From Verrucomicrobiia bacterium (lineage in GTDB: Bacteria > Omnitrophota > Omnitrophia > Omnitrophales > Aquincolibacteriaceae): a stretch of DNA of 64,000 bases. The notes beneath the pieces were generated by a model. The model did no database searches and had not been told where the DNA came from. It worked only from the letters and a program-made list of their open reading frames with translations. The first letter of the stretch is position 1. Each line of letters opens with the position of its first letter. The position numbers were made by a program, and so were the translations under genes. Location: NCBI GenBank assembly GCA_035495615.1, contig DATJFP010000097.1:4495-68494 (forward strand), in the 5' to 3' direction. This document shows, one piece after another, positions 1 to 64,000 of the stretch.

Positions 1-194
1 CAGGTGCTGAGGTGAGCAAAGGTTCGGCCGCCCCGGCGGTAGAGGCCAGCGGAAAAAATCCCACAAGCAAGACAAAGGACAATTTCTTCATAGGGATCCT
101 TCTCTAATGGTTCATGCCCGCAAGCTTTTTACCGCATAAAGGTCTCATGTTGAATAAGGATTCCCATGAGAACGATGTAAGGTTTGCGTAAAGA

Positions 195-536
195 ATGAGA
201 CTCGTTTTCCCTGAGCGAAAAAAGCTTTATCGCCCGGAGCCGAGGCGGTATGCTGATGCCATGGAAACGGACAAAAATCCTTTTGAAGGCCATGAACTGC
301 AATTCCCTCTGAACTGCCATTTCCGTATCGTGGCCCAGAACGTGCCCGGCATCCGCGAAAGCCTGGAAGCCGTTCTCCGGGGCCTGGACATACAGTCGCC
401 GCTGCAGGAAGGCCAGGCCTCGGCCAAAGGCGCCTACCGCACTTTTAATTTCGACGTCGAGATCGAGTCGCGCGAAGCCATGAACCGCATCGACTCGAGC
501 CTCCGCCAAAATCCCAACGTCAAGATGGTCCTCTAG
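195..536 (+). CDS. DUF493/YbeD-like (UPF0250) small protein
   Basis: 113 aa. The C-terminal ...NRIDSSLRQNPNVKMVL resembles the YbeD-family C-terminus (…VRMVL), and size and layout match UPF0250. Confidence 0.45.
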   Translation: MRLVFPERKKLYRPEPRRYADAMETDKNPFEGHELQFPLNCHFRIVAQNVPGIRESLEAVLRGLDIQSPLQEGQASAKGAYRTFNFDVEIESREAMNRIDSSLRQNPNVKMVL

Positions 537-538
537 CC

Positions 539-1687
539 ATGGAAAAATTCCGGATCGCGGTTCTTGCGATGCTGCTCCTTACTCCCGCGGCGCATGCGGA
601 GGAAAAGGTGACGGCCGTTCCCGCCTTCCCGCATCTTTCTTTTGAGCAGCCCGTGGACCTTCAAGCGCCCGGCGACGGCTCCGGACGCCTCTTCGTCGTC
701 GAACAGAACGGGACGATCCGGGTCTTTGCCAATGATCCCGAGGTCCGGGAAAGCGCGGTTTTCCTGGATATTCACGAACGCATCGCGCAGGAGCACAGCG
801 AAGAAGGCTTGCTGGGTCTGGCCTTTCATCCGGATTTCAAGACCAACGGTTTTTTTTACGTGAATTACACCGCGCCCGATCCTCTCAGGACCGTGATCGC
901 GCGCTACAGCGTCAGTGCGCAGGACCCTCAGAAGGCCGACCCCGCGAGTGAAAAAGTCGTTCTCGAGTTTCTCCAGCCGTACGCCAATCACAACGGCGGG
1001 CAGATCGCCTTCGGGCCGGACGGTTTCCTGTACATTGCCGCCGGGGACGGCGGTTCCGGCGGCGACCCGCACGGCAACGGCCAAAGCCGGGGCACGCTGC
1101 TGGGCAAGATCCTGCGGATCGACGTGAACCGAGAGGAAAAGGGGCTGGCATACGCCATCCCTGGGGACAATCCTTACGCCGGCAATCATGAAGGCCTGCG
1201 CGAAGAAATCTTCGCGTACGGGCTTCGCAATCCCTGGCGGTTCAGCTTTGATTCCCAGGGGCGGTTATGGGCGGGGGACGTGGGACAGGACCGGATCGAG
1301 GAAATCGACCGGATCGAGAAAGGAAAAAATTACGGCTGGAATGTGATGGAGGGAAGCCTTTGTTTTTCCCCGGACGAAGGGTGCCCGCGCGAAGGCTTGG
1401 AACTTCCGGTGGCGGAATATGGACGGGACAAGGGCCAGTGCGTGACCGGAGGCCACGTTTACGAAGGTGAGGCTGTTCCTTATCTCAAAGGCCGCTATGT
1501 GTACGCGGATTTTCTCAGCAACCGCGTCTGGGCGCTCCGGGAAAAGCCGGACGGCGGCTTTGAGCCCGAAGAGCTGATGCAGACTTCTTTTCATACGGCC
1601 TCGTTCGGGGTGGACGAGAAGAAAGAACTGTATTTCTGCGCCTTTGACGGGCAGATCTACCGGCTTGAAGCCGCGGGAAAAGCCTGA
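539..1687 (+). CDS. PQQ-dependent soluble sugar (aldose/sorbosone) dehydrogenase, secreted
   Basis: N-terminal signal peptide MEKFRIAVLAMLLLTPAAHA. Carries the HNGGQIAFGPDGFLYIAAGDGG and YGLRNPWRFSFD motifs typical of the GSDH/YliI six-bladed beta-propeller family. Confidence 0.7.
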   Translation: MEKFRIAVLAMLLLTPAAHAEEKVTAVPAFPHLSFEQPVDLQAPGDGSGRLFVVEQNGTIRVFANDPEVRESAVFLDIHERIAQEHSEEGLLGLAFHPDFKTNGFFYVNYTAPDPLRTVIARYSVSAQDPQKADPASEKVVLEFLQPYANHNGGQIAFGPDGFLYIAAGDGGSGGDPHGNGQSRGTLLGKILRIDVNREEKGLAYAIPGDNPYAGNHEGLREEIFAYGLRNPWRFSFDSQGRLWAGDVGQDRIEEIDRIEKGKNYGWNVMEGSLCFSPDEGCPREGLELPVAEYGRDKGQCVTGGHVYEGEAVPYLKGRYVYADFLSNRVWALREKPDGGFEPEELMQTSFHTASFGVDEKKELYFCAFDGQIYRLEAAGKA

Positions 1688-1722
1688 TTGTTCAAAACGA
1701 GACCGGCGCTATAATACCTCCC

Positions 1723-3084
1723 ATGATCGCAAGACTACTGAACTACCTGAACCATGACCTCTGGCGAGTGCGCGCACGCACGCTGCCGCGCCGGCGGTCT
1801 TTGGTCGTCCGCACCCTGCGCATCCTCATGCTGTCCTTCAAGGAATTCAACGGCGACCAATGCTCGCTCCGGGCTTCCGCGCTGACGTTTTATTCTTTCC
1901 TGTCCATCGTGCCTCTGTTTGCCATGGCTTTCGGCATCGCCAAGGGGTTCGGACTCGAACAAGTCCTGCAGACCCGGCTCCTGGAGGAGATGAAAGGCCA
2001 GGAAGAAGCCATGAACCGCATCATCCAGTTTTCGCAGGTGATGCTGCAGAACACCCAGGGCGGCGTCATCGCGGGCATCGGCGTCATCCTTCTCTTTTGG
2101 ACCGTGATGAAGGTGCTGACCAACGTCGAGGACGCGTTCAATCACATCTGGAGGGTGCAGAAAGGCCGGAGCTGGGGCCGCAAGTTCTCGGATTACCTGT
2201 CCTTCATGCTGATCTACCCGATTTTTCTGATCCTGGCGAGCAGCCTCACGATTTACGTGGTGAGCCAGCTTTCCGAGCTGACGCGCGAATTGTCCTTCCT
2301 GGGCCGGATCGGGCCTGTCGTCCTGGGGACGCTGCAATTTCTGCCGTACCTCGTGCATTGCGGGCTCCTGACATATCTGTATATCTTCATGCCCAACACG
2401 CGCATCCCATTTTCCTCCGGGCTGCTGGGCGGGATGGTCGGCGGCATCACCTACCAGGTCGTGCAGAAGATCTATATCTATTTCCAGATCGAAGTGGCCA
2501 AGCTGGGCGCGATCTACGGCAGCTTTGCCGCGCTGCCCCTTTTCCTGCTGTGGCTGCAGATGAGCTGGATCATCATCCTGTTCGGGGCCGAGATCTCGTT
2601 TTCCCATCAGTACGAAGAAGCCTACGAATTCAGCGAAGACGCGGACCGGGCCAGTCCGGCGCTGCGAAGGCTGCTGTCCTTGTGGGTCACGGCTTACTGC
2701 GTGAAGGGGTTCCAGGCGGGAAGGGGGCCCGTGGGATTCAACGAGCTCTGGGAAAAACTCGACATTCCTGTCCGGCTTTTGAGGCCGCTTCTGTCGCAGC
2801 TCGCGGGCGCCGGCATCCTGGTCGAGCTGGCCGACGAACACGGAACGGTCAATGCGTATCAACCCGCCCGGGACATCGGCCAGATGTCGGTGAGTTCGGT
2901 CCTCGAAGCGCTGGACAACCGCGGCGATTATAATTTCCCGATGGAAAAGCACGGGGATCTCGGCCAGCTGAAAGCCATCCTGGGCTCGTTTTCCGAAACG
3001 ATCCAGAAATCGCCCCGCAATATCCTTCTCAAAGACCTCGACGACACGGGAAACGTGCCGCTGACCCCGCCCGTCCGCGCCTGA
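1723..3084 (+). CDS. YihY/BrkB family inner-membrane protein
   Basis: Contains the ASALTFYSFLSIVPLFAMAFGIA segment and multiple TM helices, as in the YihY/virulence-factor BrkB (ribonuclease BN-like) family. 453 aa. Confidence 0.7.
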   Translation: MIARLLNYLNHDLWRVRARTLPRRRSLVVRTLRILMLSFKEFNGDQCSLRASALTFYSFLSIVPLFAMAFGIAKGFGLEQVLQTRLLEEMKGQEEAMNRIIQFSQVMLQNTQGGVIAGIGVILLFWTVMKVLTNVEDAFNHIWRVQKGRSWGRKFSDYLSFMLIYPIFLILASSLTIYVVSQLSELTRELSFLGRIGPVVLGTLQFLPYLVHCGLLTYLYIFMPNTRIPFSSGLLGGMVGGITYQVVQKIYIYFQIEVAKLGAIYGSFAALPLFLLWLQMSWIIILFGAEISFSHQYEEAYEFSEDADRASPALRRLLSLWVTAYCVKGFQAGRGPVGFNELWEKLDIPVRLLRPLLSQLAGAGILVELADEHGTVNAYQPARDIGQMSVSSVLEALDNRGDYNFPMEKHGDLGQLKAILGSFSETIQKSPRNILLKDLDDTGNVPLTPPVRA

Positions 3085-3104
3085 AATTCCATCCCGCAAA
3101 AAAA

Positions 3105-3121
3105 ATCGAAATTTATTTCGA
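3105..3121. terminator. short hairpin (TCGAAAT-TTA-ATTTCGA) between an A-tract and a T-tract
   Basis: The sequence aaaaaaaTCGAAATttaTTTCGAAttttgtt sits right after the YihY stop codon. It could be a weak, bidirectional rho-independent terminator. Confidence 0.3.
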
Positions 3122-3197
3122 ATTTTGTTAAGCCCCGGTCCGTCCTGTGCCGATATCTTTGCCCCTTTAAAATCGTGTTTCGACTCAGGAGCCGGCC

Positions 3198-3950
3198 ATG
3201 GAAACGAAAAACACCCTCAATCACTCCCAAATCATCATCCTCGGACTCTGCCTCTTCGCGGCCTCGGTGCTTTCCACCGTGATCCTGTCGCGAACGCTGG
3301 TCCAGATCAAGAAATTCAGCCAGGAAGTCATTACCGTGACCGGCTCGGCCGAGACCCAGATCGTTTCCGACGACGCGGTGTGGCGCTGCGAGTTCTGGAG
3401 AAGGGACCCGGCCATGACCCAGGCCTTTGCGCTTGTCCGCGGCGATTTGAAAGAGGTTCAGGAGTACCTGCTTTCGAAAGGCGTGAAGCCCGAGGAAATC
3501 ACCGTGGAGCAGGCGTCCACGTCCACGATTTACCGGAAAAACGAGAAGGGGAACGACACCAACGACATCGAGGGCTACCAGATCCTTCAGTCCTTGGCCG
3601 TGAGAAGCCGCGGCGTGGGCAAAATCGCCGAGCTTTCCCGGATTTCCACGGAACTGATCGACAAGGGAATCCAGTTCACGTCGCTGCAGCCGGAATACTT
3701 TTATACGGGACTGGCCGGACTGAAGCTGGAAATGCTGGCCCGGGCAACGGAAAACGCCAGGGAGCGGGCGGAGAACATGGCTCAGGCCACGGGGAACAAG
3801 ATTGGGTTCATGAGGTCGGCCAAAATGGGCGTTTTTCAGATCACGCCCGTGACTTCTTACGAGATTTCAGACTGGGGGACCAACGACACTTCTTCTTTGG
3901 AGAAGAAGGTGACAGCCGTCGTGAACGTCAGCTTTGCGATCGCGAGTTAG
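3198..3950 (+). CDS. SIMPL (DUF541) domain periplasmic protein
   Basis: 250 aa with an N-terminal TM/signal anchor. Size and sequence feel match the 26 kDa periplasmic immunogenic protein/SIMPL family. Called from pattern memory only. Confidence 0.45.
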   Translation: METKNTLNHSQIIILGLCLFAASVLSTVILSRTLVQIKKFSQEVITVTGSAETQIVSDDAVWRCEFWRRDPAMTQAFALVRGDLKEVQEYLLSKGVKPEEITVEQASTSTIYRKNEKGNDTNDIEGYQILQSLAVRSRGVGKIAELSRISTELIDKGIQFTSLQPEYFYTGLAGLKLEMLARATENARERAENMAQATGNKIGFMRSAKMGVFQITPVTSYEISDWGTNDTSSLEKKVTAVVNVSFAIAS

Positions 3951-3957
3951 CCTGGGA

Positions 3958-4269
3958 TCAAGCCGCCACGGCTTCATGGCGGTCATGGAGCGACTTGATG
4001 TGCTTCCACTTCCGTTCGGCCGAGTGGTAGTCGTGCTTAAGCTGCCTGATGTTCTCTTCGTAGGTGATTTTTTTGAGCGTCCCGGCCACGTTTTCGACAT
4101 GTTCCAGCGTCAGGTCCAGCATTTCAGCTTCCTGAAGCTTTACGTGGACGACGATTTTGAGTTCCTGGGACTCTTCGTAATCACTGAGCTTAATCTGGGC
4201 GTACAGGTCCTCAAAATCCTTCCGCAGGGACGACATCTTTTTCTTCAAAAGCATACGGCTTATTTCCAT
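3958..4269 (-). CDS. hypothetical small charged protein
   Basis: The ORF on the track is 3958..4326. An internal ATG (MEISRML…) at 4269 gives 103 aa. The protein is Lys/Glu-rich with no recognisable motif, and it borders an AT-rich intergenic island. Confidence 0.3.
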   Translation of the reverse strand: MEISRMLLKKKMSSLRKDFEDLYAQIKLSDYEESQELKIVVHVKLQEAEMLDLTLEHVENVAGTLKKITYEENIRQLKHDYHSAERKWKHIKSLHDRHEAVAA

Positions 4270-4457
4270 AAAATCCCCCTTTCCAAGGATGACCCGATGC
4301 TGTAAGTATCGCCCCCGGGCAGGCAAAACTTAATCCTCTTAAAGTCTTTTTTTCGAACTTTAAATTGTCCGGCAAGGCCGTCCTTCCGGCCTCAGCAAGT
4401 TCGCGTCAATGATGAGGAAGCGGAAAGAAAAAAATTTCAAAAAAATATTTTTTTGCC

Positions 4458-5174
4458 TTGTCGCAAGCGCGCCTTCCGATTATAGTAACAATAGTAACGA
4501 AAGCATCAATATCCGCAGTCAGGGAGCACCCGGTGGAAGAAACAACAGTCGAGAGACGGCGCGGCAGCCAAGTGGGACAAGCGTTTGTGACGTGTCTCCA
4601 AATTTGCTCCCTCTTCGCCGCGTGCGCGCTCTGGATCCGCATCGGGATCGGCACCATCGAAAATTGCGCGCTTCTCCGGCTTCCCATCGTTCCCGTGGTT
4701 TCGCACCAGCCGCTCGGCAAGATCCAGCACGGTTACCTGAAGGCGACTCTGCCTACGCAGTATTTCATCAAGATCCAGGCGCGCAATATCGAGGAAACGA
4801 TCGCGCTGCTGGCGCCGAAAACGCCCAAAGCCGCGCCTGCCGTGAAAGTCGAGATGAAAACCGAAGCGCCCAAGCCCCAGGTCGAGACTGCGGAACCCGA
4901 ACGCAGGTCTGAGCCCATTGCGGTCGAACCCGCCGAAAATCCCTATACGATCCAGCTGGTCACGTACATGAGTGAGGCGCGCGCCATGCAGGAAGTGGAA
5001 GCCTTGAAAGGCAAAGGCTGCGGCGCTTTTATCATCCCCAGCGGGTCTTATTACCAGGTCTGCATCAATCACTTCGCGGAAAAGCCGCAGGCTCACGAAG
5101 AAATGCTCAAGCTGCAAAATCAGGGCGTTCTCGACGTCTACCAGGGCGCTTACGTGCGCCAAATCCACCGGTAA
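4458..5174 (+). CDS. SPOR-domain (peptidoglycan-binding) protein; start uncertain
   Basis: The C-terminal ~75 aa (YTIQLVTYMSEARAMQEVEALKGKG…AFII…YQVCINHFAEKPQA…) look like a SPOR domain. A Pro/Lys/Ala-rich linker precedes it. The start could instead be the in-frame GTG at 4533, with a possible TM helix (FVTCLQICSLFAACALWIRIGIG). Confidence 0.45.
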   Translation: MSQARLPIIVTIVTKASISAVREHPVEETTVERRRGSQVGQAFVTCLQICSLFAACALWIRIGIGTIENCALLRLPIVPVVSHQPLGKIQHGYLKATLPTQYFIKIQARNIEETIALLAPKTPKAAPAVKVEMKTEAPKPQVETAEPERRSEPIAVEPAENPYTIQLVTYMSEARAMQEVEALKGKGCGAFIIPSGSYYQVCINHFAEKPQAHEEMLKLQNQGVLDVYQGAYVRQIHR

Positions 5175-5347
5175 TTTTTTCCCGCAATTCTCTTCCGGCC
5201 CCCTACCCATTTCGAATTCCGTCAGGTATCCTTCTAAAGGACGCTTTCTTTAAATAAATTAATATAAACGCCTTTGCCAATGAGCAGAGAGTCCGGGTTC
5301 ATAACCCGAGAAAACCGGCGGGCCTTCACCAATCCCAAGGGGAAATA

Positions 5348-6787
5348 ATGGCAGACGAAGAAATTTCCTCCGATTCACTGCGCAAAGAGATCGTCACTCT
5401 CCGCAATCAGATCAACAACCTCAAGTTCGAGCTCAGCAAGCGCGACCTGAAAACCGCGGAAAAAGCCAAGGAAGACGAGTCTCTGAAAGGCATCCGCGAA
5501 TATGCGGCCTGGGTCGTGTTCGCGACGCCCGCCGTCCTTTGCGTGCTCGCGCCTGACGGCACGACGCGCTTCATCAATCCGTTCTGTGAGACTTTCACCG
5601 GTTACCGCGCCGACGAAATGCTCGGCAAAAACTGGTGGCGGCTGTTTTTTCAGGGCGACGATTTCGCCCAGATCGGCAAGCTGCTGCGCGCGCTGGATAA
5701 GGGCGACGTGCGCGACTACGAACTCACGATCACGACCAAGGGCGCGCAGAAACGCACGCTCGCGCACCACTCCATCAACCGCTACGACGAAACGGGAAAG
5801 CTCAAGGAAATCATCCTCGTCGGCATCGACGTCAGCGCCCGCAAGCGCGTGGAAAGCCAGCTGGAACGCAGCGAAGAAAAATTCCGCACGCTCATTTCCA
5901 ACATCCCTTGCGCCGTGTACCGCTGCATCCCCAACGAAGAAAAGTGGACCATGATCCACATGAGCGATTACGTCGAAAAGATCGCGGGTTATTCTTCGTG
6001 GGACTTCATCGAGAACAGGACGATGCCTTATTTCGAAATCATCCATCCCGAGGACCGCGACCACGTGAAGCGTTCGATCAAGACCGGCATGGAAAACCGC
6101 CAGCCGTTCATCGTCGAATACCGCATCAAGCACAAGGACGGGACGATCCGCTGGGTCTACGAAAAAGGCCAGGGCTATTTCGGCAGGGAGAACAAGCTGC
6201 AATGGCTGGACGGCGTGCTGTTCGACATCACCGACCGCAAGGAGATGGAACGCAAACTCGCGGAAACACTCGAGAAGGTCAAAAACCTCTCGCTCACCGA
6301 CGAATTGACGCAGCTTTACAACCGCCGCGGCTTCATCACGCACGCCGAGCAGCAGATCAGGGTTTCCGACCGCAAGAAGCGGCCGATCTCCATCCTGTTC
6401 GCGGACCTGGACGGCATGAAGGAGATCAACGACCAGCTCGGCCACAAGATGGGCGACCAGGCGCTGATCGAAACGGCTGCGATCCTGAACAACACGTTCC
6501 GCAAGGCCGACGTGATCGCGCGGCTCGGCGGCGACGAGTTCGCGGTGCTGGCCGTCGAGACGAACGAGGAAACGGCTGTCGTCATGAGCGACCGCCTGCA
6601 GAAAAATATCCGCGAATTCAACGAGCAGACCGGACTTCCATTTAAGCTGGCGATCAGTACGGGTATTTCGACTTACGATCCGGAAAATCCGTGCTCACTG
6701 GAAAAACTCCTGGAACGCGCCGACGACGAGATGTACAAGATGAAGCGCATCAACAAAGGTTTGGACCGCGACTCACCGGCCGCGTAA
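5348..6787 (+). CDS. PAS-PAS-GGDEF diguanylate cyclase
   Basis: N-terminal coiled coil, two PAS-like segments, and a C-terminal GGDEF domain with an intact RLGGDEF active-site motif and a DxLT(GL)xNRR region. Confidence 0.8.
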   Translation: MADEEISSDSLRKEIVTLRNQINNLKFELSKRDLKTAEKAKEDESLKGIREYAAWVVFATPAVLCVLAPDGTTRFINPFCETFTGYRADEMLGKNWWRLFFQGDDFAQIGKLLRALDKGDVRDYELTITTKGAQKRTLAHHSINRYDETGKLKEIILVGIDVSARKRVESQLERSEEKFRTLISNIPCAVYRCIPNEEKWTMIHMSDYVEKIAGYSSWDFIENRTMPYFEIIHPEDRDHVKRSIKTGMENRQPFIVEYRIKHKDGTIRWVYEKGQGYFGRENKLQWLDGVLFDITDRKEMERKLAETLEKVKNLSLTDELTQLYNRRGFITHAEQQIRVSDRKKRPISILFADLDGMKEINDQLGHKMGDQALIETAAILNNTFRKADVIARLGGDEFAVLAVETNEETAVVMSDRLQKNIREFNEQTGLPFKLAISTGISTYDPENPCSLEKLLERADDEMYKMKRINKGLDRDSPAA

Positions 6788-6798
6788 CGCCCCAGCGG

Positions 6799-7581
6799 TC
6801 AATGCTTCAGTCCCCACTTTTTTTTAAAGAAGTTCAGACCCGTCTTTTTCAGCCACGGGATCGTCAGGATCGACGTGTAATGGCCGAGCGGAAGAAGGAT
6901 AGTTTCGGGCCTGCCGAGTTTTTCCCGCAGCTGCTTGCCGTAGCGGTAGGGAATGACCCGGTCGAAACGTGCCAGGACCATCAGGATGGAAGCCGGATCG
7001 ATCTCTCCGCAAACCTCCATCGGGTCGAGTGTAAAGACTTCCCGCAGGGCCTGGCAGAGCTGGGTCTTCGAATAACCCGTCCTGGCCAGCGCCGCCCGCA
7101 GATAACTCCTCATCAACGGGTCCTCTGAGGCCACGAAAATTTCCGGAATATTGCCGCCCGGCAGCACAAAAACATGGGAGCTCAGGCGTTTGTCCCGCGA
7201 GGCCCACAGGAAATTGGCCACGGCGCCAAAGCTCATGCCGAAGCTGCCGGTTTTTTCCGGATCGATGTCGCCGCGTCCCAGCAAATGGTCGAGGAGCGCC
7301 TGGTTTCTCGAGAGCGTGGCAGAAAGATAATCGTGCAGCTGTTCGAGCCCGAGCGAGTGATCGAAGGAAAAGATATTCCGGTCCATGATGGCCGTGGCGA
7401 GACCGTTCGCGGCAAAATAGCGCGCGAAAAAGCGTTCGAAGAAAAGATCTTCCAGGAACGCGAGGCGGCCCAGCATCGGGGTGATGCAGACAAGAGGAAA
7501 AGGACCTTCGCCCGCGGGAAGATAGAGTTCGTGCGGGTAGGGACGGCTTTCTTGAATGACGCGAACGTTAGTTTTTGACAT
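6799..7581 (-). CDS. alpha/beta-hydrolase fold protein (dienelactone-hydrolase-like)
   Basis: GMSFG nucleophile-elbow (GxSxG) motif. 260 aa, with the typical alpha/beta-hydrolase layout. Confidence 0.55.
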   Translation of the reverse strand: MSKTNVRVIQESRPYPHELYLPAGEGPFPLVCITPMLGRLAFLEDLFFERFFARYFAANGLATAIMDRNIFSFDHSLGLEQLHDYLSATLSRNQALLDHLLGRGDIDPEKTGSFGMSFGAVANFLWASRDKRLSSHVFVLPGGNIPEIFVASEDPLMRSYLRAALARTGYSKTQLCQALREVFTLDPMEVCGEIDPASILMVLARFDRVIPYRYGKQLREKLGRPETILLPLGHYTSILTIPWLKKTGLNFFKKKWGLKH

Positions 7582-7656
7582 TGGAATTGCGATTTCCTAT
7601 TGTATACCGGGTTCGCGATTCCATGAAATTTTTCCTCATCCGCTTTTGGGGGACGC

Positions 7657-8301
7657 ATGCCGTTTGCCGAAACCATGACCGCCGCCACCGATTATCTCCT
7701 GGCCGCGCTGTGCTTTTTCTGGGCGGCCAGGCTGCGCTGGAGTTTCCAGGACGGTTTCCGCGCCCGCCTTTTTTGGGCGCTTCTGTTCGCGGCTTCCGGG
7801 CTTGCCGCGGTGACCGGAGGCACCCACCACGCCCTCGCGGCCCGGAGCGGCGCCTCACCGGATCTTTTGTGGAAGCTTACGCTGTCCAGCATCTTGTTCG
7901 CGAGCTTTTGCCTCGTGGCGGCCGCCGCTTTTTCCTGGACGCGCGGCCCGTGGAGATTTTTTTTGCTCGGGCTGGCCGTCCTGAAAACCGTCTTTTTTGC
8001 AATGAAGGTGGGAAACGACCCAGTCTTCAAATGGGCCGTCCTGGATTATGCATCGGCCATGCTGCTGACGCTTGCCGTTGCCGGAGCCGCGCGCGGCCGC
8101 GGCACGGGAATGATCGCGGGCGGCATCTTGATTTCATTCGCGGCGGCTTATCTTCAACAATCCAAAATCGGGATGGGTGAGCTGCTGAATTACAACGTCC
8201 TCTATCATCTCATCCAGATGGCCGCTTTTTATCTCTTTTTCCGCGGCGCGCGATCCGCCTCGGAGGCCGCGCCGGCAGGGGACTCTCGTGCCGGAACTTA
8301 A
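7657..8301 (+). CDS. hypothetical polytopic membrane protein
   Basis: 214 aa with about 6 hydrophobic helices. I could not place it in a known family. Confidence 0.4.
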   Translation: MPFAETMTAATDYLLAALCFFWAARLRWSFQDGFRARLFWALLFAASGLAAVTGGTHHALAARSGASPDLLWKLTLSSILFASFCLVAAAAFSWTRGPWRFFLLGLAVLKTVFFAMKVGNDPVFKWAVLDYASAMLLTLAVAGAARGRGTGMIAGGILISFAAAYLQQSKIGMGELLNYNVLYHLIQMAAFYLFFRGARSASEAAPAGDSRAGT

Positions 8302-9436
8302 GATCGAGAAACTCGTCTACGGCGGCGACGGCATGGGCTTTCTCGAAGGCAAGGTCTGCTTCGTGGAAGGCGCGCTTCCCGGCGAAAAAGTCGCGGTCGA
8401 AATCTTCCAGGATAAAAAGAATTTTTCCCGCGGACGGCTTGTCTCGATTCTCGAACCGTCGCCCGCGCGCCGGGCGCCCGAGTGTCCGTATGTCGCGTCC
8501 TGCGGCGGCTGCCAGTACCAGCATCTCGCTTATGAAGAAGAACTGCGCTGGAAGGAAAATCAGGTCCGCGACTATTTTGCCCGCGAGCTCAAAACCGATC
8601 CCGGGCGGGTCAAGGCCATCCGCCATGCCGCGAAACCTTACGGCTACCGGAACAGCGTCACGCTCCATGCGGCCCGCGGCGGCGTTCCCGGTTTTTTCGG
8701 CCGCGATAATGAGAGTGTGGTTCCCGTCGCCGAGTGCCTGATCGCGGATCCCGCCCTTGCGCCGGTGTTTTCCCGCAGCATTCCCCAAGGGGAAAAGAAT
8801 CTCAGCTTCCGCCTTTCCGGCGCCGGGGAAATTCTCTCCAGCGCCGACGACCGCCTTTTCCAAGTGAGCCTTTTGGGCGAATCTTTCTGGACGCATTCGC
8901 GGAGCTTTTTCCAAAATAACCTGGCCGTCACGGAGCAGCTCCTCACGCAGGCCCGCGCGTGGGTGGACGAAGCGGGCCCCGATACTTTCATGGATCTTTA
9001 CGCGGGTTCCGGCCTTTTTGCCCTGATGGCCGCGCCGGGCGTGAAGTCCCTTGTGTGCGCGGAAGAAAATCCTTATAGTCTTCAGGCGCTCGAGAAAAAT
9101 CTGGAGGGGCGCCCCGCTTCCGTCGTTTTGGCCGAGGGCCGGGTCGAGTCGTTTTTGCATGAGCTCTGGGAAAAAGAAGCGAAGGGGAAGACTTTTGTCT
9201 TTCTCGACCCGCCGCGCCAGGGGCTGGCGCCGGAAGCCGCGGATTTTTTTGCGCACGACTTCGACGGCGAGGCGCTCGTTTACCTGTCCTGCCACATGGG
9301 CACGCTTCTCAGGGACTTGAAGAAGTTCCAGGCTAATCCCGCTTATGAATTGAAAGAAGTCGTTCCGTTCGACATGTTTCCGAGGACCAAGCACATCGAA
9401 GTCGCGGCTTTTTTCCGCCGCCGAAAGGAGTCTTAA
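8288..9436 (+). CDS. rlmD: 23S rRNA (uracil-C5)-methyltransferase RlmD/RumA family (TRAM + Fe-S + SAM MTase)
   Basis: N-terminal TRAM domain and the cysteine cluster CPYVASCGGCQYQHL for a [4Fe-4S] centre. The C-terminal class I MTase carries the characteristic DMFP..H.E end. Confidence 0.75.
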   Translation: MPELKIEKLVYGGDGMGFLEGKVCFVEGALPGEKVAVEIFQDKKNFSRGRLVSILEPSPARRAPECPYVASCGGCQYQHLAYEEELRWKENQVRDYFARELKTDPGRVKAIRHAAKPYGYRNSVTLHAARGGVPGFFGRDNESVVPVAECLIADPALAPVFSRSIPQGEKNLSFRLSGAGEILSSADDRLFQVSLLGESFWTHSRSFFQNNLAVTEQLLTQARAWVDEAGPDTFMDLYAGSGLFALMAAPGVKSLVCAEENPYSLQALEKNLEGRPASVVLAEGRVESFLHELWEKEAKGKTFVFLDPPRQGLAPEAADFFAHDFDGEALVYLSCHMGTLLRDLKKFQANPAYELKEVVPFDMFPRTKHIEVAAFFRRRKES

Positions 9437-9831
9437 TGCCTACGATTTTCACGAAGATCATCAACGGGGAAATTCCCTGCCACAAGATTGCCGAAAGCGC
9501 CGATTACCTGGCGTTCCTCGATTTGAAGCCGATCCATGCCGGCCACACGCTCGTCATTCCGAAGAAAGAAGTGGATTACATCTTCGACATGGACGACGCC
9601 GCGCTCGGCGGGCTGGTAGCCTTTGCCAAAAAGGTGGCGCATGCGGTTAAAAAGGAAATCTCCTGCAAAAAAATAGGCGTGATGGTCGCGGGGCTTGAAG
9701 TGCCCCACGCTCATATCCACCTCGTTCCCATCCACGGCGTCGGCGACCTGAATTTCGCGAAAGCGCAGCCCGCTTCCCAGGAAGACCTCGCCGCCGTCGC
9801 GGAAAAAATCCGACGCCACTGGAAAGGCTGA
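9436..9831 (+). CDS. HIT-family (histidine triad) nucleotide hydrolase
   Basis: HAHIHLVP histidine-triad motif. 131 aa, starting MPTIFTKIINGEIP as in typical Hint proteins. Confidence 0.8.
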   Translation: MPTIFTKIINGEIPCHKIAESADYLAFLDLKPIHAGHTLVIPKKEVDYIFDMDDAALGGLVAFAKKVAHAVKKEISCKKIGVMVAGLEVPHAHIHLVPIHGVGDLNFAKAQPASQEDLAAVAEKIRRHWKG

Positions 9832-9878
9832 AGTTCCTTCACTTCCGTTCCCTTTTTGCCGTTTTTTAGAAGTAAATC

Positions 9879-11597
9879 ATGAGCATCCAGGGGACTTCCT
9901 TGAACAGAACCTTTTATCACGCGATCGCGCTGGCCTCGGCCGGGGCGGGCGTCTGCCTTGCCGCGGCAAGCCTGCTGCATCCGGCATTCGCGCACGCGGC
10001 GTTCAACCGGCTTTCCTTTTATATCCTGGCGCTCGTTGTGGCGGCCTGGGCCTCGGCGCTGAAAGAATGCGCGGACGCGCACCCGCCGGACTGGCGCGCC
10101 TTTCTCAGGGAATACGGTCCCGGCCTTGCCTTCTGCCTGACGGCCGCGGCTTTTATTTTTATTTCCGTGCGCCCGTATTTCCGCATCCTGGACGACGAGA
10201 CCTGCCTGCTCTCTGTGTCCAAATCCATGCTGGCCGAAAGAAGCGTCGCCAACATCACGCAGGGCAAATGGCTTTTTTACAATCTCAGCGAAGGCGATTT
10301 CAACGAGCCCAAACGCCCGTTCCTGTTTCCTTTCCTGACGTATCTCCTTCACGTCCTGTTCGGCTACCGCACGGTGAATCCGTTCGTCCTCAACTTCCTA
10401 TCGCTGGCCGGCCTTTTTTTCACGGCATTTCATCTTTTGAAGCGCAACGCGGGGAGTGCCGCGGGAGTCGCGGGCGTCCTGCTCATCGCGGCGCAGCCGG
10501 TCGTAATCCAGGCCGCGACTTGCGCCGGGTTCGATCTTTTCACCGCGTTCCTTGTCTTCGCGGGCATGGCCCTCGTCGACGCCTATTTCCTCAAGCCCTC
10601 TCCCGCGAAATTAAGCCTGGTGTGGATGCATCTGATCCTGCTGTCGCACGCGCGTTACGAAGGCGTGCTCTATCTCGCCGTGGCTGCGGTCCTGCTGTTC
10701 TGGATGGGCGCGCTGAGATTCCGCTCGTGGAACGATTCTCTGGTTTACGCGCTGACGCCGCTCATGCTGCTGCCGGTTTTACTGCAGCGCCTGTATGTTG
10801 AGACGGACCTGCAGAATCCGGCCGGCGTGAAGCCTTTTTCGTTCGCGCATTTCCTCCATCACAACGCGGACTTCCTCAAGAGCCTGGGGCGCTTTGACTT
10901 TGCGCTGCCGTACGCCACGCCGGTCAACATCCTGGGTGTCGTGTCCGGAATTATTCTGACCACGGCCTTTTTCGAAAAGCGCTGGCCCGCAGCCCCGGCC
11001 CGGCGCAGCGCGGTCGTGGTGTCTGCGGCCATGTTCGGCGCGTACTGGACCGTGATGAACGCGCATTTCGGGGAGTTCCTGCGCCTGGAAGACGGAAGCC
11101 GCGTCATGGCGCTGATGGCGATCGTGCTCGCGTTTCTCGCGGCCCTGCTGCTCGGCCGCCTGGCGGTGTTCCGGCAAAGGCCGGCGCTGCTTGTCGCGCT
11201 GTCGCTTTCCGTGTTCATTCTTTACCACCGCTTCAGCGTCGAAAATCGATTCCAGAACGCCCTTAACCGGCCGCGTGAATACCGCATCGTGATGGATTTT
11301 CTGGGGAAGCAGTTCCCTCAAAGCATGATGGTCGTTTCCAACATGCCGCAGCTTTACCCGGTGCAGAATTACGGGGCCGTGAATTTCGACACGGCCAACA
11401 ATAATCGCGCCGCTTTCCTGAAGGAGCTCAAAGACGGGCTCTACCATCATATCTTCGTGATCCAGGAAATCGATTACGCCACGGGACAGGCCATTCACGA
11501 TACCGCGCTCGATCCCGGATATCCGCTCGAGCCGGTTTACGAAACCCAGCGCGAGCCCGGCATTCTCCTGCGCATCTCCAAGGTGGTGGCGCCGTGA
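9879..11597 (+). CDS. GT-C-fold-like integral membrane glycosyltransferase candidate (ArnT/PMT-like), paralog 1 of 4
   Basis: 572 aa with about 11-13 TM helices and a soluble C-terminal domain. It shares conserved blocks with the next three genes: DDETCLLSVSKSML after TM3 (predicted periplasmic Asp-Glu), KRPFLFPF, AAQPVV.QAAT, ARYEGV, REYR, IFVIQEI and ISKVV. Confidence 0.45.
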   Translation: MSIQGTSLNRTFYHAIALASAGAGVCLAAASLLHPAFAHAAFNRLSFYILALVVAAWASALKECADAHPPDWRAFLREYGPGLAFCLTAAAFIFISVRPYFRILDDETCLLSVSKSMLAERSVANITQGKWLFYNLSEGDFNEPKRPFLFPFLTYLLHVLFGYRTVNPFVLNFLSLAGLFFTAFHLLKRNAGSAAGVAGVLLIAAQPVVIQAATCAGFDLFTAFLVFAGMALVDAYFLKPSPAKLSLVWMHLILLSHARYEGVLYLAVAAVLLFWMGALRFRSWNDSLVYALTPLMLLPVLLQRLYVETDLQNPAGVKPFSFAHFLHHNADFLKSLGRFDFALPYATPVNILGVVSGIILTTAFFEKRWPAAPARRSAVVVSAAMFGAYWTVMNAHFGEFLRLEDGSRVMALMAIVLAFLAALLLGRLAVFRQRPALLVALSLSVFILYHRFSVENRFQNALNRPREYRIVMDFLGKQFPQSMMVVSNMPQLYPVQNYGAVNFDTANNNRAAFLKELKDGLYHHIFVIQEIDYATGQAIHDTALDPGYPLEPVYETQREPGILLRISKVVAP

Positions 11598-13330
11598 AGA
11601 AACAGCAGCGTCCCGCCCCCCAGATGGCCGAAAGCCCGGCTGCCGGAAAAATCGTGGCCGCTCTTTTTCTGATCGCTGCCGGCGGGCTTGCCGCCGCGGG
11701 TTTTGCGAACCGGGATTTCATGCTGCAGTGCTTCCTGCGGCTTTCCTATTATATAGTGTGGCTGCTCGCTGCCCTGTGGGCCGTGATCGCGGGCGAATCG
11801 GTCCGGAAGCACGGCCCCGCGGTGAGGGGATTCCTGAAAGAAAACGCGGGCGGGATTCTCTTCTCATTCCTTCTGGCCGCCGCGGTCTTTGTTTCCGCGC
11901 CGCCTTATTTCCGCATGCTGAGCGACGAAACCAACCTTTTGTCCGTTTCCAAATCCATGCTCTTCAACCGCTCGACGGCCAATACACTGGAAGGTTTTTT
12001 CCAGTACTTCAATTTCTCGCCGCTGCATTACACCTACGAGAAAAGGCCTTTTCTTTTTCCGTTCGCCGTTCATCTGCTGCATCTTCTCCTTGGGTATCAT
12101 CCCTGGAACGCGTTTGCCGTGAACTTCCTCGTGCTGGGAACGCTTTTCAGCGCGGTTTTTATTTTCCTGAAGCGCGCCGCCGGATTTTGGGCCGCATTGG
12201 GCGGCGTTCTCTTTTTCGCGGCGCAGCCGGTGATCACGCAATCCGCGTCGTCGGGAGGATTCGATCTTTTCTTTGTTCTCTTTCTCGTGCTGGCCTTCGC
12301 GGCGCTCGCGCTTTATCTGGAAAACCCGGGTCCGGAAACGCTGCTGCTTTTCTGGTTCCAGCTCCTGCTGTTCATCCATACGCGCTACGAAGGCCCCATG
12401 CTCGCCGCTGTCCTCGTGCTCGCGCTTTTGGCTCTCGGCAAAATAAAACCGCGCCAATTTCTGGACGCGCCTTATTACGCGGCCACGCCGCTGCTCGTCC
12501 TTCCCGTGCTGTGGCAGAGGATCCTGACGCAGGGCCTGGAAACGCCGCCTGGCGTCAAAGCTTTTTCCGTGGAGCATTTCCTGCGGCACCAGAAGGAATA
12601 CGTGCAAAGTCTGGGCGATTTCGGATTCTTCCTGCCGTATGCCACGCCCGTCAACATTCTCGGGACCTGCGCGCTCGTGTACTTCGCTTTTCTCTACGCG
12701 TCGCGCCGCTGGCCCGCGTCACCGGCGTCCCGCACGCTTGTGACGGCCGCGGCGGCTGTCCTCGCCGCCGAATGGGTGCTGACCAACGCGTACTTTGGCG
12801 AGCTGCTTGCGGACCCGGGCGGCGGCCGCGTCCTGACCTTCGCGTTTCTGGTCCTGTCGGTTCTCGCGGTCCTGTTTCTGGTGCGGCTCGCGCCTTTCAA
12901 GCGCAAGCCTTTCCTCGCCGCGGTGCTGGGCCTTTTCTGCTTCGGCCTTTATCATCCGCTCACGATCGAAAATCGGTTTCTCAACGCCCTCGATCTGCCG
13001 CGTGAATACCGCACGGTGCTGGAATTTCTGCAGCGGCAGGACGGCCGCAACATCCTGATCGTGGCGTCGCGGCCGGGCCTGTATACCGTGCACGATTACG
13101 GCGCCGTCAAATTCGAATGGGCCAACGAGCACAAGGAAGATCTTTTGATGAAATTGAAGCAGCGTCTCTACAGCGATATTTTCGTGATTCAGAACATCGA
13201 CGATGCCACGGGGCAGATCCTGGAAGACGGCGGGCTGGACGGCAGCTATGCGCTGGAAACCGTCTTCATCACTGCGCGCCAGCCCGATCCTCTGGGTTAT
13301 ACGCGGATTTCCAGGGTCGTGAACCGTTAG
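11594..13330 (+). CDS. GT-C-fold-like integral membrane glycosyltransferase candidate, paralog 2 of 4
   Basis: 578 aa. The GTG start overlaps the upstream stop codon. Carries SDETNLLSVSKSML, KRPFLFPF, AAQPVITQSASS, TRYEGP, REYRTV, IFVIQNID and ISRVV. Confidence 0.45.
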   Translation: MKKQQRPAPQMAESPAAGKIVAALFLIAAGGLAAAGFANRDFMLQCFLRLSYYIVWLLAALWAVIAGESVRKHGPAVRGFLKENAGGILFSFLLAAAVFVSAPPYFRMLSDETNLLSVSKSMLFNRSTANTLEGFFQYFNFSPLHYTYEKRPFLFPFAVHLLHLLLGYHPWNAFAVNFLVLGTLFSAVFIFLKRAAGFWAALGGVLFFAAQPVITQSASSGGFDLFFVLFLVLAFAALALYLENPGPETLLLFWFQLLLFIHTRYEGPMLAAVLVLALLALGKIKPRQFLDAPYYAATPLLVLPVLWQRILTQGLETPPGVKAFSVEHFLRHQKEYVQSLGDFGFFLPYATPVNILGTCALVYFAFLYASRRWPASPASRTLVTAAAAVLAAEWVLTNAYFGELLADPGGGRVLTFAFLVLSVLAVLFLVRLAPFKRKPFLAAVLGLFCFGLYHPLTIENRFLNALDLPREYRTVLEFLQRQDGRNILIVASRPGLYTVHDYGAVKFEWANEHKEDLLMKLKQRLYSDIFVIQNIDDATGQILEDGGLDGSYALETVFITARQPDPLGYTRISRVVNR

Positions 13331-13336
13331 GAAAAC

Positions 13337-15040
13337 ATGGAAACTAAAAAACCAGCCGTGACCTGGTTTGCCGCCGCGCTGTGGCTTTTGCCCGCGCTTG
13401 TCCTGGGCGCCGCCACGACTCACAATCCGGATTTCATGCGCGAATGCTTCCTGGGCGGAAGCTTTTATTGCATGGCGCTGCTGGTTCTCGGCTGGACCGT
13501 CGTGTTCAAGGAATGGTGGGACGCGCGGAGGCCGGACATGCGCGGCTTTCTCCGCGAATACGGCGCGGGGCTTTTGTTCTGCGGCGCGCTGACCGCGGTC
13601 ATCTTCGTCTCTGTGCATTCTTACTTCCGCGTGCTCAGCGACGAGGCCAATCTCCTGTCAGTCTCGCGGTCCATGACGTTCCAGAGAAGCGTCCACAATG
13701 TCATCCAGGGCAAATGGACCTTTTATAATTTGCGCCCCTACGAATTTATTTACGAAAAGAGGCCGTTTCTGTTTCCGTACCTGCAGTACTGGACGCACGT
13801 TTTCCTCGGCTACCGGCCCTCGAATCCCTTTGTCGTGAATGCCGCGTGCACACTCGTCCTTTTCTGCTGCCTGTTCGTGGGCCTGCGGAAAAATCTTGGG
13901 GATGCGGCCGCTTATGCCGGCGTCCTGCTCGCCGCGGCGCAGCCGGTCCTGACGCAGACCGCGACTTCCGCCGGCATCGACATGGTTTTCGTCATGCTGA
14001 TCACGGCGTCGCTGCTCACGCTCCAGGTCTTCCTGGACCGTCCCGGCCCCGAGATTTTTGCGTTGCTGTGGGCGAGTCTCATGCTCGTCGCCAATGCGCG
14101 CTATGAAGGGCCGATGTATGCGGTCCTGGTCTTTGCGCTTCTCGCGTGCATGAAAAAAATCCGGCGCGAGTGGTTCGGCAGCTCTTTTGTTTTTGCCGCG
14201 ACGCCGCTCATGCTGCTGCCGACGTTCTGGCAGCGGGTGTTCCTTAAGACGGACCTCGAAGTCCCGGCCGGCAAACAGGCGTTCTCGCTGGCGAACTTTA
14301 TCGAGAACAGCATGGAATTCATCCGGTCCCAGTTCCGGTTCGACTACTTTCTGCCCGTCGCGAACGTCGTGAATATCCTCGGCTTCGCGGCAATCGTGTG
14401 GCTGGCAGTGGCGCTTGCGCGCCGGAAATGGCCGCATGATCCCGCGCAAAGGCCCTTTGCCTTGATCGCGTCTTCAGCCGCCGCGGCCTACGCCGTGGTC
14501 GTCTATGCCCATCACAGCAGCTTCATCACCGATCCCGCGGGCGCGCGCCTCATGACGTTCGGCTGCCTGGTGCTTTCTCTTCTTTGCCTGCTCTTTCTCC
14601 TGGCGCTTTTTCCGGGCGAGACAGGGCGCGCCGGCGTGCTGCTTTTTTCCGTGGGTATGTTCTGCCTGTATCATCCGGTGTCCGTGCGTAATTATTTTTC
14701 GAACGGCCTTGTCCTTTGCCGGGAATACCGCATGGTGCGCGATTTCCTGAAGGACCAGTGGCCGCGCAATTATCTCGTCGTGACGAACGTGCCCGGGCAT
14801 TACACGGCGCTGGACCGGGGCGCGGTCAAATTCACGTATGCCAACGAACGCAGGGATGAGCTGCTCACGCAGTTCGGCAAGCATCTCTTCAGCGAGATCT
14901 TCGTGGTGCAGGAAGTCGACGTCTCGGGCGCGGTCGCGCAGGAAACCCTGCTGGATCCGGCTTACAAACTGGAACCCGTTTTCGAGTCCGATCACAAGAT
15001 GGGTGTCTTTATCCGCATCTCGCGCGTGGTGAACCCATGA
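13337..15040 (+). CDS. GT-C-fold-like integral membrane glycosyltransferase candidate, paralog 3 of 4
   Basis: 567 aa. Carries SDEANLLSVSRSMT, KRPFLFPY, AAQPVLTQTATSA, NARYEGP, REYRMV, IFVVQEVD and ISRVV. Confidence 0.45.
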   Translation: METKKPAVTWFAAALWLLPALVLGAATTHNPDFMRECFLGGSFYCMALLVLGWTVVFKEWWDARRPDMRGFLREYGAGLLFCGALTAVIFVSVHSYFRVLSDEANLLSVSRSMTFQRSVHNVIQGKWTFYNLRPYEFIYEKRPFLFPYLQYWTHVFLGYRPSNPFVVNAACTLVLFCCLFVGLRKNLGDAAAYAGVLLAAAQPVLTQTATSAGIDMVFVMLITASLLTLQVFLDRPGPEIFALLWASLMLVANARYEGPMYAVLVFALLACMKKIRREWFGSSFVFAATPLMLLPTFWQRVFLKTDLEVPAGKQAFSLANFIENSMEFIRSQFRFDYFLPVANVVNILGFAAIVWLAVALARRKWPHDPAQRPFALIASSAAAAYAVVVYAHHSSFITDPAGARLMTFGCLVLSLLCLLFLLALFPGETGRAGVLLFSVGMFCLYHPVSVRNYFSNGLVLCREYRMVRDFLKDQWPRNYLVVTNVPGHYTALDRGAVKFTYANERRDELLTQFGKHLFSEIFVVQEVDVSGAVAQETLLDPAYKLEPVFESDHKMGVFIRISRVVNP

Positions 15041-16758
15041 GCCCGCAAGTGACGGCACAGCAGCCCAAAGCGCCCCGTCTTTTCTCGCTCGCCGCGATCA
15101 GCGCGGCCCTTGCCATCGGCGTCTGGACCGCGCTCGACCGCGGACGGCTCCTGATGTGGTTTTACCGCTATTCGTATTACGCCATGGGCCTGCTGTTTTT
15201 CATGTGGATCTACGGCCTGGTCCTGGCCTGGCGCGAGGCAAAGCCGGATGCGCGCCGCTTCCTGAAAGAAAACGGGGCGGGCCTTCTTTTTTGCCTGGCG
15301 CTCGCGGCCCTTGTTTTTATTTCTTCGCGGCCGCAATACCGCCTCTTGAGCGACGAGACGAACCTTCTCTCCGTTTCCAAATCCATGCTCTACGACAAGC
15401 ACGTCGCCAACGTCACGCAGGGCAAATGGTTTCATTACAATTTTTACGCCGAAGAGTACCAGCCGGAGAAAAGGCCATTCCTTTTTCCGTTCGTGACCTA
15501 CCTGGCGCATACGATCCTGGGCTTCCATGCCTGGAACCCGTTCGTGGTGAATTTTTTCTCGCTCGCGGCGCTGCTCTTTCTCGTCTTCGTCTATTTAAGG
15601 AAGCATGCGTCCGGGGCCGCGGCCTATGCGGCCGTGCTGCTGGCCGCGGCGCAGCCGGTCGTGACGCAGACCGCGACTTCCGCCAGCATGGATATGCTGG
15701 CCCCGCTGGTCTTTCTCGCGGTGCTTCTCACCGTGAAATATTTTCTCGACCGGCCCGGCCCGGACAGTTTTTTGCTGCTCTGGCTGCACCTGTTGCTGCT
15801 GGCCAATGCGCGCTATGAAGGCCCGCTCTATGCGGCGCTTGTTCTCGGGCTTTTGGCCTGGTCCGGACGACTCAAGGCCGGCTATTTCCGTTCTTCGGCG
15901 GTTTATCCGCTGACACCGCTCGTCCTTCTCCCGGTTTTCTGGCAGCGTTTCATGATCCCGACCGATCTCGAAGTGCCTCCGGGCGTGAAGCCCTTTTCGC
16001 TGGAGCACCTTTTCCAGCACACTCTGGATTTTCTCGGGACGCTCACGCGTTTCGATTTCGTGCTGCCGTACGCCACGCTCGTCAATCTCGCGGGACTGGC
16101 CGGCCTTCTTTTCTTCGCGACCCGATTCGCGGCCCGCCGGTGGCCCGCGGAAAAGCCGCAGAGGCAGGCGGTTTCCATCGCGGCTTTTTTGTTCCTGGCT
16201 TACTGGGTCCTCATCAACGCGCACTTCAGCCCGTTCGCGCTGATCTACGACGGAAGCCGCCTTCTCGTGCCCGCGGTGCTCGCGCTCTCGGTTTTTGCCG
16301 CGCTTCTTCTGGAACGGCTGCCGCTTTTCAAACGCCGGCCCTTTTATCTTTTGATGGCGTCGTTTTCGCTCTTTTGCCTCTACCATCCGGTCACGATCGA
16401 AAACAGGGGATGGAATGCCGTCCTGCTCACGCGTGAATACAAATTCATGACGGAATTTTTCGAAAAGCAGAAACAGAAAAATTTTCTCGTCGTCGCTTAC
16501 CGCACCGGCATCTACGCGGCGCGCGAATACGGGGCCGTGAATTTTTATTCCGCGAACGCCAACAAAGACGAATTGCTGGGCGAATTCGGCCATCATCTCT
16601 TCAGCGATATTTTCGTGATCCAGGAAATCGTCTGCGCGACGGATGAGCCCACGCCCGAAACCCGGCTGGATCCCGCCTTCCACCTGCAAAAAATCCTGGA
16701 GTACGCGAAACAGTACCCCGCCTCCAGCAAAATGCGCCTCTCCCGGGTCGTGTTGTAG
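15037..16758 (+). CDS. GT-C-fold-like integral membrane glycosyltransferase candidate, paralog 4 of 4
   Basis: 573 aa. The ATG start overlaps the upstream stop (ATGA). Carries SDETNLLSVSKSML, KRPFLFPF, AAQPVVTQTATSA, NARYEGP, REYKFM, IFVIQEI and LSRVV. Confidence 0.45.
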   Translation: MSPQVTAQQPKAPRLFSLAAISAALAIGVWTALDRGRLLMWFYRYSYYAMGLLFFMWIYGLVLAWREAKPDARRFLKENGAGLLFCLALAALVFISSRPQYRLLSDETNLLSVSKSMLYDKHVANVTQGKWFHYNFYAEEYQPEKRPFLFPFVTYLAHTILGFHAWNPFVVNFFSLAALLFLVFVYLRKHASGAAAYAAVLLAAAQPVVTQTATSASMDMLAPLVFLAVLLTVKYFLDRPGPDSFLLLWLHLLLLANARYEGPLYAALVLGLLAWSGRLKAGYFRSSAVYPLTPLVLLPVFWQRFMIPTDLEVPPGVKPFSLEHLFQHTLDFLGTLTRFDFVLPYATLVNLAGLAGLLFFATRFAARRWPAEKPQRQAVSIAAFLFLAYWVLINAHFSPFALIYDGSRLLVPAVLALSVFAALLLERLPLFKRRPFYLLMASFSLFCLYHPVTIENRGWNAVLLTREYKFMTEFFEKQKQKNFLVVAYRTGIYAAREYGAVNFYSANANKDELLGEFGHHLFSDIFVIQEIVCATDEPTPETRLDPAFHLQKILEYAKQYPASSKMRLSRVVL

Positions 16759-16866
16759 GGGATGGCCTGCTTTTTGCTTTAATCAAAGGCAAGGAACCTT
16801 GGAGAGCCGGCATTTCTCTGCTAAGCTAGGGGGGTTTTTCGCCGATAATTCAGGCTCGGATAGGAC

Positions 16867-19362
16867 ATGGCCAAAAAAACCGGAGAGACCGCGAGAATGC
16901 CGAAGAAAAAGACCAACGGCCCATGGCAATTGGTCCATAAGGACATGACCAAAGAGGGGCTCAAGACCTCTTTTTGGTCGAGCCTCTATTACGCCCTGGC
17001 CAAGGACCGCTACACCACCACGTCCCACGACGACTTCATGGCTCTGGCCATCACCGTGCGCGACCGCATCGTCGAGCGCTGGATCGCCACACAGCAGGGC
17101 TATCACAGCGAAAACGCCAAACGCGTCTACTATCTTTCCATGGAATTCCTGATCGGCCGCCTGCTGGGCAGCAACATGATCAGCCTGAATTTGTGGGATG
17201 AGGCCAAGAAGGCGCTGGGGGAAATGGGCCTGGACCTGGAAAAGCTCATCGACGAAGAACCGGACGCCGGCCTCGGCAACGGAGGCCTGGGCCGCCTGGC
17301 CGCCTGCTTCCTGGATTCCATGGCCACGCTCGGCATTCCCGCGCACGGCTACGGCATCCGCTACGACTACGGCATTTTCAATCAGCGCATCCTGGGCGGC
17401 CATCAGGTGGAATCGCCGGACGAATGGCTGAAGCTCGGCAATCCCTGGGAATTCCCGCGCCCGGAATATTCCGTTCTCGTGAAATTTTACGGCGACACCT
17501 TTTTCTATCACGATCACCAGGACAAACTGCGCGTCCTGTGGCGCAACACGCAGGACGTCGTCGCCATGCCGTACGACATCCCGGTACCAGGCTACAAGAA
17601 CGACGTGGTCAATACGCTGCGGCTGTGGTCGGCCCGCGGTTCCGAAGAGTTCGACCTGGAATATTTCAACACCGGCGACTACGAGCGCGCGGTCTACAAT
17701 AAAATGTTCTCGGAAAACATCTCCAAGGTGCTTTACCCCAACGACGCGAATTCCCTGGGCCGCGAGCTGCGCCTGAAGCAGGAGTATTTTTTCACCGCCG
17801 CGTCCATCTTCGACATCATCCGCCGCTTCAAGTCCGGCAACGACGATTTTGCGAAGCTGCCCGAGAAGGCGGCCATCCAGCTGAATGACACGCATCCCGC
17901 CCTTGCCGTGGCGGAGTTCATGCGCGTCCTCGTGGACGAGGAACAGCTGGAATGGGAAGACGCGTGGGACATCACGGTGCGGACGTTTGCCTACACCAAC
18001 CACACGGTCATGCCTGAAGCGCTCGAATGCTGGTCGGTCGCGCTTTTCGAGAAGCTCCTGCCGCGGCACATGCAGATCATCTTCGAAATCAACGTCCGGT
18101 TCCTGCGGCAGGTCGCGAACAAGTACCCGGGCGACACAGAACGCCTGAGACGGATGTCGCTGATCGAGGAAGGGGCGAACAAGCAGGTCCGCATGGCCTT
18201 TCTGGCGATCGTGGGCAGCCATTCCGTGAACGGCGTTTCGGAGCTGCACTCCAATCTCCTGAAGAACCACCTGTTCAAGGATTTTTACGAATTCTTCCCG
18301 GCTAAATTCAACAACAAGACCAACGGCATCACGCCGCGGCGCTGGCTGCTGAAATCCAATCCCGGGCTGTCGAATCTGATCACAGAGACGATCGGCGGCA
18401 AGTGGGTGACGGACCTGGATCAGCTGAAGAAACTTTCCTCCTGCCAGAAGGACGCGTCGTTCCGCAAGAGCTGGCGCCAGATCAAGGAAGACAACAAGCG
18501 CAAGCTCGCCGACGACATTTATCACAATACGGGCATGAAGGTGGACCCGCAGGCCATGTTCGACGTCCAGGTCAAGAGGATTCACGAGTACAAGCGCCAG
18601 GTGCTGTTCGCTTTTTACATCATTTCGGAATACCTGAAGCTGAAGGAAAACCCGAAAGCCTTCGTGCAGCCCCGTGTTTTCCTTTTCAGCGGCAAGGCCG
18701 CGCCGGGATACACCATGGCGAAACTCATCATCAAATTTATCACGAGCATCGCCTACGTCATCAATTACGACAGCGCGGTCAAAGACCAGCTCAAGGTGAT
18801 TTTTCTGGAGAATTACCGGGTTTCGCTCGCGGAACGGATTTTTCCGGCCAGCGACCTCTCCGAACAGATCTCGACCGCGGGCACGGAGGCCTCGGGCACG
18901 GGCTGCATGAAATTCATGATGAACGGCGCGCTGACCGTCGGCACCTGGGACGGGGCGAACATCGAAATGGCGCAGGCCGTAGGTCAGGGGAACATCTTCA
19001 CGTTCGGGCTGAGGGCGGACGAGGTTCTGAATCTCCAGCGCGGCGGCTACAACCCGCGGGACTATATCCAGCAGTCGCCGGTCCTGTCAGAAATCATCCG
19101 GATGATCCAGTCGAATTTCTTTTCGCCCGTCGAGTACGGCATCTTCGAGCCGCTGGTGAACAGCCTCCTCAACCGGGATTCGTTTCTAGTCTGCGCGGAT
19201 TTCGATTCTTATTGCAAGACGCAGGACTCGATCTCGCGCAACTTCAAAGACCCCGACGATTGGGTCCGCAAGGCCATCGTGAACGTCGCCAATTCCGGAA
19301 AATTTTCCAGCGACAGGACGATCCTGGAATATGCCCGCGACATTTGGGACGTGATCCCTTAA
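16867..19362 (+). CDS. glgP: glycogen/alpha-glucan phosphorylase
   Basis: 831 aa. PLP-lysine signature region EASGTGCMKFMMNGALTVGTWDGANIEM; whole-length similarity to GT35 phosphorylases. Confidence 0.9.
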   Translation: MAKKTGETARMPKKKTNGPWQLVHKDMTKEGLKTSFWSSLYYALAKDRYTTTSHDDFMALAITVRDRIVERWIATQQGYHSENAKRVYYLSMEFLIGRLLGSNMISLNLWDEAKKALGEMGLDLEKLIDEEPDAGLGNGGLGRLAACFLDSMATLGIPAHGYGIRYDYGIFNQRILGGHQVESPDEWLKLGNPWEFPRPEYSVLVKFYGDTFFYHDHQDKLRVLWRNTQDVVAMPYDIPVPGYKNDVVNTLRLWSARGSEEFDLEYFNTGDYERAVYNKMFSENISKVLYPNDANSLGRELRLKQEYFFTAASIFDIIRRFKSGNDDFAKLPEKAAIQLNDTHPALAVAEFMRVLVDEEQLEWEDAWDITVRTFAYTNHTVMPEALECWSVALFEKLLPRHMQIIFEINVRFLRQVANKYPGDTERLRRMSLIEEGANKQVRMAFLAIVGSHSVNGVSELHSNLLKNHLFKDFYEFFPAKFNNKTNGITPRRWLLKSNPGLSNLITETIGGKWVTDLDQLKKLSSCQKDASFRKSWRQIKEDNKRKLADDIYHNTGMKVDPQAMFDVQVKRIHEYKRQVLFAFYIISEYLKLKENPKAFVQPRVFLFSGKAAPGYTMAKLIIKFITSIAYVINYDSAVKDQLKVIFLENYRVSLAERIFPASDLSEQISTAGTEASGTGCMKFMMNGALTVGTWDGANIEMAQAVGQGNIFTFGLRADEVLNLQRGGYNPRDYIQQSPVLSEIIRMIQSNFFSPVEYGIFEPLVNSLLNRDSFLVCADFDSYCKTQDSISRNFKDPDDWVRKAIVNVANSGKFSSDRTILEYARDIWDVIP

Positions 19363-19653
19363 TTCCGCCCGTCTCCTCTTCTGCCCCTCTAACTGCTTTT
19401 GTTTTCGAGACTTGCAGGCCGAACCCTGTTTCCCGGCGCGGTTTTATAAGGAAACTCTTTACGCTATTCTCAGGGTTCCACGGCTGATTTTCTGATTCCA
19501 TAATAAAAGAAGAAGTGTATACTAATCAGTCCCGGACCCTGCCTCCGGGATGCTCGGGTTCATTGTGATATAAAAGGCATGTTTTTTGCTTTGTAAATCA
19601 TCAAGCCCTCAGATTTAAATTGCAAAAAATCTGGTCTAATCGGGGAAGTTCCC

Positions 19654-20748
19654 ATGGCTCCGCTACGCATGAAAAAAACAGACAAAGTGAAAGAATCGCA
19701 GCCTGCCAAGAAGATTTCCGCCAAGACCAAACCCGCCGCGCGTTTGCAGAAAAAACCCGAAGAAAAAAAACTTCCCGTCCGCCGCAATCTCGTCGCCGAA
19801 GCGCGCCTGAAGGCCGCGCTGCCGTCCAAGCCGCTCAGAACTCCGGCCAAGGCCGCTAAGGAAACGCTGACTTCCCCGGAAATTTTCGGGCCGGCCAAAT
19901 CCGCGCCTGATGCGGCCTCCGTGCGTGAAATTTTCAAGATGCCGGCGGAACTGCCGGCCAATTACGGCGATAACATGATTTACCTGCTCGTGCGCGACCC
20001 GTATTACCTTTACACGTATTGGGAAATCCAGAAGGACCATCAGGAGCGGACGCTCGCGAAACTCGGCGGCAATTGGGCGGACGTCCGGTCCATCCTGCGC
20101 ATTTATGACACGAGCGACAAAAAAAGCGCCGCGTCTTTTTTCGACATCGAACTCCAGAACATGGCCGTCAACTGGTTCATTAATGTAGAACCGGGCCGCA
20201 ATTATGTCGTAGAAATCGGACTGCTGCATAAAGACGGCCGGTTTCTGGCGCTGGCGCGATCGAACGAAGTCGCCACGCCGCGCGCGTCTGTCTCCGACGT
20301 GCTGGACGAAGAATGGATGGGCCTGGATTTTGAAAAGCTCTTTGCCCTGTCCGGCGGTTTCCACGCGGGCAGGAGCTCCTCCGAAGACGTCAAGGAATGG
20401 CTGCAGAAGCACATCCAGGCGGGCATTTCTTCGGGATCCGGCGGGAGCATCTCGAGCCTTTCCAGCCCGGTCAAAGGAAAGCAGCGCGGCTTCTGGTTCG
20501 TGCTGGATTGCGAAGTCATCGTCTACGGCGCCACCGAACCTGACGCCGCCGTGACGTTCCAGGGCCGTCCCGTGAAGCTGCGTCCGGACGGCACGTTCTC
20601 TTTCAGGTTTTCCCTCCCGGATGGAAAGTTCGTATTCGACGCGCGCGCGGTTTCGGCCGACGGCCTGGAAGAGCGCGTGATTACCCCCACCGTGCAAAGG
20701 ACCACGGACCGACCGGCCCCCGTCATCAAATCTGAAGAAAAGGTGTAA
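19654..20748 (+). CDS. DUF4912-domain protein with basic low-complexity N-terminus
   Basis: A Lys/Pro/Ala-rich N-terminal tail is followed by YLLVRDPYYLYTYWEI and the rest of a DUF4912-like domain. Lies directly upstream of a GH57 gene. Confidence 0.5.
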   Translation: MAPLRMKKTDKVKESQPAKKISAKTKPAARLQKKPEEKKLPVRRNLVAEARLKAALPSKPLRTPAKAAKETLTSPEIFGPAKSAPDAASVREIFKMPAELPANYGDNMIYLLVRDPYYLYTYWEIQKDHQERTLAKLGGNWADVRSILRIYDTSDKKSAASFFDIELQNMAVNWFINVEPGRNYVVEIGLLHKDGRFLALARSNEVATPRASVSDVLDEEWMGLDFEKLFALSGGFHAGRSSSEDVKEWLQKHIQAGISSGSGGSISSLSSPVKGKQRGFWFVLDCEVIVYGATEPDAAVTFQGRPVKLRPDGTFSFRFSLPDGKFVFDARAVSADGLEERVITPTVQRTTDRPAPVIKSEEKV

Positions 20749-20755
20749 GGTCGTC

Positions 20756-22339
20756 ATGGAAAAAGGGCTTTTGTCCATCATCTTGCATGCCCACTTGCCT
20801 TTCGTGCGGCATCCCGAGCACGAATATTTCCTGGAAGAAAATTGGTTTTACGAGGCGATCACCGAGACTTACGTCCCGCTGATCAACATGTTCGAAGGCC
20901 TGGAAAAAGACAGGGTGGCGTGCCGCATCACCATGTCGCTCACGCCAACACTGATTTCGATGCTGCGGGACGGCCTGCTCCAGGATCGTTACGTACGCCA
21001 CATCGACAAGCTGATCGAACTGGCCAACAAAGAGGTGGAACGCACCCGGTTCCAGCCGGAATTCAACGAAACCGCGCTTCATTATTATTGGCATTTTACG
21101 CAGGCGCGGGAGACTTTTGTGAACCGCTACGGCAGGGACCTCACCACCGCGTTCAAGAAATTCCAGGACGCGGGGCTGCTCGAAATCATTACCTGCTCGG
21201 CCACGCACGCGTTTCTCCCGCTCAATCACCGGACCGGCGCTTCGGTGCGCGCGCAGATTTCCACCGCGGTCCGGCAGTATGAAGACGTGATGGGGCGCAG
21301 GCCTGCCGGCATCTGGCTTCCCGAATGCGGCTATTATCCCGGCGTGGACTCGTTCCTCAAGGAAGAGGGCATCCGCTATTTCCTGGTCGACACGCACGGG
21401 CTTCTCTACGCGTCGCCGCGTCCCAAGTACGGCATTTTCGCGCCGGTCTATTGTCCGTCGGGCGTGGCGGCTTTCGGGCGCGACGTGGAATCTTCCAAGC
21501 AGGTCTGGTCCGCCATCGAAGGCTATCCCGGCGACGCGGACTACCGCGAATTTTACCGCGACATCGGCTTTGACCTCGACTACGACTACATCAAGCCCTA
21601 CATTTCTCCCGACGGTCTGCGGGTCAATACAGGCATCAAGTATTACCGCATCACGGGCTCGAACCACAAGCAGCCTTATGTCCGTTCGCGCGCCGTGGAA
21701 AAAGCCGCGAGTCATGCCGGCAATTTCATGTACAACCGCGAAAAGCAGGTGGAATACCTGTTCGAATTCCTCGGGCGCAAGCCGGTCATCGTGGCGCCCT
21801 ACGACGCGGAACTCTACGGCCACTGGTGGTATGAAGGCCCCGAGTTCCTGAACTTTCTCATCCGCAAAGTCGCGTTCGACCAGAAGACGGTACGCCTGGC
21901 CACGCCGTCGGACTACCTGAGGGAATATCCGGTCAACCAGGTTTCCACACCTTCCACGTCGAGCTGGGGGTACAAGGGTTACGCGGAAACGTGGCTGAAC
22001 GACACCAATGGCTGGATCTACAAGCATCTGCACAAGGCGGCGCTGCGGATGAGCGAATTGGCCAACCGCTTCAAGGATCAGGATCCGCTGAAGCAGCGGG
22101 CACTCAACCAGGCCGTGCGCGAACTCTTTCTCGCGCAGTCGAGCGATTGGGCTTTCATCATGCATACCGGCACCATGGTCCCGTACGCGGAAAAAAGGAC
22201 CAAGGACCACATCCTCAATTTCACCAAGATCTACGACGACCTGATGCAAAACCAGGTCAACGAAAGCTGGCTGGCGGAATTGGAAAGCAGGGACAACATT
22301 TTCCCCAAAGTGGATTATCACGTCTTCTGCGGGGAATAA
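20756..22339 (+). CDS. glycoside hydrolase family 57 protein (GH57 1,4-alpha-glucan branching-enzyme-like, DUF1957 C-terminus)
   Basis: The N-terminus SIILHAHLPFVRHPEHE…ENWFYEAITETYVPLI is characteristic of GH57 branching enzymes. 527 aa. Confidence 0.7.
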   Translation: MEKGLLSIILHAHLPFVRHPEHEYFLEENWFYEAITETYVPLINMFEGLEKDRVACRITMSLTPTLISMLRDGLLQDRYVRHIDKLIELANKEVERTRFQPEFNETALHYYWHFTQARETFVNRYGRDLTTAFKKFQDAGLLEIITCSATHAFLPLNHRTGASVRAQISTAVRQYEDVMGRRPAGIWLPECGYYPGVDSFLKEEGIRYFLVDTHGLLYASPRPKYGIFAPVYCPSGVAAFGRDVESSKQVWSAIEGYPGDADYREFYRDIGFDLDYDYIKPYISPDGLRVNTGIKYYRITGSNHKQPYVRSRAVEKAASHAGNFMYNREKQVEYLFEFLGRKPVIVAPYDAELYGHWWYEGPEFLNFLIRKVAFDQKTVRLATPSDYLREYPVNQVSTPSTSSWGYKGYAETWLNDTNGWIYKHLHKAALRMSELANRFKDQDPLKQRALNQAVRELFLAQSSDWAFIMHTGTMVPYAEKRTKDHILNFTKIYDDLMQNQVNESWLAELESRDNIFPKVDYHVFCGE

Positions 22340-22367
22340 CCCCCGTTCAAACCGAAAGGAGCACGAC

Positions 22368-22589
22368 ATGCGAGATGAATATAATGCCATCGGCGAAGCC
22401 GCCGGAAAAATCTACCGCGCCCTCGAACAGGGGGAACAGGCAGTTTCCAAACTGCAGAAAGCCTCCCAGGTCAGCGATGAAGCGCTTTTCAATCAGGCGC
22501 TCGGCTGGCTCGCGCGCGAAGAGAAAGTCACGTTCAAGGCCGGAAAGACGCCGAAAGTGGCGCTTTGTTCCGCCGGAGCGGTCCGCTAA
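22368..22589 (+). CDS. small hypothetical protein (possible winged-helix)
   Basis: 73 aa ORF between the two GH57 genes. An SD-like aaaggagc lies 8 nt upstream. No motif recognised with confidence. Confidence 0.3.
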   Translation: MRDEYNAIGEAAGKIYRALEQGEQAVSKLQKASQVSDEALFNQALGWLAREEKVTFKAGKTPKVALCSAGAVR

Positions 22590-22755
22590 TCCGCGGCAGG
22601 GGAGAGATTCCTGTTCGCGGGAATCTCTCCTTGTCCGTGTCCCCAAGCCCCCAACGGGCTCGAAGCAGTTTCTTTTTGCAATTCCAGCGTTCCTTCAGCA
22701 TAATCTTTCAGGGACGTCCCTTCACCGTTATATCCCAGGCATTTAGGAATCGTTC

Positions 22756-25254
22756 ATGACAAAACCGGTCTGCATTTGCTTTCACGGGCATTTTTACCAG
22801 CCCCCGCGCGAAAATGCCTGGATCGAAGACATCGAACGCCAGGAAAGCGCCGCCCCTTTCCACGACTGGAACGAGCGCATCTATTCCGAGTGCTACCTCC
22901 CCGGCGCGCGCGCCCGCGTCATCGGCCACGACGGCAAGATCGTGGACATCGTCAGCAATTACGAAAAAATGAGTTTCAACTTCGGGCCCACGCTCATGTC
23001 CTGGATCGAGATCAAGCATCCGGACACCTATCAGGCCATCCTCCAGGCCGACCGGCACAGCATGAAGATGCACCAGGGGCACGGCAACGCCATCGCTCAG
23101 GCTTACAATCACGTGATCCTGCCGCTCGCGAATGCGCGCGACAAAAAAACTCAGGTGCACTGGGGCCTGCGGGAATTCCGGCACCGTTTCGGGCGCGAGG
23201 CCGAGGCTATGTGGCTTCCGGAAACGGCCTGCAATGAAGAAACTCTGGAGGCGCTGGTGGAAGAGGGCGTGAAGTTCATCCTCCTCGAGCCGCATCAGGC
23301 CGAAGAAGTGAAGCCGCTTGCCGGCGGCGAATGGCGCGGCGTGGGTTCCGGACAGATCGACCCGCGCCATGCTTACCGCTGCTTCCTCAAGAAAGACCCG
23401 TCCAAGCACATCGACATTTTTTTCTACGACGGCCCGATTTCCAAGTCCATCGGTTTCGAAAGCGTGCTTGCCGACGCCAAGCACCTCATGCACCGCATCG
23501 AAGGCGCGATCGTGGACCACGGACACAAGCCGCAGCTCATCCATGTCGCGACCGACGGCGAAACTTACGGCCATCACAAGCCGTTCGGCGAGCGCAGCCT
23601 CGCGTACTTCCTTTATACGATGGCCCGGGAGAAGGGCTACCGCGTCGTCAATTACGGGGAATACCTCGAAGAGAACCCGCCCGCGTTCCAGGTGCGCATC
23701 AAAGCCGGCGAGAACGGCGAGGGCACGTCCTGGAGCTGCGCGCACGGGGTCAAGCGCTGGAAGGAGCATTGCGGGTGCCGCGGCGGCGGGCCGGGGGAAT
23801 GGACGCAGCATTGGCGCAAGCCTTTGCGCGACGCGCTCGACTGGCTGCGTGATGAGCTCGCAAAAGTTTTCGAGGCGCAGGGCGCGCCGTACCTCAAGGA
23901 CGTCTGGGAGGCGCGCGACGATTACATCCACGTGATCCTCGACCGCAAGCCGCCCGTCGTTAAGGCGTTCTTCACGCGGCATGCCACGCACGCGCTCGCG
24001 CGCAAGGACATGACCTTGTGCCTGCAGCTTTTGGAGATGCAGCGCCACGCCATGCTGATGTACACGAGCTGCGGCTGGTTTTTCACCGAGATCTCGGGCA
24101 TCGAGACCGTGCAGATCCTGCAGTACGCGGCCCGCGCCATGCAGCTTGCCCAGAGCGTCTCGGGCGTGAACCTGGAGCCGCAGTTCCTGGAAAAGCTCGC
24201 GCTCGCCAAAAGCAACGTCGAGGCTTACAAGGACGGCCGCGGCGTTTACGAGCAGCTGGTCAAGTCGAGCATCGCGACGCTCGAGCACATCGTAAGCTAT
24301 TACGCGATCGGGTCGATCTTCGAGGATTATTACCCGCACAAGGAAAACCTCGATATTTACAGCTTCAACCTGCAGGTGGTCCAGCAGCGCAAGGAATCGT
24401 CCGGGAACGTGACGCTCAACATCGGCCGCGTGAAGATCACCTCCAAGGTCACGCTCGACGAGAAAGACCTGATCTTCGTGGCCGTGCAGATCGGGCTTTA
24501 CGATTTCCGCTGCTCGGTCAAGGCGTTCGCGACCGACCGGGAACTGGAGAAGCTGGACCAGGAACTCTTCGACGAGCTGCACACGGGACACATCATCGAG
24601 CTGTTCAAGACGCTCGACCATTACTTCGGGGAAAAATATTTCGCGCTGAAAGACCTGCTGCTGGAAGACCGCCTCAGGATCATCACGCGGCTCACGCGCG
24701 AGCAGATCGAAAAGGTCAGCAAGTTTTACGAGCGGGTCTACGACGAAAACCGCAAGATCAACGAGATCTACCGCTCCATCAACCTGCCTATCCCTTCGGA
24801 ATTCCGTTACGCGGCCGAGCACGTGCTCGCCAAAAGGCTGATGGAGGTGCTCCAGCAGCTTTCCAAACAGGGATTCCCGATCCGCAGGATGACCGCGGCA
24901 AACCGCATCATCGACGCGGCCAAATCGCTGAATGTGGAAATCACCAAGGGGCAGATCACCGAGTACCTGAATGCCGAACTGCGGCGGACGATCCAGCGGT
25001 TCGTCCAGAAGCCGGGGACAGACCTCATCCAGGAATGCCTGTGCATCTACAAACTTTCCAAAAGGATCGGGATCGAACTCAACCCCATGGACGCCCAGGA
25101 CGATCTGTTTCAGCGGGTGCGGCATTGGCGGGAAAATCCCCAGGACATTCCGCCGGCCATCATGCCGTACGCCAATCAGTTTCTCCAGCTCATGGCGTCG
25201 CTGCATCTTTCGACCGCAGAATTGAAAAAACTGATGCAGAAATCGATGGCTTAA
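22756..25254 (+). CDS. GH57-family alpha-glucan-active enzyme with C-terminal DUF3536-like extension
   Basis: N-terminal CICFHGHFYQPPRE GH57 signature. 832 aa with a long helical C-terminal region. Confidence 0.65.
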   Translation: MTKPVCICFHGHFYQPPRENAWIEDIERQESAAPFHDWNERIYSECYLPGARARVIGHDGKIVDIVSNYEKMSFNFGPTLMSWIEIKHPDTYQAILQADRHSMKMHQGHGNAIAQAYNHVILPLANARDKKTQVHWGLREFRHRFGREAEAMWLPETACNEETLEALVEEGVKFILLEPHQAEEVKPLAGGEWRGVGSGQIDPRHAYRCFLKKDPSKHIDIFFYDGPISKSIGFESVLADAKHLMHRIEGAIVDHGHKPQLIHVATDGETYGHHKPFGERSLAYFLYTMAREKGYRVVNYGEYLEENPPAFQVRIKAGENGEGTSWSCAHGVKRWKEHCGCRGGGPGEWTQHWRKPLRDALDWLRDELAKVFEAQGAPYLKDVWEARDDYIHVILDRKPPVVKAFFTRHATHALARKDMTLCLQLLEMQRHAMLMYTSCGWFFTEISGIETVQILQYAARAMQLAQSVSGVNLEPQFLEKLALAKSNVEAYKDGRGVYEQLVKSSIATLEHIVSYYAIGSIFEDYYPHKENLDIYSFNLQVVQQRKESSGNVTLNIGRVKITSKVTLDEKDLIFVAVQIGLYDFRCSVKAFATDRELEKLDQELFDELHTGHIIELFKTLDHYFGEKYFALKDLLLEDRLRIITRLTREQIEKVSKFYERVYDENRKINEIYRSINLPIPSEFRYAAEHVLAKRLMEVLQQLSKQGFPIRRMTAANRIIDAAKSLNVEITKGQITEYLNAELRRTIQRFVQKPGTDLIQECLCIYKLSKRIGIELNPMDAQDDLFQRVRHWRENPQDIPPAIMPYANQFLQLMASLHLSTAELKKLMQKSMA

Positions 25255-25269
25255 CCCGGGAGACCGCCC

Positions 25270-26448
25270 ATGTGGGATACCCTCCGCCAGATCGGATTGG
25301 CGGGCCTTGTCGACATCGGCTTCATGTCGCTTATCCTCTACAGCGTCCTCGTCTGGATCAAGAGGACGCGGGCCGCTTTTGTCCTGACGGGCATTATCAT
25401 CATCTTCGGCGTTTACCTCCTGTCACGGCAATTCAACCTCGTCCTCACGTCCACGATCCTGGAAAATTTCTTCGCCATCATCCTGGTGGCGCTGGTCGTG
25501 ATCTTCCAGGAAGAACTGCGGCATTTTTTCGAGCGCGTCGCGGTCTTCAGCTTCAATCCGAGGCTCCGCTTCCAGGGACGCAACCAGCTCTCGCGCGAGG
25601 AAACCGAGATTCTCGTGCGCACGCTCATGGACCTGGCCAAAGAGCGCATCGGCGCGCTTGTCGTGCTCAAAGGCAGCGACATCCTGGCGCGGCACCTGGA
25701 AGGCGGCATACGCCTCGGCGGCGAGATCAGCGAGGCGCTTTTGAAAAGCATCTTCGATCCGCATTCCATCGGCCATGACGGCGCGGTCGTCGTCGAAAAA
25801 AAGAAGATCACGCAATTTTCGGTTTACCTGCCGCTGACCAAAAACCTCCGGAACCTCGGAAAGGGCGGGACGCGCCACGCCGCGGCGCTCGGCCTCAGCG
25901 AATTGTGCGACGCGATGTGCCTTGTCGTTTCGGAGGAGCGGGGCACAATCTCCATGGCCCGCCACGGCAACATCTCGGTCGTGCGCAACGCGGAAGAGCT
26001 TGCCGTCATCATCGAGCGCTTCTACCAGGAAACCGACCCGCGCAAAGAGCCGCGGCCCTGGCAGGATTTCTTCAAGCAGAACAGCCAGGAAAAGCTCGTG
26101 GCATTTCTCCTGGCCCTCGCTTTCTGGTTCGTCTTCGCCCACGGCTCCGAACCGTCCAGCCGTTCTCTCCAGATCCCGGTTTCCACGGAAAAACTGTCCT
26201 CGCCGTGGAGCGTCGAAGTCATGGAGCCCAAGGAAGTGGAGCTGACCTTCCGCGGGCCGCGCAAGGCCTTTTATTTCTGGGGCCACGGCAAAGTCAGGAT
26301 GTCCCTGGGCGTGCGCAAGGAAGAGGGCGTCCACAAGATCCGGCTGACCCCCCAGAATTTTTCTTTTCCCAAAGACCTCGTGCTCGAATCCATCAATCCC
26401 GATGAAGTGCGCCTCAACGTCGACAACACGCAGACGGGCAAGGGATGA
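25270..26448 (+). CDS. cdaA: diadenylate cyclase CdaA (c-di-AMP synthase) with extra C-terminal TM + YbbR-like domain
   Basis: Three N-terminal TM helices and a DAC domain with GTRHAAALGLSE (compare GTRHRAA) and the DGA.V motif. About 120 aa of additional C-terminus carry a fourth TM (LVAFLLALAFWFVFA) and a beta-rich region. Confidence 0.7.
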   Translation: MWDTLRQIGLAGLVDIGFMSLILYSVLVWIKRTRAAFVLTGIIIIFGVYLLSRQFNLVLTSTILENFFAIILVALVVIFQEELRHFFERVAVFSFNPRLRFQGRNQLSREETEILVRTLMDLAKERIGALVVLKGSDILARHLEGGIRLGGEISEALLKSIFDPHSIGHDGAVVVEKKKITQFSVYLPLTKNLRNLGKGGTRHAAALGLSELCDAMCLVVSEERGTISMARHGNISVVRNAEELAVIIERFYQETDPRKEPRPWQDFFKQNSQEKLVAFLLALAFWFVFAHGSEPSSRSLQIPVSTEKLSSPWSVEVMEPKEVELTFRGPRKAFYFWGHGKVRMSLGVRKEEGVHKIRLTPQNFSFPKDLVLESINPDEVRLNVDNTQTGKG

Positions 26449-26762
26449 TCAAAAAAGCGACGCCGAGGCCCGGTTATTTTTCAGGCCTTGCTTATCTAAT
26501 TCCCGGCCGCCCCCCCAGAGAAAAAGAAGTGAATTTATTTTCCGGAAAGCCGTCCTTTTAGAGGTTGGCAATGACTAGGCCCCGTGCTTTGGCAGGTTAT
26601 AAGACGCAGGAAGGCCGGGCGTAAACTCTTTGTAAATGACTGCGTATGCGGCTTTTGGGAAATTTTAAGGGCCAAAAATTCATTGCAATTTAAAGGAGCA
26701 ATGATCAGAATAGCGCTTCTATGAACACACTCTTCATCCCCCCCTCGCCTCGGAGGTTTTCC

Positions 26763-27374
26763 ATGAAAAAGATTTTTTCCATCGCCTTTTTTGTCCTCAT
26801 TCTGGGTTTGCCCGCGTCGTCGCAGGCCGCGACCTACAATCTGGATGCAGACCACACCACCATCAATTTCAAAGTCCATCACCTGATTTCGTGGGTGAAC
26901 GGCCAGTTCAAACAGTTTGAAGGCACATTCGATTACGAACCCGGCAAGCCGGAGACCTGGAAGGCGAAGGCCACGATCCAGGCCGCGAGCATCGATACCG
27001 GCGTGGCGCCGCGCGACAAACACCTGCGCAGTCCGGAGTTTTTTGACGTCGATCAATTTCCCACGCTCACATTCGAGAGCACCAAGGCCACGGCGGTCGA
27101 CGACAAGCACGCGAAGCTCGAGGGCAACCTCACAATTCACGGCGTGACCAAGCCGGTCGTGCTCGACGTTGAGATCCTGGGCGAAGTCAAAGATCCGTGG
27201 GGTAATCAGCTCGCGGGCTTCACCGCGACCACCACCATCAACCGCAAGGATTTCGGGCTGACCTGGAACAAGACCGTGGAAACCGGACAGCTCCTTGTGG
27301 GCGAAGACGTGCAGATCACGATCGAAGTTTCCGGCATGAAGGCAGGGGCCGAGCAGGCGCCGGCGGCATCATAA
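26763..27374 (+). CDS. YceI-family periplasmic protein
   Basis: Signal peptide MKKIFSIAFFVLILGLPASSQA, then DADHTTINFKVHHLISWVNGQF…LTIHGVTKPVVLDVE, typical of YceI-like lipid/polyisoprenoid-binding proteins. The ATG at 26763 is chosen over the track start at 26721. Confidence 0.7.
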   Translation: MKKIFSIAFFVLILGLPASSQAATYNLDADHTTINFKVHHLISWVNGQFKQFEGTFDYEPGKPETWKAKATIQAASIDTGVAPRDKHLRSPEFFDVDQFPTLTFESTKATAVDDKHAKLEGNLTIHGVTKPVVLDVEILGEVKDPWGNQLAGFTATTTINRKDFGLTWNKTVETGQLLVGEDVQITIEVSGMKAGAEQAPAAS

Positions 27375-27445
27375 GAAGAGCAGAGAAAAAGTCAGTGCAG
27401 CAACATCCGGGATTAAAGCCCCGGGTGAAGTCAACCAGCAGTACA

Positions 27446-27452
27446 AAGGAGG
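27446..27452 (+). promoter_or_regulatory. Shine-Dalgarno AAGGAGG 6 nt upstream of the precursor ATG
   Basis: A perfect AAGGAGG precedes the ATG at 27458. This supports the short 88-aa precursor over the longer ORF from 27395. Confidence 0.5.
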
Positions 27453-27457
27453 ATTCA

Positions 27458-27724
27458 ATGGAAAAGAACAAGAAGAAGGCTTTATTGGCTGCTTCCATGG
27501 CCGGTCTCATGGCCGTCGCGGGCGCTGTGATTCTGCCCGGACTCGCCCATGCGGAAGGCGTTCAGTGCCATGGCGTGAACAGCTGCAAAGGCACGGGCGA
27601 ATGCGGCGGCAAGGGTCATAGCTGCGCCGGTAAGAACGCCTGCAAGGGCCAGGGCTGGATCACGGCTGCCGATGACGCTGCCTGCACGGCTCAGGGCGGC
27701 ACGCTGAAAGAAGCGGCTGAATAA
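27458..27724 (+). CDS. Cys-rich secreted peptide, candidate bufferin-like RiPP precursor (DUF2282 / BUF_6/12Cys-like)
   Basis: 88 aa with signal peptide MEKNKKKALLAASMAGLMAVAGAVILPGLAHA. The core has six Cys in a regular C-x-G-x-N/G-x-C-K-G array (CHGVNSCKGTGECGGKGHSCAGKNACKGQGW…AAC). It sits immediately upstream of the DUF692 enzyme. Confidence 0.5.
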   Translation: MEKNKKKALLAASMAGLMAVAGAVILPGLAHAEGVQCHGVNSCKGTGECGGKGHSCAGKNACKGQGWITAADDAACTAQGGTLKEAAE

Positions 27725-27742
27725 TTAAACGCCGAGGTTGAC

Positions 27743-29458
27743 GTGAAAGCGCAACAGGACAACAGTGCCTCCCCGTCGTGGCCGGTTCTTGGCTGCGGCG
27801 TGGGCCTCCGTTCGGACCACTACAATGATGTTCTGCGCGAGTGGCCGAAAATGGACTGGTTCGAGGCCGTCACGGAAAACTACATGGATTCCGGCGGCAG
27901 GCCTCTCCACATCCTGGAGCAGGTACGGCGCCGTTATCCTGTTGCGCTTCACGGCGTTTCCCTTTCCATCGGGTCCATGGACCCGCTCCATCCCGGTTAC
28001 CTCCAGCGCCTGAAGGCGCTCGTCGAACGCATCGAACCTTTCGCCGTTTCCGACCACCTGTGCTGGTCCGGCATCGATACCCAGCAATTGCACGATCTTC
28101 TGCCGCTGCCGTACACCGAAGAGTCGGTGAGGCACGTGGTGCGGCGCGTGGACCAGGTGCAGGAACTCCTGCGCCGTCCCATCCTTCTGGAAAACGTTTC
28201 CACGTATGTGACCTACAAGCATTCCACGATGAAGGAATGGGATTTTCTCAGTGAAGTGGCCGCGCGTTCGGGCTGCGGCATCCTGCTCGACCTCAATAAT
28301 ATTTACGTGAACTCCCGCAATCACGGCTTTGATCCCAAGGAATACCTCGACGCAATCGACGGCTCCAAGGTCGCTCAGTACCACCTCGCCGGCCACACGG
28401 ACATGGGCGATTTTCTTTTCGACACGCACACCGGCGAAATCATCAATCCCGTCTGGGACATTTACAAAGACGCGCTTGCAAGGTGGGGGAAAGTCTCCAC
28501 GCTGATCGAATGGGACGAAAAGATCGAGGAATATTCGAAGCTCTCAAGGCAGGCGGAAATGGCGCGCGCGCTTTACGACCGTGCCGGCACCGCGCGGCAG
28601 AAGGCGCCGGTCCGCGTATCGCTCGATAAAGCGCCTGAGGCTGGGCCCTCGCTTCTGGAATCGCAGCGCTGGATGAAAAGCTACATCCAGCCGCACGGCT
28701 CCCAGGAACCTCATCAGGAAGGATCGTTACTTAATCGCCAGGGCCGGGCGAGCGGGGAAGAACGCATGGATGTTTACGCGGGCGGTTATGCCGCGCGCAT
28801 GCGCGACGCGCTGGACGATGTTTACGAAGCGCTCAACCGCATCCTGGGCGAAAAACTTTTCTGGGAGATGGCGCAGGCTTACGCCGCGGAATACCCGTCG
28901 CAGGAATATAACCTGAGCCTCGCCGGCCGGCATTTGCCGGAATTTCTCCAAAAGCAAAATCCGATCACGGCAAAGTTCCCGTTCCTGCCGGACCTCGCCG
29001 CGCTGGAAAGGCTTGTGGCCGCGTCGTTCCATGCGTTCGACGAAAAGCCGCTTGCGCCGTCGGACCTTGCCGGGCTTTCGCCGGACGATTTCGAGAGGAT
29101 CCGCATTTTCTTCCAGCCTTCGGTGGCCGTCATGAAGTCCGCGTGGCCGGTTTGCGATTTGTGGGAAGCAAGGAATGCGCCCGCGGGAAAACTTAACGTC
29201 CCATTCGAAGGCCGGCCCCAGAACGTGCTCGTCGGCCGCCGGGACCTGAAAGTCCATTGCCAGGTCCTCGACGGCCGCCAGGTCCTGCTCCTGGAACTCC
29301 TGCTTTCCGGAAAAACCCTGGGCGAGGCGTGCGAAATCCTGCTGCAGGGCGGGGACGAACCTCTGCCCGTGTCCGAGTGGTTCGCGCAGTGGATGGCCGC
29401 GGGCTTTTTGCGCGGCTACGAGATCGCGCATCCGGCCGACGCGGCCGGAAACGGCTAG
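27743..29458 (+). CDS. fused MNIO (DUF692/MbnB-like TIM-barrel) - DUF2063 (MbnC/BufC-like) RiPP-maturation protein
   Basis: The N-terminal ~290 aa match UPF0276/DUF692 closely: GVGLRSDHY, WFEAVTENYMDSGGRPL, HGVSLSIGS, ISDHLCW, LLPLPYTEE, ILLENVSTY, GILLDLNNIYV, YHLAGH. The C-terminal ~270 aa look like DUF2063. GTG start. Confidence 0.8.
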   Translation: MKAQQDNSASPSWPVLGCGVGLRSDHYNDVLREWPKMDWFEAVTENYMDSGGRPLHILEQVRRRYPVALHGVSLSIGSMDPLHPGYLQRLKALVERIEPFAVSDHLCWSGIDTQQLHDLLPLPYTEESVRHVVRRVDQVQELLRRPILLENVSTYVTYKHSTMKEWDFLSEVAARSGCGILLDLNNIYVNSRNHGFDPKEYLDAIDGSKVAQYHLAGHTDMGDFLFDTHTGEIINPVWDIYKDALARWGKVSTLIEWDEKIEEYSKLSRQAEMARALYDRAGTARQKAPVRVSLDKAPEAGPSLLESQRWMKSYIQPHGSQEPHQEGSLLNRQGRASGEERMDVYAGGYAARMRDALDDVYEALNRILGEKLFWEMAQAYAAEYPSQEYNLSLAGRHLPEFLQKQNPITAKFPFLPDLAALERLVAASFHAFDEKPLAPSDLAGLSPDDFERIRIFFQPSVAVMKSAWPVCDLWEARNAPAGKLNVPFEGRPQNVLVGRRDLKVHCQVLDGRQVLLLELLLSGKTLGEACEILLQGGDEPLPVSEWFAQWMAAGFLRGYEIAHPADAAGNG

Positions 29459-29494
29459 CCTCCTGACAACCCGATTTCAACCGTGGCGGGCTGA

Positions 29495-31624
29495 GTGACT
29501 TCGAGCTCCCAATCCAATCCCAACGGTTCGAGCTCCTGGAAAGTTTTCGCTTACATCGCCGTTCCCGCGGCCCTTGCGTTTCTTCTCATCCTCAAGGTGT
29601 TCCTGATCTCCGGATGCTTTGCCTTCGACGCGAATGACGACGCGGGCTACACGTTCCTGAGCCTTGCCGCCGCGCGCCATGTGCTCCGGCAGGGCGCGTT
29701 GCCGCTTCTGAATCTCTATCATGCTTTCGGGACGCCGATCCCGGGCGACTGCCTCACGTTTCCGTTTGCCCCGCAGGCCGTCACGTATGCGTTCCTGCCC
29801 GGCAAGTACGCGATGACCGTGAACCGTTTCGTGCTGGCCTGGATTACCGTGGCCGTCCTGACGCTCTATTACCGCCGGCGCCTGCCGCATCCCTGGGCCT
29901 CGTTCTGCGCGGTGCTCGCGTTTCTCACCCCGGGCGCGCTGTGGAATTTCGCGCACCATCACTATCAGACCGCGCTTCTTTTCTCCGCGGCGCTTTTGCT
30001 TTTCGAGGAGCGCTTCATCGAAAACGGGAAAAAGCGCGACGCGGTTTTCTTTTACGCGGCCGCGGTGCTGATGATCCAGAGCCTCAGCATGATGATCGTG
30101 CTGATCGCCGTTTTTTTCTCGGCGGCGAACGCCTTTTTCGAAGCCGGAAAGGAAAGAAGGCCCCGCGCGCTGCGCATCGCCGCGCTTCTTGCCGCGGCCT
30201 TTGTTTTCCAGATTCCGGAAGTCCTGTCCTTCCTGGCGCAGGCCGCGGGAAGCCTGCGCGCGTCTTCGGGGTTCGGCATCGAAATCCCGCCGCGCCGGAT
30301 GCTGGCAGGCATCCTGGGCGGCCTCACGGATTTCCGGCATCTCCACGAAGCCTGGATTTATTTTCCGCTGCCGCTCATGGCCGCGGTGGCCGCGGGATGG
30401 AAAAAGACGGGCCGAGGCGCCGTGAAAATTCTGACCCTTGGCGTCCTGCCGCTTTTCGGCGTTACGGTGCTGCTCATGTGCCAGCGCCTTTATTGGGCGA
30501 TCCCGTATTTGAAATCGACGGACATCACGCGGTTCTGGTGGGTCTCCAATATTTTCCTGATGGCGGCGCCGGGCGCTTTTTTTGCCGGCCTGAAGGAAAG
30601 GACGGTGCGGCAGGCCGCCCTTTTTGCTTCCGCCGTCTTCGCGGGCTTTCTGCTTTCGCAGCTCGCCGTCGATTACCGGACGCTCGACCGTTTCGTTCGC
30701 GAACCGGTTTTTATTTTCACGGTGCTGGCGATGGCGTATGCCGCTTTTCTCGCGCTGGGCGGAGAAGCGAAGGCCGCGGCCGTTTCCAAAATCTTTTCCG
30801 CGCTCATGGCGCTGACGGTGCTTGCCGCGCTGTACCCGGTGGTCCGCCATACCCTGGGCTTCGAGGATCTGAAAAAATGCCGCGTCTCGCATTGGTTTTC
30901 CGACGCCGCGGACCAGGATTACGCGCTGCAGCCGCTCGTGCCGTTTCTCCAGCCGGGTTCGCGCATCACGCACGAAGCGCACATGGTTTACCGCCACGAC
31001 GCGAAGGTGAATGCCAACGGCCTTTTCGGCGCGCAGCCCGTGACGCCGCTGCATTACCGCCCTTTTGACGAATATCTCATCGGCCGGGGGCTCGTACAGA
31101 AAGAAACGGACACGTACGGGCTCGGCCAGTACCATTTTATCCAGCCGTGGAGGGCGGACGCTCTCCGCGATCTCGGCATCCGCTACGTGGTGCAGGGCGG
31201 ACGTAACCCGCAGGCCGAAAGCGAGGGCTGGAAAAACGTGACGAATTACGCCGTGCTTTCCCTTTATGAAAATCCGCGGCCCGTCAGCCTGGCGTATCTC
31301 GAAGAGGGAAGCTCGAGGACGGCGCTGCCGCAGGAAGCGATCCGGTTCCGCCGCAACGGCCTGGAAGCCGCGCTGCCGGCGCTGGAGAGGGAAGAAGAAC
31401 TCGTGGCGGCTTTTGCGGCAAGGCCCGGATGGAAAGCGCGTGTCGATGGAAACCTTCGGGCCCTGGACTCTGCGGCCGGGGAAGCGCCGCTTCTCCGCGT
31501 GAAGGTCGGGCCCGGCAATCATGCCGCCTCTTTCGATTACGAACCGTTCAGCCTGGGACAGGTTTTGCTTTGCGCGATTTTATCGCTGGGAATTTTGGGG
31601 CTCGCGCTTCGGCGCGCGTCTTGA
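29495..31624 (+). CDS. YfhO-like polytopic membrane protein (GT-C-like glycosyltransferase family)
   Basis: 709 aa with many TM helices. The C-terminal GWKARVDGN…LRVKVGPGNHAASFDYEPFSLG resembles the YfhO C-terminal signature (W.A.VDG…P.G.H.V.F.Y.P). GTG start. Confidence 0.45.
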   Translation: MTSSSQSNPNGSSSWKVFAYIAVPAALAFLLILKVFLISGCFAFDANDDAGYTFLSLAAARHVLRQGALPLLNLYHAFGTPIPGDCLTFPFAPQAVTYAFLPGKYAMTVNRFVLAWITVAVLTLYYRRRLPHPWASFCAVLAFLTPGALWNFAHHHYQTALLFSAALLLFEERFIENGKKRDAVFFYAAAVLMIQSLSMMIVLIAVFFSAANAFFEAGKERRPRALRIAALLAAAFVFQIPEVLSFLAQAAGSLRASSGFGIEIPPRRMLAGILGGLTDFRHLHEAWIYFPLPLMAAVAAGWKKTGRGAVKILTLGVLPLFGVTVLLMCQRLYWAIPYLKSTDITRFWWVSNIFLMAAPGAFFAGLKERTVRQAALFASAVFAGFLLSQLAVDYRTLDRFVREPVFIFTVLAMAYAAFLALGGEAKAAAVSKIFSALMALTVLAALYPVVRHTLGFEDLKKCRVSHWFSDAADQDYALQPLVPFLQPGSRITHEAHMVYRHDAKVNANGLFGAQPVTPLHYRPFDEYLIGRGLVQKETDTYGLGQYHFIQPWRADALRDLGIRYVVQGGRNPQAESEGWKNVTNYAVLSLYENPRPVSLAYLEEGSSRTALPQEAIRFRRNGLEAALPALEREEELVAAFAARPGWKARVDGNLRALDSAAGEAPLLRVKVGPGNHAASFDYEPFSLGQVLLCAILSLGILGLALRRAS

Positions 31625-31631
31625 GAAGGGA

Positions 31632-32374
31632 TCAGGCCCGCTTTTTCGCGAGCATCACGATGCTGGAGCCGAAGGGAAGCGAAAGCCCGCGCGCCATCCA
31701 CGCGGCTTCCTGGTAAACGGCCCAGCGGCAAAGGTCATTGACCGGCCCGGGCGGGATTTCGTTGAAGGATTTCTTCTCGCCGCGCCGCAGCAGCCGATCC
31801 AGCCTGTCGAAAATCACCAGCCCCAGCTTCAGCGGAAAAAGAAGAAGATTGTAGTAAGTGAAATAAACGATCTCGAATTTTTCCCGGAACAATTTGTCCA
31901 TCATGACGCGGTTGTAGCGCCGGTAATGATGGACGACCTCGTCCATTTGCGTCCAAAGCCACTGATGGGCCGGCGTCGTGATCAGGACGTGGCCGCCTTT
32001 TTCGAGATGCTGGTCAAACCATTCCACGGCCTCGGCGTCGTTTTCGATGTGCTCGAAGACTTCGATCAGGACGATCAAATCAAAACGGCGTTCGAGTTTC
32101 TGCGGCAGTTTCCATTGGCGCACCTCCGCCGACCCCCGGAATTTTTCCGCGACATACGCCACCGCGTCCTCATTGAGCTCGAGCCCTGTCACCTTGCCGT
32201 ATTGCTGCAGCGTGGGAATGTTGCAGCCGTAGCCGCAGCCGACGTCCGCGATGCTGAGAGGGCGCGCCGGGGCCAGGTGCTTTTCGATGACGGTCTGCAC
32301 GATTTTTTTGCGCCCCTGCCAGAGCCAGTGTTTGTCCTGAACGTCTTTCATGAGGCGGTATTCGGAGATTTCCA
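31632..32374 (-). CDS. class I SAM-dependent methyltransferase
   Basis: SAM motif I VGCGYGCN. Coding is restricted to the C-terminal 247 codons of track ORF 31632..33146, starting MEISEYRLM; the upstream part of that ORF is an alternate frame of the neighbouring GT-C gene. Confidence 0.65.
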
Positions 32375-32377
32375 TGG

Positions 32378-33919
32378 TTATTTCCTTTTGAACAGGATGT
32401 ACGGGCCCCAGGACTGCACGGGCTGGTAGTGCGAAAACAGGAATTCTTCCAATCCTAAATAGACTAGCATAATGTTCAACTTGAAGGGGCCATTGTCCTT
32501 GTAAGTCAGGATCCAGTCGGGCGGATTGTTCTGGATGTTGTGCGAAACCGCTTCCTGCTGTTTGCCGGGCTGCGGCTGGTCCTGGAATTTGAACTGGAAG
32601 CTGACGCCGGGATACGGCACGCGGCCGGTCAGCGCGTACAGGACGTGCAGGTTCGTGAGCACGAGAAAGGAATCTTTCTGGGGAATGTGGTCGCGGACAT
32701 ACGGCGCGATGGCCTCCAGGTTCCGGCCCCAGATCTCGTAAACGTGCCAGCCCTGCAGCGGCCCTTCCTGCATCGTGTAATCGCAGCAGCGCCCGTATAT
32801 CGAATGCGTCTTCCGGCCGCTGATCGATTCGCAGGCGTAGCCCACGCAGCGCGCGGTCTGGAACAGCACGAGAAAAGAAAGCAGCGCGGCCCCAGCCTTG
32901 AAAAGAGGGGATTTCCTTCCGCCTTCGGCGGCATCGCTTTGGAAGATTACGCAGAAGCCGAGCGCGACGATCATGCCCAGAAGCGGCATGTGGCCGGGAT
33001 GGCGGTGCGAGCCGGTAATGTGCGAGAAAATCGCGGTCATGGCCACGCCCGCCAGCAGCACGTAGAATTCGCGGAGTTTCCAGAGGCTGCGCCGCGCGAG
33101 CCAGGTTCCGGCCAGAAGCGGCAGCCAGTAGCCGTGATTCAGCCATTCGCCCGGCGAAGTCATGCGCTGGAAGCGGCTGCCCATATTGTTATTGTAGTAA
33201 TCGAAGTTGTTGACGAGAAAGGCCGGAATGTCGCCGATCAGATGCAGGCCGAGGAGCGCCGTGGCCCAGCAGCCGGCGGCGTAGCCGAAAAATCCCCAGG
33301 CCCGGAACTCGCGGTTGACCAGAAAAAAGACCAGGAAGACGAAGCCGAACAGGAGTCCGTCATTGAGCTTCGTCAGTACCGCGCTCAGCGCAAGAAATCC
33401 GGTGGCGAAGCCGGTCCAGAACGCAGCCTCGCGGCTCGTGAAAGGCATGCGCGCCAGAAGCAGGCAGGTCCCGACGATGCCCCAGAAGCTGACGTAAGTG
33501 TCGTACGTGGGAAAGGCGTAAAACCAGTTGAAGCCGCACGCGGTCATGAGCGCTGCGAGAAAGGCGAACGGCCAGGGAATCCATTTCTTCGCGGCGGCAT
33601 ACACCACCAGAGTCGCGAGCGAGCTGGTCACGACGAGCAGCGTCAGGATCGCGGCCTTGCCGAATCCCAGGATCTTGAAAAGCAGGGCGAGTGTGTCCAC
33701 GTAAAGGGGCACGGCGTGGAAATGAAAATCCACGTAAAGGCGCTGGCCCATCGTGATGCGCCAGGCCGTGTTCAAAAAGCCGCCGTAATCTTCGGGATCG
33801 AACCCGTACAGCATCGCCTTCTTGAGCAGCGCGAAATTCACGAGCAGGAGCGCGGCGAGCGCGAGCCATTCCGCGAGCGCGGGATATCTTGCCGTATTTT
33901 GGACCGTCGGCTTGTTCAT
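32378..33919 (-). CDS. GT-C-fold membrane glycosyltransferase (ArnT/PMT/GT39-like)
   Basis: 513 aa with about 12 TM helices. N-terminal loop GFDPEDYGG. Overall architecture matches polyprenyl-phosphate-sugar-dependent GT-C enzymes. Its stop is 3 nt from the MTase start. Confidence 0.45.
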   Translation of the reverse strand: MNKPTVQNTARYPALAEWLALAALLLVNFALLKKAMLYGFDPEDYGGFLNTAWRITMGQRLYVDFHFHAVPLYVDTLALLFKILGFGKAAILTLLVVTSSLATLVVYAAAKKWIPWPFAFLAALMTACGFNWFYAFPTYDTYVSFWGIVGTCLLLARMPFTSREAAFWTGFATGFLALSAVLTKLNDGLLFGFVFLVFFLVNREFRAWGFFGYAAGCWATALLGLHLIGDIPAFLVNNFDYYNNNMGSRFQRMTSPGEWLNHGYWLPLLAGTWLARRSLWKLREFYVLLAGVAMTAIFSHITGSHRHPGHMPLLGMIVALGFCVIFQSDAAEGGRKSPLFKAGAALLSFLVLFQTARCVGYACESISGRKTHSIYGRCCDYTMQEGPLQGWHVYEIWGRNLEAIAPYVRDHIPQKDSFLVLTNLHVLYALTGRVPYPGVSFQFKFQDQPQPGKQQEAVSHNIQNNPPDWILTYKDNGPFKLNIMLVYLGLEEFLFSHYQPVQSWGPYILFKRK

Positions 33920-33947
33920 GATTTTGAAAATCCTGTTTTTCCGAAGG

Positions 33948-36164
33948 TTAGGGCGCGCGTCTCAGCGGCATCAAGGCGTCCGCGGCGAAAACAAAGAGTG
34001 CCAGCGTGAAAAAGATACCATACGCGGCCACGGTAACGCTGCGGAAACTTTCGCCGTCATTCCAATAATATAATTTCACGCGATGCCTGCCGTGCGGAAC
34101 AAAAACAGCCTTGAAGCCGACGTTCGCGTGGTTGACCGCCGTTTGTTTTCCGTCGACGGACGCATGCCAGCCCGGATGCCAGGCATCCACGTAATAAAGC
34201 CAGGCGCCTTTCGGATAAGTGACGTCCGCCTCCGCCTCCAGGCGGTTGAAAGAAAAGTCCGTGACCTTGACGCGGCCCGCTTCCGCATTCGGCGCGGGAG
34301 TCCAGGATGCCTGGATTTCCGCGGGGATGCCTTCAAGGAAAACTTTTTCCGGCTCGCGATTCAGCCGGAAAAGGCTTTGTCCGGCCGACTCGGTGCTGGG
34401 CGAAAACTCGACGTCGGTGACAAGCCGCAGCTTCGGCCCTTCGCAGCCCACGGTGCCGAAGCACGAGCTGCGCGCGATCATGAAAAACTTTCCGAACCAT
34501 TCATTCCATTCGAAGTTGGTGTACTCCTCGGCGTGATAAGTGTCAAAGAAAAGGAAGTTGTAGATTTCCTTCTGGAACCGCGCCGGGCTGCGGTTCAAAA
34601 GCTCTTCGGCCTCGACCATGCGGGGCTGGGTTCCCTTCAGGCCCCGCGCCTCCTGATATTGAAACGGGAAAACCTCGAGAAGTTCGCGGCTCAGGCTGGC
34701 GATGCGCATGGGCCAGGTCTTGAAAAAAGCGGCCTGGAAAAGATAAAGGTTTGCCGTAAGGGCGGCCACGGCAATCAGTCCGCTCAAGCGGGGAAAACGG
34801 AAGGCCAGGAGAACCGCGAGGCCGCCGGCGGCCGTGATCACGAGGCCCTGCGAAAAAACCTGCGGCCACAACACCCAGTTGTCCGCCTGCATGGCGTCGA
34901 ACGGCAGGCGCATCCAGACCATGAACCCGAGGACGACGGCAAGGCTGGCCGGAAAAGCGAGGAGCACGCGCCGGCGCGCGGAGGAACCGGCCTCCGCCGC
35001 ATGCGCCAGGAAATGATCGAGGCCGAAACCCGCAAGCAAAATAAGAAACGGCCGCATCAGGCCGCCGAGAATGCCCACGTAACGGAAAAGGCGGATGGGC
35101 GGAAAAATTTCGTAGATGAATTCCGCGATGGGCGTGTTTGCGCCGAGAGAGAGCGCGCCGATCAGAAAGAGCGACGCGGCGAGCGCCGCATGAAAAAGAT
35201 TCCTTACACAAACGAGGCCGGTCAGGAGAAAGGCAAGCGTGAGCCCGCCGACGAAAACGCTCATCTTCAGCGGCACATAGGACGGGTAAAGGGCCGTCAG
35301 GAATTTTTCCGGCCCGGTATAGCCGCCGTGCTGGAGGAAAAGCTGCAGCGGCACCGTGAAATCGGAGCTTCTTCCTTGCTGCATGCTGTCGATGTGGTCG
35401 TACATGTGAAGCGCGAAAAGGACAAACAGGCCGGCCACGGCGAGAAAGGCCGCGGCGCCCGCGGCATTAGGCCCTTCCGGCGCGAAGAGTGTTTTGAAGA
35501 GCGTCCTTTTGCGGAAGATCATGAAAACGAGAAAGACGGAGACGATTAGCATGTTGAGCGCCGCGAAATAAGGCGGAATCCCGAATTGCACGGTGACCGA
35601 CACGAGGCCCGCAAGCCAGAGGTAAACCGCTTTTTCTCTTTTATAGAAAAGGACCAGGAAGTAAAGGATGAGCGGCAGCAGGTAGAAGATCCGGAAATTC
35701 CAGTAGACGTTCGTCAGCCAGATCGTGCTTCCCACCATCGCGACGGAGCAGAAAAGGACGGAGGCGCGTTTTTTGAAAAGTTCGCCGCCCAGAAGGGAAG
35801 TGCCGAGAACGAGCATGCCTTCTTCCAGCAGGATGGAAAATTTAAAAAGGAAATTAACGTCCCGGATGCGCAGAAGGCCGCCCGCGAGGCCCGCGAAGTA
35901 TTGGGCCGGGGTGAAGGTGTCGAGCTGCGCGTAGTCCATCGATATCCCATAAACGCCGTACGGGAACCACTGGGCCAGCTCATGATGGAAGAAAAAGTTG
36001 GTGTAATAGGTGTAAAAGCGCTGGAAAACGTAGATGGTATCGCCCTGGTACCAGACATGGCGGTCCCAGACCGGGAAGCGGAAGAGGGCCCAGGCCAGCA
36101 GCAGGAATAAAACTTCGGGCGCCCGGAAAAGGGCTTTTTTGTCGAAGCTGAGGGTTGTCTTCAT
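33948..36164 (-). CDS. YfhO-family large membrane protein
   Basis: 738 aa. C-terminal VDAWHPGWHASVDGKQTAVNHANVGFKAVFVPHGRHRVKLYY matches the YfhO C-terminal signature, and the N-terminal half is polytopic. Confidence 0.5.
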   Translation of the reverse strand: MKTTLSFDKKALFRAPEVLFLLLAWALFRFPVWDRHVWYQGDTIYVFQRFYTYYTNFFFHHELAQWFPYGVYGISMDYAQLDTFTPAQYFAGLAGGLLRIRDVNFLFKFSILLEEGMLVLGTSLLGGELFKKRASVLFCSVAMVGSTIWLTNVYWNFRIFYLLPLILYFLVLFYKREKAVYLWLAGLVSVTVQFGIPPYFAALNMLIVSVFLVFMIFRKRTLFKTLFAPEGPNAAGAAAFLAVAGLFVLFALHMYDHIDSMQQGRSSDFTVPLQLFLQHGGYTGPEKFLTALYPSYVPLKMSVFVGGLTLAFLLTGLVCVRNLFHAALAASLFLIGALSLGANTPIAEFIYEIFPPIRLFRYVGILGGLMRPFLILLAGFGLDHFLAHAAEAGSSARRRVLLAFPASLAVVLGFMVWMRLPFDAMQADNWVLWPQVFSQGLVITAAGGLAVLLAFRFPRLSGLIAVAALTANLYLFQAAFFKTWPMRIASLSRELLEVFPFQYQEARGLKGTQPRMVEAEELLNRSPARFQKEIYNFLFFDTYHAEEYTNFEWNEWFGKFFMIARSSCFGTVGCEGPKLRLVTDVEFSPSTESAGQSLFRLNREPEKVFLEGIPAEIQASWTPAPNAEAGRVKVTDFSFNRLEAEADVTYPKGAWLYYVDAWHPGWHASVDGKQTAVNHANVGFKAVFVPHGRHRVKLYYWNDGESFRSVTVAAYGIFFTLALFVFAADALMPLRRAP

Positions 36165-36330
36165 GAAGTCGGGTTTTAGCCGGGTGGAATCCAGGAACCC
36201 GGCTGCCCCGCTTGCCGGGACAAAATTTACTACGACATTTTTCGGAACTTACTGAATTTTAATCTTTTAAGCGTTCGAGCCGATAATATTGTTTCCTGAA
36301 CCGGCCTTTTGGCCGTCGGAAAGGAAGGAC

Positions 36331-37062
36331 ATGAACGCGCAAAATCGTGACCCCAAAGTCACGCTGGCCGTCTATACCCTCAATGAAATTGACGGGATGC
36401 GCGCGGTCATGCCCAAAGTCCGCAAAGAGTGGTGCGACGAAATCATCGTGATCGACGGCGGGTCCACGGACGGGACGGTCGAGTACGCCAGGGAGCAGGG
36501 CTATGCCGTTTACCGGCAGAAAGAGCCGCGGTGGGGCGGCGCGCACCGGGAGGCTTACAGCCGGGCCGCGGGCGACATCGTGATCGATTTTTCCCCGGAT
36601 GGGAATTCCGTGCCGGAACTCATCCCGCAGCTCGTGGCCAAGATCAAAGAGGGATACGACATGGTCATTGCGTCGCGTTATACCGGAGGCGCCAAAAGCG
36701 ACGACGACACCGCGGTGACGGGCTTCGGCAACAGTCTTTTTACATTTCTGGTGAACTTGCTTTTCGGCTGCCGGTATACGGATTCGCTGGTCATTTACCG
36801 CGCCTTCACCCGCCCGTTTCTCGAAAAAGCGGGGGTCGTCAACTGCAGCCTGCCGCAATGCGTGACCGTCCTGACCTGCATCCGGGCGGCGAAAATCAAG
36901 GCCAGGACCGCGGACGTGCCCGGGGACGAGCCTCCCCGCATCGGAGGCCACCCCAAGATGAACCCCTTGATCGACGGGCTGCGCGTGCTGGCCGTGATTT
37001 TTAAGGAATTTTTTATTCGCGATTTTAAAAAAAGCTGCGTTTCCCAGAACATTCAAGCGTGA
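36331..37062 (+). CDS. GT2 polyprenyl-phosphate sugar transferase (DPM1/ArnC/GtrB-like), paralog a
   Basis: VTLAVYTLNEIDGM…IIVIDGGSTDGT…DIVIDFSPDGNSVPE…GYDMVIASRY — the classic GT2 DxD-type layout. The ATG at 36331 is preceded by aaggaagg. Confidence 0.7.
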   Translation: MNAQNRDPKVTLAVYTLNEIDGMRAVMPKVRKEWCDEIIVIDGGSTDGTVEYAREQGYAVYRQKEPRWGGAHREAYSRAAGDIVIDFSPDGNSVPELIPQLVAKIKEGYDMVIASRYTGGAKSDDDTAVTGFGNSLFTFLVNLLFGCRYTDSLVIYRAFTRPFLEKAGVVNCSLPQCVTVLTCIRAAKIKARTADVPGDEPPRIGGHPKMNPLIDGLRVLAVIFKEFFIRDFKKSCVSQNIQA

Positions 37063-37144
37063 GGGTCGCTTTTGTGAGTTTTGGCGGGTACACTAATAGG
37101 GACGCGTCATCGCTTAACCGGTTATCCACCTCCTCGAGGGTTTC

Positions 37145-38137
37145 ATGATCATCAGCAGGACCCCCTTCAGGATTTCTTTCTTCGGCGGCGGCAGCGACTA
37201 TCCGGCCTGGTACTCCAAGTACGGCGGCAAGGTCATTGGCACGACCATCGACAAGTACTGTTATATCAGCTGCCGTTATCTCCCTCCGTTTTTTACCTAT
37301 AAACACCGGATCGTGTATTCCAACATGGAATACGTGAACGACCTTTCCGAGATTAAGCATCCGGCCGTCAAAGGAATCCTGGAAACCCTCAAGGTCGACC
37401 GCGGCATGGAAATCCATCATGACGGCGACCTGCCGGCGCGTTCCGGGCTGGGTTCGAGTTCGTCTTTTACCGTGGGCCTGCTGCATGCCCTTCACGCGCT
37501 GCATGGCAAATTTATTTCCAAACGCGATCTCGCCAACGAGGCCGTGCACATCGAGCAGGAAGTGCTCAAAGAAAACGTGGGCTCGCAGGACCAGATCCTC
37601 GCGGCTTACGGAGGCTTCAACATGATCGAGTTCCACCAGGGCGGCACGTACGATGTCCAGCCCGTGATCCTGCCCAAAGAACGCCTCACGGAATTCCAGC
37701 AGAACCTGATGCTCTGCTTCACAGGCATAACACGCATCGCCTCGACCATTGCCAAGGCGCACATCGACAACCTGGAAAAAAGGAAGCGCGAAATCCAGAT
37801 GATGCAGCAGATGACCCACGAGGCCATCAGCATCCTGCAAAGCTCCAGCCAGATCGACGAATTCGGCAAGCTTCTCCACGAATACTGGAACTACAAAAAA
37901 AGCCTCTCGGACAAAGTGACGACTCCCGAGGTGGACGAAATTTACACCGCCGCGCTCGAGGCCGGAGCCCTGGGCGGCAAGCTGCTCGGCGCGGGAGGCG
38001 GCGGATTCATGCTGTTTTTCGCCAAGCCGGAAGCGCAGCAAAAGATCCGGGAAAGGCTCAAAAAACTCGTCCATGTGGGCTTCCGTTTCGAATTTTCCGG
38101 AAGCAAAATCGTGATTTACGAACCCTACAACTTCTAG
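37145..38137 (+). CDS. GHMP sugar kinase, HddA-like (D-glycero-D-manno-heptose 7-phosphate kinase-like)
   Basis: MIISRTPFRISFFGGGSDYPAWY N-terminus and the PxRSGLGSSSS phosphate-binding loop. 330 aa. Confidence 0.6.
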   Translation: MIISRTPFRISFFGGGSDYPAWYSKYGGKVIGTTIDKYCYISCRYLPPFFTYKHRIVYSNMEYVNDLSEIKHPAVKGILETLKVDRGMEIHHDGDLPARSGLGSSSSFTVGLLHALHALHGKFISKRDLANEAVHIEQEVLKENVGSQDQILAAYGGFNMIEFHQGGTYDVQPVILPKERLTEFQQNLMLCFTGITRIASTIAKAHIDNLEKRKREIQMMQQMTHEAISILQSSSQIDEFGKLLHEYWNYKKSLSDKVTTPEVDEIYTAALEAGALGGKLLGAGGGGFMLFFAKPEAQQKIRERLKKLVHVGFRFEFSGSKIVIYEPYNF

Positions 38138-38139
38138 AC

Positions 38140-39099
38140 ATGAATAAAGAAAAAGCCAAACAGATTTACCACGATGTTTACCTGGTCCGCCGCTGCGAAG
38201 AAAAAATCCGCGACGAATACGCCTCGGACGCGATGAAAACGCCCGTGCATCTGCACGTGGGCGCCGAAGCCATCTGCGCGGGCGTCCTGGCCGCGCTTCC
38301 CAAAGGCCTCAAGGTTTTCGGGACTTACCGCAATCACGGGCTCTACCTGCCGCTCACGCAGGACCCGAAATCGTTTTTCGCGGAGCTGTACGGCAAGGCG
38401 ACAGGCTGCGCCCAGGGCAAGGCCGGTTCCATGCATCTCACCGCGCCCGAGCACGGGCTTTTTCTCACGTCCGCGGTCGTGGCCACGACGATTCCGGTGG
38501 CCGTCGGCGCCGCTCTCGCGCATCAGTACCGCAAAGAAAAAAACGTAGTGGCCGTTTTCTTCGGCGACGGCGCCGTGGAAGAAGGTGCGTTCTGGGAAAG
38601 TCTGAATTTTGCCTGCCTGAAACAACTTCGCGTCTTCTTTGTCTGCGAGGACAACGACCTGGCCATCCACACGCCGACCGCGCATCGCCAGGGCTTCAAG
38701 TCCATTCCCGAAGCGGCCGCGGGCTTCCGCTGCCACATGGCCACCGCGGACGGATGGGATCCGGAAACAGTTTACGCCGCGGCTTCCGGACTTCTTCAGA
38801 GAATGGAAGCCGAACCCAAGCCCTGCTTGCTGCATTTCAAATATTTCCGTTATCTCGAGCACGTAGGCGTGGGCGAGGATTTCAAATTCGGCTATCGCCC
38901 CAAGCCGGACGAGCCCGCGCTGCAAAAGTATGATCCTCTGAAAGCTGCCGAGCGCATGGCCGCCAATCACGGCCTTTCGGATTCCGACATCCAGAAGATC
39001 AACCAGGAAGTGGACGCACTTATCGAGGAGAGCGTGGCCAAGGCCAAGACCGACCCCTTTCCCGACGAACAGGAATTCGGACGCGGAGTCATGAGCTGA
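38140..39099 (+). CDS. thiamine-diphosphate-dependent dehydrogenase E1 alpha-like subunit
   Basis: A GDGAVEEGAFWESLNFA TPP-binding motif (GDG…N) and VGAEA…YRNHG regions resemble the PDH/acetoin-DH E1 alpha family. Confidence 0.7.
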   Translation: MNKEKAKQIYHDVYLVRRCEEKIRDEYASDAMKTPVHLHVGAEAICAGVLAALPKGLKVFGTYRNHGLYLPLTQDPKSFFAELYGKATGCAQGKAGSMHLTAPEHGLFLTSAVVATTIPVAVGAALAHQYRKEKNVVAVFFGDGAVEEGAFWESLNFACLKQLRVFFVCEDNDLAIHTPTAHRQGFKSIPEAAAGFRCHMATADGWDPETVYAAASGLLQRMEAEPKPCLLHFKYFRYLEHVGVGEDFKFGYRPKPDEPALQKYDPLKAAERMAANHGLSDSDIQKINQEVDALIEESVAKAKTDPFPDEQEFGRGVMS

Positions 39100-40289
39100 T
39101 GAAAGCCTCCCAGCCGGTTGAAAAATTGAACTGGCCGCTCATGGCAGACAATATTTTGCCCGAAGACCGGCAGGCCGTGATCGAGTTCCTGAAGCACAAC
39201 GACCGGCTCACGCAGTGGAAAGAAGTGCGCGCGTTCGAAAAGGAATGGTCCGAGTGGATCGGCGTGAAGCACAGCGTGTTCGTCAATTCCGGCGCGTCCG
39301 CGAACCTGATCACGCTGGCCGCGCTGAAAGAAATCGCCGGGCCGGGCGAAGTCATCGTGCCGACGCTGACCTGGGTGTCGGACATCGCGTCGGTGCTGCA
39401 GAACGGTTTCACGCCGGTATTCGTGGACATCAACCCGCGGCATCTCGGCATGGCCGAAGACGAGGTCGCCAAAAAGATTACGCCGAAGACCAAGGCGGTT
39501 TTCCTCACGCATATCCTCGGCTACAACGCGCTGACGGACGGACTGATGAAGACCCTGAAAGAAAAGAATATCCCGCTCATTGAAGACGGCTGCGAGTCGC
39601 ACGGCGCGCGCTTCAAGGGCAAGAGGATCGGCTCGTTCGGCTGGGCCTCCAACTTTTCCTTTTATTACGCGCATCACCTCAGCACCGTGGAAGGCGGCAT
39701 GGTGTGCACGAACGACGACGAACTGTACCAGATGATGCGCATGTTCCGATCGCACGGTCTGGTGCGCGAGATGGACGACGAAAGCCTCAAGAAGCGCTAT
39801 CACGAAAAGTATCCGGACCTCGACACGCAGTTTATTTTTGCATTCCCGGCCTACAACGTGCGCAGCACGGAGATCAACGCGGTATTCGGGCGCAACCAGC
39901 TGAAGCGGCTGCAGGACGAGATCGACGAGCGCAATGAAAACCTCAAAGTGTTTCTGGGCGGGCTCGATCCGGCAAAGTACCGCACGGATTTCGAATTGGA
40001 GGGCGTGAGCAATTACGCGTTAACGCTGGTGCTCCAGAAAAATTTCACGGACAGGGCGGAGAAGGTCACGAAGATGCTGGTCGAAGCCAACGTCGAATAC
40101 CGGCGCGGCACTTCCGGCGGCGGCAACCAGCTCCGCCAGCCGTACCTGAAAAGACTTTTCGGGGACGCGTACAAAAACTATCCCGAAGTCGAGCACGTGC
40201 ACTTTTACGCGTATTACATCGGAAATTATCCCGGCCTGGACAAGGGCTTGATCAAAAAACTCTGCGCCATGCTCAACTCGATCGATTGA
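39099..40289 (+). CDS. DegT/DnrJ/EryC1/StrS-family PLP-dependent sugar aminotransferase/dehydratase
   Basis: VNSGASANLI, GDEVIVP-like and FSFYYAHHLSTVEGG regions are typical of the DegT family. Its start shares a nucleotide with the E1 alpha stop (TGATG). Confidence 0.7.
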   Translation: MKASQPVEKLNWPLMADNILPEDRQAVIEFLKHNDRLTQWKEVRAFEKEWSEWIGVKHSVFVNSGASANLITLAALKEIAGPGEVIVPTLTWVSDIASVLQNGFTPVFVDINPRHLGMAEDEVAKKITPKTKAVFLTHILGYNALTDGLMKTLKEKNIPLIEDGCESHGARFKGKRIGSFGWASNFSFYYAHHLSTVEGGMVCTNDDELYQMMRMFRSHGLVREMDDESLKKRYHEKYPDLDTQFIFAFPAYNVRSTEINAVFGRNQLKRLQDEIDERNENLKVFLGGLDPAKYRTDFELEGVSNYALTLVLQKNFTDRAEKVTKMLVEANVEYRRGTSGGGNQLRQPYLKRLFGDAYKNYPEVEHVHFYAYYIGNYPGLDKGLIKKLCAMLNSID

Positions 40290-40293
40290 GGCC

Positions 40294-41334
40294 ATGAAAA
40301 AACACATCACTTACCGCGACGCGATCAACGAAGCCTTGATGGACGAAATGACGGCCGACGACCGCGTGTTCGTCTTCGGCCTGGATGTGCCCGACCACAA
40401 GCGCATCTTCGGCAGTACCGCGAACCTCGTCGAAAAATTCGGGCCGGAGCGCTGCTTTGCCACGCCGCTTTCCGAAGACGGCATGACGGGCGTTGCGCTT
40501 GGCGCGGCCCTCAGCGGGCTCAGGCCCGTGCACGTTCATATCCGCGTGGACTTCATGCTGCTTGCCATGAACCAGATCGCGAACATGATTTCCTGCGCGC
40601 GCTACATGACCGGCGGCAAGGTCAAGGTGCCGCTTGTCATCCGCGCCGTGATCGGCCGCGGGTGGGGCCAGGGCGCGCAGCACAGCAAGACGCTGCAGAG
40701 CATTTTCGCGCATATCCCCGGACTCAAAGTCGTGATGCCCACGAACCCGCAGGACGCGTACAGCCTTCTCCGGACTTCGATCCAGGACGAGGACCCGGTC
40801 ATTTTTCTCGAGCACCGCTGGCTCTACGACGCGTTCGGCGACGTGGACAAGGAATTCAAGATCCCGATCGGCAAGGCGCTGGTCAAGCGTGACGGCACGG
40901 ACATCACGGTCGTGACGACGTCCTGGATGATGGTCGAGGCCCTGAAGGCGCGCGAGATCCTGATGCGCCGCAACGTGTCCGTCGAAATTGTGGACGTGCG
41001 CACGATTGCGCCCGCGGACATGGACACCATCGCCGCGTCCGCGGCCAAGACCGGCCGCTGCATCGTGGCCGACTACGACTGGGTGCCCTGCGGTTTCAGC
41101 GCCGAAGTCGCGGCGGAAGTCTCGAAGCGCTGCTTCGGAAAATTGAAGCTGCCCGTCGAAAGGATCGGTTTTGCACCCACGCCCTGCCCGACGACACGTC
41201 CGCTCGAAAATCTTTTTTATCCCTCCGCGATCACCCTCATCAGAACCATCGAAAAAATGATGGGCCTTTCGGAAACCGATCTCTCCGGAGAAAAGTTTTA
41301 TTCCTGGGAAGAGCGGTTCAAAGGGCCTTTCTGA
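40294..41334 (+). CDS. E1 beta-like subunit (transketolase-like pyrimidine-binding + C-terminal domain)
   Basis: ITYRDAINEALMDEM…VFVFGLDV…FGPERCFATPLSEDGMTGVALGAALSGLRPV is typical of 2-oxoacid dehydrogenase E1 beta. Confidence 0.7.
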   Translation: MKKHITYRDAINEALMDEMTADDRVFVFGLDVPDHKRIFGSTANLVEKFGPERCFATPLSEDGMTGVALGAALSGLRPVHVHIRVDFMLLAMNQIANMISCARYMTGGKVKVPLVIRAVIGRGWGQGAQHSKTLQSIFAHIPGLKVVMPTNPQDAYSLLRTSIQDEDPVIFLEHRWLYDAFGDVDKEFKIPIGKALVKRDGTDITVVTTSWMMVEALKAREILMRRNVSVEIVDVRTIAPADMDTIAASAAKTGRCIVADYDWVPCGFSAEVAAEVSKRCFGKLKLPVERIGFAPTPCPTTRPLENLFYPSAITLIRTIEKMMGLSETDLSGEKFYSWEERFKGPF

Positions 41335-41343
41335 CGGAGCCGC

Positions 41344-42327
41344 ATGTTTAAGGGCAGAAAAATTCTCGTCACCGGAGGCACGGGGCTGATCGGCCGGCCG
41401 CTGGTGGAAATGCTGATCCAGGAAGGCGCGCACGTGAGGATCGCATCGCTCGACGATCCGTCGCGCGCGCATCCCAAGGCCGAATTCGTCCAGGCGAACC
41501 TCATGCATTTCGAGAATTGCGCCAAGGCCTGCCAGGGTATGGACGACGTGTTTCATCTGGCCGGCGTCAAGGGCTCGCCCGCCATGACCGCGAAGAAACC
41601 CGCGAGCTTTTTCGTGCCCATGGTGACTTTCAACACCAACATGATGGAGGCCGCGCGCCAGGCCGGCGTGAAGCGCTTCCTTTATACCAGCTCCATCGGC
41701 GTGTATGCTCCGGCCGAAGTTTTTCACGAAGATGATGTCTGGAAAACTTTTCCTTCGCCGAACGACCGCTTCGCGGGCTGGGCCAAGCGCATGGGCGAAC
41801 TGCAGGCCGAGGCTTACCAGATCGAATACGGCTGGAAAGACATCGCGATCGTGCGGCCGGCAAACGTGTATGGCCCCTTCGACAATTTCGACCCGCAGAA
41901 CGCCATGGTGATCCCGTCGCTCATCCGCCGCGCCATGGACGGCGAGAATCCATTGACGGTGTGGGGCGACGGCTCCGCGGTGCGCGATTTCATCCACGCG
42001 CGCGACGTGGCCCGCGGCATGATGCTCGCGCTCGAAAAAGGAGGCGGCCAGCCGCTCAACCTCGGAAGCGGCCTGGGCGTCAGCGTGAAGCAGATCGTGG
42101 ACATCATCGCGGCCAACATGCCCGTGAAGCCCAAAGTCGTGTGGGACACGTCCAAGCCTTCCGGCGACAAGAAACGGCTGATGGACATGACGCGGGCGAA
42201 AGCTCTCGGCTTCGAGCCGAAAGTCTCCATCGAAGAAGGCATCCGCGAAGTCATGGACTGGTATTCGAAAAACCGCGAAGAAGTAAACAAGCGCTACAAT
42301 GTTTTCACCGAGAAGAAATTTGCGTAA
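41344..42327 (+). CDS. NAD-dependent epimerase/dehydratase (GDP-fucose-synthase-like SDR)
   Basis: ILVTGGTGLIG Rossmann motif and the YTSS…Y…K region. 327 aa. Confidence 0.7.
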   Translation: MFKGRKILVTGGTGLIGRPLVEMLIQEGAHVRIASLDDPSRAHPKAEFVQANLMHFENCAKACQGMDDVFHLAGVKGSPAMTAKKPASFFVPMVTFNTNMMEAARQAGVKRFLYTSSIGVYAPAEVFHEDDVWKTFPSPNDRFAGWAKRMGELQAEAYQIEYGWKDIAIVRPANVYGPFDNFDPQNAMVIPSLIRRAMDGENPLTVWGDGSAVRDFIHARDVARGMMLALEKGGGQPLNLGSGLGVSVKQIVDIIAANMPVKPKVVWDTSKPSGDKKRLMDMTRAKALGFEPKVSIEEGIREVMDWYSKNREEVNKRYNVFTEKKFA

Positions 42328-42354
42328 GCGGCTCTGCCGCCGGCGGGTACTCGC

Positions 42355-43407
42355 ATGACGACTTCACTTGATTTGATTGCCTCGGATCCGGGCTTCAAGA
42401 CCACGAAGCTTTTCCGCGAGCTCCAAAAGAATCCCTTCGGCTTCATCGACGTCGGCGCGCTGGGCGGCATCCATCCCATCGTCGATCCCATCGCGGGCCT
42501 TACGCATGCCCTGTGCTTCGAGCCGGACGAAAAAGACTGCGAGGCCCTGAGGAACAAATACGCGGAAGCTTCTTCGTTTGCCCGCGTAACCGTGGAGCAG
42601 ACGGCGTTGGGCGCGCCCGGCAAGGAAAAGGAAAATCTCTACATTTCGAAAGTCGCGACCAACACGTCGCTTCTCAAGCCTAACCCGCACTTCATCAGCC
42701 GTTACCAGGCCAAGAAATTTGAAGTGGACCGCGTGCTGCCCATCCAGACGCGCACGCTGGACAGTGTCCTGGCCGGCGGGAAAGACCTCGGAGGCAGAAT
42801 GGGCGAAATGTTGAAGCTGGACACGCAGGGCAGCGAATACCGCATCCTGAAAGGCGCGGAGAAGCTTCTCGACAAGACTTGCCTCGCGGTGTGGTGCGAG
42901 GTGGAGTTTTTCGAAGTCTACGAAGGCCAGGAAACTTTTTCGGACATCGACAGGCTCCTGCGTGAGCATGGATTTTTGATTTACGGGATCTACCCGCATT
43001 ACCGTTCCACCAAATCGCTGGACCGCAGCCAGTACACGACCGAGGAGCGGCTGATGTGGGCCGACGCGGTCTTCATCAAGGACCCGCTCGACTCGCGCAA
43101 CCAAGGGCGCAAGTTTTCGGAGCGCGACCTCCAGAGTCTTGTCCTCATCGCGATGCTCACGCGGTTTTATGATTTCGCCCTCGAGCTCGTGCGCGGCCCT
43201 TATCCGGAGCCCGCGGACCGCAAGGCGCTGGAAAACCTGATCCTCACGCTCGCCAAAGTGGACAATTACGGCCTGAGGGACGACATCGAGCGTTTGAACA
43301 AGGCCTGCTCGAAAAATCCGGACCGGACGAACGTGCTGGTCGGGCTCTTTGTCTCGCGGCACCAGTCGAACAACACGGTGGACCATCTCCTGGACCGCGT
43401 CCGGTAG
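42355..43407 (+). CDS. FkbM-family SAM-dependent methyltransferase
   Basis: FIDVGALGG (compare the FkbM IDVGAN.G motif). 350 aa, sitting inside the sugar cluster. Confidence 0.5.
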   Translation: MTTSLDLIASDPGFKTTKLFRELQKNPFGFIDVGALGGIHPIVDPIAGLTHALCFEPDEKDCEALRNKYAEASSFARVTVEQTALGAPGKEKENLYISKVATNTSLLKPNPHFISRYQAKKFEVDRVLPIQTRTLDSVLAGGKDLGGRMGEMLKLDTQGSEYRILKGAEKLLDKTCLAVWCEVEFFEVYEGQETFSDIDRLLREHGFLIYGIYPHYRSTKSLDRSQYTTEERLMWADAVFIKDPLDSRNQGRKFSERDLQSLVLIAMLTRFYDFALELVRGPYPEPADRKALENLILTLAKVDNYGLRDDIERLNKACSKNPDRTNVLVGLFVSRHQSNNTVDHLLDRVR

Positions 43408-43459
43408 TTCCGCCCCTGCTCCGGCCCAGCCCCTCGGGCGGAGAAATTGAAGGAATCAT

Positions 43460-45208
43460 ATGAAACTGGGAAAAGTCTTCGTCGCCGGCGGCACCGGGCT
43501 CGTGGGAAAAAACATGGTGAAGCGCCTGGAAGCGATGGGCGTGGATTACCAGGCGAGCTACTACCAGTCCCAGCCTCTTTTTTGCCGCAGCAAATACCGC
43601 CGCGTGGATTTTCAGAAATTCGACGAGACCATGGAAGCCCTGAAAGGCGTTTCGGAACTCATCATCTGCGCGGCCGTCACGCACGGCGTGAAGAGGATGA
43701 AGGAAAATCCCGGCGCCGGCATCCTGCCCAACCTCAAAATCACCAGCCACCTGCTCGAAGCCGCGCGGCGCCAGAAAGTTTCACGCGTTGTTTTCCTGGG
43801 CAGCGGCACAGTTTACCAGGAAGCCGAGCATCCGATACGCGAGGACGACCTGAATCTCAATCTGCCGCCGTACGGCCTGTACCTGGGCATCGGCGGGCTG
43901 TCACGCTATCTGGAACAGCTTTGCTTTTTTTATGCGAAGCAGTTCGGCATGCAGATCGGCATTTTCCGGCTGTCGAATGTCTACGGCCCGCACGATCATT
44001 TCGGGGAAGACCGTTCCCACGTGCTGCCGGCGCTTATCCGCCGCGCGCTTAAAAAAGAAAATCCCTTCAAGGTGTGGGGCCGCGCCTCGGTGGTCCGCGA
44101 TTTCATTTACGTCGAGGACGTGGTCGAGGCCATCCTGCGGCTGCTCGACAAGCATTGCCGCCCGGATCCCATCAATTTCAGCTACGGCAAAGGCGTCACG
44201 ATCGGAGAAGCCGTAAAAACCATCCTGCAGGTCTGCGGCCATTCCGTGGCGCCGCAGTATGACGAAAGCGCGCCGACCGCCATTCCTTACCGCGTGCTGG
44301 ACTGCACCAAATTCGAGCAGCTGCTCGGGCCGCTGCCGCGCACCTCGCTCGAAGAGGGCGTGCGCAGGACCGTGGCCTGGGCCGTGGAAGAAGACATTTT
44401 CAAGACGCGCGCCGCGAAAACGGCCCCGAAGACCCGCTACCTCCTGACCGGCGTATCGAGCGGGCTTGGGCGCTACCTGCATGAGAGGCTGGGCGGCGAG
44501 GGGCTCACGCGTGAAAATGCTCCGGAAGTTCTGGAAAGCGCGCGCGCCAAGGGCTGCGACGTCGTCGTGCATGCGGCATTCAGCGCGCCGAAGACCGGGC
44601 CTTCTTCGATGCTCGCGGCCTGCCTCGAGGACAACATCGGGCTCACGCAGAAGCTCGCCGAAGTGCCGCACCGCAAGATGATTTATATTTCCTCGATCGA
44701 CGTTTATCCCAAGACGCCAGGCCCGCACAGCGAGGATGAGGACATCCACTTCCGCGACATCGCGGGATTTTACGGCATCATGAAGCTGACCTGCGAGGCT
44801 CTCGTCCAGCAGAAATGCCCGAACCATCTTATCCTGCGCTGCTCCGCGTTTTTGGGGCGGTATTCCCGCAAGGCCAATCTCAAGGTGATCGCCGAAGACC
44901 CGAAGCCCGAACTGAAGCTCCAGGCGGGCTCGCGTTTCAATTACATCCTCCATGAAGACGTGGCGGCCTTTATCGAATACGCGGTCGAGCACGACCTGCG
45001 CGGCATCTACAACGTCGCATCCAGCGGCGCGGTCACGCTTTCCGAAATCGCGGAGTGGGTTAAGAAAAAGCCCGTGTATGGCGATTACCTTTATGATTCC
45101 GGGGACATCTCCAACCGTAAAATTGCGGCGGTTTTCCCCGCGCTGAAAAAAACATCGCGCCAGGTCGCGGAACATTTCCTGGCGAGCGAATATTCTTATT
45201 CTTTTTAG
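43460..45208 (+). CDS. two-domain SDR: N-terminal Fcl/GDP-sugar epimerase-reductase-like + C-terminal second NAD(P)-binding reductase-like domain
   Basis: First Rossmann motif VFVAGGTGLVG with Y…K and a WG..S.VRDFIYVED block. A second Rossmann motif LLTGVSSGLGRYL opens the C-terminal ~260 aa. Confidence 0.55.
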   Translation: MKLGKVFVAGGTGLVGKNMVKRLEAMGVDYQASYYQSQPLFCRSKYRRVDFQKFDETMEALKGVSELIICAAVTHGVKRMKENPGAGILPNLKITSHLLEAARRQKVSRVVFLGSGTVYQEAEHPIREDDLNLNLPPYGLYLGIGGLSRYLEQLCFFYAKQFGMQIGIFRLSNVYGPHDHFGEDRSHVLPALIRRALKKENPFKVWGRASVVRDFIYVEDVVEAILRLLDKHCRPDPINFSYGKGVTIGEAVKTILQVCGHSVAPQYDESAPTAIPYRVLDCTKFEQLLGPLPRTSLEEGVRRTVAWAVEEDIFKTRAAKTAPKTRYLLTGVSSGLGRYLHERLGGEGLTRENAPEVLESARAKGCDVVVHAAFSAPKTGPSSMLAACLEDNIGLTQKLAEVPHRKMIYISSIDVYPKTPGPHSEDEDIHFRDIAGFYGIMKLTCEALVQQKCPNHLILRCSAFLGRYSRKANLKVIAEDPKPELKLQAGSRFNYILHEDVAAFIEYAVEHDLRGIYNVASSGAVTLSEIAEWVKKKPVYGDYLYDSGDISNRKIAAVFPALKKTSRQVAEHFLASEYSYSF

Positions 45209-45213
45209 GAGCC

Positions 45214-46218
45214 ATGATGGACGAGAAGAAAATCAAAAAAGTGCTGATCACCGGCATCGCGGGTTCGGGAGGCAGTTATCTGGCGGAATACATCGTGAAC
45301 CATCATCCCGGCGCCCAGGTGCACGGCATGGTGCGCTGGCACAGCGCCGCGGGGAAGGAAAACCTCGCGAACGTTTTGGACCGCGTCCAGCTCCACGAAT
45401 GCGATCTCAACGACATGGTTTCCGTCCTCGAAGTGATGAAAAAGGTAAAGCCCGATGCCATTTTTCATCTGGCCTCGAACGCGAATGTGCGCGCGTCTTT
45501 CATTTATCCCCATGCGGTGCTGAGCAACAACATCCTCGGCACCTGCAATCTTTTCGAAGCCGTGCGGCTTACCGGGATCGACCCTTTGATCCAGCATTGC
45601 TCCACGTCCGAAGTCTACGGCCAGGTGGACCCCAAGAACGTGCCGATCAAGGAAGACTGCCCGATCCAGCCGTCCAGCCCTTACGCGGTGTCGAAAGTCG
45701 CGCAGGATTTTCTGGGGCTCACGTATTTCCGCAGTTACAACATGAAAATTATCCGCACGCGCATGTTCGCCTACATTAATCCGCGGCGCGCGGACCTTTT
45801 CGCCACGTCGTTCGCGAGGCAGGTGGCGCGCATCGAGGCCGGACTCCAGAAAGAGCTCAAGCACGGGAACCTCGATTCGATCCGCACCATGATCGACGTC
45901 CGCGACGCCATGGAGGCGTACTGGGTGGCGCTCGTGCACTGCAAGGCGGGCGAGACCTACAACATCGGAGGCAAGACCACGATTTCCGTAGGCGATTTTC
46001 TGGAGCTGCTCAAAAAGCACGCGAAGACCAAGATCCCGACGGTTCAGGACCCGGCACTGCTGCGGCCCGCGGACGTGACGCTCCAGATTCCGGACACGTC
46101 AAAGTTCAAGGCCGCCACGAAGTGGGAACCGAAGATCAGCTTCGAAGAAAGCGTGGTCAGCCTGCTCGAAGAATGGCGGCGGCGCGTGAAGCGCGAAGCC
46201 GCGGAGGCGAAATCATGA
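45214..46218 (+). CDS. GDP-mannose/heptose 4,6-dehydratase-like SDR (GMD family)
   Basis: KVLITGIAGSGGSYLAEYIV…HGMVR resembles the GMD N-terminus (ITGITGQDGSYLAE…HG). SPYAVSK catalytic region. Confidence 0.55.
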   Translation: MMDEKKIKKVLITGIAGSGGSYLAEYIVNHHPGAQVHGMVRWHSAAGKENLANVLDRVQLHECDLNDMVSVLEVMKKVKPDAIFHLASNANVRASFIYPHAVLSNNILGTCNLFEAVRLTGIDPLIQHCSTSEVYGQVDPKNVPIKEDCPIQPSSPYAVSKVAQDFLGLTYFRSYNMKIIRTRMFAYINPRRADLFATSFARQVARIEAGLQKELKHGNLDSIRTMIDVRDAMEAYWVALVHCKAGETYNIGGKTTISVGDFLELLKKHAKTKIPTVQDPALLRPADVTLQIPDTSKFKAATKWEPKISFEESVVSLLEEWRRRVKREAAEAKS

Positions 46219-46910
46219 GCGGCCGGCCGACGTTCACGCTTTTCATGCCGACGATGAACGAAGTCGAGGGCATGAAGGCCATGATGCCGCGCGTGAATAA
46301 AGCCTGGGTGGACGAGATTCTGGTCGTGGACGGCGGCTCCAGGGACGGCACGCTGGAATACGCCGAGGCGGAAGGCTACCGCATCGCGCATCAGACCAAG
46401 ACCAAAGGCATCATGGGTGCTTACATGGAAGGCCTGCCGCACGTCAAAACTGACGTGGTGATCGCGTTCAGCCCGGACGGCAATTCGCTTCCCGAGCGCA
46501 TCCCCGCGCTTGTCGAAAAAATGAAAGAAGGCTACGACATGGTGATCGTGTCCCGGTATCTCGACGGCGCTAAAAGCGAGGACGATGATCCGGTGACGGC
46601 GTTCGGCAACTGGATGTTCACGACCATGATCAATGTCGCGTTCGGCGGTCATTATACGGATTCGCTCGTCATGTTCCGCGCGTGGGTCAAAGATTCCCTG
46701 GGTTCGATTTCGCGCGTGGAATTCCCGCGCGCCGGATTCGAGCCGCTCATGTCCATCCGCTGCGCCAAGGAAAAAAGAAAAGTCACGGAAATCCCGGGCG
46801 ATGAGCCCAAGAGAATCGGCAGCGCGCGGAAAATGGACCCGCTGAAAAACGGCATGGACATCCTTCGCCTCATCGCGGCCGAAAAAATGGCGCGGGGACG
46901 GCGTCCATGA
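46216..46910 (+). CDS. GT2 polyprenyl-phosphate sugar transferase, paralog b
   Basis: FTLFMPTMNEVEGM…ILVVDGGSRDGT…AFSPDGNSLPE…GYDMVIVSRY. The ATG overlaps the upstream stop (ATGA). Confidence 0.7.
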
Positions 46911-47590
46911 AAGTCACCCTCCTCCTGCCGACTCTGAACGAGGTCGAAGGCATGAAGGCCGTGCTGCCCCGCATCCGCCGTGAATGGGTGGACGAGATCT
47001 TCGTCGTGGACGGCGGTTCCACCGACGGCACGATGGAATACGCGAAGGAACAGGGATGCCGCGTATTGCGTCAGACACGCAAAGGCGTGCCCGGCGCATA
47101 CCGCGACGCGCTGGAACACATCGACAGCGATATCATCATCACCTTCAGCCCTGACGGCAATTCGGTCCCGGAAAAAATCCCGGAGCTGATCGCCAAGATG
47201 AAAGAGGGCTACGACATGGTCGTTGTCTCGCGCTACATGCCGGGAGCGAAAAGCGAGGACGACGATCCGGTGACGGCCTTCGGCAACTGGATGTTCACAA
47301 AAATGATCAACATCCTGTTCGGCGGAAATTCCACGGATTCGCTGGTCATCTTCCGCGCCTGGAAAGCGGACCTGGTCAAAAAGGCGATCGAAGTGCCGCC
47401 GCGCGCGGGCTACGAATTGTACACGACGATCTACTGCGCCAAGCACAAACTGAAGACCGCGGACATCCCCGGCGACGAGCCCAAACGCATTGGCGGCGAG
47501 CGCAAGATGAACCCGCTGAAGAACGGCCTCGCGGTCCTGGGGCTCATCCTTTCCGAAAAGTTCTGCCCTCACCGGGGGAAACATGAGTAA
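46907..47590 (+). CDS. GT2 polyprenyl-phosphate sugar transferase, paralog c
   Basis: VTLLLPTLNEVEGM…IFVVDGGSTDGT…TFSPDGNSVPE…GYDMVVVSRY. Overlaps the upstream stop. Confidence 0.7.
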   Translation: MKVTLLLPTLNEVEGMKAVLPRIRREWVDEIFVVDGGSTDGTMEYAKEQGCRVLRQTRKGVPGAYRDALEHIDSDIIITFSPDGNSVPEKIPELIAKMKEGYDMVVVSRYMPGAKSEDDDPVTAFGNWMFTKMINILFGGNSTDSLVIFRAWKADLVKKAIEVPPRAGYELYTTIYCAKHKLKTADIPGDEPKRIGGERKMNPLKNGLAVLGLILSEKFCPHRGKHE

Positions 47591-48554
47591 GAAGAAGCTG
47601 CTGCTTTGCGGCGCCACGGGATTCATCGGCCGCAACATCCTGGAATCGCTTATCCGCAGTGACGCTTACGAGATTACCGCGGTCCATCATAAAAAGAATC
47701 CCCCTGACACGCTTGCGAAGGAAAAGAAGATAAAATGGGTCCAGGCCGATCTCACGCAGGCCGGCGACGTCGCCCGCGTCATCCCGGGCCAGGAAATCCT
47801 GGTGCAGGCCGCGGCCACGACTTCCGGCGCGAGGGACATCGTGACGAAGCCCTTTTATCACGTCACGGACAACGCGGTCATGAATTCGCTGCTTTTCCGC
47901 AGCGCGTACGAGAACAAGCTGAAGCACGTGGTGTTTTTCAGCTGCACGACCATGTACATGCCGCAGGACTCGCCGGTGAAGGAAGAGGATTTCAAAGGCG
48001 AGATGATCGACAAGTATTTCGGCGTGGGCTGGACGAAAGTCTACATCGAGAAGATGTGCGAGTTTTACGCGCGCCTGGGGCCGGCGAAATACATCGCGAT
48101 CCGGCATTCGAATATTTACGGCCCGCACGACAAATACGATCTCGAGCGCTCGCATGTGTTCGGCGCGACGGTCGCTAAGGTCATGGCCGCGAAAGACAGA
48201 GTGGAAGTGTGGGGCGACGGCTCGGACGAGCGGGACCTGCTCCACGTGGATGATCTCGTGGATTTCGTGGAGCTCGCGCTGGAAAAGCAGGACAAGCCCT
48301 TCGAGCTTTTGAATCTGGGCTCGGGCGTTTCGGTTTCGGTGAAGCAGCTTGTGGAAGCCATCATCCGCGCGTCCGGAAAGAAGCTGGACGTTCATTACGA
48401 TTTGTCGAAGCCGAGCATCGGCTTCAAGCTCAAGATCAATCTCGACAGGACGCGGAAAAATTTTGGCTGGAAGGCTCGCTTGGGGCTCGACGAGGGCATC
48501 CGGAAAACGCTTGAATGGTACCGTGCGAATTATAAGCCTGAGCCGGCGGTTTGA
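47583..48554 (+). CDS. NAD-dependent epimerase/dehydratase
   Basis: LLLCGATGFIGRNI Rossmann motif and a Y…K segment. 323 aa. Confidence 0.7.
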   Translation: MSKKKLLLCGATGFIGRNILESLIRSDAYEITAVHHKKNPPDTLAKEKKIKWVQADLTQAGDVARVIPGQEILVQAAATTSGARDIVTKPFYHVTDNAVMNSLLFRSAYENKLKHVVFFSCTTMYMPQDSPVKEEDFKGEMIDKYFGVGWTKVYIEKMCEFYARLGPAKYIAIRHSNIYGPHDKYDLERSHVFGATVAKVMAAKDRVEVWGDGSDERDLLHVDDLVDFVELALEKQDKPFELLNLGSGVSVSVKQLVEAIIRASGKKLDVHYDLSKPSIGFKLKINLDRTRKNFGWKARLGLDEGIRKTLEWYRANYKPEPAV

Positions 48555-49258
48555 TGGAAGCGATTATCCTCGCCGGTGGGCTCGGTACGCGCCTCGGCGC
48601 GTTGACGCGGGACGTTCCCAAGCCCATGGTGCCGGTGAAGGGCCGGCCGTTCCTGGAATACCTGATGGATTACTGGCGCGGGCAGGGCATCACAGGCTTT
48701 GTGCTGTCGGTGGGTTATAAGTCCGAAGTCGTGCAGTCCCATTTCGGCGCAAGTTACAAAGGCGCGCCCGTGCGGTACAGCGTGGAAAAAGAGCCTCTCG
48801 GTACTGGCGGTGGTTTGCTTCAGGCCCTGCGCATTTGTTCGGGCAAAGGGCCGGTGCTGGCGCTGAACGGCGATACTTTTTTTGCCGCCGGATTAAAGCC
48901 GCTGGCGGATTTGTACGGCAAAGCCAAGGCGGATCTGGTCATGGCGCTTTTTGAAGTGGCATCGCGTGACCGTTACGAAGGCGTCGCGCTCGAAGCCTCG
49001 GGCCGCATCAAAAAATTTATCCGGCGCGAAGACAAACAGCTTTGCCAGTTCGCCAACGGCGGCGTTTATCTGATCAATCCAGCGCTGGCGCAAGGCGCGC
49101 CGGAAGGGAAGGCGTCGCTGGAAAACGAATTGCTGCCCGCGTGGCTTTCGCAGAAAAAAGCCGTTTACGGCGCGGCGGCGCATGGAACCTTTATTGACAT
49201 CGGAACGCCCGAGGATTACGCTCGGGCCGAACAAGTGCTGGCCCGGGGACAGGTCTAA
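48551..49258 (+). CDS. sugar-1-phosphate nucleotidyltransferase, HddC-like (heptose-1-P guanylyltransferase-like)
   Basis: MEAIILAGGLGTRL…VPKPMVPV.G.PFLEYL. At 235 aa, size and N-terminus match HddC/GMP-type small nucleotidyltransferases. Confidence 0.65.
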   Translation: MMEAIILAGGLGTRLGALTRDVPKPMVPVKGRPFLEYLMDYWRGQGITGFVLSVGYKSEVVQSHFGASYKGAPVRYSVEKEPLGTGGGLLQALRICSGKGPVLALNGDTFFAAGLKPLADLYGKAKADLVMALFEVASRDRYEGVALEASGRIKKFIRREDKQLCQFANGGVYLINPALAQGAPEGKASLENELLPAWLSQKKAVYGAAAHGTFIDIGTPEDYARAEQVLARGQV

Positions 49259-49269
49259 GACCTGTCCCC
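49245..49269. repeat. perfect 25-bp palindrome GGGGACAGGTCTAAGACCTGTCCCC (copy 1 of a repeat family)
   Basis: The upstream gene's TAA stop sits in the loop and the next gene's ATG starts 1 nt after the 3' arm. Confidence 0.8.
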
Positions 49270-50229
49270 ATGAATAGGAAAGGAGTTCCCTTGAGCGAAC
49301 GTATTTTGGTTACCGGAGGCGCGGGCTATCTCGGGTCCATCATGGTCCCGGAACTTTTGAACGCGGGCTACCAGGTCACGGTCCTGGACAATTTCATGTA
49401 CCATCAGAACAGCCTGAACCATGTGTGCGCGAACCCGAAATTCGAGGCCGTGCGCGGAGACACGCGCGACGCAAAGGTGATGAAAGCTCTGCTCGCTAAA
49501 GCCGACGTCATCATTCCCCTTGCCGCGCTTGTCGGCGCGCCGCTCTGCGACCGCGATCCCATCGCGGCCACGACCACCAACCGCGATGCCGTCGTGAGCA
49601 TCGTCAAGGCGCTCAGCAAGGAACAGAAAATCCTGATGCCCGTCACCAACAGCGGCTACGGCGTGGGCGAAAAAAACAAGGAATGCACGGAAGACTCGCC
49701 GCTCAATCCCATTTCGCTGTACGGACGTGACAAGGTCGAAGCGGAACAGGCGATTCTCAGCCGGCCGAATTCGATCAGCTTCCGTCTGGCCACGGTTTTC
49801 GGCATGAGCCCGCGCATGAGGATCGACCTTCTGGTCAACGATTTCACTTACCGCGCGGTCTATGACCGGTTTATCGTGCTTTTCGAGGCGCATTTCAAGC
49901 GCAACTACGTGCACGTCCGCGACGTGGCGCGCGTTTTCCTGCACGGCCTCAAGAATTTCGACAAGCTCAAGGGGCAGGCGTATAACGTGGGGCTTTCGGA
50001 CGCCAATTTGTCCAAGCTCGAGCTCGCGCAGCGCATCAAGAAGTTCATCCCTTCGTTTACGATCATGGAAGCGCCTGTCGGCGAAGACCCGGACAAGCGT
50101 GATTACATCGTGTCCAACGCGAAGATCGAAAAGACCGGCTTCAAGCCGCAGCATTCGCTGGACGACGGCATCCGTGAATTGATCAAGGGCTACACCATGA
50201 TCAAGAACACGATTTACACCAACATTTAA
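49270..50229 (+). CDS. NAD-dependent epimerase/dehydratase
   Basis: ILVTGGAGYLGS Rossmann motif. 319 aa. Confidence 0.65.
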   Translation: MNRKGVPLSERILVTGGAGYLGSIMVPELLNAGYQVTVLDNFMYHQNSLNHVCANPKFEAVRGDTRDAKVMKALLAKADVIIPLAALVGAPLCDRDPIAATTTNRDAVVSIVKALSKEQKILMPVTNSGYGVGEKNKECTEDSPLNPISLYGRDKVEAEQAILSRPNSISFRLATVFGMSPRMRIDLLVNDFTYRAVYDRFIVLFEAHFKRNYVHVRDVARVFLHGLKNFDKLKGQAYNVGLSDANLSKLELAQRIKKFIPSFTIMEAPVGEDPDKRDYIVSNAKIEKTGFKPQHSLDDGIRELIKGYTMIKNTIYTNI

Positions 50230-50235
50230 CCGTTA

Positions 50236-50328
50236 GCATGGACGGGGACAGGCCTTGTGCGAATACTGAGGCGTCAAGCTTCAGAGAGCCTGCCGAAATC
50301 ATTGGGATTTCGGCGCAGACCTGTCCCC
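50236..50328. repeat. repeat family copy 2: GCATGGACGGGGACAGGCC … (65 nt insert with inner hairpin CGAAATCattggGATTTCG) … AGACCTGTCCCC
   Basis: Carries the same terminal arms as copy 1 but split by an insert. It lies in the intergenic space after the epimerase. Confidence 0.7.
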
Positions 50329-50338
50329 AAGGCTTTGA

Positions 50339-51331
50339 ATGCACACGGCCTATGGCATGCCGCAAACGCTTGCGGCGGGCGGTACAAAATTCATGAATCC
50401 CGACATCGATTTCACCAAACCCGATGATCTCGAAGGCGCATTCAAGGCGCTCGGCAGGAATGTGGCGGTCTCGCGCGGACATTGGGAAAGAGACAATGAC
50501 TGCGAGGCGCGCGACCTGGCCTGGAACCACATCGATCAGATGCACCGGCAGCACATCCACGGCACTTACACGGACGCGCTCCGCTTTTTCCGCTCCCGCT
50601 CGAACGCCGTTTCGCTGACCCGCATGCGCATGCCGCTGCTCGGGATTCCTCTCTGGGTCGTGGTCAACGACATCCAGCTCGGCGAAGGCCTGTATTATCA
50701 AACGTTCACGCTTTTCAATCTCCTTCACGTGCACATGATCAACAAAATCAGCCCGCGGGCAAACAAGTCCCGCGAAGAGCTCGACTGGTTCGTGGTTTCG
50801 CATAAGCTTCTCAAGTTCCTGCACGCGCCGCTGACAAAAAGATTCAGCGGGATCATGCAGCTCCAAAGCGGGGAAGACGTTCCCATCCGCGTGCGCCGCG
50901 CGGCGCTGCGCGAAAAAGGGTATTCATTCGACACGGACAAGCCTGACATGATGAATTCCAACAAAGTGACCAGCGGCGTGATTCCTCCGAGGCTTTCCGG
51001 CGCGCAGAGGATTTCCCTGGATGGGCTCGAGGTTTCGGCGAGGCCGCACCGCGTGGCCGCGGGCCCGGTCGAATTTCTGGTGCTGCGCCAGGGCCCGCGT
51101 GACATGACGGTCTGGACCGAGGTGTGCCCGCATCAAGGAGGCCCTTTGTCGGAAGGGAGGATTTGCCAGGACCAGATCGAATGCCCGTGGCACGGCCTCA
51201 AGTTCGCCGGCGCGCGGCTTACGGAAGACAAACCTTACGGAAAGTTCGGGCGCTATGAATTGCGCCTCGAAAACAACACCCTGAGCATCGAGGAAAAGGA
51301 AGCCGCTGCGGCGCCGCGCCATGCCCTATGA
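50339..51331 (+). CDS. Rieske [2Fe-2S] domain protein with uncharacterised N-terminal domain
   Basis: C-terminal CPHQGGPL…(17 aa)…CPWHGLKF is a Rieske CxH…CxxH motif. I do not recognise the N-terminal ~220 aa. An alternative start at 50393 is possible. Confidence 0.55.
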   Translation: MHTAYGMPQTLAAGGTKFMNPDIDFTKPDDLEGAFKALGRNVAVSRGHWERDNDCEARDLAWNHIDQMHRQHIHGTYTDALRFFRSRSNAVSLTRMRMPLLGIPLWVVVNDIQLGEGLYYQTFTLFNLLHVHMINKISPRANKSREELDWFVVSHKLLKFLHAPLTKRFSGIMQLQSGEDVPIRVRRAALREKGYSFDTDKPDMMNSNKVTSGVIPPRLSGAQRISLDGLEVSARPHRVAAGPVEFLVLRQGPRDMTVWTEVCPHQGGPLSEGRICQDQIECPWHGLKFAGARLTEDKPYGKFGRYELRLENNTLSIEEKEAAAAPRHAL

Positions 51332-52517
51332 TTTCGTAATCGCCGGAGCCGGCATCGTCGGCCTGGCCACCACTTTCGAATTGCGCAAACGCCATCCGGG
51401 CGCGCGCCTGCTCGTCCTCGAAAAAGAACCGGAGCCGGGCCTGCACGCGAGCGGGCGCAACAGCGGCGTGCTTCACTCCGGCATTTATTATTCGCCGTCC
51501 ACGCTGAAAGCGAAGATCTGCCGCGAAGGGCAGAGGCGCATGATCGCTTTCGCGCGGGAACACGGCATCGCGATCCGTCAGGACGGGAAAGTGATCATCG
51601 CCTCGCGCGAACAGGACATTCCCGTGCTGCACCGGCTCATGGGGAACGCGAAGGCCGGCGGGATCAAGGCCGAATTGCTCAGCGCGGACGACATCATGAA
51701 GATCGAGCCGCATTGCAGGCCTTTTCAATACGGCATCCATTGCCCGGAAGTCGCGGTGATCGACAGCCGCGCCGTCGTCCATAAGCTCGCGGAGCTGCTT
51801 ACGGCGCAGGGCGTGGAAATCCGGTATTCGGAAAAAATCACCGGCGTCGACGAGGCCCGCAAAACCCTGCGCACGTCGAAGGGGAAGCACGATTTCTCTT
51901 ATTTCGTCAATTGCGGCGGCGCCCACGCGGACAGAATCGCCAGGTTTTTCGGGCTGGGGCAGGACTTCGTCCTCGTGCCTTTCAAGGGAATTTATTATCA
52001 CCTGCGGAGCGACCGGGATTTCCTCGTGAGGTCGAACATTTATCCCGTGCCTGATCCCGAGATGCCGTTCCTGGGCGTGCATTTTACGCGCGTGATTCAG
52101 GGAGGCGTTTATGCCGGGCCCACGGCGATTCCTGCGTTCAGCCGCGAAAACTACGGGCTGTTCCAGGGAATCCAGCCGGAAGAAATGGCGGCGATCATGG
52201 GCCAGCTTACGAAGATGATGTTCGGGCCGGACCCGATTTTCCGGAAGCTGGTGAGGCAGGAACTTTCCAATTACATCAAGTCTTACTTCGTCGCGCGCGC
52301 GCAGAAACTCATTCCTGAAGTCCGCTCCGAAGACCTGGAGCTTTCCGCCAAGGTCGGCATACGCCCGCAGCTGGTCAACCGCAAGACCCAGAAGCTGGAA
52401 ATGGATTACGTGCTGGAAAAGACCGCGTGCTCCCTGCATGTCCTCAACGCGATTTCTCCGGCGTTTACCAGCGCCTTTGCGTTCGCGGAAGAGATTGTTT
52501 CCCGCATTAGTAAATAG
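51321..52517 (+). CDS. lhgO: L-2-hydroxyglutarate oxidase/dehydrogenase-like FAD oxidoreductase
   Basis: YDFVIAGAGIVGLATTFEL…LEKE…HASGRNSGVLHSGIYY closely parallels the LhgO N-terminus. Confidence 0.65.
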   Translation: MPYDFVIAGAGIVGLATTFELRKRHPGARLLVLEKEPEPGLHASGRNSGVLHSGIYYSPSTLKAKICREGQRRMIAFAREHGIAIRQDGKVIIASREQDIPVLHRLMGNAKAGGIKAELLSADDIMKIEPHCRPFQYGIHCPEVAVIDSRAVVHKLAELLTAQGVEIRYSEKITGVDEARKTLRTSKGKHDFSYFVNCGGAHADRIARFFGLGQDFVLVPFKGIYYHLRSDRDFLVRSNIYPVPDPEMPFLGVHFTRVIQGGVYAGPTAIPAFSRENYGLFQGIQPEEMAAIMGQLTKMMFGPDPIFRKLVRQELSNYIKSYFVARAQKLIPEVRSEDLELSAKVGIRPQLVNRKTQKLEMDYVLEKTACSLHVLNAISPAFTSAFAFAEEIVSRISK

Positions 52518-52527
52518 GAGCTATGGG

Positions 52528-52568
52528 CATGGACGGGGACAGGTCTTTAGACCTGTCTCCATGGGCGT
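52528..52568. repeat. repeat family copy 3: GCATGGACGGGGACAGGTCTTTAGACCTGTCTCCATGGGCG
   Basis: An imperfect palindrome with the same GGGGACAGGTCT core. It lies after lhgO. Confidence 0.7.
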
Positions 52569-52633
52569 GAATGCATGAGGCCTGTTGCGAGCGCGCGGGC
52601 CTTTGCAGGCAAGCGAGCGCTTAATATCGCGGA

Positions 52634-53539
52634 TCAACACGACTGGCGGATGACGAGCTCGGGAAGGAATTCTTTCTGCAAGGGTCCGACGGCGCTGCCT
52701 TCCAAAAGGGAAATCATCATCGCCACCATCTCGCGCCCCATTTTTTCCAGCGGCTGGCGGATTGTCGTGAGCGCGGGTTCCAGGTACTTGCCTCGTTCCA
52801 GGCCGTCATAACCGATGATCGCGACCTGCTCGGGGCACTGGATCCAGGATTCTTTCAGCGCGCGGATGGCGCCGATGGCGATGTCGTCGTTGAAGCAGAC
52901 GATGGCGCGGGGCAGCGGCTTGACGTTCTGGATCATGTCCATCATTTTCAGATAGCCGTCTTCCTCGAAAAAATAATCGCACTTGCGGTAGAAAGACGGC
53001 TCGAACTCGAGCCCGTTCTGCGTGAGCAGCTCGCGGTAGATCTCGTAGCGCTCGCGCGCATCGAGTGATGCTTCGTCCGGGCCCTGCAGCATGCCGATCT
53101 TGCGGTAGCCTTTGCTGATCAGGTGACGGACGGCGAGCGTCGTTCCCATTTTGTTGTTGCAGTAGACGATGTTGGCCTTGAGCCCGGGCGTGAAGTCGTT
53201 GATCAGCACGACGGGAAGCGGCGAGCCTTCCACGGCCTCTTCGATGTAGCGGGGATGGATGCGCCAGGTGAGAAGAAGCAGCCCGTCCAGGTCGTGCTCC
53301 TTGAGAATTTTCTCGCTGGGATCGGCGTAGGCCTCGTCTTTGACCATGATCATTTTGAGGTCGTAATTCGTGTTGCGGAGGGCGTCGATGATGCCGGCAT
53401 TGATGCGCGTGAAGTATTCGCTGCGAAAGATTTCCGGCGTGAAAGCGGTCAAGAGACCGACGGATTTTCTTTTTTTTCTGATCGTGGCAGGCATGAAGAT
53501 ATTTTCCGGTTGCAGACGCGCGGCGTCGGAGGTCATCAC
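52634..53539 (-). CDS. LacI-family sugar-binding (periplasmic-binding-fold) protein lacking the N-terminal HTH
   Basis: Central and C-terminal regions (VGLL…, IVCFNDDIAIGAIRAL, VAIIGYDG) match the LacI/GalR ligand-binding domain. The N-terminal ~30 aa contain no helix-turn-helix. Confidence 0.5.
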   Translation of the reverse strand: MMTSDAARLQPENIFMPATIRKKRKSVGLLTAFTPEIFRSEYFTRINAGIIDALRNTNYDLKMIMVKDEAYADPSEKILKEHDLDGLLLLTWRIHPRYIEEAVEGSPLPVVLINDFTPGLKANIVYCNNKMGTTLAVRHLISKGYRKIGMLQGPDEASLDARERYEIYRELLTQNGLEFEPSFYRKCDYFFEEDGYLKMMDMIQNVKPLPRAIVCFNDDIAIGAIRALKESWIQCPEQVAIIGYDGLERGKYLEPALTTIRQPLEKMGREMVAMMISLLEGSAVGPLQKEFLPELVIRQSC

Positions 53540-53696
53540 GTTCTCCTAGGGGACAAGGGACGACACTCTAGCACCGGGTATGCTGAAATGCCAGCGGAAT
53601 TTAGGCGCTCAAAGAGATTCCTCCAAAAGCCGATGGATAAGGGGGAATAAATCCGGCCGCGGCGCGTCTGTTATAGTTAAGGAAAGAAAGGCACTT

Positions 53697-54332
53697 ATGA
53701 AAAAGCTGAATTCAGGCTTCCTGGCAGGGATGATGCTCGCCGCGCTTTGCGCCGCTCCGGCCGGGCCTTCTTTTGCCGCCGGGGAAGACACGGCGATCGT
53801 CATCCGCGTCATCGACGCCAATACCATTGTCCTCAAAGGGGGCCAGGAAGTCCGTCTGATCGGTGTGCGCTCGCCTTCCGCCCTGGATGCGGATCGCAAC
53901 AACGCCCTTGCCAAACAGGCCGGCCTCAAGACCGAGTCCCTTGCCGACGTGGGCCGCCAGGCTAAGGAGTTCGTGGAATATCTCGTGCAAGGACAGACCG
54001 TGAGGCTGGAGCTGGATCCCGGCCTTGCCTCGATCAATCACCGCGACCGCGAGGGACGCATTCTGGCCTATGTGTGGTTTACAACGCCGATCTTCGCGCA
54101 GGCTCCCGACTGGCTGGTCATGGATCCTTCTCCGAAAACGCCGCAGGACGCCTTTCTCAATGCCGCGGTCATGCGTGCCGGTTACGCCGCGCTGGAAACC
54201 GATTGGCCCTTTGCGTTCGGAGGAAAATTCCTGGCCCTTCAGGAAGAAGCCAAAAAAAGTAACCGGGGCATGTGGCAGCAGCGCATTTCCATCCCTCCGG
54301 CCCCGCCCGCTCCCAAGCCCGGCAAGCACTAA
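53697..54332 (+). CDS. secreted thermonuclease (SNase-like) family protein
   Basis: Signal peptide MKKLNSGFLAGMMLAALCAAPA. IDANTIVLKGGQEVRLIGV…ERDREGRILAYVW is typical of staphylococcal-nuclease homologues. The ATG at 53697 is preceded by aaggaaag. Confidence 0.6.
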   Translation: MKKLNSGFLAGMMLAALCAAPAGPSFAAGEDTAIVIRVIDANTIVLKGGQEVRLIGVRSPSALDADRNNALAKQAGLKTESLADVGRQAKEFVEYLVQGQTVRLELDPGLASINHRDREGRILAYVWFTTPIFAQAPDWLVMDPSPKTPQDAFLNAAVMRAGYAALETDWPFAFGGKFLALQEEAKKSNRGMWQQRISIPPAPPAPKPGKH

Positions 54333-54472
54333 TCCTAACCTCTTATCGCCAATTAGTTTACAAAAAATAATTTTCAACCCTCCGTTTGAAAAAGCCTTTT
54401 GCCTGCGGGTATACTTATCACAAGTCAAAGTGTGTCCTTAGTTAACCATTAACCCAGGCGATTTAGGGCGAG

Positions 54473-56329
54473 ATGATCGTCAGTATTCTGGATCCTACCC
54501 ATTACGCATTTAATCCTCACGCGATTCCGTTCCTGATCGTGGGCGTCCTGATCTCGGTTCTCGGAATTTTCGTTCTTGCCAGCGACCGGCCGTCCGCCAG
54601 CAGCCTTTCGTTCTGCCTGCTTTGCCTCCTGCTGGGCTGGTGGCTGCTCTCTTTTACCATGCTTTTTTTCTCCGTGCCGATCGCGACCGCGGTTTGGTGG
54701 GTCAAGTCCGCCAATGCCGCCGTCGTTTTTATTCCGTCGATGGTTTTTCTTTTTACTCTGGCCACGCTGGGGAAACTCTCCAAGCACCGGACCTTTGTCT
54801 TCGCCGGTTTCTCAATTTCCTGCTTCTTTCTTGCCACGGTCTTCATTCCCGGAGGACTCATTGCCGGAGCGGAAAAGCATTTCTGGGGAAACTACACGCG
54901 CTACGGGAAAATGATTTATCCTTTCCTGGTTTTTTTCGGCGCCATGCTGCTGTCCAGCCTTATTCTATTTGCCAGGGAGTACCGCGTCAGTTCGGGGGTG
55001 AAGAAAAAGCGGCTGCGCATTCTTCTATGGAGCTTCGGCATCGGCTATATCGCGTCCGTTGATTTCCTGCCGGCGCTCGGCATCGACATCTTTCCCTTTG
55101 GATACATCTGCGTTTTCATTTACATCGTGATGATGGCACAGGGCATCTGGCGGTACCGCTCTGTCGACATCAATTCTTCTTTTGCCGCGGACCAGATCAT
55201 CAGGACCGTGGCGGATGCGCTGCTGGTCATCGACGGCAGCGGCATCGTGCGCGTTTCCAACGAGGCTGCCAACCGGCTTTTCGCGGCCGGGGAGTCGCTT
55301 GTCGGGGCGCCCATGAGGACGCGCGGCATCGCGTTTTTCAAAAAAGAGAATCTGGCGCGGCTTTTGTGTTCGGGAAAAGTGCAGCGTTCGGAAGTCGCGT
55401 TTCACGACCGGGACCAGGGGCATATCATTCTCGAGATTTCCACGTCCGTGATTTCGGAGAATTCGGGGGAAGGCATGGCGCTGGTCTGCATCGCCAAAGA
55501 CATCACCGAACGCAAGAACGCCGAAGAAGCGCTGCGCAGAAGCGAAGAGCATTACCGGCTGCTGGCGCAGAACATCTCGGACGTCATCTGGATCATGGAC
55601 ATGAATTTTAAATACACTTTCATGAGCTCTTCCGTGTCGCGGTTCCGCGGCTTTACCGCGGAAGAGGCCATGGCGCAGAAAGTGGAAGAAACGCTGACGC
55701 CGGAATCCGCGCAGATTTTCATGAAGGCCGTGGCCGAAGAGGTGACGCGGCCGGAGGCCAAAGACAAGAACGGGCCGGCCTCCTGCACGCTGGAGCTGGA
55801 GTTCACGTGCCGGAGCGGTTCTTCGGTCTGGAGCGAGACCAAGATCACTTTCGTACGCAATGCCGAGGGACGGCTCACGGAAATCCTCGGTGTCGCCCGC
55901 GACATCTCCGAACGCAGGCAGGCGCTCAAGGCGCTCGAGGAAAGCGAAGACTGCTACAACGACCTGATCCGCCAGGCCCAAGATGCCATCCTGACGGTCG
56001 ACCGGTACGGGTACATTCAGGCTGTGAATCCTTCGGCGGAAAGGGTGCTGGGCTACCAGGCCGCCGAGCTTACCGGGCATCATTTTGCGAAGATGGGAAT
56101 CCTTTCGCCCAACTCCGTCGCGAAGACGCTGCAGGAATTCACGCTGACCATTCTGGGCTGGCAGCGACAGCCGTTCGACCTGCAGGTCCTCCGGAAAGAC
56201 CAGCTCGCGGTCGCCATGCGCGCGCACGCGAAAATCATCCGCCGCGACAAGGACCACGTCAAAGTCCAAGTCGTCCTCCGGCAGATTACGGAAGAAAACA
56301 AAGGCCATCCCTCGGCCCTTTCCGCCTGA
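54473..56329 (+). CDS. 7TM membrane sensor with three cytoplasmic PAS domains and no recognisable output domain
   Basis: The N-terminal ~230 aa are polytopic (7TMR-DISM-like). Three PAS-like repeats follow. The protein ends after the third PAS, with no HisKA/HATPase, GGDEF or EAL domain. Confidence 0.55.
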   Translation: MIVSILDPTHYAFNPHAIPFLIVGVLISVLGIFVLASDRPSASSLSFCLLCLLLGWWLLSFTMLFFSVPIATAVWWVKSANAAVVFIPSMVFLFTLATLGKLSKHRTFVFAGFSISCFFLATVFIPGGLIAGAEKHFWGNYTRYGKMIYPFLVFFGAMLLSSLILFAREYRVSSGVKKKRLRILLWSFGIGYIASVDFLPALGIDIFPFGYICVFIYIVMMAQGIWRYRSVDINSSFAADQIIRTVADALLVIDGSGIVRVSNEAANRLFAAGESLVGAPMRTRGIAFFKKENLARLLCSGKVQRSEVAFHDRDQGHIILEISTSVISENSGEGMALVCIAKDITERKNAEEALRRSEEHYRLLAQNISDVIWIMDMNFKYTFMSSSVSRFRGFTAEEAMAQKVEETLTPESAQIFMKAVAEEVTRPEAKDKNGPASCTLELEFTCRSGSSVWSETKITFVRNAEGRLTEILGVARDISERRQALKALEESEDCYNDLIRQAQDAILTVDRYGYIQAVNPSAERVLGYQAAELTGHHFAKMGILSPNSVAKTLQEFTLTILGWQRQPFDLQVLRKDQLAVAMRAHAKIIRRDKDHVKVQVVLRQITEENKGHPSALSA

Positions 56330-56371
56330 ATTCCATGGAAAAATAATTTCTGCCGCGTAAGATAGGGCCCG

Positions 56372-57100
56372 ATGTCTAAGCCGTCTAAAAAAATACTGAC
56401 CTTCCTGCTCGCCGGCGGCATTCTGGCCGCGGGAGTTGCCTTTCAATCCCGGTATCAAGAACCCGCGCCGCTGCGGCCCGCGGTCCCCGTGCTGGCGCCG
56501 GCCGCCAGAACCGAAGGCCTTGGCGCTTCACTCCTCGCGCTTGACCGGAAGGCCTTCTCGGTCTTGCATTATGGAAAGCCTTCGCCGCTCGATTATGTGT
56601 TCGGCTGGACGACCTTTCTCGGCACCAAGGCCTGCCTCTTGGTTCTCATTTTTCTTTTCATGGCGATTTGGGACCCCTCCTGCCTTTGGCGGCGATTTGG
56701 TTTCGTGGCGGCGGCCGTGCTGATCCAGGAGGGGCTTGTTAATTTGACCAAGATGATTTCGTCGCGGCCGCGGCCGTTCATGGATTTCCAGCAGGGGGCT
56801 TTGCCCGGCATGGAGACGGTCCGCGTGCTTTTCCATCCGCCTACTTCGCAATCGTTTCCTTCGGGGCATGCGGCAGGCGTTTTTTGCGCGGCGTACCTTT
56901 TAAACCGCCTCTATGGCGGGAAGCTGCCTTTTCTTTACGTGCTGGCGGCAGTCATTGCCTTTTCCCGGATCCACATCGGCGTCCACTATCCCGCGGACGT
57001 CCTGGCCGGTACGGCTTTGGGGTTCTTGTGCGGGCATCTCTCGTGGAAGCTTTGGGAGCGCGCGAGGACTGCAAAGGGCCTCAAGCCGCAGGTGGAATAG
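56372..57100 (+). CDS. PAP2-superfamily membrane phosphatase
   Basis: KxxxxxxRP (KMISSRPRP), PSGH (FPSGHAA) and SRxxxxxHxxxD (SRIHIGVHYPAD) motifs. Confidence 0.75.
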   Translation: MSKPSKKILTFLLAGGILAAGVAFQSRYQEPAPLRPAVPVLAPAARTEGLGASLLALDRKAFSVLHYGKPSPLDYVFGWTTFLGTKACLLVLIFLFMAIWDPSCLWRRFGFVAAAVLIQEGLVNLTKMISSRPRPFMDFQQGALPGMETVRVLFHPPTSQSFPSGHAAGVFCAAYLLNRLYGGKLPFLYVLAAVIAFSRIHIGVHYPADVLAGTALGFLCGHLSWKLWERARTAKGLKPQVE

Positions 57101-57167
57101 TTTTTCAGGTTTTCCGGCCCCGGCCGATAAAAGAAGCAACCCAAAAGCGGTTTCCGCGAAAGGATTG

Positions 57168-57338
57168 ATGATGCAAACCTTCAAACAGATGCGGGCTTAC
57201 CTCGAAGCACGGTTCGGAAATGCGAGGGGGAACATCATTTGGTATCTCGTCGCGGGCCTCGCGGGCGTCGGCATTTTTTATTTGATCTATTTTCTCTTCT
57301 GGACTGAAATCAAACGCTGGTTCGTCCAGGGGCATTAA
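57168..57338 (+). CDS. possible small single-TM membrane protein
   Basis: 56 aa with the hydrophobic core IIWYLVAGLAGVGIFYLIYFLFW. An RBS-like aaagga lies upstream. It overlaps the 3' end of maf on the other strand. Confidence 0.25.
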   Translation: MMQTFKQMRAYLEARFGNARGNIIWYLVAGLAGVGIFYLIYFLFWTEIKRWFVQGH

Positions 57339-57954
57339 GACTCCCGATCTCCCGCGCCGCTTTCCGCATCATCCTGGCGAGAAGTTCTTTGGGCAGCCCC
57401 ACGACGTTGCTGTAAGAACCCCGGTAAGATTCCACAATCTTCGGCCTGACCTGGATCCCGTAGGCGCCCGCTTTATCCAGCGAACCGGCCTTGACCGCGT
57501 AGTCCCGCATTTGCGCCGGCTTCCATTTTTTTAACCGGACCCGCGTCCTCTCAAAAGCCGTCCACGTTTTGCCGCTGGACGGATGCCGCAGCGCGATCCC
57601 GGAAAACACGTCATGCGTTTTTCCGGCCATCGCGTTCAGCATGCGTTCGGCTTCCCGCAAGCTGGAGGGTTTCCCGAGCACGCGGCCGTTGAAGAAAACG
57701 ATGGTGTCCGCGCCCAGGACCAGCAGCGTTTTTTTTCGCGCTCCGGCCGGCGCTTTCGAAGGGAGGACCGCCCGCAGCGCCTTACCCCGGGCGTTGCGCA
57801 CAACAAGTGCTTCCGGCCGCTCGCTTTTCCGGTGGGTTTCCCGATGTTTGGAAACGACCGCGCCGAATGGAATTTTTAAAGCTCTTAAATAGGATAATCT
57901 GCGCGGGGATTTCGAAGCCAGATAAACAAAAAAGAGTTTTGTAGAAAGGGCCAT
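57310..57954 (-). CDS. maf: Maf-family nucleoside triphosphate pyrophosphatase
   Basis: YLASKSPRR…, GADTIV and D…AGAYGIQ motifs of Maf/Ham1-like septum-formation proteins. Confidence 0.75.
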   Translation of the reverse strand: MALSTKLFFVYLASKSPRRLSYLRALKIPFGAVVSKHRETHRKSERPEALVVRNARGKALRAVLPSKAPAGARKKTLLVLGADTIVFFNGRVLGKPSSLREAERMLNAMAGKTHDVFSGIALRHPSSGKTWTAFERTRVRLKKWKPAQMRDYAVKAGSLDKAGAYGIQVRPKIVESYRGSYSNVVGLPKELLARMMRKAAREIGSLNAPGRTSV

Positions 57955-58082
57955 GATGAGGGCCTATTTATAGTCGATCCGGAGCGCCGATTCAAGAAAA
58001 ACTCCAGTTCCAGGTCGCTCAATCCGCGGAGAAGAGCGCCGATAAAGGTTAAGCATGCTAAACTTTAAATCAGGAGACTCGA

Positions 58083-58541
58083 ATGCGAAATAGCCGCGGA
58101 TTTACGCTGGTCGAAATCATGATTGTAGTCGCCATCATCGGATTGCTGGCGGCGATCGCCATTCCCAATCTGCTGCGAGCGCGCCTGAATGCCAACGAAG
58201 CGGCAATTAAGCAAGACCTCCGCAGCTTCAGTTCGGCCTGCGAGATCTTCCGGGCCAATCAGAATCCCGTGAGATTTGCCAACAATGTTGCGGAGCTTTC
58301 CGCGGCAATCCCGGCATACGTCGACAATACGTGGCTTCTTAATCCGCGCCATCAGTATAATTTCGCTTACGCCGTCGGCGCGGCGAATGCGACGTATTCC
58401 ATGCTCGCGGCTCCCATACCGAACGGCGGAATCAACACCTACTGTATTGATCAGAATGGCGTTTTGACCGGCTCGGTCAACGGCGCCGGCGCTCCGGCAG
58501 GCGCGGGTGCGGGCTGCAACGGCGGCACGCCTCTCAGCTGA
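58083..58541 (+). CDS. type IV pilin / pseudopilin (prepilin-type N-terminal methylation domain)
   Basis: GFTLVEIMIVVAIIGLLAAIAIP is the class III signal and N-methylation motif. 152 aa. Confidence 0.7.
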   Translation: MRNSRGFTLVEIMIVVAIIGLLAAIAIPNLLRARLNANEAAIKQDLRSFSSACEIFRANQNPVRFANNVAELSAAIPAYVDNTWLLNPRHQYNFAYAVGAANATYSMLAAPIPNGGINTYCIDQNGVLTGSVNGAGAPAGAGAGCNGGTPLS

Positions 58542-58578
58542 ACACGTTTTCCTTTTTTCGTGCTATAATCCCTGCGTT

Positions 58579-58815
58579 ATGATCACACCCGAAGAGATCG
58601 AACAAATCATCGAGCGCGCCCTGCAAGGGGCGGTTGTCGGCGCCGTGGATATGACCGGCACTGCCGATCATTTTGAAGTCCGCGTTTCCTGCGAGTCCTT
58701 CCGCGGCAAGTCGCTGGTGGAACAGCACCAGATGATCAACCGCGCCCTGAAGGCCCCCCTCGAAGACGGCCGCATTCATGCTTTGAAGATCAAAACATCT
58801 GTCCCGCAACAATGA
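58579..58815 (+). CDS. BolA-family protein
   Basis: 78 aa. DHFEVRVSCESFRGKSLVEQHQMI and the conserved His are BolA-like. A TATAAT-like box (cgtgcTATAATcc) lies about 18 nt upstream. Confidence 0.6.
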   Translation: MITPEEIEQIIERALQGAVVGAVDMTGTADHFEVRVSCESFRGKSLVEQHQMINRALKAPLEDGRIHALKIKTSVPQQ

Positions 58816-58833
58816 CCTATTTCCGGAGGCCGC

Positions 58834-59160
58834 ATGTCCGAAGACGTTTTTGAACGCATCAAGTCCGAAATCGCGAAGAACAAGGTGGTCCTTTTCATGA
58901 AAGGCCGGCCGGAGGCGCCTCAGTGCGGCTTTTCCGCGGCCACGGTCCAGATTCTCAAAAGTTTTCCCTACCCTTTCGCTTCCGTCGATATCCTGGCCAA
59001 TCCCGACATTCGCCAGGCGCTTCCCCAATATTCCAACTGGCCGACCTTCCCGCAGCTTTTCATCAACGGCCAGCTCGTGGGAGGCTGCGACATCGTGCAC
59101 GAACTGCGCGATTCCGGCGAACTGGAAAAGCTCCTGACCGAGGCCTTCAAGGGCGCCTGA
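58834..59160 (+). CDS. grxD: Grx4-family monothiol glutaredoxin
   Basis: CGFS active site (PQCGFSAA), WPTFPQLFI.G.LVGGCDI and a KGxP..P motif. Confidence 0.85.
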   Translation: MSEDVFERIKSEIAKNKVVLFMKGRPEAPQCGFSAATVQILKSFPYPFASVDILANPDIRQALPQYSNWPTFPQLFINGQLVGGCDIVHELRDSGELEKLLTEAFKGA

Positions 59161-59234
59161 GGCTTCTTTAAAAAGGCCTCAATGCCCGGCGATTCTTTCC
59201 GATACTGAAGGGTACGCAAAAGGGGAGTTTTGTC

Positions 59235-60341
59235 ATGGACGTTAACGCCTATTTGAATTCCTGCCTCGGAAAAGTCCTCGAAATGAAAGGGCAGGACCTG
59301 TTCCTGAAAGTGGGATCGGTTCCCCGGACCCGCCTCGGCGGCGTGGTCAAGCCCATGCCCTTCGACAAGCTGAAAGACGAGGAGATCAGGGCCATCGTCG
59401 AGCACCTGCTGACCCCGAAGAAAAAAGAACTTCTCGCCAATAATCTCAGCGTCGACTTTGCTTTCACGCTCACGGGCCGCGAGCAGCGTTTTCGCTGCAA
59501 CGTTTTCTGCCAGCAGGGCACTTATTCGCTCGTCATCCGCACGCTCTGGAAGAGCATTCCCAGCTTCGAGGAACTCAGGATTCCGCCCGTCCTCAAAAAA
59601 ATGCCGCTCGAGCGCTCGGGCCTTATTTTCATCGGCGGCACCGTGGCCTCGGGCAAGAGCACGACATTGACCGCCATGGTCGACATGATGAACCAGAGCG
59701 TCGAGCGTCACATCATTACCGTGGAAGATCCCGTCGAATACCTGCATGAAGACAAGAAATGCATCATCAACCAGCGCGAAGTCGGGGAAGACGCCCATGA
59801 TTTTACGAGCGCGCTGAAATACGTCGTGCGCCAGTCTCCCGATTGCGTGGTCATCGGTGAAATGCGCGACGCGGAAACCTTTGAATTCGCGCTGGCTTCC
59901 GCCGAGGTCGGCCGCCTGGTGCTTGCGACCGTCCACGCCAAATCGGTTGTGCAGATCTTTGACCGCGTCATGGGATTTTTTCCGCCGGAAAAGCGGGACC
60001 AGATTCTGGGCCATTTGTCGTTCAACATCACCTGCTTTGTCTGCCAGAAGCTCATCATGGGCAAGGACGGCAAGCTCGTGCCGGTGTTCGAAATCATGGT
60101 CGGCAATTACACGACGCGCCAGCTGGTGCGCGAAAAGAAATTCGATAAAGTGCCGCAGGCATTGCGTAACGCGGAAAACGAAGGCATGCAGACTTTCGAC
60201 CAGGCCACGTTGAAGCTCTGGGAAGAGGGCGTCATCACGGCCGAAGAAGCCTTGAAGACCAGCGAACGTCCTCAGGAAATGGAAAACTACATGAAGGGCA
60301 TCAAGATCGACGGATCCAAGAGCCGAATCCTGGGTTCGTGA
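59235..60341 (+). CDS. pilT: PilT/PilU-family type IV pilus retraction ATPase
   Basis: Walker A GGTVASGKSTT and GEMRD. Overall secretion-ATPase (GspE/PilT) architecture. 368 aa. Confidence 0.8.
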   Translation: MDVNAYLNSCLGKVLEMKGQDLFLKVGSVPRTRLGGVVKPMPFDKLKDEEIRAIVEHLLTPKKKELLANNLSVDFAFTLTGREQRFRCNVFCQQGTYSLVIRTLWKSIPSFEELRIPPVLKKMPLERSGLIFIGGTVASGKSTTLTAMVDMMNQSVERHIITVEDPVEYLHEDKKCIINQREVGEDAHDFTSALKYVVRQSPDCVVIGEMRDAETFEFALASAEVGRLVLATVHAKSVVQIFDRVMGFFPPEKRDQILGHLSFNITCFVCQKLIMGKDGKLVPVFEIMVGNYTTRQLVREKKFDKVPQALRNAENEGMQTFDQATLKLWEEGVITAEEALKTSERPQEMENYMKGIKIDGSKSRILGS

Positions 60342-60348
60342 GGCTGCC

Positions 60349-61245
60349 ATGGCCTTTTTAGCCGCCGTCTGCGCGGTTCCTTTGGCCCTGCTGTTTATCT
60401 GGATGCGGTTCGTCGAACCGTACCGCTATCAAATCTCGAAACACCAAGGCAAAATCCGCAAGAACCTCCCTCGCGAACTCCGCGTGCTGCATCTGTCCGA
60501 CATCCATTTCTCCAAGCCGGACGCCCGGCTATCCGCCTTTTTCGATCGCCTCGCCCGGGAGCCGTGCGATTTCGTTTTCATCACGGGCGACATCATCGAT
60601 TGCATCGAAGGCGTCCCCGCATGCGCGGAGAACCTGGCCAAGCTCAAACCCGCCCACGGCATTTTCGCCGTCTACGGGAACCACGATTATTACAACTACC
60701 ATCTTTCTGAGCTTATCCTCCACAATTTCCCGGGCCAGCGTTTTCCGAAGAACCACCAGCACGTGCATCTGCTCGATGCCGCGCTGCGGGACATCGGCGT
60801 GCGCGTCCTGAAGAACGAGACCGTGGAAATCGACTGGCATGGCGTCCCGCTTTTGATCCATGGCTTGGACGATCCCACCAGCCGGCGCGCGAACCTGCGC
60901 AAGGCCATGCAGCATTTCGACAGGGAAAAGGTGAACGTTTTGCTGACGCACACGATCGACGCGTTCATCGAGATCGGGCGCAACGAAATCGACCTCGCCT
61001 TTTCCGGGCATTCGCACGGCGGGCAGATCTGCCTGCCTTTCTGGGGGCCGCTTCTCACGCACACGATCATGGGCAGAAAATTCGCGTCGGGATTTCTTTC
61101 ACATAAAGGGGCTTTGTGTTCGGTGTCGCGGGGGATCGGAACGAGCCGGTTCGCGCCGGTGCGGCTTTTGTGTCTTCCGGAGGCGCTGCTTATCAGCTAC
61201 GCGACGCTGGACAGCCGGGGATCAAGTGGTGGACACGTGAACTAA
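60349..61245 (+). CDS. calcineurin-like metallophosphoesterase (membrane-anchored)
   Basis: LHLSDIHF, FITGDIID and GNHDY motifs. N-terminal TM helix. Confidence 0.7.
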   Translation: MAFLAAVCAVPLALLFIWMRFVEPYRYQISKHQGKIRKNLPRELRVLHLSDIHFSKPDARLSAFFDRLAREPCDFVFITGDIIDCIEGVPACAENLAKLKPAHGIFAVYGNHDYYNYHLSELILHNFPGQRFPKNHQHVHLLDAALRDIGVRVLKNETVEIDWHGVPLLIHGLDDPTSRRANLRKAMQHFDREKVNVLLTHTIDAFIEIGRNEIDLAFSGHSHGGQICLPFWGPLLTHTIMGRKFASGFLSHKGALCSVSRGIGTSRFAPVRLLCLPEALLISYATLDSRGSSGGHVN

Positions 61246-62886
61246 AACGTAGGTCTGCTTGGTGGAGAGGTTCGTAAAAATTTCCGAGAGCGAGCTGAGG
61301 TCTTCCGCGCACGCGGCGCTTCCGCCGGTAATAGCCGAGACTTCCTGCAGGTGCTGGTACCCTTCGGCCGGATGATCCGGATCGCAGGTCCCTTCGTCGG
61401 TGGCGAAGTAGACGGAGTGAATCACGATCTTGTTGGCCTTGGCCCAATTAGCGTTCGCGACGCCCCAGGCCTTTCCCATTTCGACATACCCCGCCTCGAC
61501 ATTGTGTTTTACCGTGTTCCGGTATTCTCTCAGAAAATCGCGGTATTCGTCCGGAAGCGGGTCGCCGTACTGTTCCTTGAGGCTCGTCTCCATGTTGCGA
61601 ACCTCGGTTTGCACGCTGTCACGCACCGAGTTTTCCTCGGGGCAGACCGGCATGGTGTCCAGGTCCGCGTCTTCCGGAGCCACCGCGCGCGAACAGGTGG
61701 GCGCGCCGTCGGAAAGCAGGATGATGAACTTCGTGTTGGACGTGCGCGTGGATTGCTCGGAATTGCGGATCCAGCGCACGGCAAGGTTGATCGCGTCGCC
61801 GATGTTGGTGTGCGTCCTTCTTTCTTCCGCCCCTCCCAAAACGGATCCCGGAAAGATCAGCTTCTCCGGTAAATCCCTGAAATCCCGTGTGGCGGCATCG
61901 GCTTCGGCATAAGTTTTCCATTGTCCGACCGAGTAGCGAAGCGCCTGCTGGATGACGCCCTTGTTGTTGCGAGTCGTGGACGTCAGCTCCACGGAATCCG
62001 TAGGGGAATAAGGGGCGAAGGCATTGCTGGCGAAGACGAGAAGCCCCATCTGCACCAGACTGTTGAAAAGGCGGTTGCCATCCAGAAGGCTGTGATCGAT
62101 CGCGTAAGTGACGTCCCAAAGCGGCTGCGGCTTCACGTAACCGTCATCCACGGGGCCCATGACGGTGTCCGCTTCAATTGTATTCATGCAGTCTCCCACG
62201 ACGTTGGTCGTGGCGGCGTAATGAAACCATCGGTCCTGCGTGGTCGGAAGCGCGGGCCAGGTGCAGACGTCCGTCGGTTTGTAGCTGCGGTTGTCCATCG
62301 AGGCCGACTGGTCGAGTGCGAAAACCGCCTTCATGGGCGCGAAGCTTGCGATGGATTCCGTGACCAGGATGAAATTCGAAACAAGATTGTCCCCGAGAAT
62401 CCGGGCAAACCTGAAAGTGAACGGCTGGTTGGGGCCGTCGCCGATGCGGACACGCGTCCGGATCGCGTTGATGATTTTGTCCGGATCATTCAGCTGGCTG
62501 TCCGGATAACCGGTGAAGGTCTTGGCGTCGTGATCATAATATCCGAAAATAATATCGCCCTCCGGGTTGTCCGGATTCGTGATTTCAGAAGTGTCGACCA
62601 CGATGCTGCTGTTGCTCCGGGTCGAATTCTGCCGGGCGGTGACCGCGGCGGCCTGGCGGATAGCGGAGAAATCGATGCTTTCCTGGCTTTTCGAAAAACG
62701 TTTGATCGCGGCAAGCGACGCGAAGTCCGCGGCGTTCCGGCTCTCGGTACGCACAAGGTAGGCCATGCCCACATCGGTAGACAGTACGGCAATGCCGATG
62801 AGCGGAATGGCCATCAAGGCGGAAGTGACGAGGATTGAGCCTTTTTGGGAGCGCATCCTGCGGAGGCGCTGAAGAAGCGGCTTCAT
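61222..62886 (-). CDS. TadE/TadG-like pilus-assembly N-domain + von Willebrand factor A domain protein
   Basis: N-terminal QKGSILVTSALMAIPLIGIAVLSTDVGMAYLVRTESRNAADFASLAA is a Tad-N motif. MIDAS-like VFALDQSASMD. Start chosen at MKPLLQ (62886) rather than the track's 62946. Confidence 0.55.
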   Translation of the reverse strand: MKPLLQRLRRMRSQKGSILVTSALMAIPLIGIAVLSTDVGMAYLVRTESRNAADFASLAAIKRFSKSQESIDFSAIRQAAAVTARQNSTRSNSSIVVDTSEITNPDNPEGDIIFGYYDHDAKTFTGYPDSQLNDPDKIINAIRTRVRIGDGPNQPFTFRFARILGDNLVSNFILVTESIASFAPMKAVFALDQSASMDNRSYKPTDVCTWPALPTTQDRWFHYAATTNVVGDCMNTIEADTVMGPVDDGYVKPQPLWDVTYAIDHSLLDGNRLFNSLVQMGLLVFASNAFAPYSPTDSVELTSTTRNNKGVIQQALRYSVGQWKTYAEADAATRDFRDLPEKLIFPGSVLGGAEERRTHTNIGDAINLAVRWIRNSEQSTRTSNTKFIILLSDGAPTCSRAVAPEDADLDTMPVCPEENSVRDSVQTEVRNMETSLKEQYGDPLPDEYRDFLREYRNTVKHNVEAGYVEMGKAWGVANANWAKANKIVIHSVYFATDEGTCDPDHPAEGYQHLQEVSAITGGSAACAEDLSSLSEIFTNLSTKQTYVLVHVSTT

Positions 62887-63010
62887 ATGACAACTATAAC
62901 ATCGTGTCCTAAGTCTTGCTACGGCCGCCGGATAGAAAAAATCCAAACTCCCACAACTATCATAAAACCTTGAAAATAAGACCTATCCCGGGGTTATTTC
63001 TGGGGTTAGA

Positions 63011-63943
63011 TCAATGCTCGCCGCCGCCGCCGAAGAAAATCGAATCATCGATAGAAGCCGACACGGACAGGGAGGTCGAGATCGAGGCCCGGATTGAAAC
63101 AGACTGGGAGGTGGACTGCGACGTGGACGAAGCCGTCGAAGCGGATTTCGACTGGGACACGGACGTCGAGTTGGACTGACTTTGCGAGGCTGAGGTCGAA
63201 TCCGAAGTGCTTTGCGACGTCGATCCCGAAATGGATTGAGACGTGGACTGCGACTGCGACGGCGAAATCGAGGCCGACAGGGATGTCGAAAGCGACGAGC
63301 TCTGGGAAACCGATGCTTCTTTCGAAATGTTCTCCGAAATACTCTCAGACTTTGACTGCGAACTGGAGATCGATTGAGAGACCGACTGGACCGGCGATAT
63401 CGACTGCGAGAGTGACGTCGAGGTGGATTTAGACGTCGACTGGCTTTGCGAAATCGACGTCGACGCGACTACGGACTGAGAAGTGCTTTGCGACCCGGAG
63501 ATCGAACCCGAAATCGAGCCGGACTGCGATTGCGAGGTCGAAGCCGCCTGGGAGGACGAGCGCGAAATGGACGTGGACGTCGAATTGACCGCGGAATTAG
63601 AAGTTGATGTGGACGTGCTTATGGAGCCCGCCGTGGATCCGGATTGCGAAACCGACTGCGAAAAAGACGGAAATCCCGATTGCGACGTTGAGGTTGAGCC
63701 CGAGGTGCTTGTGGATCTGGACGTCGACGTCGACAGGGAACCCGACGTGGATTGCGACGTGGAACGGGAGCGGCTCGCGGACCCCGACCCCGAGGCCGAC
63801 TGCGACACCGAGGTGCTGTTCGATCCCGCCACGGACCCGGAAGTCGAAATGGACGACGACACCGAGGGGGCGTTGGATTGAGAGATCGATCCGGAGATCG
63901 AACCGGCCGTGGATCCCGAGATCGACCCGGAAATGCTGGCCAC
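63011..63943 (-). CDS. serine/threonine-rich low-complexity repeat protein (partial; may extend past window end)
   Basis: At least 933 nt of uninterrupted frame encode (S-x)n repeats (SISGSISGS…, STSQSTSGS…, SVSQSISSSQS…). Plus-strand frames over the same DNA break into short acidic ORFs, so the minus strand is favoured. Confidence 0.45.
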   Translation of the reverse strand: MASISGSISGSTAGSISGSISQSNAPSVSSSISTSGSVAGSNSTSVSQSASGSGSASRSRSTSQSTSGSLSTSTSRSTSTSGSTSTSQSGFPSFSQSVSQSGSTAGSISTSTSTSNSAVNSTSTSISRSSSQAASTSQSQSGSISGSISGSQSTSQSVVASTSISQSQSTSKSTSTSLSQSISPVQSVSQSISSSQSKSESISENISKEASVSQSSSLSTSLSASISPSQSQSTSQSISGSTSQSTSDSTSASQSQSNSTSVSQSKSASTASSTSQSTSQSVSIRASISTSLSVSASIDDSIFFGGGGEH

Positions 63944-64000
63944 TCTGGAATTAGACGCCGAAACGGAAGACGAAGTCGAAAGGACCGGCGATTGGGATGC

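Follow-up and report, generated by a model that had tools for sequence, protein, structure and literature searches.

Four tandem genes form one operon and most likely encode inner-membrane glycosyltransferases that decorate molecules of the cell envelope. The window analyzed here is the whole 64,000-nucleotide stretch of DNA that carries this array. We regard it as likely that the four products are active GT-C enzymes that draw on lipid-linked donors and have diverged in specificity within the single operon. They belong to a sizeable, uncharacterized GT-C family, delimited here to more than 1,100 clusters, that is not represented by an entry of its own in Pfam, NCBIfam, or the PDB, and for which candidate catalytic residues are now pinpointed. 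Enzymes of the GT-C type make or modify the outermost glycoconjugates of cells, which include protein glycans, polymers of the cell wall, and lipopolysaccharide (LPS) modifications on which susceptibility to antibiotics and phages depends. A retained four-gene operon constitutes a natural experiment in the diversification of acceptor specificity and also provides four related sequences for tests in heterologous hosts. In practical terms the finding matters only modestly, given that the organism (Verrucomicrobiae) is uncultured and that the fold, the chemistry, and tandem GT-C paralogs as a phenomenon are already well known.

Four paralogous genes in one operon

The array consists of four open reading frames on the same strand, which lie exactly where, and are exactly as long as, a preliminary description of this DNA had reported:

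9879..11597, + strand: paralog 1, 572 aa (NCBI VL688_12285); family HMM score of 793 bits; no Pfam match of its own
11594..13330, + strand: paralog 2, 578 aa, GTG start; family HMM score of 788 bits; PMT_2 score of 18.1 bits
13337..15040, + strand: paralog 3, 567 aa, "glycosyltransferase family 39 protein" at NCBI; PMT_2 score of 31.3 bits; the one paralog modeled
15037..16758, + strand: paralog 4, 573 aa (NCBI VL688_12300, hypothetical protein); PMT_2 score of 20.7 bits

The stop/start overlaps reported at 11594 (GTGA) and 15037 (ATGA) can both be read from the sequence. Genes 1 and 2 share a 4-nt GTG/TGA overlap (gcgccGTGAag, 11594-11597), the TAG stop of gene 2 (13328-13330) is separated by 6 nt from the ATG of gene 3 at 13337, and genes 3 and 4 share an ATG/TGA overlap (cccATGAgc, 15037-15040). 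For paralog 1, the NCBI start lies internally, seven codons downstream, and gives a protein of 565 aa (P0005); for paralog 2, the other possible start is an ATG at 11624, which would replace the overlap with a 26-nt gap. Upstream, 47 nt lie between a HIT gene and paralog 1. A weak terminator-like hairpin occurs at 16755-16770, at the end of paralog 4. The four genes form one operon, as had been proposed, because their junctions overlap or span 6 nt and because gene order and junction types are conserved in a syntenic relative (locus L068).

This relative carries orthologs of genes 2 to 4 in the same order, followed by glycogen phosphorylase, and conserves both the 3/4 overlap and the 2/3 gap. 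Its first 252 nt (L068:1-252) encode the C terminus of the paralog 2 ortholog, and the orthologs of paralogs 3 (P0002) and 4 (L068:1972-3705) are 54% and 56% identical, respectively, to their counterparts in the array. Because the same genes persist there with the same order and junctions, the duplications must be old and retained. The neighboring phosphorylase is 82% identical between the two loci, against 54 to 56% for paralogs 3 and 4, so these two paralogs appear to evolve faster than their housekeeping neighbor.

Pairwise comparison of the four proteins revealed 43 to 46% identity over their full length, with phmmer E values of 1e-131 to 1e-136, a relatedness far beyond chance. At the DNA level, the array appears as in-register repeats with a period of 1712-1730 nt and 60 to 86% identity; no near-identical stretches were seen among the four genes, and thus nothing points to recent gene conversion. 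The shared motif blocks quoted in the preliminary description are present with small deviations, in that gene 1 has AAQPVVIQAATCAG and ISKVV and gene 4 has IFVIQEIVC. In a tree, genes 1 and 2 are sisters, and genes 3 and 4 do not form a sister pair.

An unnamed protein family related to PMT_2

The paralogs fall within an unnamed, coherent family of ~1,100 clusters at 50% identity (E ≤ 1e-30), almost all of 540 to 600 aa, whose members are spread over many phyla, almost exclusively diderm and poorly studied. Most genomes carry one copy, and tandem duplications have arisen independently in other lineages (sister copies 54% identical in L006; two copies each in L013 and L067). Across 84 diverse members, D102, R142, and R255 (paralog 3 numbering) are invariant, and E103, P143, H154, G158, N168, P203, and E257 each occur in at least 90% of the sequences. 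These positions define the DE, KRP, and RYE motifs, which all four paralogs keep. The DE pair is D106-E107 in paralog 1 (nt 10194-10199), D111-E112 in paralog 2 (nt 11924-11929), D102-E103 in paralog 3 (nt 13640-13645), and D106-E107 in paralog 4 (nt 15352-15357). KRP and RYE occupy residues 145-147 and 259-261 of paralog 1, and the corresponding residues of paralog 3 are R142-P143 and R255-Y256-E257. Divergence among the paralogs is concentrated in a beta-hairpin within the large loop EL1 and in some transmembrane helices; identity is 0.63 in the two EL1 helices, 0.37 in the hairpin, and 0.44 overall.

The sole Pfam family that recurs among the 84 members is PMT_2 (PF13231), the ArnT/Rgt/PMT-like GT-C family, which matches 52 of them (E ≤ 0.01), weakly (best E value, 3.8e-9). 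Within the array, paralog 3 exceeds the PMT_2 gathering threshold of 26.1 bits, paralogs 4 and 2 fall below it, and the Pfam search returned no match for paralog 1. By these profile scores, the family appears to be a distant outlier of PMT_2. An NCBIfam search of the paralogs gave no match at E ≤ 1, and family profiles reached none of the PDB sequences, ArnT chains included. Wzy_C and transporter families were likewise without match in Pfam (paralogs and 84 members) and NCBIfam (paralogs). The recurrence of PMT_2, together with the near-universal DE pair and the lack of matches to non-glycosyltransferase families, supports the earlier reading of the proteins as GT-C glycosyltransferases.

Assignment to established families was considered and rejected in three cases. 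For PMT proper (GT39), Pfam PMT (PF02366), MIR, and PMT_4TMC are matched by none of the four paralogs or the 84 family members; the "family 39" name that NCBI gives paralog 3 evidently stems from the PMT_2 match. For GT66 (STT3/PglB/AglB), the STT3 Pfam domain has no match in the same proteins, and the C-terminal domain is only ~110 aa. Enzymes of that family carry a WWDxG motif in a large periplasmic domain at the C terminus, whereas the array's only WWD, within KEWWDARR, falls in a predicted cytoplasmic loop of paralog 3 and has no counterpart in the rest of the array. For ArnT proper (GT83), there is no NCBIfam match, the PDB ArnT chains were not reached, the neighboring genes are unlike arn genes, and hhalign of the family against Escherichia coli ArnT gives a probability of 0.46%. 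The sole segment that hhalign pairs with this protein (LSDETNLLSVSKSM versus ArnT 29-QPDETRYAEISREML) is not significant by itself.

Predicted fold and active-site loop

An AF2 model of paralog 3 (pLDDT 89.9, pTM 0.90) matches GT-C folds in Foldseek, and its core superposes on solved GT-C enzymes, in keeping with the structural relationship to ArnT and PMT that had been anticipated. The best global TM-score is to ArnT. EmbA/B/C and Pmt1/2/4, including chains of the Pmt1-Pmt2 and EmbA-EmbB complexes, are among the structural matches, those to Pmt aligning only about 270 to 340 residues. We assign the predicted fold to GT-C (GT-C_A class), closest to ArnT. The modeled architecture comprises two family-specific N-terminal transmembrane helices, the GT-C core, and a C-terminal alpha/beta domain of ~110 aa. 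The three N-terminal transmembrane helices that had been proposed ahead of the DE loop are seen both in the model (H7-29, H31-64, and H68-92) and in hydropathy. The DE pair sits at the N terminus of helix H100-116, the first helix of the large loop in the model.

The topology was drawn from homology and a crude hydropathy scan, and a K/R-rich loop at residues 58-74 fits a cytoplasmic N terminus with a DE loop that is probably periplasmic. The preliminary description had placed the DE pair in the first periplasmic loop; the pair is indeed in a large loop, but with a cytoplasmic N terminus this loop would be the second on the periplasmic side and the first of large size. The active-site residue that GT-C enzymes share is the leading Asp of the EL1 motif, which is D55/E56 in ArnT and D77/E78 in Pmt1; in ArnT, the phosphate of the lipid carrier is bound by K85, with which the second EL1 helix begins (PMC7801869).

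Genomic context and candidate donor synthases

The array is flanked by genes for a HIT protein and an RNA methyltransferase and by glycogen genes, and is not embedded in a glycan locus. No lipid A phosphatase or donor synthase adjoins it. Elsewhere in the window, the following genes are relevant to its interpretation:

32378..33919, - strand: GT-C-fold membrane protein of a different family, 513 aa (VL688_12360), outside the array
36289..37062, + strand: small GT2 glycosyltransferase, 257 aa (Pfam Glycos_transf_2, E value of 1.4e-14)
46215-46910 and 46907-47590, + strand: two tandem small GT2 genes (Glycos_transf_2, E values of 3.8e-18 and 6.3e-19)

VL688_12360 had been described as a fifth, more divergent GT-C protein. 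A moderate-confidence model does give it a GT-C fold, but its sequence shows no detectable relationship to theirs, and it is not a diverged fifth copy of the paralogs; a functional link to the array is unproven. The three small GT2 genes lie 19 to 31 kb downstream of the array, the nearest at ~19.5 kb. The gene at 36289..37062 is a candidate polyprenyl-phosphate-sugar synthase, and the tandem pair at 46215..47590, which sits in an island of sugar-nucleotide genes flanked by epimerases, dehydratases, and an NTP-transferase, encodes candidate lipid-linked donor synthases; either might serve the array. A PAP2 gene lies 40 kb from the array, and no GtrA-, SMR-, or MATE-type flippase was found within the window.

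Across more than 60 loci of the family, gene context is mostly not conserved, and GT2 genes account for only 4 of the 94 likely operonic neighbors. Family members in Desulfobacterota, Gemmatimonadota, Planctomycetota, and Omnitrophota adjoin GT2 genes, most of them methyltransferase-GT2 fusions (directly adjacent in L049, L052, L035, L005, and L018; near in L013), an arrangement that fits the GT2-plus-GT-C logic of periplasmic glycosylation systems (PMC11127046).

Proposed function and alternatives

By homology, each enzyme would work on the periplasmic side of the membrane, where it would move a sugar onto an acceptor in the envelope from a donor carried on polyprenyl phosphate. In the DE pair, which is D102/E103 in paralog 3, the invariant Asp would act on the acceptor or on a metal; the donor phosphate would be held by R142, the KRP residue that opens the second loop helix, and by R255 of RYE. 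We infer these residue roles, as well as the lipid-linked donor and the divergence in specificity. All four copies are probably active, since all keep the DE, KRP, and RYE residues, and their differences most likely lie in the acceptor site or the linkage. The four separate acceptor or linkage specificities and the glycosylation line raised in the preliminary description are hypotheses. The evidence fits an LPS, protein, or polysaccharide acceptor equally; by analogy with ArnT and Rgt, LPS lipid A or core is our leading guess, a tentative one held at well short of even chances.

A protein acceptor would make the paralogs O-glycosyltransferases of the PMT/TMTC type, which use a polyprenyl-phosphate sugar to modify Ser/Thr of periplasmic, inner-membrane, or outer-membrane proteins, with separate paralogs for different protein substrates. 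The DE rather than DD in EL1 recalls the PMT signature (Pmt1 D77/E78), and both the PMT_2 match and the NCBI name of paralog 3 point the same way, but the pair does not discriminate, since ArnT carries D55/E56 as well (PMC7801869). The missing PF02366, MIR, and PMT_4TMC matches, the partial Pmt alignments, and an ArnT-like architecture (~570 aa with a small C-terminal domain; best global TM-score to ArnT) lead us to consider this reading unlikely. Further still from the evidence is a role as something other than a glycosyltransferase, whether a transporter, an O-antigen polymerase or ligase, or a noncatalytic scaffold like the GT-C-fold GPI-transamidase subunits PIG-U and GAB1. Transporter structures appear in Foldseek only at nonsignificant E values of 0.04 or worse with TM-scores of ~0.1, Wzy_C and transporter Pfam families are without match, and across the 84 diverse members the acidic pair of EL1 and the basic residues that characterize active GT-Cs show no or almost no variation. 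Placement in a non-glycosyltransferase family, which the preliminary description had named as the outcome that would count against it, did not occur in Pfam, NCBIfam, or Foldseek, and we give this reading very little credence.

Two further explanations concern how the four enzymes work together. Tandem GT-C paralogs are known from the embCAB operon of mycobacteria, and the products here could be obligate hetero-oligomers, perhaps pairs 1-2 and 3-4 on the models of Pmt1-Pmt2 and EmbA-EmbB, that would perform the successive steps of assembling a single periplasmic glycan or lipoglycan instead of each serving a site of its own. It is precisely the 1/2 and 3/4 junctions that have 4-nt overlaps, the 3/4 overlap and 2/3 gap are conserved in the syntenic relative, and chains of both complexes are among the structural matches. 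The sisterhood of genes 1 and 2 is not mirrored by 3 and 4, however, and the ancestral enzyme evidently needs no paralogous partner because most genomes carry a single copy, which makes obligate pairing rather improbable. The copies might instead be redundant isozymes, with the same reaction and acceptor, retained for dosage or differential regulation, as the identical catalytic-motif residues and the independent tandem duplications elsewhere could suggest. Yet the copies are only 43 to 46% identical, their differences gather in the EL1 hairpin and some transmembrane helices, distinct orthologous lineages are kept in at least two genomes while diverging faster than a housekeeping neighbor, and tight or translational coupling in one operon leaves no room for differential regulation; redundancy is accordingly a poor fit that we rate as quite improbable. 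We therefore favor active enzymes of diverged specificity. A more ambitious version seems a long shot: a new CAZy-level GT-C family, marked by a two-helix N-terminal extension, an EL1 beta-hairpin, and an invariant D/R/R triad, whose four translationally coupled enzymes in this Verrucomicrobiae lineage, possibly as 1-2 and 3-4 heterodimers, would install a multisugar, possibly methylated decoration on lipid A/core or another envelope lipid, with donors from the methyltransferase-GT2 type of synthase encoded beside single-copy members in other phyla.

Comparison with known systems

ArnT (GT83; Cupriavidus metallidurans PDB 5EZM/5F15; E. coli b2257), the closest structural relative, is only 13 to 15% identical to the array proteins. 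Compared with ArnT, the modeled array family has two additional transmembrane helices at its N terminus, ahead of the one leading into the DE loop, as well as the beta-hairpin inside EL1, and, unlike the E. coli arn operon, the array has no arnBCADEF-type neighbors. The embCAB (GT53) and Pmt1-Pmt2 (GT39) proteins are likewise tandem or coexpressed GT-C paralogs that use polyprenyl-phosphate sugars and split the labor between acceptors. However, Emb proteins are ~1,050 to 1,090 aa with carbohydrate-binding domains, and PMTs carry MIR and PMT/PMT_4TMC domains, whereas the array proteins have neither.

Three-component systems (GtrA/GtrB/Gtr*; Citrobacter youngae ORF12-15, GT136) combine a GT2 or synthase, a flippase, and an extracytoplasmic GT-C (PMC11127046). 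Family members in several phyla resemble them in having a GT2 directly alongside, although this recurrent partner is an unusual methyltransferase-GT2 fusion; in the array, by contrast, the GT-C genes stand alone: the GT2 genes of the window are 19 kb or more distant, and no candidate flippase was found there.

The rhizobial RgtA/B/D/F proteins with RgtE comprise several ArnT-like GalA-transferase paralogs within one organism that modify different positions of one LPS from one polyprenyl-phosphate donor. We take the Rgt proteins to belong to Pfam PMT_2, the same family as the array, whose paralogs are only marginal PMT_2 matches. Kdo is the target of RgtA/B, and RgtD/F modify lipid A at its 4' and 1 positions; the donor comes from RgtE, a GT2 enzyme (PMC4402001, PMC7663294). 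The array differs in that no donor synthase lies next to it and its four copies are tightly packed in one operon. Going by the description of these enzymes, the Rgt set would be the best functional analogy for a multiparalog array of this kind.

An old four-gene array

Four consecutive same-strand genes (paralogs 1 to 4), as claimed in the preliminary description from the DNA alone, were seen at the claimed lengths, with overlaps at 11594 and 15037, in both the ORFs and the junction sequence.

9879-11597, + strand: paralog 1, ORF of 572 aa
11594-13330, + strand: paralog 2, ORF of 578 aa
13337-15040, + strand: paralog 3, ORF of 567 aa
15037-16758, + strand: paralog 4, ORF of 573 aa

Read from the sequence, paralogs 1 and 2 meet in a GTGA overlap (11594-11597) and paralogs 3 and 4 in an ATGA overlap (15037-15040), and a 6-nt spacer separates the TAG of paralog 2 (13328-13330) from the ATG of paralog 3 (13337). 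The NCBI annotation begins paralog 1 seven codons later, and paralog 2 has an alternative ATG at 11624. A HIT-family gene lies 47 nt 5′ of the array start and a glycogen phosphorylase gene ~110 nt downstream. In the public MAG record (“Verrucomicrobiae bacterium”), the four genes are VL688_12285 to VL688_12300; paralog 3 is labeled “glycosyltransferase family 39 protein,” and paralogs 1 and 4, at least, are labeled hypothetical. A promoter/terminator consensus scan gave a sole promoter-like site, on the wrong strand, and terminator-like matches scattered within genes. Within positions 10001-16000, a strong negative AT skew (−0.21 to −0.26) is confined to the four paralogs and most likely arises because hydrophobic residues are encoded by T-rich codons on the coding strand.

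Pairwise identity over the full-length alignments is 43-46%, 136 columns are invariant, and phmmer E values between paralogs are 1e-131 to 1e-136; the motifs listed previously hold for the most part, paralogs 1 and 4 differing slightly. At the DNA level, conserved blocks repeat every 1712-1730 nt within the array at 60-86% identity; no near-identical tracts occur among the four paralogs, which are therefore old duplicates. A recent origin of the copies, or their homogenization by gene conversion, was rejected on this repeat identity and on a neighbor-joining tree, in which paralogs 1 and 2 are sisters and paralogs 3 and 4 each pair with their own ortholog in a syntenic relative (locus L068). 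The phylogeny thus dates the duplications, as had been proposed, to before the split of the two genomes.

L068 starts with the C-terminus of the paralog-2 ortholog, which is followed after 7 nt by the paralog-3 ortholog (P0002, 54% identity) with an ATGA overlap into the next gene; the paralog-4 ortholog is 56% identical, and the gene order ends with a glycogen phosphorylase 82% identical to that of the window. Gene order and junction style are preserved between the two, including the adjacency of phosphorylase and array, and by these identities the array genes evolve much faster than their housekeeping phosphorylase neighbor. Across all fetched loci, an HMM of the family to which the paralogs belong usually finds one copy per locus, with two in L006, L013, and L067. 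The L006 copies are mutually closest relatives in the tree (54% identity); tandem duplication has therefore taken place independently more than once.

Fold, extent, and putative active site of the family

The sole Pfam match was PMT_2 (PF13231), above the 26.1-bit cut-off for paralog 3 (31.3 bits) and under it for paralogs 4 (20.7 bits) and 2 (18.1 bits). Paralog 1 had no Pfam match, an NCBIfam search with the paralogs gave none, and PDB chain sequences searched with 4-sequence and 84-sequence family profiles yielded nothing relevant. An hhalign comparison of the family profile with a single Escherichia coli ArnT sequence was not significant and serves only to illustrate the likeness of the motifs.

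Predicted structure, and not the sequence libraries, was decisive for the GT-C assignment. An AlphaFold2 model of paralog 3 (19-sequence alignment; mean pLDDT 89.9, pTM 0.90) had ArnT as its top Foldseek match in the PDB (5f15, E 1.6e-8, TM 0.55/0.57); the 30 matches after it were all GT-C enzymes (STT3/PglB/AglB, ALG12/9/3, EmbA/B/C, Pmt1/2/4, and AftB), and transporters appeared with non-significant E values only. HMM, model, and structure search thus sustain the GT-C fold first proposed, as opposed to a transporter, an O-antigen polymerase, or another fold. Identities to the GT-C structural matches are 8-14% and no single family stands out as closest, which argues for a separate GT-C_A-type family with a predicted overall architecture nearest that of ArnT. 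OST, PMT, Wzy, and transporter identities were rejected after membership tests, PMT_2 being the only recurring Pfam family.

A word-indexed homolog search returned 18 proteins with either a single-sequence or a profile query. The tiny family that this implied proved wrong: when 1.84 billion cluster representatives were searched exhaustively with a profile, 1,796 proteins matched at E ≤ 1e-3, 1,110 of them at E ≤ 1e-30, and among the matches listed at the latter threshold almost all are 540-600 aa long and aligned end to end. Word-indexed searching therefore under-reports this fast-evolving membrane family by about two orders of magnitude (18 versus ~1,800). A motif-seeded scan of species-representative genomes found 62 loci, every one in a MAG, from Omnitrophota, Planctomycetota, Elusimicrobiota, Bdellovibrionota, Nitrospinota, Desulfobacterota, Myxococcota, Gemmatimonadota, Verrucomicrobiota, and Proteobacteria; the host lineages are almost exclusively diderm. 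PMT_2 is weakly matched by 52 of 84 diverse members, among which no other Pfam family recurs. The family is a coherent, unnamed, and uncharacterized branch of the GT-C clan.

In the model of paralog 3, whose residue numbers we use, three N-terminal helices (7-29, 31-64, and 68-92) precede a large, predicted periplasmic loop (EL1) that runs from one helix (100-116) through a beta-hairpin (121-138) to another helix (145-157); roughly ten more membrane helices and a C-terminal alpha/beta domain (~459-567) follow. The equivalent PDET motif of E. coli ArnT (residues 30-33 in the non-significant hhalign pairing) lies behind one helix, and the first two helices here would therefore be a family-specific extension. 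Only D102, R142, and R255 are invariant among the 84 members, and E103, P143, P147, H154, G158, N163, F165, N168, P203, E257, R404, Y445, and R462 are at least 90% conserved. Conservation peaks in the two loop helices and is lower in the hairpin, the N-terminal helices, and helix 215-234. Published GT-C enzymes share an active-site Asp at the same position (ArnT D55/E56, Pmt1 D77/E78, and EmbA D281/D282), and the phosphate-binding Lys of ArnT, K85, opens the second EL1 helix (PMC7801869). Mapped onto these positions, D102/E103 can be assigned on good grounds as the putative catalytic pair and K141/R142 as the putative phosphate ligand. The DE, KRP, and RYE motifs are present in 4/4 paralogs, so none resembles a dead copy.

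Genomic context

In the window, the array lies outside any glycan locus. Upstream are a GGDEF protein, a hydrolase, DUF6962, a RumA-like methyltransferase, and the HIT gene; downstream are glycogen genes, CdaA, YceI, and an MbnB-DUF2063 protein. A glycan island spans ~29.5 to 50.2 kb.

16867-25254: glycogen-metabolism cluster directly downstream of the array (phosphorylase, DUF4912, GH57 branching enzyme, GH57+DUF3536 protein)
29495-36164: membrane part of the island (709-aa protein with sub-threshold DUF5360 only, 513-aa GT-C-fold protein, 738-aa YfhO-like protein, back to back)
31635-32375, - strand: class-I methyltransferase among the three large polytopic proteins
36289-50229: sugar-nucleotide/glycan part (three small GT2, GHMP kinase, E1 alpha and beta [TPP] subunits, DegT aminotransferase, FkbM methyltransferase, five epimerase/dehydratase genes, NTP-transferase)
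36289-37062, 46215-46910, and 46907-47590: the three small GT2 genes of the sugar-nucleotide/glycan part

The membrane part gives the impression of a second group of GT-C-type enzymes, of mixed kinds, and the sugar-nucleotide part could be a source of unusual, possibly methylated or aminated, lipid-linked sugars. No flippase of the GtrA, SMR, or MATE type was found among the window's genes. A PAP2-superfamily phosphatase (56372-57100, + strand) is encoded 40 kb away from the array and might act on undecaprenyl diphosphate or, like LpxE/F, on lipid A. Separately, a 571-aa fusion (27743-29458, + strand) joins an MbnB/TglH/ChrH-type RiPP-modifying enzyme (PF05114, E 3.8e-106) to DUF2063; it is preceded by a small ORF (27395-27724, 109 aa, without a Pfam match) and the YceI gene, and the region may be a RiPP or metallophore-type locus.

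The 513-aa protein of the island (32378-33919, - strand, VL688_12360) had been described as a fifth, more divergent GT-C protein. It has a GT-C fold in a moderate-confidence model, but its reading as a diverged paralog was rejected, since the family HMM does not detect it and hhalign gives a probability of 0.25% against the family profile. As it also has no Pfam match, it is probably a GT-C enzyme of a different family. A ~554-aa membrane protein without a Pfam match, its N-terminus weakly like the 513-aa protein (E 2e-5), lies beside family genes in four Omnitrophota/Planctomycetota loci, a resemblance that suggests co-occurrence of two GT-C families.

L018:4582-6246: ~554-aa neighbor
L019:1249-2946, - strand: ~554-aa neighbor
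L055:3322-4986: ~554-aa neighbor
L064:11642-13309, - strand: ~554-aa neighbor

Around family genes in other phyla, all-versus-all clustering of ~650 neighboring ORFs, together with a census of Pfam families in 94 neighbors likely to share an operon, was largely negative for conserved neighbors and brought up just GT2 genes, further PMT_2 proteins, DUF92, and, in Bdellovibrionota, clade-specific synteny. The recurrent partner is a GT2 that in most cases carries a fused methyltransferase and in one case an epimerase as well.

L049:1256-2632: methyltransferase-GT2 fusion, 0-nt gap to the family gene
L052:6610-8052: methyltransferase-GT2 fusion, 0-nt gap
L035:8321-9772, - strand: methyltransferase-GT2 fusion, abutting
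L005:1084-3516: methyltransferase-GT2 fusion with N-terminal epimerase, abutting
L013:5293-6696, - strand: methyltransferase-GT2 fusion, nearby

Single-copy family genes flanked by the fusion occur in Desulfobacterota, Planctomycetota, and Gemmatimonadota, and L018 has a stand-alone GT2 ~0.9 kb upstream of its family gene. In two loci (L004:11837-13372 and one more), a DUF92 integral membrane protein is directly downstream of the family gene. DUF92 is the TMEM19/VTE6-like family linked to prenyl-phosphate kinases, and its position beside the family gene may point to a connection with the lipid carrier. The methyltransferase-GT2 fusion is a candidate for an unusual donor synthase, and a GT2 beside a family gene fits periplasmic glycosylation systems, in which a GT2 step precedes a GT-C step (PMC11127046).

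Proposed function and relation to known systems

The best reading of the array is four active ArnT-like enzymes, coexpressed from one operon, that would use polyprenyl-phosphate sugars at the periplasmic face and would have diverged in acceptor site or linkage. Rgt offers a precedent, in which several ArnT-like paralogs draw on one lipid-linked donor to decorate different positions of LPS (PMC4402001, PMC7663294). With this precedent, the almost exclusively diderm distribution, and the ArnT-like architecture, LPS lipid A or core is the favored candidate acceptor. PMT-like protein O-glycosylation is a rival to which the DE motif, common to PMT and ArnT, is indifferent, and the paralogs have no PMT, MIR, or PMT_4TMC domain.

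The overlaps at the 1/2 and 3/4 junctions suggest that the paralogs could be obligate partners in hetero-oligomers, as with Pmt1-Pmt2 or EmbA-EmbB, although genomes with a single copy speak against an obligate partner. Were the four redundant isozymes, neither the long-term retention of distinct orthologous lineages nor the tight coupling of the genes would be expected, and invariance of the catalytic-type residues argues against a non-transferase role.

Delimiting this family is useful for annotation and provides a lead for envelope glycobiology of uncultured diderms, if unsurprising to specialists. The fold, chemistry, and catalytic motif are already established, as are GT-C paralogs that occur in tandem or in multiple copies (embCAB, Rgt, and Gtr). 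Three points are new: a large unnamed GT-C family has been delimited, marked by two extra N-terminal helices and a hairpin in EL1; it forms a conserved four-gene operon in one Verrucomicrobiae lineage; and elsewhere its genes have a recurrent methyltransferase-GT2 partner.

Follow-up and report, generated by a model that had tools for sequence, protein, structure and literature searches.

The genes yceI, bufA2 and bufBC most likely form a three-gene module which makes a periplasmic bufferin-2 metallophore. Among the peptides made by MNIO enzymes, bufferins form the largest group, and they are a recently recognised means by which bacteria cope with copper. The locus was studied within a window of 64,000 nucleotides, being the whole stretch of DNA analysed, and represents an ordinary member of the bufferin family with an architectural variant, namely a maturase fused to its partner and a linked YceI gene. 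What was observed directly is family membership, the protein folds, the conservation of ligand residues, the synteny of yceI, and that the fusion is genuine and how far it has spread. The three genes of the module lie on the forward strand.

The bufferin-2 precursor

The precursor gene bufA2 (27458–27724 including the stop, + strand) encodes 88 aa and was identified from its cysteine array and from a match to the curated NCBI model NF050166 (Cu_RiPP_BufA2) of 66.2 bits against a cut-off of 60. This alignment was full-length, with peptide residues 11–83 covering model positions 4–78 of 79. The frame reads from an ATG at 27458 to a TAA stop at 27722–27724, with a Shine-Dalgarno sequence AAGGAGG (27446–27452, +) read directly 5 nt 5′ of the ATG. 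A Sec-type signal peptide was assigned by inspection to aa 1–32 (27458–27553, +; MEKNKKKALLAASMAGLMAVAGAVILPGLAHA), with a KNKKK n-region, a hydrophobic stretch of ~20 aa and a predicted cleavage site formed by AHA followed by E, a layout which recurs in the aligned homologues. The remaining 56 aa constitute the core peptide (27554–27721, +; EGVQCHGVNSCKGTGECGGKGHSCAGKNACKGQGWITAADDAACTAQGGTLKEAAE), with six Cys at core positions 5, 11, 17, 24, 30 and 44, which are residues 37, 43, 49, 56, 62 and 76 of the precursor. The array C.G.N.CKG...C......C.G.N.CKG.G together with the sixth Cys was kept across 28 aligned homologues, five of the Cys columns being invariant and the sixth Cys being present in 28/28. 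Caulobacter Buf2 (PMC11626156) serves as the model for predicting thiooxazoles at the four central Cys and a disulfide between the first and the last Cys.

An earlier note on this DNA, made from its letters and ORFs, had described a secreted 88-aa peptide with this six-Cys array, for which it named bufferin precursors as the reference for Cys spacing, and had taken AAGGAGG as support for the short ATG start; all of this holds. It had also drawn the locus as 27395–29458, of which the end stands and the start does not, 27395 being the mechanical GTG of a longer ORF and 27458 the real start. Its assignment of the peptide to either the DUF2282 or the BUF_6/12Cys type, the latter a family with six or twelve conserved core Cys (PMC12452194), was correct in its second half only: the BufA2 model was passed, and the DUF2282 model, which is PF10048 and not PF09866 as had been given, showed no match to the peptide even at E up to 10. 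A homologous precursor close to BufA2, at locus L001, barely attains the DUF2282 model. EGKCG repeats of the HvfA type were not present in the BufA2 sequence. It should also be noted that the precursor is entered in the public record as a truncated 'hypothetical protein'.

The fused maturase

The stop of bufA2 is followed after 18 nt by the start of bufBC (27743–29458, + strand), and a six-Cys precursor adjoins the enzyme gene in most of 80 related genomic loci. The gene is one uninterrupted ORF of 571 aa with a GTG start preceded by GAGG at 27734–27737, and encodes an MNIO maturase fused to its partner; in the public record it is named merely 'DUF692 family protein'. An AF2 model of the whole chain had a pLDDT of 89.4 and a pTM of 0.87. 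The MNIO (DUF692/BufB) TIM-barrel domain (aa 17–280; 27791–28582, +) was delimited by the curated equivalog model NF050167 (BufB), which scored 368.6 bits against the N-terminal half with a cut-off of 310, and by Foldseek and the ligand residues. PF05114 matched aa 18–277 with 354.6 bits (E 4e-106), a score which, together with the passing of the curated BufA2 and BufB cut-offs, excludes chance by far. Models for rival MNIO types all remained under their cut-offs, namely HvfB (NF003818; 251.8 against 360), ApyH (81.9 against 400), MbnB (TIGR04159; 53.8 against 325) and ChrH (31.8 against 600). The top Foldseek match for this half was 3bww (E 1e-17, TM 0.87 on the target), followed by TglH and MbnB, with identities of 31% to 3bww and ~20% to MbnB. 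Nine iron-site residues (H70, H105, E150, D183, N186, H214, D227, H229 and E256) were invariant among 42 sequences, and all nine align with the motifs of MbnB, using the published list of its iron ligands (PMC9060507). The N-terminal half can thus be assigned, from sequence and model and having passed an independent test, as a BufB-type MNIO with the TIM-barrel fold and the iron-site residues of such enzymes.

The TIM barrel is followed by a linker of ~22 aa (aa 281–302; 28583–28648, +) of low conservation, its consensus lacking any majority residue and its model being of lower confidence (pLDDT 63–73). This linker stands at the point where split relatives have an overlapping stop/start junction. 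Downstream of it lies a DUF2063 helical domain (aa 303–445; 28649–29077, +), which opens with PSLxExQRWMK, the start motif of stand-alone BufC proteins, and was recognised both by fold and by Pfam (PF09836 on aa 308–402, 56.6 bits, cut-off 27.2). An RRE-like winged-helix peptide-recognition domain (aa 446–567; 29078–29443, +) was assigned by fold. As the Foldseek search with the whole chain was dominated by the TIM barrel, the C-terminal half was modelled separately for a fold search of its own, and this model showed the two-domain PME type 1 fold, in which an RRE-type winged helix comes after a helical domain. The HvfC model gave only 26.5–29 bits against a cut-off of 142, and no solved relative was found in the PDB with the C-terminal half by phmmer or with a profile of 18 C-terminal halves; relatives were found by the fold search only, and the partner assignment is therefore based on Pfam and fold. 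Having also passed an independent test, this half is assigned as a DUF2063 plus RRE partner (PME type 1). Such partners usually occur as stand-alone proteins of ~250–260 aa and here the partner makes up the second half of the 571-aa protein, which is a difference of architecture and not of fold.

The motifs listed in the earlier note (GLRSDHY, WFEAVTENYM, HGVSLSIGS, SDHLCW, LPLPYTEE and LLENVSTY) were all located in BufBC, and its reading of the two halves as DUF692 and DUF2063 was borne out by the above PF05114, BufB and PF09836 scores and by the fold. It was also right that both subunits share one 571-aa ORF, although the weight it gave to this was too great, as at least 120 database clusters contain fused homologues (537–614 aa, PF05114 plus PF09836) and the fusion is thus not unique.

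Authenticity and spread of the fusion

The bufBC fusion is genuine and common. Where bufB and bufC are separate genes, as in the split relatives, they are read in different frames and share a few bases. A single indel would thus be enough to join them, and a frameshift or lost stop introduced during metagenome assembly could in principle have produced the ORF from two genes which are truly separate. Sporadic 'fusions' in Proteobacteria lend this some weight, since four of the five loci concerned (L034, L036, L063 and L065) come from long-read MAGs, and the ORF of L063, the sole one of the five inspected, looks frameshifted; an indel origin for L034, L036 and L065 is a guess. The fifth locus, L043, is not from a long-read MAG. 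These five loci were not counted as independent evidence of fusion. Against an artefact, an identical BufBC protein is present on two independent assemblies, every one of the 120 best-matching homologue clusters (NCBI, JGI, ENA and Logan; 49–58% identity) is fused, and the fusion is carried by about 23 species-level genomes, many of them short-read assemblies. A dedicated linker of ~22 aa and a pTM of 0.87 for the entire chain argue in the same direction, leaving an assembly error as a barely credible explanation. The carriers are mainly Omnitrophota and Planctomycetota, along with unclassified MAGs. No description of a natural BufB-BufC fusion was found in the searchable literature.

YceI and the locus neighbourhood

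Upstream of the bufferin genes lies yceI (26763–27374, + strand), encoding a periplasmic YceI-family protein (polyisoprenoid-binding, lipocalin-like) of 203 aa with a PF04264 match of 176.8 bits. Proteins of this family are periplasmic and bind isoprenoids or quinones. The start is an ATG after GGAGG, and the 203-aa form matches NCBI HTL48839.1. Synteny was examined in the 80 related loci, of which 31 belong to the BufBC clade. Within this clade yceI lies near the bufferin genes in 24 loci from several phyla: it precedes them on the same strand in 23 and follows them in the remaining one, L037. It was co-oriented in none of the other 49 loci. No further neighbour is conserved in the clade, and yceI belongs to a conserved module with bufA2-bufBC. 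The earlier note had used the gene as a landmark, which was correct as to its position, and had missed this role. No description of a link between YceI and bufferins was found in the searchable literature. Under the bufferin model the conserved YceI is a feature without explanation.

The host is an uncultured Verrucomicrobiae MAG. Among about 55 main ORFs scanned in the window, no DoxX, sigma/anti-sigma or copper-transport domains were detected, nor was any recognisable copper-homeostasis gene or ECF sigma factor. The observation that a DoxX-like BufD is missing had been made before and stands for the ORFs scanned; the weight then placed on it does not, as the absence is normal given that C. 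vibrioides buf2ABC is also without bufD and that DoxX is dispensable for Buf1 (PMC11626156). There were no Rfam matches or tRNAs in the window, and promoter and terminator consensus scans and an inverted-repeat search around 26400–27480 gave nothing convincing. The 709-aa membrane protein encoded downstream (29495–31624) was considered as an exporter or substitute for BufD and rejected, having no significant Pfam match and no homologue beside the enzyme gene in any of the 80 loci. Its gene lies at the margin of a group made up of sugar genes and genes for large membrane proteins. CdaA, encoded upstream, was likewise rejected as part of the module, being found in none of the related loci.

Comparison with known systems

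The closest likeness is with buf2ABC of Caulobacter vibrioides (CCNA_02999–03001; Leprevost et al., PNAS 2024, PMC11626156), where a precursor of the BufA2/BUF_6/12Cys type, with six Cys and exported by Sec, also lies beside an MNIO and a DUF2063-RRE partner in a cluster without DoxX and without a sigma/anti-sigma gene; the two BufA2 proteins were compared through the published description. The predicted product, with four thiooxazoles and one disulfide, is also shared. The present locus differs in that B and C are one polypeptide with a ~22-aa linker, in its conserved upstream yceI, and in its host, which belongs to the Verrucomicrobiota and not to the Proteobacteria, and it is known from its sequence alone. 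Bufferin 1 (DUF2282; buf1ABCD, 'gig' operons) shares the enzyme-partner pair, a predicted small precursor fold, and the predicted chemistry and periplasmic location. However, the precursor here has six Cys and no PF10048 match, whereas those of Buf1 carry that signature and conserve four Cys, and Buf1 clusters usually include DoxX and often sigma/NrsF genes.

The HvfABC oxazolin system of Haemophilus influenzae also combines an MNIO and a PME1 partner acting on a Sec-exported Cys peptide, but HvfA has EGKCG repeats and the present enzyme falls under the HvfB cut-off (251.8 against 360). An engineered HvfBC has the same order of B then C and is active, exceeding the separate proteins when these are co-expressed (10.64898/2026.07.17.739211); it is man-made and without a linker, unlike the natural fusion with a linker described here. 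Methanobactin also differs, with the present enzyme far under the MbnB cut-off (53.8 against 325) and a precursor with a signal peptide, which the MbnA leader-core lacks. MbnBC and TglHI, MNIO-partner heterodimers with solved structures (7tcr, 7fc0, 7dz9 and 8hi7), differ in substrates, products and leader logic, and both are two-chain complexes.

Proposed mechanism and alternative readings

The chemistry, the modified Cys, the order of steps and the metal are all proposed by analogy with characterised homologues. BufA2 would be translated with its Sec signal peptide and gripped in the cytoplasm by single-chain BufBC via the C-terminal DUF2063/RRE module, with the fusion ensuring an enzyme:partner stoichiometry of 1:1. 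The N-terminal multinuclear non-haem iron TIM barrel would then carry out four-electron oxidations using O2, converting Cys43, 49, 56 and 62 to 5-thiooxazoles (−4 Da each). In Caulobacter Buf2 the four central Cys together lost 16 Da and a CysI–CysVI disulfide was found, along with Sec export, induction by and protection against copper, and an operon without bufD; Sec export and signal cleavage of bufferins have been shown experimentally (PMC11626156). Modified BufA2 may similarly leave via Sec, with cleavage of the signal peptide after AHA32 and formation of a Cys37–Cys76 disulfide, and the small folded product would chelate copper in the periplasm, perhaps along with other soft metals, and buffer metal stress. 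As the window is without a recognisable copper, ECF sigma or anti-sigma gene, this metal context is drawn only from homologues in Proteobacteria.

It is possible that the module, with an unchanged enzyme family and probably unchanged heterocycle chemistry, serves another role in this clade, be it with a different metal or in redox or envelope stress, in a function tied to YceI instead of copper buffering. The position of yceI as sole conserved neighbour (24/31 clade loci in several phyla, co-oriented in 0/49 others) and the lack of copper genes among the scanned ORFs would fit such a role, and MerC-bufferin fusions and gold-induced bufferin operons suggest roles beyond copper (PMC12452194). 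This is nevertheless thought unlikely, as the core retains the full Cys array and passes the BufA2 equivalog model, all thiooxazole peptides characterised so far bind copper (PMC13097082), and linkage to YceI is by itself not enough to assign a function. More surprising still would be a different modification, be it the oxazolone-thioamide pairs of methanobactin or another MNIO reaction, or a choice of Cys that differs from that in Caulobacter Buf2. MNIO reactions are diverse, the two heterocycles are hard to distinguish, and the enzyme shares little identity with those solved or characterised (31% with 3bww, ~20% with MbnB). Yet the enzyme lies above the BufB cut-off and far under those of MbnB, ApyH and ChrH; in addition, PME1-dependent MNIOs broadly install 5-thiooxazoles (PMC13097082), to which their products were recently reassigned (PMC13097082; 10.64898/2026.07.17.739211). 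Production of a periplasmic bufferin-2 metallophore thus remains the favoured reading, within which any role of YceI is a matter of inference.

Significance

The locus extends bufferins to an uncultured Verrucomicrobiae genome. Studies of MNIO enzymes have been hindered by enzyme-partner complexes which are weak or obligatory. In a 2026 preprint HvfB and HvfC were fused artificially for a well-behaved, more active enzyme (10.64898/2026.07.17.739211), and natural single-chain BufB-BufC enzymes with a linker (at least 120 clusters) are candidates for structural and spectroscopic work. More tentatively, and with the balance of probability against it, yceI-bufA2-bufBC could represent a distinct undescribed bufferin subclass in which the periplasmic YceI lipocalin is a working partner of the mature peptide and the single-chain maturase an evolved answer to weak B-C interaction. 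If so, the subclass would be found mainly in Omnitrophota and Planctomycetota, in the present Verrucomicrobiae MAG and in other non-proteobacterial lineages, and the natural fusion would solve the same weak interaction that experimenters fixed by engineering. YceI might then link thiooxazole and metal chemistry to membrane isoprenoid quinones, in the place of the DoxX of Buf1. The YceI linkage offers a concrete starting point for tests of an accessory function among bufferins and is also of relevance to the YceI family, which is poorly understood.

Gene organization and the precursor peptide

Three narrowly spaced genes were read on the same strand of the window: yceI (26763–27374, +), encoding 203 aa from an ATG behind a GGAGG, a start which agrees with that of NCBI; the precursor gene bufA2 (27458–27724, +), with a strong AAGGAGG 5 nt ahead of its ATG; and bufBC (27743–29458, +), a 571-aa ORF with a GTG start and a GAGG 5 nt ahead. 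The gap between yceI and bufA2 is 83 nt and that between the bufA2 stop and the bufBC start is 18 nt. An upstream GTG (27395), listed as the bufA2 start by the ORF lister, was rejected as a purely mechanical choice. The ATG at 27458, favoured in the earlier note for its AAGGAGG, yields a canonical signal peptide, MEKNKKKALLAASMAGLMAVAGAVILPGLAHA. All sequence motifs quoted in that note were found to be present.

The BufA2 core consists of 56 aa with six cysteines. The peptide had no Pfam match at E values up to 10, and aligned over its full length to the NCBI curated BufA2 equivalog model (66.2 bits, cut-off 60). NCBI records it as a 'hypothetical protein' of only 71 aa (HTL48840.1) that begins at Met18, which removes the charged N-terminal end of the signal peptide; the JGI gene call is the 88-aa form. 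It should also be noted that a close homologue in L001, a related locus of an Omnitrophica MAG (JAJVIE010000003.1, 7704–7964), passes the BufA2 model with 70.7 bits and also, barely, the Pfam DUF2282/BufA1 model (23.1 bits, cut-off 22.4); the two precursor families are therefore close.

The maturase BufBC

Residues 18–277 of BufBC matched PF05114 (MbnB_TglH_ChrH) with 354.6 bits and residues 308–402 matched PF09836 (DUF2063) with 56.6 bits, as had been proposed for its N- and C-terminal halves. The protein scored 368.6 bits against the curated BufB model (cut-off 310) and fell under the cut-offs of the HvfB, ApyH, MbnB and ChrH models. By these curated thresholds a bufferin-2 precursor therefore lies beside a bufferin maturase, which supports the initial interpretation of a bufferin-like locus and excludes an oxazolin or methanobactin system.

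An AlphaFold2 model built with 42 homologues was confident over the whole chain (pLDDT 89.4, pTM 0.87), with a sole dip to pLDDT 63–73 around residues 281–300. A Foldseek search of the PDB with this model returned the DUF692 structure 3bww first, followed by TglH and MbnB. The nine iron-site residues of MbnB, namely His54, His90, Glu133, Asp163, Asn166, His192, Asp208, His210 and Glu239 (PMC9060507), correspond by motif and by HMMER alignments to MbnB chains to H70, H105, E150, D183, N186, H214, D227, H229 and E256 of BufBC, all nine of which are invariant in the 42-sequence alignment. Sequence searches of the PDB with the C-terminal half gave no match; by its Pfam assignment and modelled fold, this half is a complete type-1 partner protein.

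Authenticity and origin of the fusion

The single-chain maturase is genuine and common. An identical protein is recorded at NCBI from a Verrucomicrobiae MAG (HTL48841.1, annotated just as 'DUF692 family protein') and another lies on an independent Logan contig. The best 120 protein-search clusters, with 49–58% identity, were all of 537–614 aa with both Pfam domains; one fused homologue is already named 'MNIO family bufferin maturase' by NCBI. The observation of both subunits in one 571-aa chain is thus confirmed, but the near-unique system implied by the earlier note is not, the locus being a regular family member.

For 80 related loci taken from species-representative genomes, ORFs were called anew. 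The 19 nearest, from Omnitrophota, Planctomycetia, Eisenbacteria and unclassified MAGs, all carry one fused bufBC ORF, as do four further loci (L001, L002, L025 and L037). In the remoter loci, mostly of Proteobacteria, bufB and bufC are separate. Five sporadic 'fusions' among proteobacterial loci were discounted, since four (L034, L036, L063 and L065) come from long-read MAGs and L063 resembles an indel artefact: in this ORF, the one that was read, frameshift-like sequence follows the peptide core and the precursor is apparently fused in too. By extension from L063, the four are probably indel errors.

When the MNIO domains were compared in a neighbour-joining tree, the fused forms fell into one clade, with four split forms (L024, L026, L030 and L031) nested inside it. 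In these, bufC starts 5–36 nt ahead of the bufB stop in a different frame, and the split-form BufC opens directly with a PSLxExQRWMK motif that lies at residues 303–315 of BufBC. A one-base indel and a short linker would explain the fusion.

Conservation of neighbouring genes

Within 5 kb, only the enzyme, the precursor and YceI are conserved across the 31 loci of the clade of BufBC. YceI was present in 24 of these, 23 times upstream on the same strand and once downstream (L037). Outside the clade, the 49 remaining loci lack a co-oriented YceI gene, the single example (L054) being on the opposite strand. As no other neighbour is common to the clade loci, the linkage is specific and residual synteny is excluded.

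Directly 3' of the fused maturase, cytochrome oxidase subunit-like ORFs, judged from their translations, occur in three of the 31 clade loci, including L006 (7776–8689). In L001 (9710–17713), the fused bufBC shares its last 4 nt with a DUF6941 gene, after which comes a MoxR-DUF58-VWA-BatD operon, an arrangement absent from the window.

Upstream of yceI-bufA2-bufBC lie CdaA and glycogen genes. The diadenylate cyclase CdaA (25270–26448, +; 392 aa) extends at its C-terminus more than 100 residues past the DAC domain; this extension matched nothing in Pfam and may be a fused regulatory domain. The glycogen-type cluster (16867–25254, +) encodes a glycogen phosphorylase, a DUF4912 protein, a GH57 branching enzyme and a GH57-DUF3536 protein, and four tandem paralogous membrane-protein genes (9879–16758, +; ~570 aa, 44–47% mutual identity) are also found, two with weak PMT_2 (GT-C glycosyltransferase) matches.

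The downstream 709-aa membrane protein (29495–31624, +; no significant Pfam match) was rejected as an exporter or BufD substitute, being conserved in none of the 80 related loci. It groups with adjacent large membrane proteins of 513 aa (32378–33919, −; no significant Pfam match) and 738 aa (33948–36164, −; YfhO tail only) and with sugar-nucleotide genes; the three flank a methyltransferase and a sugar-nucleotide gene cluster and showed no linkage to bufferin genes in other genomes. At 38140–41334 (+), inside a sugar-nucleotide cluster, a DegT aminotransferase gene lies between E1-alpha-like and transketolase/E1-beta-like genes, a layout which suggests a thiamine-dependent step toward an unusual sugar. 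A type IV pilin-like gene (N-terminal FTLVEIMIV), with BolA-like and monothiol glutaredoxin-like ORFs behind it, was read from translations at 58083–59160 (+).

Comparison with known bufferin systems and proposed maturation

Bufferins were defined in Caulobacter vibrioides, where both buf operons are copper-induced and copper-protective (PMC11626156). The main ORFs of the window yielded no gene for DoxX, an ECF sigma or anti-sigma factor or copper transport, in line with the missing DoxX remarked on previously; the Caulobacter buf2 operon (bufA2B2C2) likewise has no bufD, and Buf1 does not require DoxX (PMC11626156). Sigma/anti-sigma genes occur in Buf1 clusters and are absent from Buf2 clusters, according to a 2025 landscape survey which reports Buf1 and Buf2 precursors by the thousands (PMC12452194). 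That survey gives the partners as stand-alone proteins of ~250–260 aa, whereas BufBC is a single chain. Neither YceI nor a fusion of MNIO and DUF2063 comes up in its main text, and a single supplementary remark concerns one Legionella cluster that contains YceI and cytochrome b genes (PMC12452194). A July 2026 preprint describes an artificial, more active HvfB-HvfC fusion and lists no natural exceptions to the two-protein rule besides MovX and ChrH (10.64898/2026.07.17.739211). Full-text literature searches with fusion and YceI plus MNIO terms gave nothing beyond these papers. Both the fusion as a natural form and its linkage to YceI, plainly visible in databases, are therefore apparently undescribed within the reachable literature.

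Family membership, folds, ligands and synteny are established here; the chemistry, modified sites, metal and role of YceI are inferred from characterised homologues. In Caulobacter, the Buf2 precursor uses Sec, each of its four central cysteines is modified by −4 Da, and CysI and CysVI are unmodified, probably forming a disulfide (PMC11626156). Most likely, the precursor would be modified in the cytoplasm first and exported afterwards. With the precursor bound by its RRE/DUF2063 half, BufBC would use its iron TIM barrel to oxidise Cys43, 49, 56 and 62 to 5-thiooxazoles. Sec export and cleavage behind AHA32 would be followed by formation of a Cys37–Cys76 disulfide, and the folded peptide would then chelate copper.

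Apart from one architectural twist, its single-chain maturase and conserved YceI neighbour, the locus is a regular representative of a large family already known; the twist is of practical interest for MNIO enzymologists and offers one new lead.

Follow-up and report, generated by a model that had tools for sequence, protein, structure and literature searches.

The region from 29495 to 37062 of an uncultured Verrucomicrobia MAG packs several large membrane proteins, a methyltransferase and a family GT2 glycosyltransferase into adjoining genes, which raises the question of whether these genes work together in glycosylation outside the cytoplasm. The window referred to here is the whole 64-kb stretch of DNA that was analysed (64,000 nucleotides). 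We put the probability at about 0.6 that the region supplies the core transferases of an extracytoplasmic glycosylation system of the GT-A plus GT-C type. It would then represent a known type of envelope-glycosylation system in which two of the transferase families, those of genes A and B, are poorly catalogued. The preliminary description had placed five genes in this region, and all five were found at or near their expected positions. They and the surrounding features are as follows:

9879-16758, plus strand: separate array of four tandem paralogues, PMT_2-like and polytopic (572, 578, 567 and 573 aa)
27455-27724, upstream of gene A: bufferin-like RiPP precursor
27743-29458, plus strand: MNIO-DUF2063 fusion, ending 36 bp upstream of gene A
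29495-31624, plus strand: gene A, 709 aa, putative divergent YfhO-like GT-C glycosyltransferase
31632-32375, minus strand: methyltransferase (MT), 247 aa, class I SAM-dependent, cytoplasmic
32378-33919, minus strand: gene B, 513 aa, predicted GT-C-fold membrane glycosyltransferase, distantly PMT_2/ArnT-like
33948-36164, minus strand: gene C, 738 aa, YfhO-family GT-C glycosyltransferase
36165-36330: divergent intergenic region of 166 bp between C (minus) and GT2a (plus)
36331-37062, plus strand: GT2a, about 243 aa, GT-A enzyme without transmembrane (TM) helices, probable polyprenyl-phosphate sugar synthase
37145-46218, plus strand: nucleotide-sugar tailoring genes downstream of GT2a (by Pfam and NCBIfam)
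46215-46910, plus strand: GT2b, paralogue of GT2a in tandem with GT2c, TM-less, SPDGN type
46907-47590, plus strand: GT2c, paralogue of GT2a in tandem with GT2b, TM-less, SPDGN type
47583-52517, plus strand: remainder of the operon, with an epimerase, an NTP transferase, a reductase, a Rieske protein and an FAD oxidoreductase (DAO)

Genes C, B and MT form a minus-strand operon with C first and MT last, and are separated by gaps of 28 nt (C/B) and 2 nt (B/MT). Gene A is convergent with this operon. GT2a diverges from it at a distance of 166 bp and is the first gene of a long plus-strand sugar operon. The intergenic region between C and GT2a has no sigma-70 consensus match and no Rfam match; it is presumed, from the gene arrangement only, to hold promoters for both operons. 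All intergenic gaps between 29.5 and 52.5 kb are at most about 170 bp. The mechanical ORF of MT is 504 aa long and its upstream portion overlaps B. The true start is the ATG at 32375, which has a GGA-rich site upstream and lies 2 nt past the B stop codon, and the product is 247 aa. The GT2a ORF begins with a TTG at 36289, and the likely start is the ATG at 36331, which is preceded by GGAAAGGAAGG. The DNA of the locus has a GC content of 58% and contains long antisense ORFs opposite A (681 aa), B (489 aa) and C (488 aa). All three are R/G/E-rich in composition, and a Pfam scan of those opposite A and B gave zero matches. For both A and B there are homologues that align over the full length at 28-37% identity. 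As judged from the sequences, the five called genes are genuine and chance ORFs are excluded.

Gene C has the clearest family assignment. It matches Pfam YfhO (PF09586) with 36.5 bits (gathering cut-off 28.5, E 2.6e-9), and the match is confined to residues 631-703, which correspond to profile positions 755-826 of 835. The gene has 6370 cluster representatives as relatives at E<=1e-3, and YfhO is matched by 36 of the 42 aligned family members. Hydrophobic segments extend up to residue 481, followed by a soluble stretch (482-709) and a terminal TM helix (710-728). The public gene model of C is shortened to 596 aa, compared with 738 aa here.

Genes A and B behave differently in family searches. 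The preliminary description had proposed Pfam annotation as a check and had named the lack of YfhO or GT-C family hits as the result that would speak against it. By a simple Pfam and NCBIfam search alone, C passes YfhO while A and B are found to lack a YfhO, PMT or other GT-C match. Gene A has no family match in Pfam or NCBIfam, with no YfhO at E<=0.01, and a protein database search returned only 5 homologues (29-37% identity). The relation of A to the YfhO-like family of C is revealed only by profile-profile comparison; the A-family profile aligns end to end with that of the C family (hhalign 97.9%, E 5.5e-13, 643 columns). Gene A thus appears, from its profile, to be a full-length remote homologue of this family. 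Its AF2 model (pLDDT 73, pTM 0.77) retrieves GT-C enzymes exclusively among the top 30 Foldseek matches in the PDB, with probabilities of 0.99-1.00; these include ArnT (5.5e-8), AftD, STT3, AftA, Emb, AglB, DPY19, PglB and ALG12. The hydropathy profile shows 8 segments in the N-terminal part, then a soluble stretch at about 450-685 and a TM segment at 687-705. The modelled secondary structure is consistent with this YfhO-type layout, and the stretch at about 450-685 is predicted to be beta-rich and extracytoplasmic with the C-terminal TM helix after it. A and C therefore share the YfhO architecture of a polytopic N-domain, a soluble domain and a terminal TM. The C-terminal signature W..VDG…P.G.H…Y that had been reported for both proteins is literal in C (W..SVDGK...PHGRH...YY); it is also present in A (WKARVDGN...GPGNH...DY), where the P.G.H part reads PG.H. 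Invariant positions in the A family are FD..D (44-48), GD.LT.PF (84-91) and AHHHYQ (153-158).

Gene B also has no match in Pfam or NCBIfam, including PMT_2 (PF13231). It has 2 homologues in the protein database and one more in locus L009, which scores 23.7 bits against PMT_2, under the cut-off of 26.1. The gene B profile reaches a PF13231-annotated protein (P0010) with 2.9e-9. The AF2 model is of moderate quality (pLDDT 63); its top 25 PDB matches are all GT-C enzymes, at TM-scores of just 0.3-0.38. Among the top PDB matches of the A and B models are ArnT, AftD, STT3, PglB and AglB. The model and the profile link support the assignment of B as a GT-C-fold membrane glycosyltransferase that seems distantly PMT_2/ArnT-like. 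The two YfhO-like proteins and the ArnT/PMT-like protein of the preliminary description are thus borne out for A and B by the A-C profile alignment, the profile link of B and the modelled folds, and A and B are members of small, uncatalogued GT-C families. Invariant residues in the B family are D44, R54, G58, Y62, D64 and P.YD (137-140). An acidic residue is conserved just after TM1 in all three proteins (D45 and D48 in A, D44 in B, D42 in C), and D42 is invariant across 42 C-family sequences. These residues are probably periplasmic and may be catalytic. A, B and C would use a lipid-phosphate-linked sugar donor.

There are three paralogous GT2 genes in the window (starts at 36331, 46215 and 46907), and GT2b and GT2c are 46-56% identical to GT2a. 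All three carry the GT-A domain PF00535 (GT2a 1.4e-14, GT2b 3.5e-18, GT2c 6.3e-19). Their best family matches are to lipid-acceptor enzymes (AglJ, Dol-P-hexose transferase, ArnC and PpgS), each below the curated cut-off. AglJ is the best NCBIfam match (GT2a 1.5e-24, GT2b 1.3e-29, GT2c 1.3e-31), with scores of 87-110 bits that reach at most a third of the cut-off of 325. GT2a matches the Dol-P-hexose transferase family at 3e-17, also under cut-off, and the PpgS match to the three enzymes is weak (2.5e-4 to 2.2e-7). In the PDB, the best matches of GT2a are archaeal DPMS (5mlz, 1.5e-9) and then ArnC. There are weaker matches to glucosyl-3-phosphoglycerate synthase and arsenosugar glycosyltransferases. 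VDGGS.DGT and SPDGN are invariant in the GT2 subfamily. SPD stands at the aligned position of the DAD in archaeal DPMS, so that the canonical DxD is not kept and only its second Asp is retained. Hydropathy indicates no TM segments in GT2a, GT2b or GT2c, which are therefore without the C-terminal anchor of GtrB, ArnC or archaeal DPMS. TM-less polyprenyl-phosphate synthases exist, such as human DPM1 and mycobacterial PpgS. The three GT2s are probably polyprenyl-phosphate sugar synthases, and the earlier proposal that GT2a is nearest to these rather than to non-lipid GT2 enzymes agrees with the searches, all of which stayed below curated cut-offs.

The small class I SAM methyltransferase that had been described is confirmed by Methyltransf_23 (1.9e-14), and Methyltransf_11, 12 and 25 also match. 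It has a hydrophobic segment at 169-187 with a hydropathy peak of 1.44. The plus-strand operon downstream of GT2a encodes an HddA-like kinase, PDH-E1 alpha, an RfbH/ColD-like DegT enzyme and E1 beta, followed by an Fcl-like reductase, an FkbM methyltransferase, an Fcl-RmlD fusion and a Gmd-like dehydratase. The paralogues of the separate array are 43-45% identical and have 8-9 hydrophobic segments each. One of them (13337-15040) passes PMT_2 (31.3 bits, cut-off 26.1), two are sub-threshold and the first has no match. A, B, C and the four array paralogues make seven GT-C candidates in the window, the array members being predicted from sequence, and the count of at least seven GT-C-type transferases and three Und-P-sugar synthases given earlier holds for candidates. 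A search of the whole window for a GtrA/SMR-type flippase, as ORFs of 80-220 aa with at least three hydrophobic segments, returned zero, and there are no MATE, Wzx or GtrA Pfam matches among the scanned window proteins. A flippase gene may lie in another part of the genome.

The same kind of gene partnership also occurs in other phyla. Linkage of GT-A and GT-C genes is found again in loci L001, L008, L021, L030, L038, L039, L049, L088, L096 and L113. Locus L001, from the A family, has a GT2 (44-45% identity), two A paralogues, a methyltransferase that is 47% identical to MT and a DAO that is 42% identical to that of the operon. In L009 a B-like gene directly follows a C-like gene, which is the order found here. 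L008 has a B-like gene, an ArnC/PgfS-like GT2 and then a methyltransferase that is 30% identical to MT. Beside C-like genes there are also two fusions of a GT2 with an MT, with the domains in opposite orders, and the whole of MT aligns at 29% identity with the methyltransferase part of the fusion in L030. The conserved synteny that the preliminary description had suggested checking is thus seen in the C-B order, in GT2 genes beside relatives of A, B and C, and in the reappearance of the same methyltransferase. A GT2 lies within 10 kb in 9 of 43 C-family loci (four directly adjacent, one at 660 bp) and is absent from that range in the other 34. An NCBIfam scan of 6 of these 9 GT2s places each nearest a polyprenyl-phosphate enzyme. 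From the GT2 side, a large polytopic or GT-C-like ORF is adjacent in 14 of 58 testable metagenome loci (24%). Such ORFs occupy 18.4% of the DNA within 2.5 kb of a GT2 and 9.3% of that beyond 4 kb, a baseline that is not genome-wide.

Under the GT-A plus GT-C reading, the downstream operon would produce one or more unusual nucleotide sugars in the cytoplasm. The soluble, membrane-peripheral GT2a, GT2b and GT2c would load single sugars on polyprenyl phosphate, presumably undecaprenyl phosphate. The cytoplasmic methyltransferase would methylate the sugar, more likely at the lipid-linked than at the nucleotide-sugar stage, and some flippase would carry the lipid-linked sugars across the membrane. 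From lipid-phosphate-sugar donors, A, B and C would each add sugar to an acceptor in the periplasm or at the surface (LPS, another glycan or protein), with chemistry that may involve the acidic residue of the first periplasmic loop. The GT2s may pair 3-to-3 with these GT-Cs.

Systems of a GT-A, a flippase and a GT-C are established, CsbB/YfhO included (PMC8035078, PMC11127046). CsbB/GtcA/YfhO is a three-component system for lipoteichoic and wall teichoic acid glycosylation in Bacillus, Staphylococcus and Listeria (PMC8035078, PMC5836110). The likeness lies in a GT2 thought to make a C55-P-sugar paired with a YfhO-family GT-C, in C passing Pfam YfhO and in the polytopic/extracellular/terminal-TM design of A and C. 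In contrast, the host here is a diderm in which teichoic acids are not expected, the YfhO match is limited to the C-terminal ~70 residues of C, the GT2s are without TM helices, the window has no GtrA/GtcA-type flippase gene and the operon includes a methyltransferase. In Gram-negative bacteria, GtrA/GtrB/Gtr* O-antigen glucosylation and the GT136 pentofuranose systems (PMC11127046) also run from a lipid-phosphate sugar synthase through a flippase to a GT-C that attaches side-chain sugars in the periplasm. They resemble this locus in being set within a polysaccharide-type sugar cluster, but here three GT2s and three GT-Cs share one cluster and the window scan found no SMR or MATE flippase. A and B may also be unrelated in sequence to the Gtr* and GT136 proteins. 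In mycobacterial PpgS (Rv3631)/Rv3779 and Ppm1, the polyprenyl-phospho-sugar that a GT-C transfers outside the membrane comes from a small GT2 without TM helices, and DprE1/E2 is a precedent for editing of lipid-linked donors before transfer. The pairing of a small TM-less GT2 with a GT-C enzyme would be analogous here, although no mycobacterial-type partner protein was found at this locus and the donor would be edited by a methyltransferase. In haloarchaeal N-glycosylation by the Agl proteins (AglJ, AglD, AglS, AglP), a lipid-P-sugar synthase works with a membrane transferase that draws on lipid-P-sugar and with a SAM methyltransferase that acts on the lipid-linked sugar. All three GT2s here match AglJ or Dol-P-hexose transferase best, but far below the AglJ cut-off; the host is bacterial, and the searches here gave no sequence match to an oligosaccharyltransferase (AglB/PglB).

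The acceptor could instead be protein, with the GT-Cs acting as PMT/PgfM-like protein O-glycosyltransferases for secreted or membrane proteins rather than on LPS or envelope polysaccharide; this departs from the GT-A plus GT-C reading in the acceptor only. B resembles PMT_2, as do the four array paralogues, and in other loci the GT2s that neighbour B-like and C-like genes are nearest PgfS, which serves as GT-A in the Pgf system of protein glycosylation in streptococci. Ser/Thr-rich regions are glycosylated by GT-C enzymes in streptococci (PMC12041528). However, no protein acceptor is indicated in the window and a large adjoining deoxy-sugar operon is seen more typically in polysaccharide or LPS clusters, so we consider a protein acceptor unlikely. 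It seems rather improbable that the GT2s are ordinary cytoplasmic glycosyltransferases whose acceptor is soluble or Und-PP-linked and which make no polyprenyl-monophosphate sugar donors, in which case the GT-C donors would come from elsewhere or the GT-Cs would be polymerase- or ligase-like. The sub-cut-off scores, the absence of TM helices, the change of DxD to SPD, the weaker matches to non-lipid enzymes and the 24% of loci with an adjacent polytopic partner agree with such a role. Against it, the best NCBIfam and PDB matches are consistently polyprenyl-phosphate enzymes (AglJ, Dol-P-hexose transferase, DPMS, ArnC, PpgS), TM-less synthases of this kind are known, and GT2 genes directly adjoin genes of the A, B and C types repeatedly in other genomes.

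The GT-A plus GT-C reading itself is weakened because A and B have no curated family, the YfhO match of C covers about 70 residues and the B model is of moderate quality. The same holds for the low-scoring, anchorless GT2s with SPD in place of DAD, for the lack of a GtrA/SMR-type flippase candidate in the window and for the 34 of 43 C loci that are without a GT2 within 10 kb. It is also weakened by the position of A, which is convergent with the operon and follows an unrelated RiPP gene pair by 36 bp. Gene A is co-directional with the MNIO-DUF2063 gene and could on that arrangement belong to the bufferin-like RiPP operon, with a role in export or modification for instance, and stand outside the glycosylation cluster. 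This is highly improbable, since the A model has the GT-C fold and the four independent loci with A homologues all show sugar-type neighbours (GT2, methyltransferase, GT9 or nucleotide-sugar genes), with MNIO or DUF2063 beside none of the four.

The glycosyltransferase and methyltransferase cluster flagged in the preliminary description is real, and its five genes are placed below with the long open reading frames (ORFs) that lie opposite the three large membrane proteins, A, B and C.

Genes of the cluster and antisense ORFs
29495-31624, + strand: A, 709 aa, identical to database protein VL688_12350
31632-32375, - strand: class I SAM methyltransferase (MT), 247 aa
32378-33919, - strand: B, 513 aa, identical to database protein VL688_12360
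33948-36164, - strand: C, 738 aa
36289-37062, + strand: ORF of the GT2 glycosyltransferase GT2a, probable ATG at 36331
29477-31522, - strand: ORF opposite A, 681 aa
32540-34009, + strand: ORF opposite B, 489 aa
34083-35549, + strand: ORF opposite C, 488 aa

Since the gaps between C and B and between B and MT are only 28 and 2 nt, these genes form one operon. GT2a and C are divergent and 166 bp apart, while A and MT are convergent with 7 nt between their stop codons. The window derives from a MAG labelled 'Verrucomicrobiae bacterium'. Its GC content is about 58%, so long ORFs occur opposite most genuine genes. The three listed here are rich in Arg, Gly and Glu, the two scanned against Pfam (opposite A and B) have no match, and the homologues lie on the sense strand; therefore, they were ruled out as genes and are shadows of coding DNA with a high GC content. 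In the public database, the gene model of C is apparently truncated. The database protein has 596 aa (residues 143-738), and the alignments of dozens of C homologues begin at about residues 5-20 of the 738-aa ORF and take in the invariant Asp42. Because the public model is shorter, no contig record was found for the exact 738-aa sequence. The promoter and terminator scan was uninformative, and neither the Rfam nor the tRNA scan gave a match in the window.

The large membrane proteins had been described as YfhO-like or GT-C enzymes. In Pfam and NCBIfam this assignment held for C, which scores 36.5 bits against Pfam YfhO (gathering score 28.5) over its last ~70 residues only. A and B have no family match in either library, which is literally the outcome named beforehand as a refutation, and deeper tests were needed. 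The sole curated-library match of A, to DUF5360, is sub-threshold and was disregarded. A search of a 5.8-billion-protein collection, which reaches only relatives sharing short words with the query, gave five A homologues (29-37% identical) with invariant FD..D (44-48), GD.LT.PF (84-91) and AHHHYQ (153-158). An exhaustive search with C gave 6370 representatives at E<=1e-3 and 409 at E<=1e-30, and Pfam YfhO is matched by 36 of the 42 aligned members of this family. When the A family was compared with this 42-sequence C profile (hhalign), the two aligned with 97.9% probability (E 5.5e-13) over 643 columns, from the first to the last transmembrane (TM) helix; the relation is clear only with that profile. 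Comparisons with single sequences of A or C detected just the C-terminal W..VDG motif: the lone BLASTP match of A or B to C is a 20-residue C-terminal stretch (E 0.017), and the A profile against C alone aligned the C-terminal 39 residues at 14.6% probability.

PDB sequence searches with A, C, the B profile and the C profile gave no matches. The AlphaFold2 model of A (pLDDT 73, pTM 0.77) has only GT-C enzymes among its top 30 PDB structures (ArnT, AftD, STT3, AftA, EmbB/C, AglB, DPY19, PglB and ALG12), followed by unrelated transporters at probabilities of 0.3 or less. The profile homology and the fold of the model indicate that A is a predicted divergent YfhO-like GT-C enzyme, with the same layout as C: a polytopic N-domain, a soluble domain and a terminal TM helix.

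Protein B has two homologues that are 28-30% identical and a third in an Omnitrophota MAG, which reaches a sub-threshold 23.7 bits against PMT_2. A profile search added two proteins, one of them annotated PF13231 (PMT_2). The five sequences align over their full length, with invariant D44, R54, G58, Y62, D64, P.YD and K.N.G. In hhalign the family has no relation to the C family or to the four-gene array at 9879-16758 (+), and a weak one to the A family (61%, E 8e-5). The model of B is moderate (pLDDT 63, pTM 0.63), and GT-C enzymes occupy all of its top 25 PDB places, at low TM-scores of 0.3-0.38. On this fold match and the profile link, B is accepted as a putative GT-C enzyme, distantly PMT_2-like, although membership in PF13231 cannot be demonstrated for it. 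The GT-C reading of both A and B is supported. Both families are small and absent from Pfam and NCBIfam; they could seed new family models.

GT2a matches PF00535, and its paralogues GT2b (46215-46910) and GT2c (46907-47590) are 46-56% identical to it. Hydropathy plots show no hydrophobic segment in any of the three. Their best NCBIfam matches (AglJ, a haloarchaeal Dol-P-hexose transferase, ArnC, PgfS and PpgS, all far below curated cut-offs) and best PDB matches (Pyrococcus dolichol-phosphate mannose synthase, DPMS, and then three ArnC structures) are enzymes that glycosylate polyprenyl phosphates, the kind first proposed; soluble-acceptor GT2s match more weakly. The subfamily has an invariant VDGGS.DGT in place of DDxSxD and an invariant SPDGN, which stands at the DAD of DPMS and is missing the first aspartate of the DxD. 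These matches suggest that the GT2s are likely lipid-phosphate sugar synthases, and the SPD-motif subfamily may be an overlooked class of such enzymes. It is abundant: metagenomes yielded at least 368 matches, roughly 45-56% identical. In 14 of the 58 loci with enough flanking DNA, the GT2 gene has a large polytopic or GT-C-like ORF as its direct neighbour, and such ORFs cover 18.4% of the DNA within 2.5 kb of it vs 9.3% beyond 4 kb.

Parts of the cluster recur in other genomes. GCA_043720065.1 has a GT2 (44-45% identical to those of the window), an A-like gene, a 174-aa protein, a second A-like paralogue and a methyltransferase (47% identical to MT) in this order, with a DAO oxidoreductase nearby that is 42% identical to the one at 51321-52517. 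These genes are flanked in locus L001 by three large unannotated membrane proteins of 643, 702 and 562 aa (15595-19631, - strand, and 6583-8271, + strand), none of them matched by the profiles of A, B, C or the array; a weak F5/8 type C (carbohydrate-binding) match was seen in the 643-aa protein. Other A homologues adjoin nucleotide-sugar genes or a GT9; at one of them (L003) the neighbours also include an E1-transketolase fusion, an E2 and a carrier protein. Downstream of one B homologue come an ArnC/PgfS-like GT2 and an MT homologue, in this order, and a TylF-type methyltransferase gene precedes another B homologue. The C family was surveyed at 43 loci in GTDB genomes, mostly Omnitrophota, Planctomycetota, Nitrospirota, delta-proteobacteria, Chloroflexota and Verrucomicrobiota. 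A GT2 lies within 10 kb in nine of these (four adjacent, one 660 bp away), the MT type occurs in five (a sixth match is marginal), and in one a B-like gene immediately follows the C-like gene, as in the window. In a Planctomycetia MAG (L039, 4726-9750), a stop-free frame of 1675 codons directly upstream of the C-like gene contains domains of both GT2 (residues 90-209) and PMT_2 (1160-1317); the frame may be either a fusion of GT-A with GT-C or several unresolved genes in a row.

MT matches Methyltransf_23, _11, _12 and _25 in Pfam and has no signal peptide or TM helix; a hydrophobic stretch at residues 169-187 might anchor it at the membrane. The MT type accompanies GT2/GT-C pairs in different phyla and has been fused to the GT2 twice, independently: at two C-family loci a single ORF joins a polyprenyl-P-type GT2 to it, in opposite domain orders. 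The MT half of one fusion aligns to the whole of MT (29% identity, E 6e-31). These ORFs (L030, 7788-9314, and L038, 8418-10001) come from two Omnitrophota MAGs, each with a C-like YfhO gene as a neighbour. Such fusions argue for a coupling of methylation to the cytoplasmic GT2 step, and the recurrence points to sugar methylation before export.

GT2a is the first gene of a + strand operon, which extends to about 52.5 kb and is the likely source of the sugars of the cluster.

Sugar operon downstream of GT2a (Pfam/NCBIfam)
37145-52517, + strand: HddA-like kinase, E1 alpha and beta, RfbH/ColD-like DegT enzyme, Gmd-like dehydratase
37145-52517, + strand, further genes: Fcl-like reductases, FkbM methyltransferase, GT2b, GT2c, NTP transferase, Rieske, DAO oxidoreductase

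The E1 alpha (38140-39099) and E1 beta (40294-41334) are of the pyruvate-dehydrogenase type, and the RfbH/ColD-like PLP (DegT) enzyme lies between them. From this content, the product may be a 3,6-dideoxy or two-carbon-branched sugar. With three GT2s and three GT-Cs, the equal numbers invite the idea of a one-to-one pairing. There is no GtrA/SMR-like small membrane protein anywhere in the window, and no match to MATE or Wzx was seen among its scanned proteins.

The route from a GT-A enzyme through a flippase to a GT-C enzyme is established in Firmicutes (CsbB/GtcA/YfhO) and for the O antigens of Gram-negative bacteria (Gtr and GT136) (PMC8035078, PMC11127046). The best-supported reading is that the cluster follows this route, and the glycosylation cluster proposed at the outset is supported overall, by deeper evidence than the curated libraries give. 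For the route as it would operate here, we infer the donor lipid, the sugars, the stage of methylation and the acceptor. The cluster differs from the known systems in its diderm PVC host, its TM-less GT2s with the SPD motif, its two GT-Cs from uncatalogued families, a methyltransferase encoded in the operon and the lack of a local flippase in the window. It is possible, although unlikely, that these features reflect an undescribed variant. In such a variant MT would edit the lipid-linked donor before it is flipped, and each of the three SPD GT2s would feed one of three unrelated GT-Cs (two from uncatalogued families), so that, with no GtrA-type flippase involved, methylated or C-branched deoxy sugars would be added to the envelope of Verrucomicrobia. 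On the best-supported reading, the current GT-A plus GT-C picture is not overturned; it is extended to new lineages, with a possible donor-editing step added. Hardly any studies address the glycans of the cell envelope in Verrucomicrobia, Omnitrophota and related uncultured phyla, and the cluster offers concrete candidates.

The count of seven GT-C candidates and three GT2s given for the window in the preliminary description was upheld, with no further GT-C candidate in it. Four of the seven are tandem PMT_2-like paralogues (9879-16758), apart from the cluster. Between the two groups lie glycogen-metabolism genes, cdaA, yceI and a bufferin-like RiPP pair. The first of these occupy 16867-25254 (+) and encode glycogen phosphorylase, a DUF4912 protein, a GH57 branching enzyme and a GH57-DUF3536 protein. 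The RiPP pair (27455-29458, +), downstream of the YceI gene, encodes first a small, Cys-rich secreted peptide, which carries a signal peptide and CxGxNxCKG-type repeats, and then, in a single gene, an MNIO enzyme (MbnB/TglH/ChrH, PF05114, 3.8e-106) fused to DUF2063. Gene A starts 36 bp downstream of the pair; its membership in a bufferin-like operon was rejected on the neighbourhoods of the A homologues. At 56372-57100 (+), 4 kb beyond the cluster, is a PAP2-superfamily phosphatase that could recycle polyprenyl pyrophosphate or phosphate.
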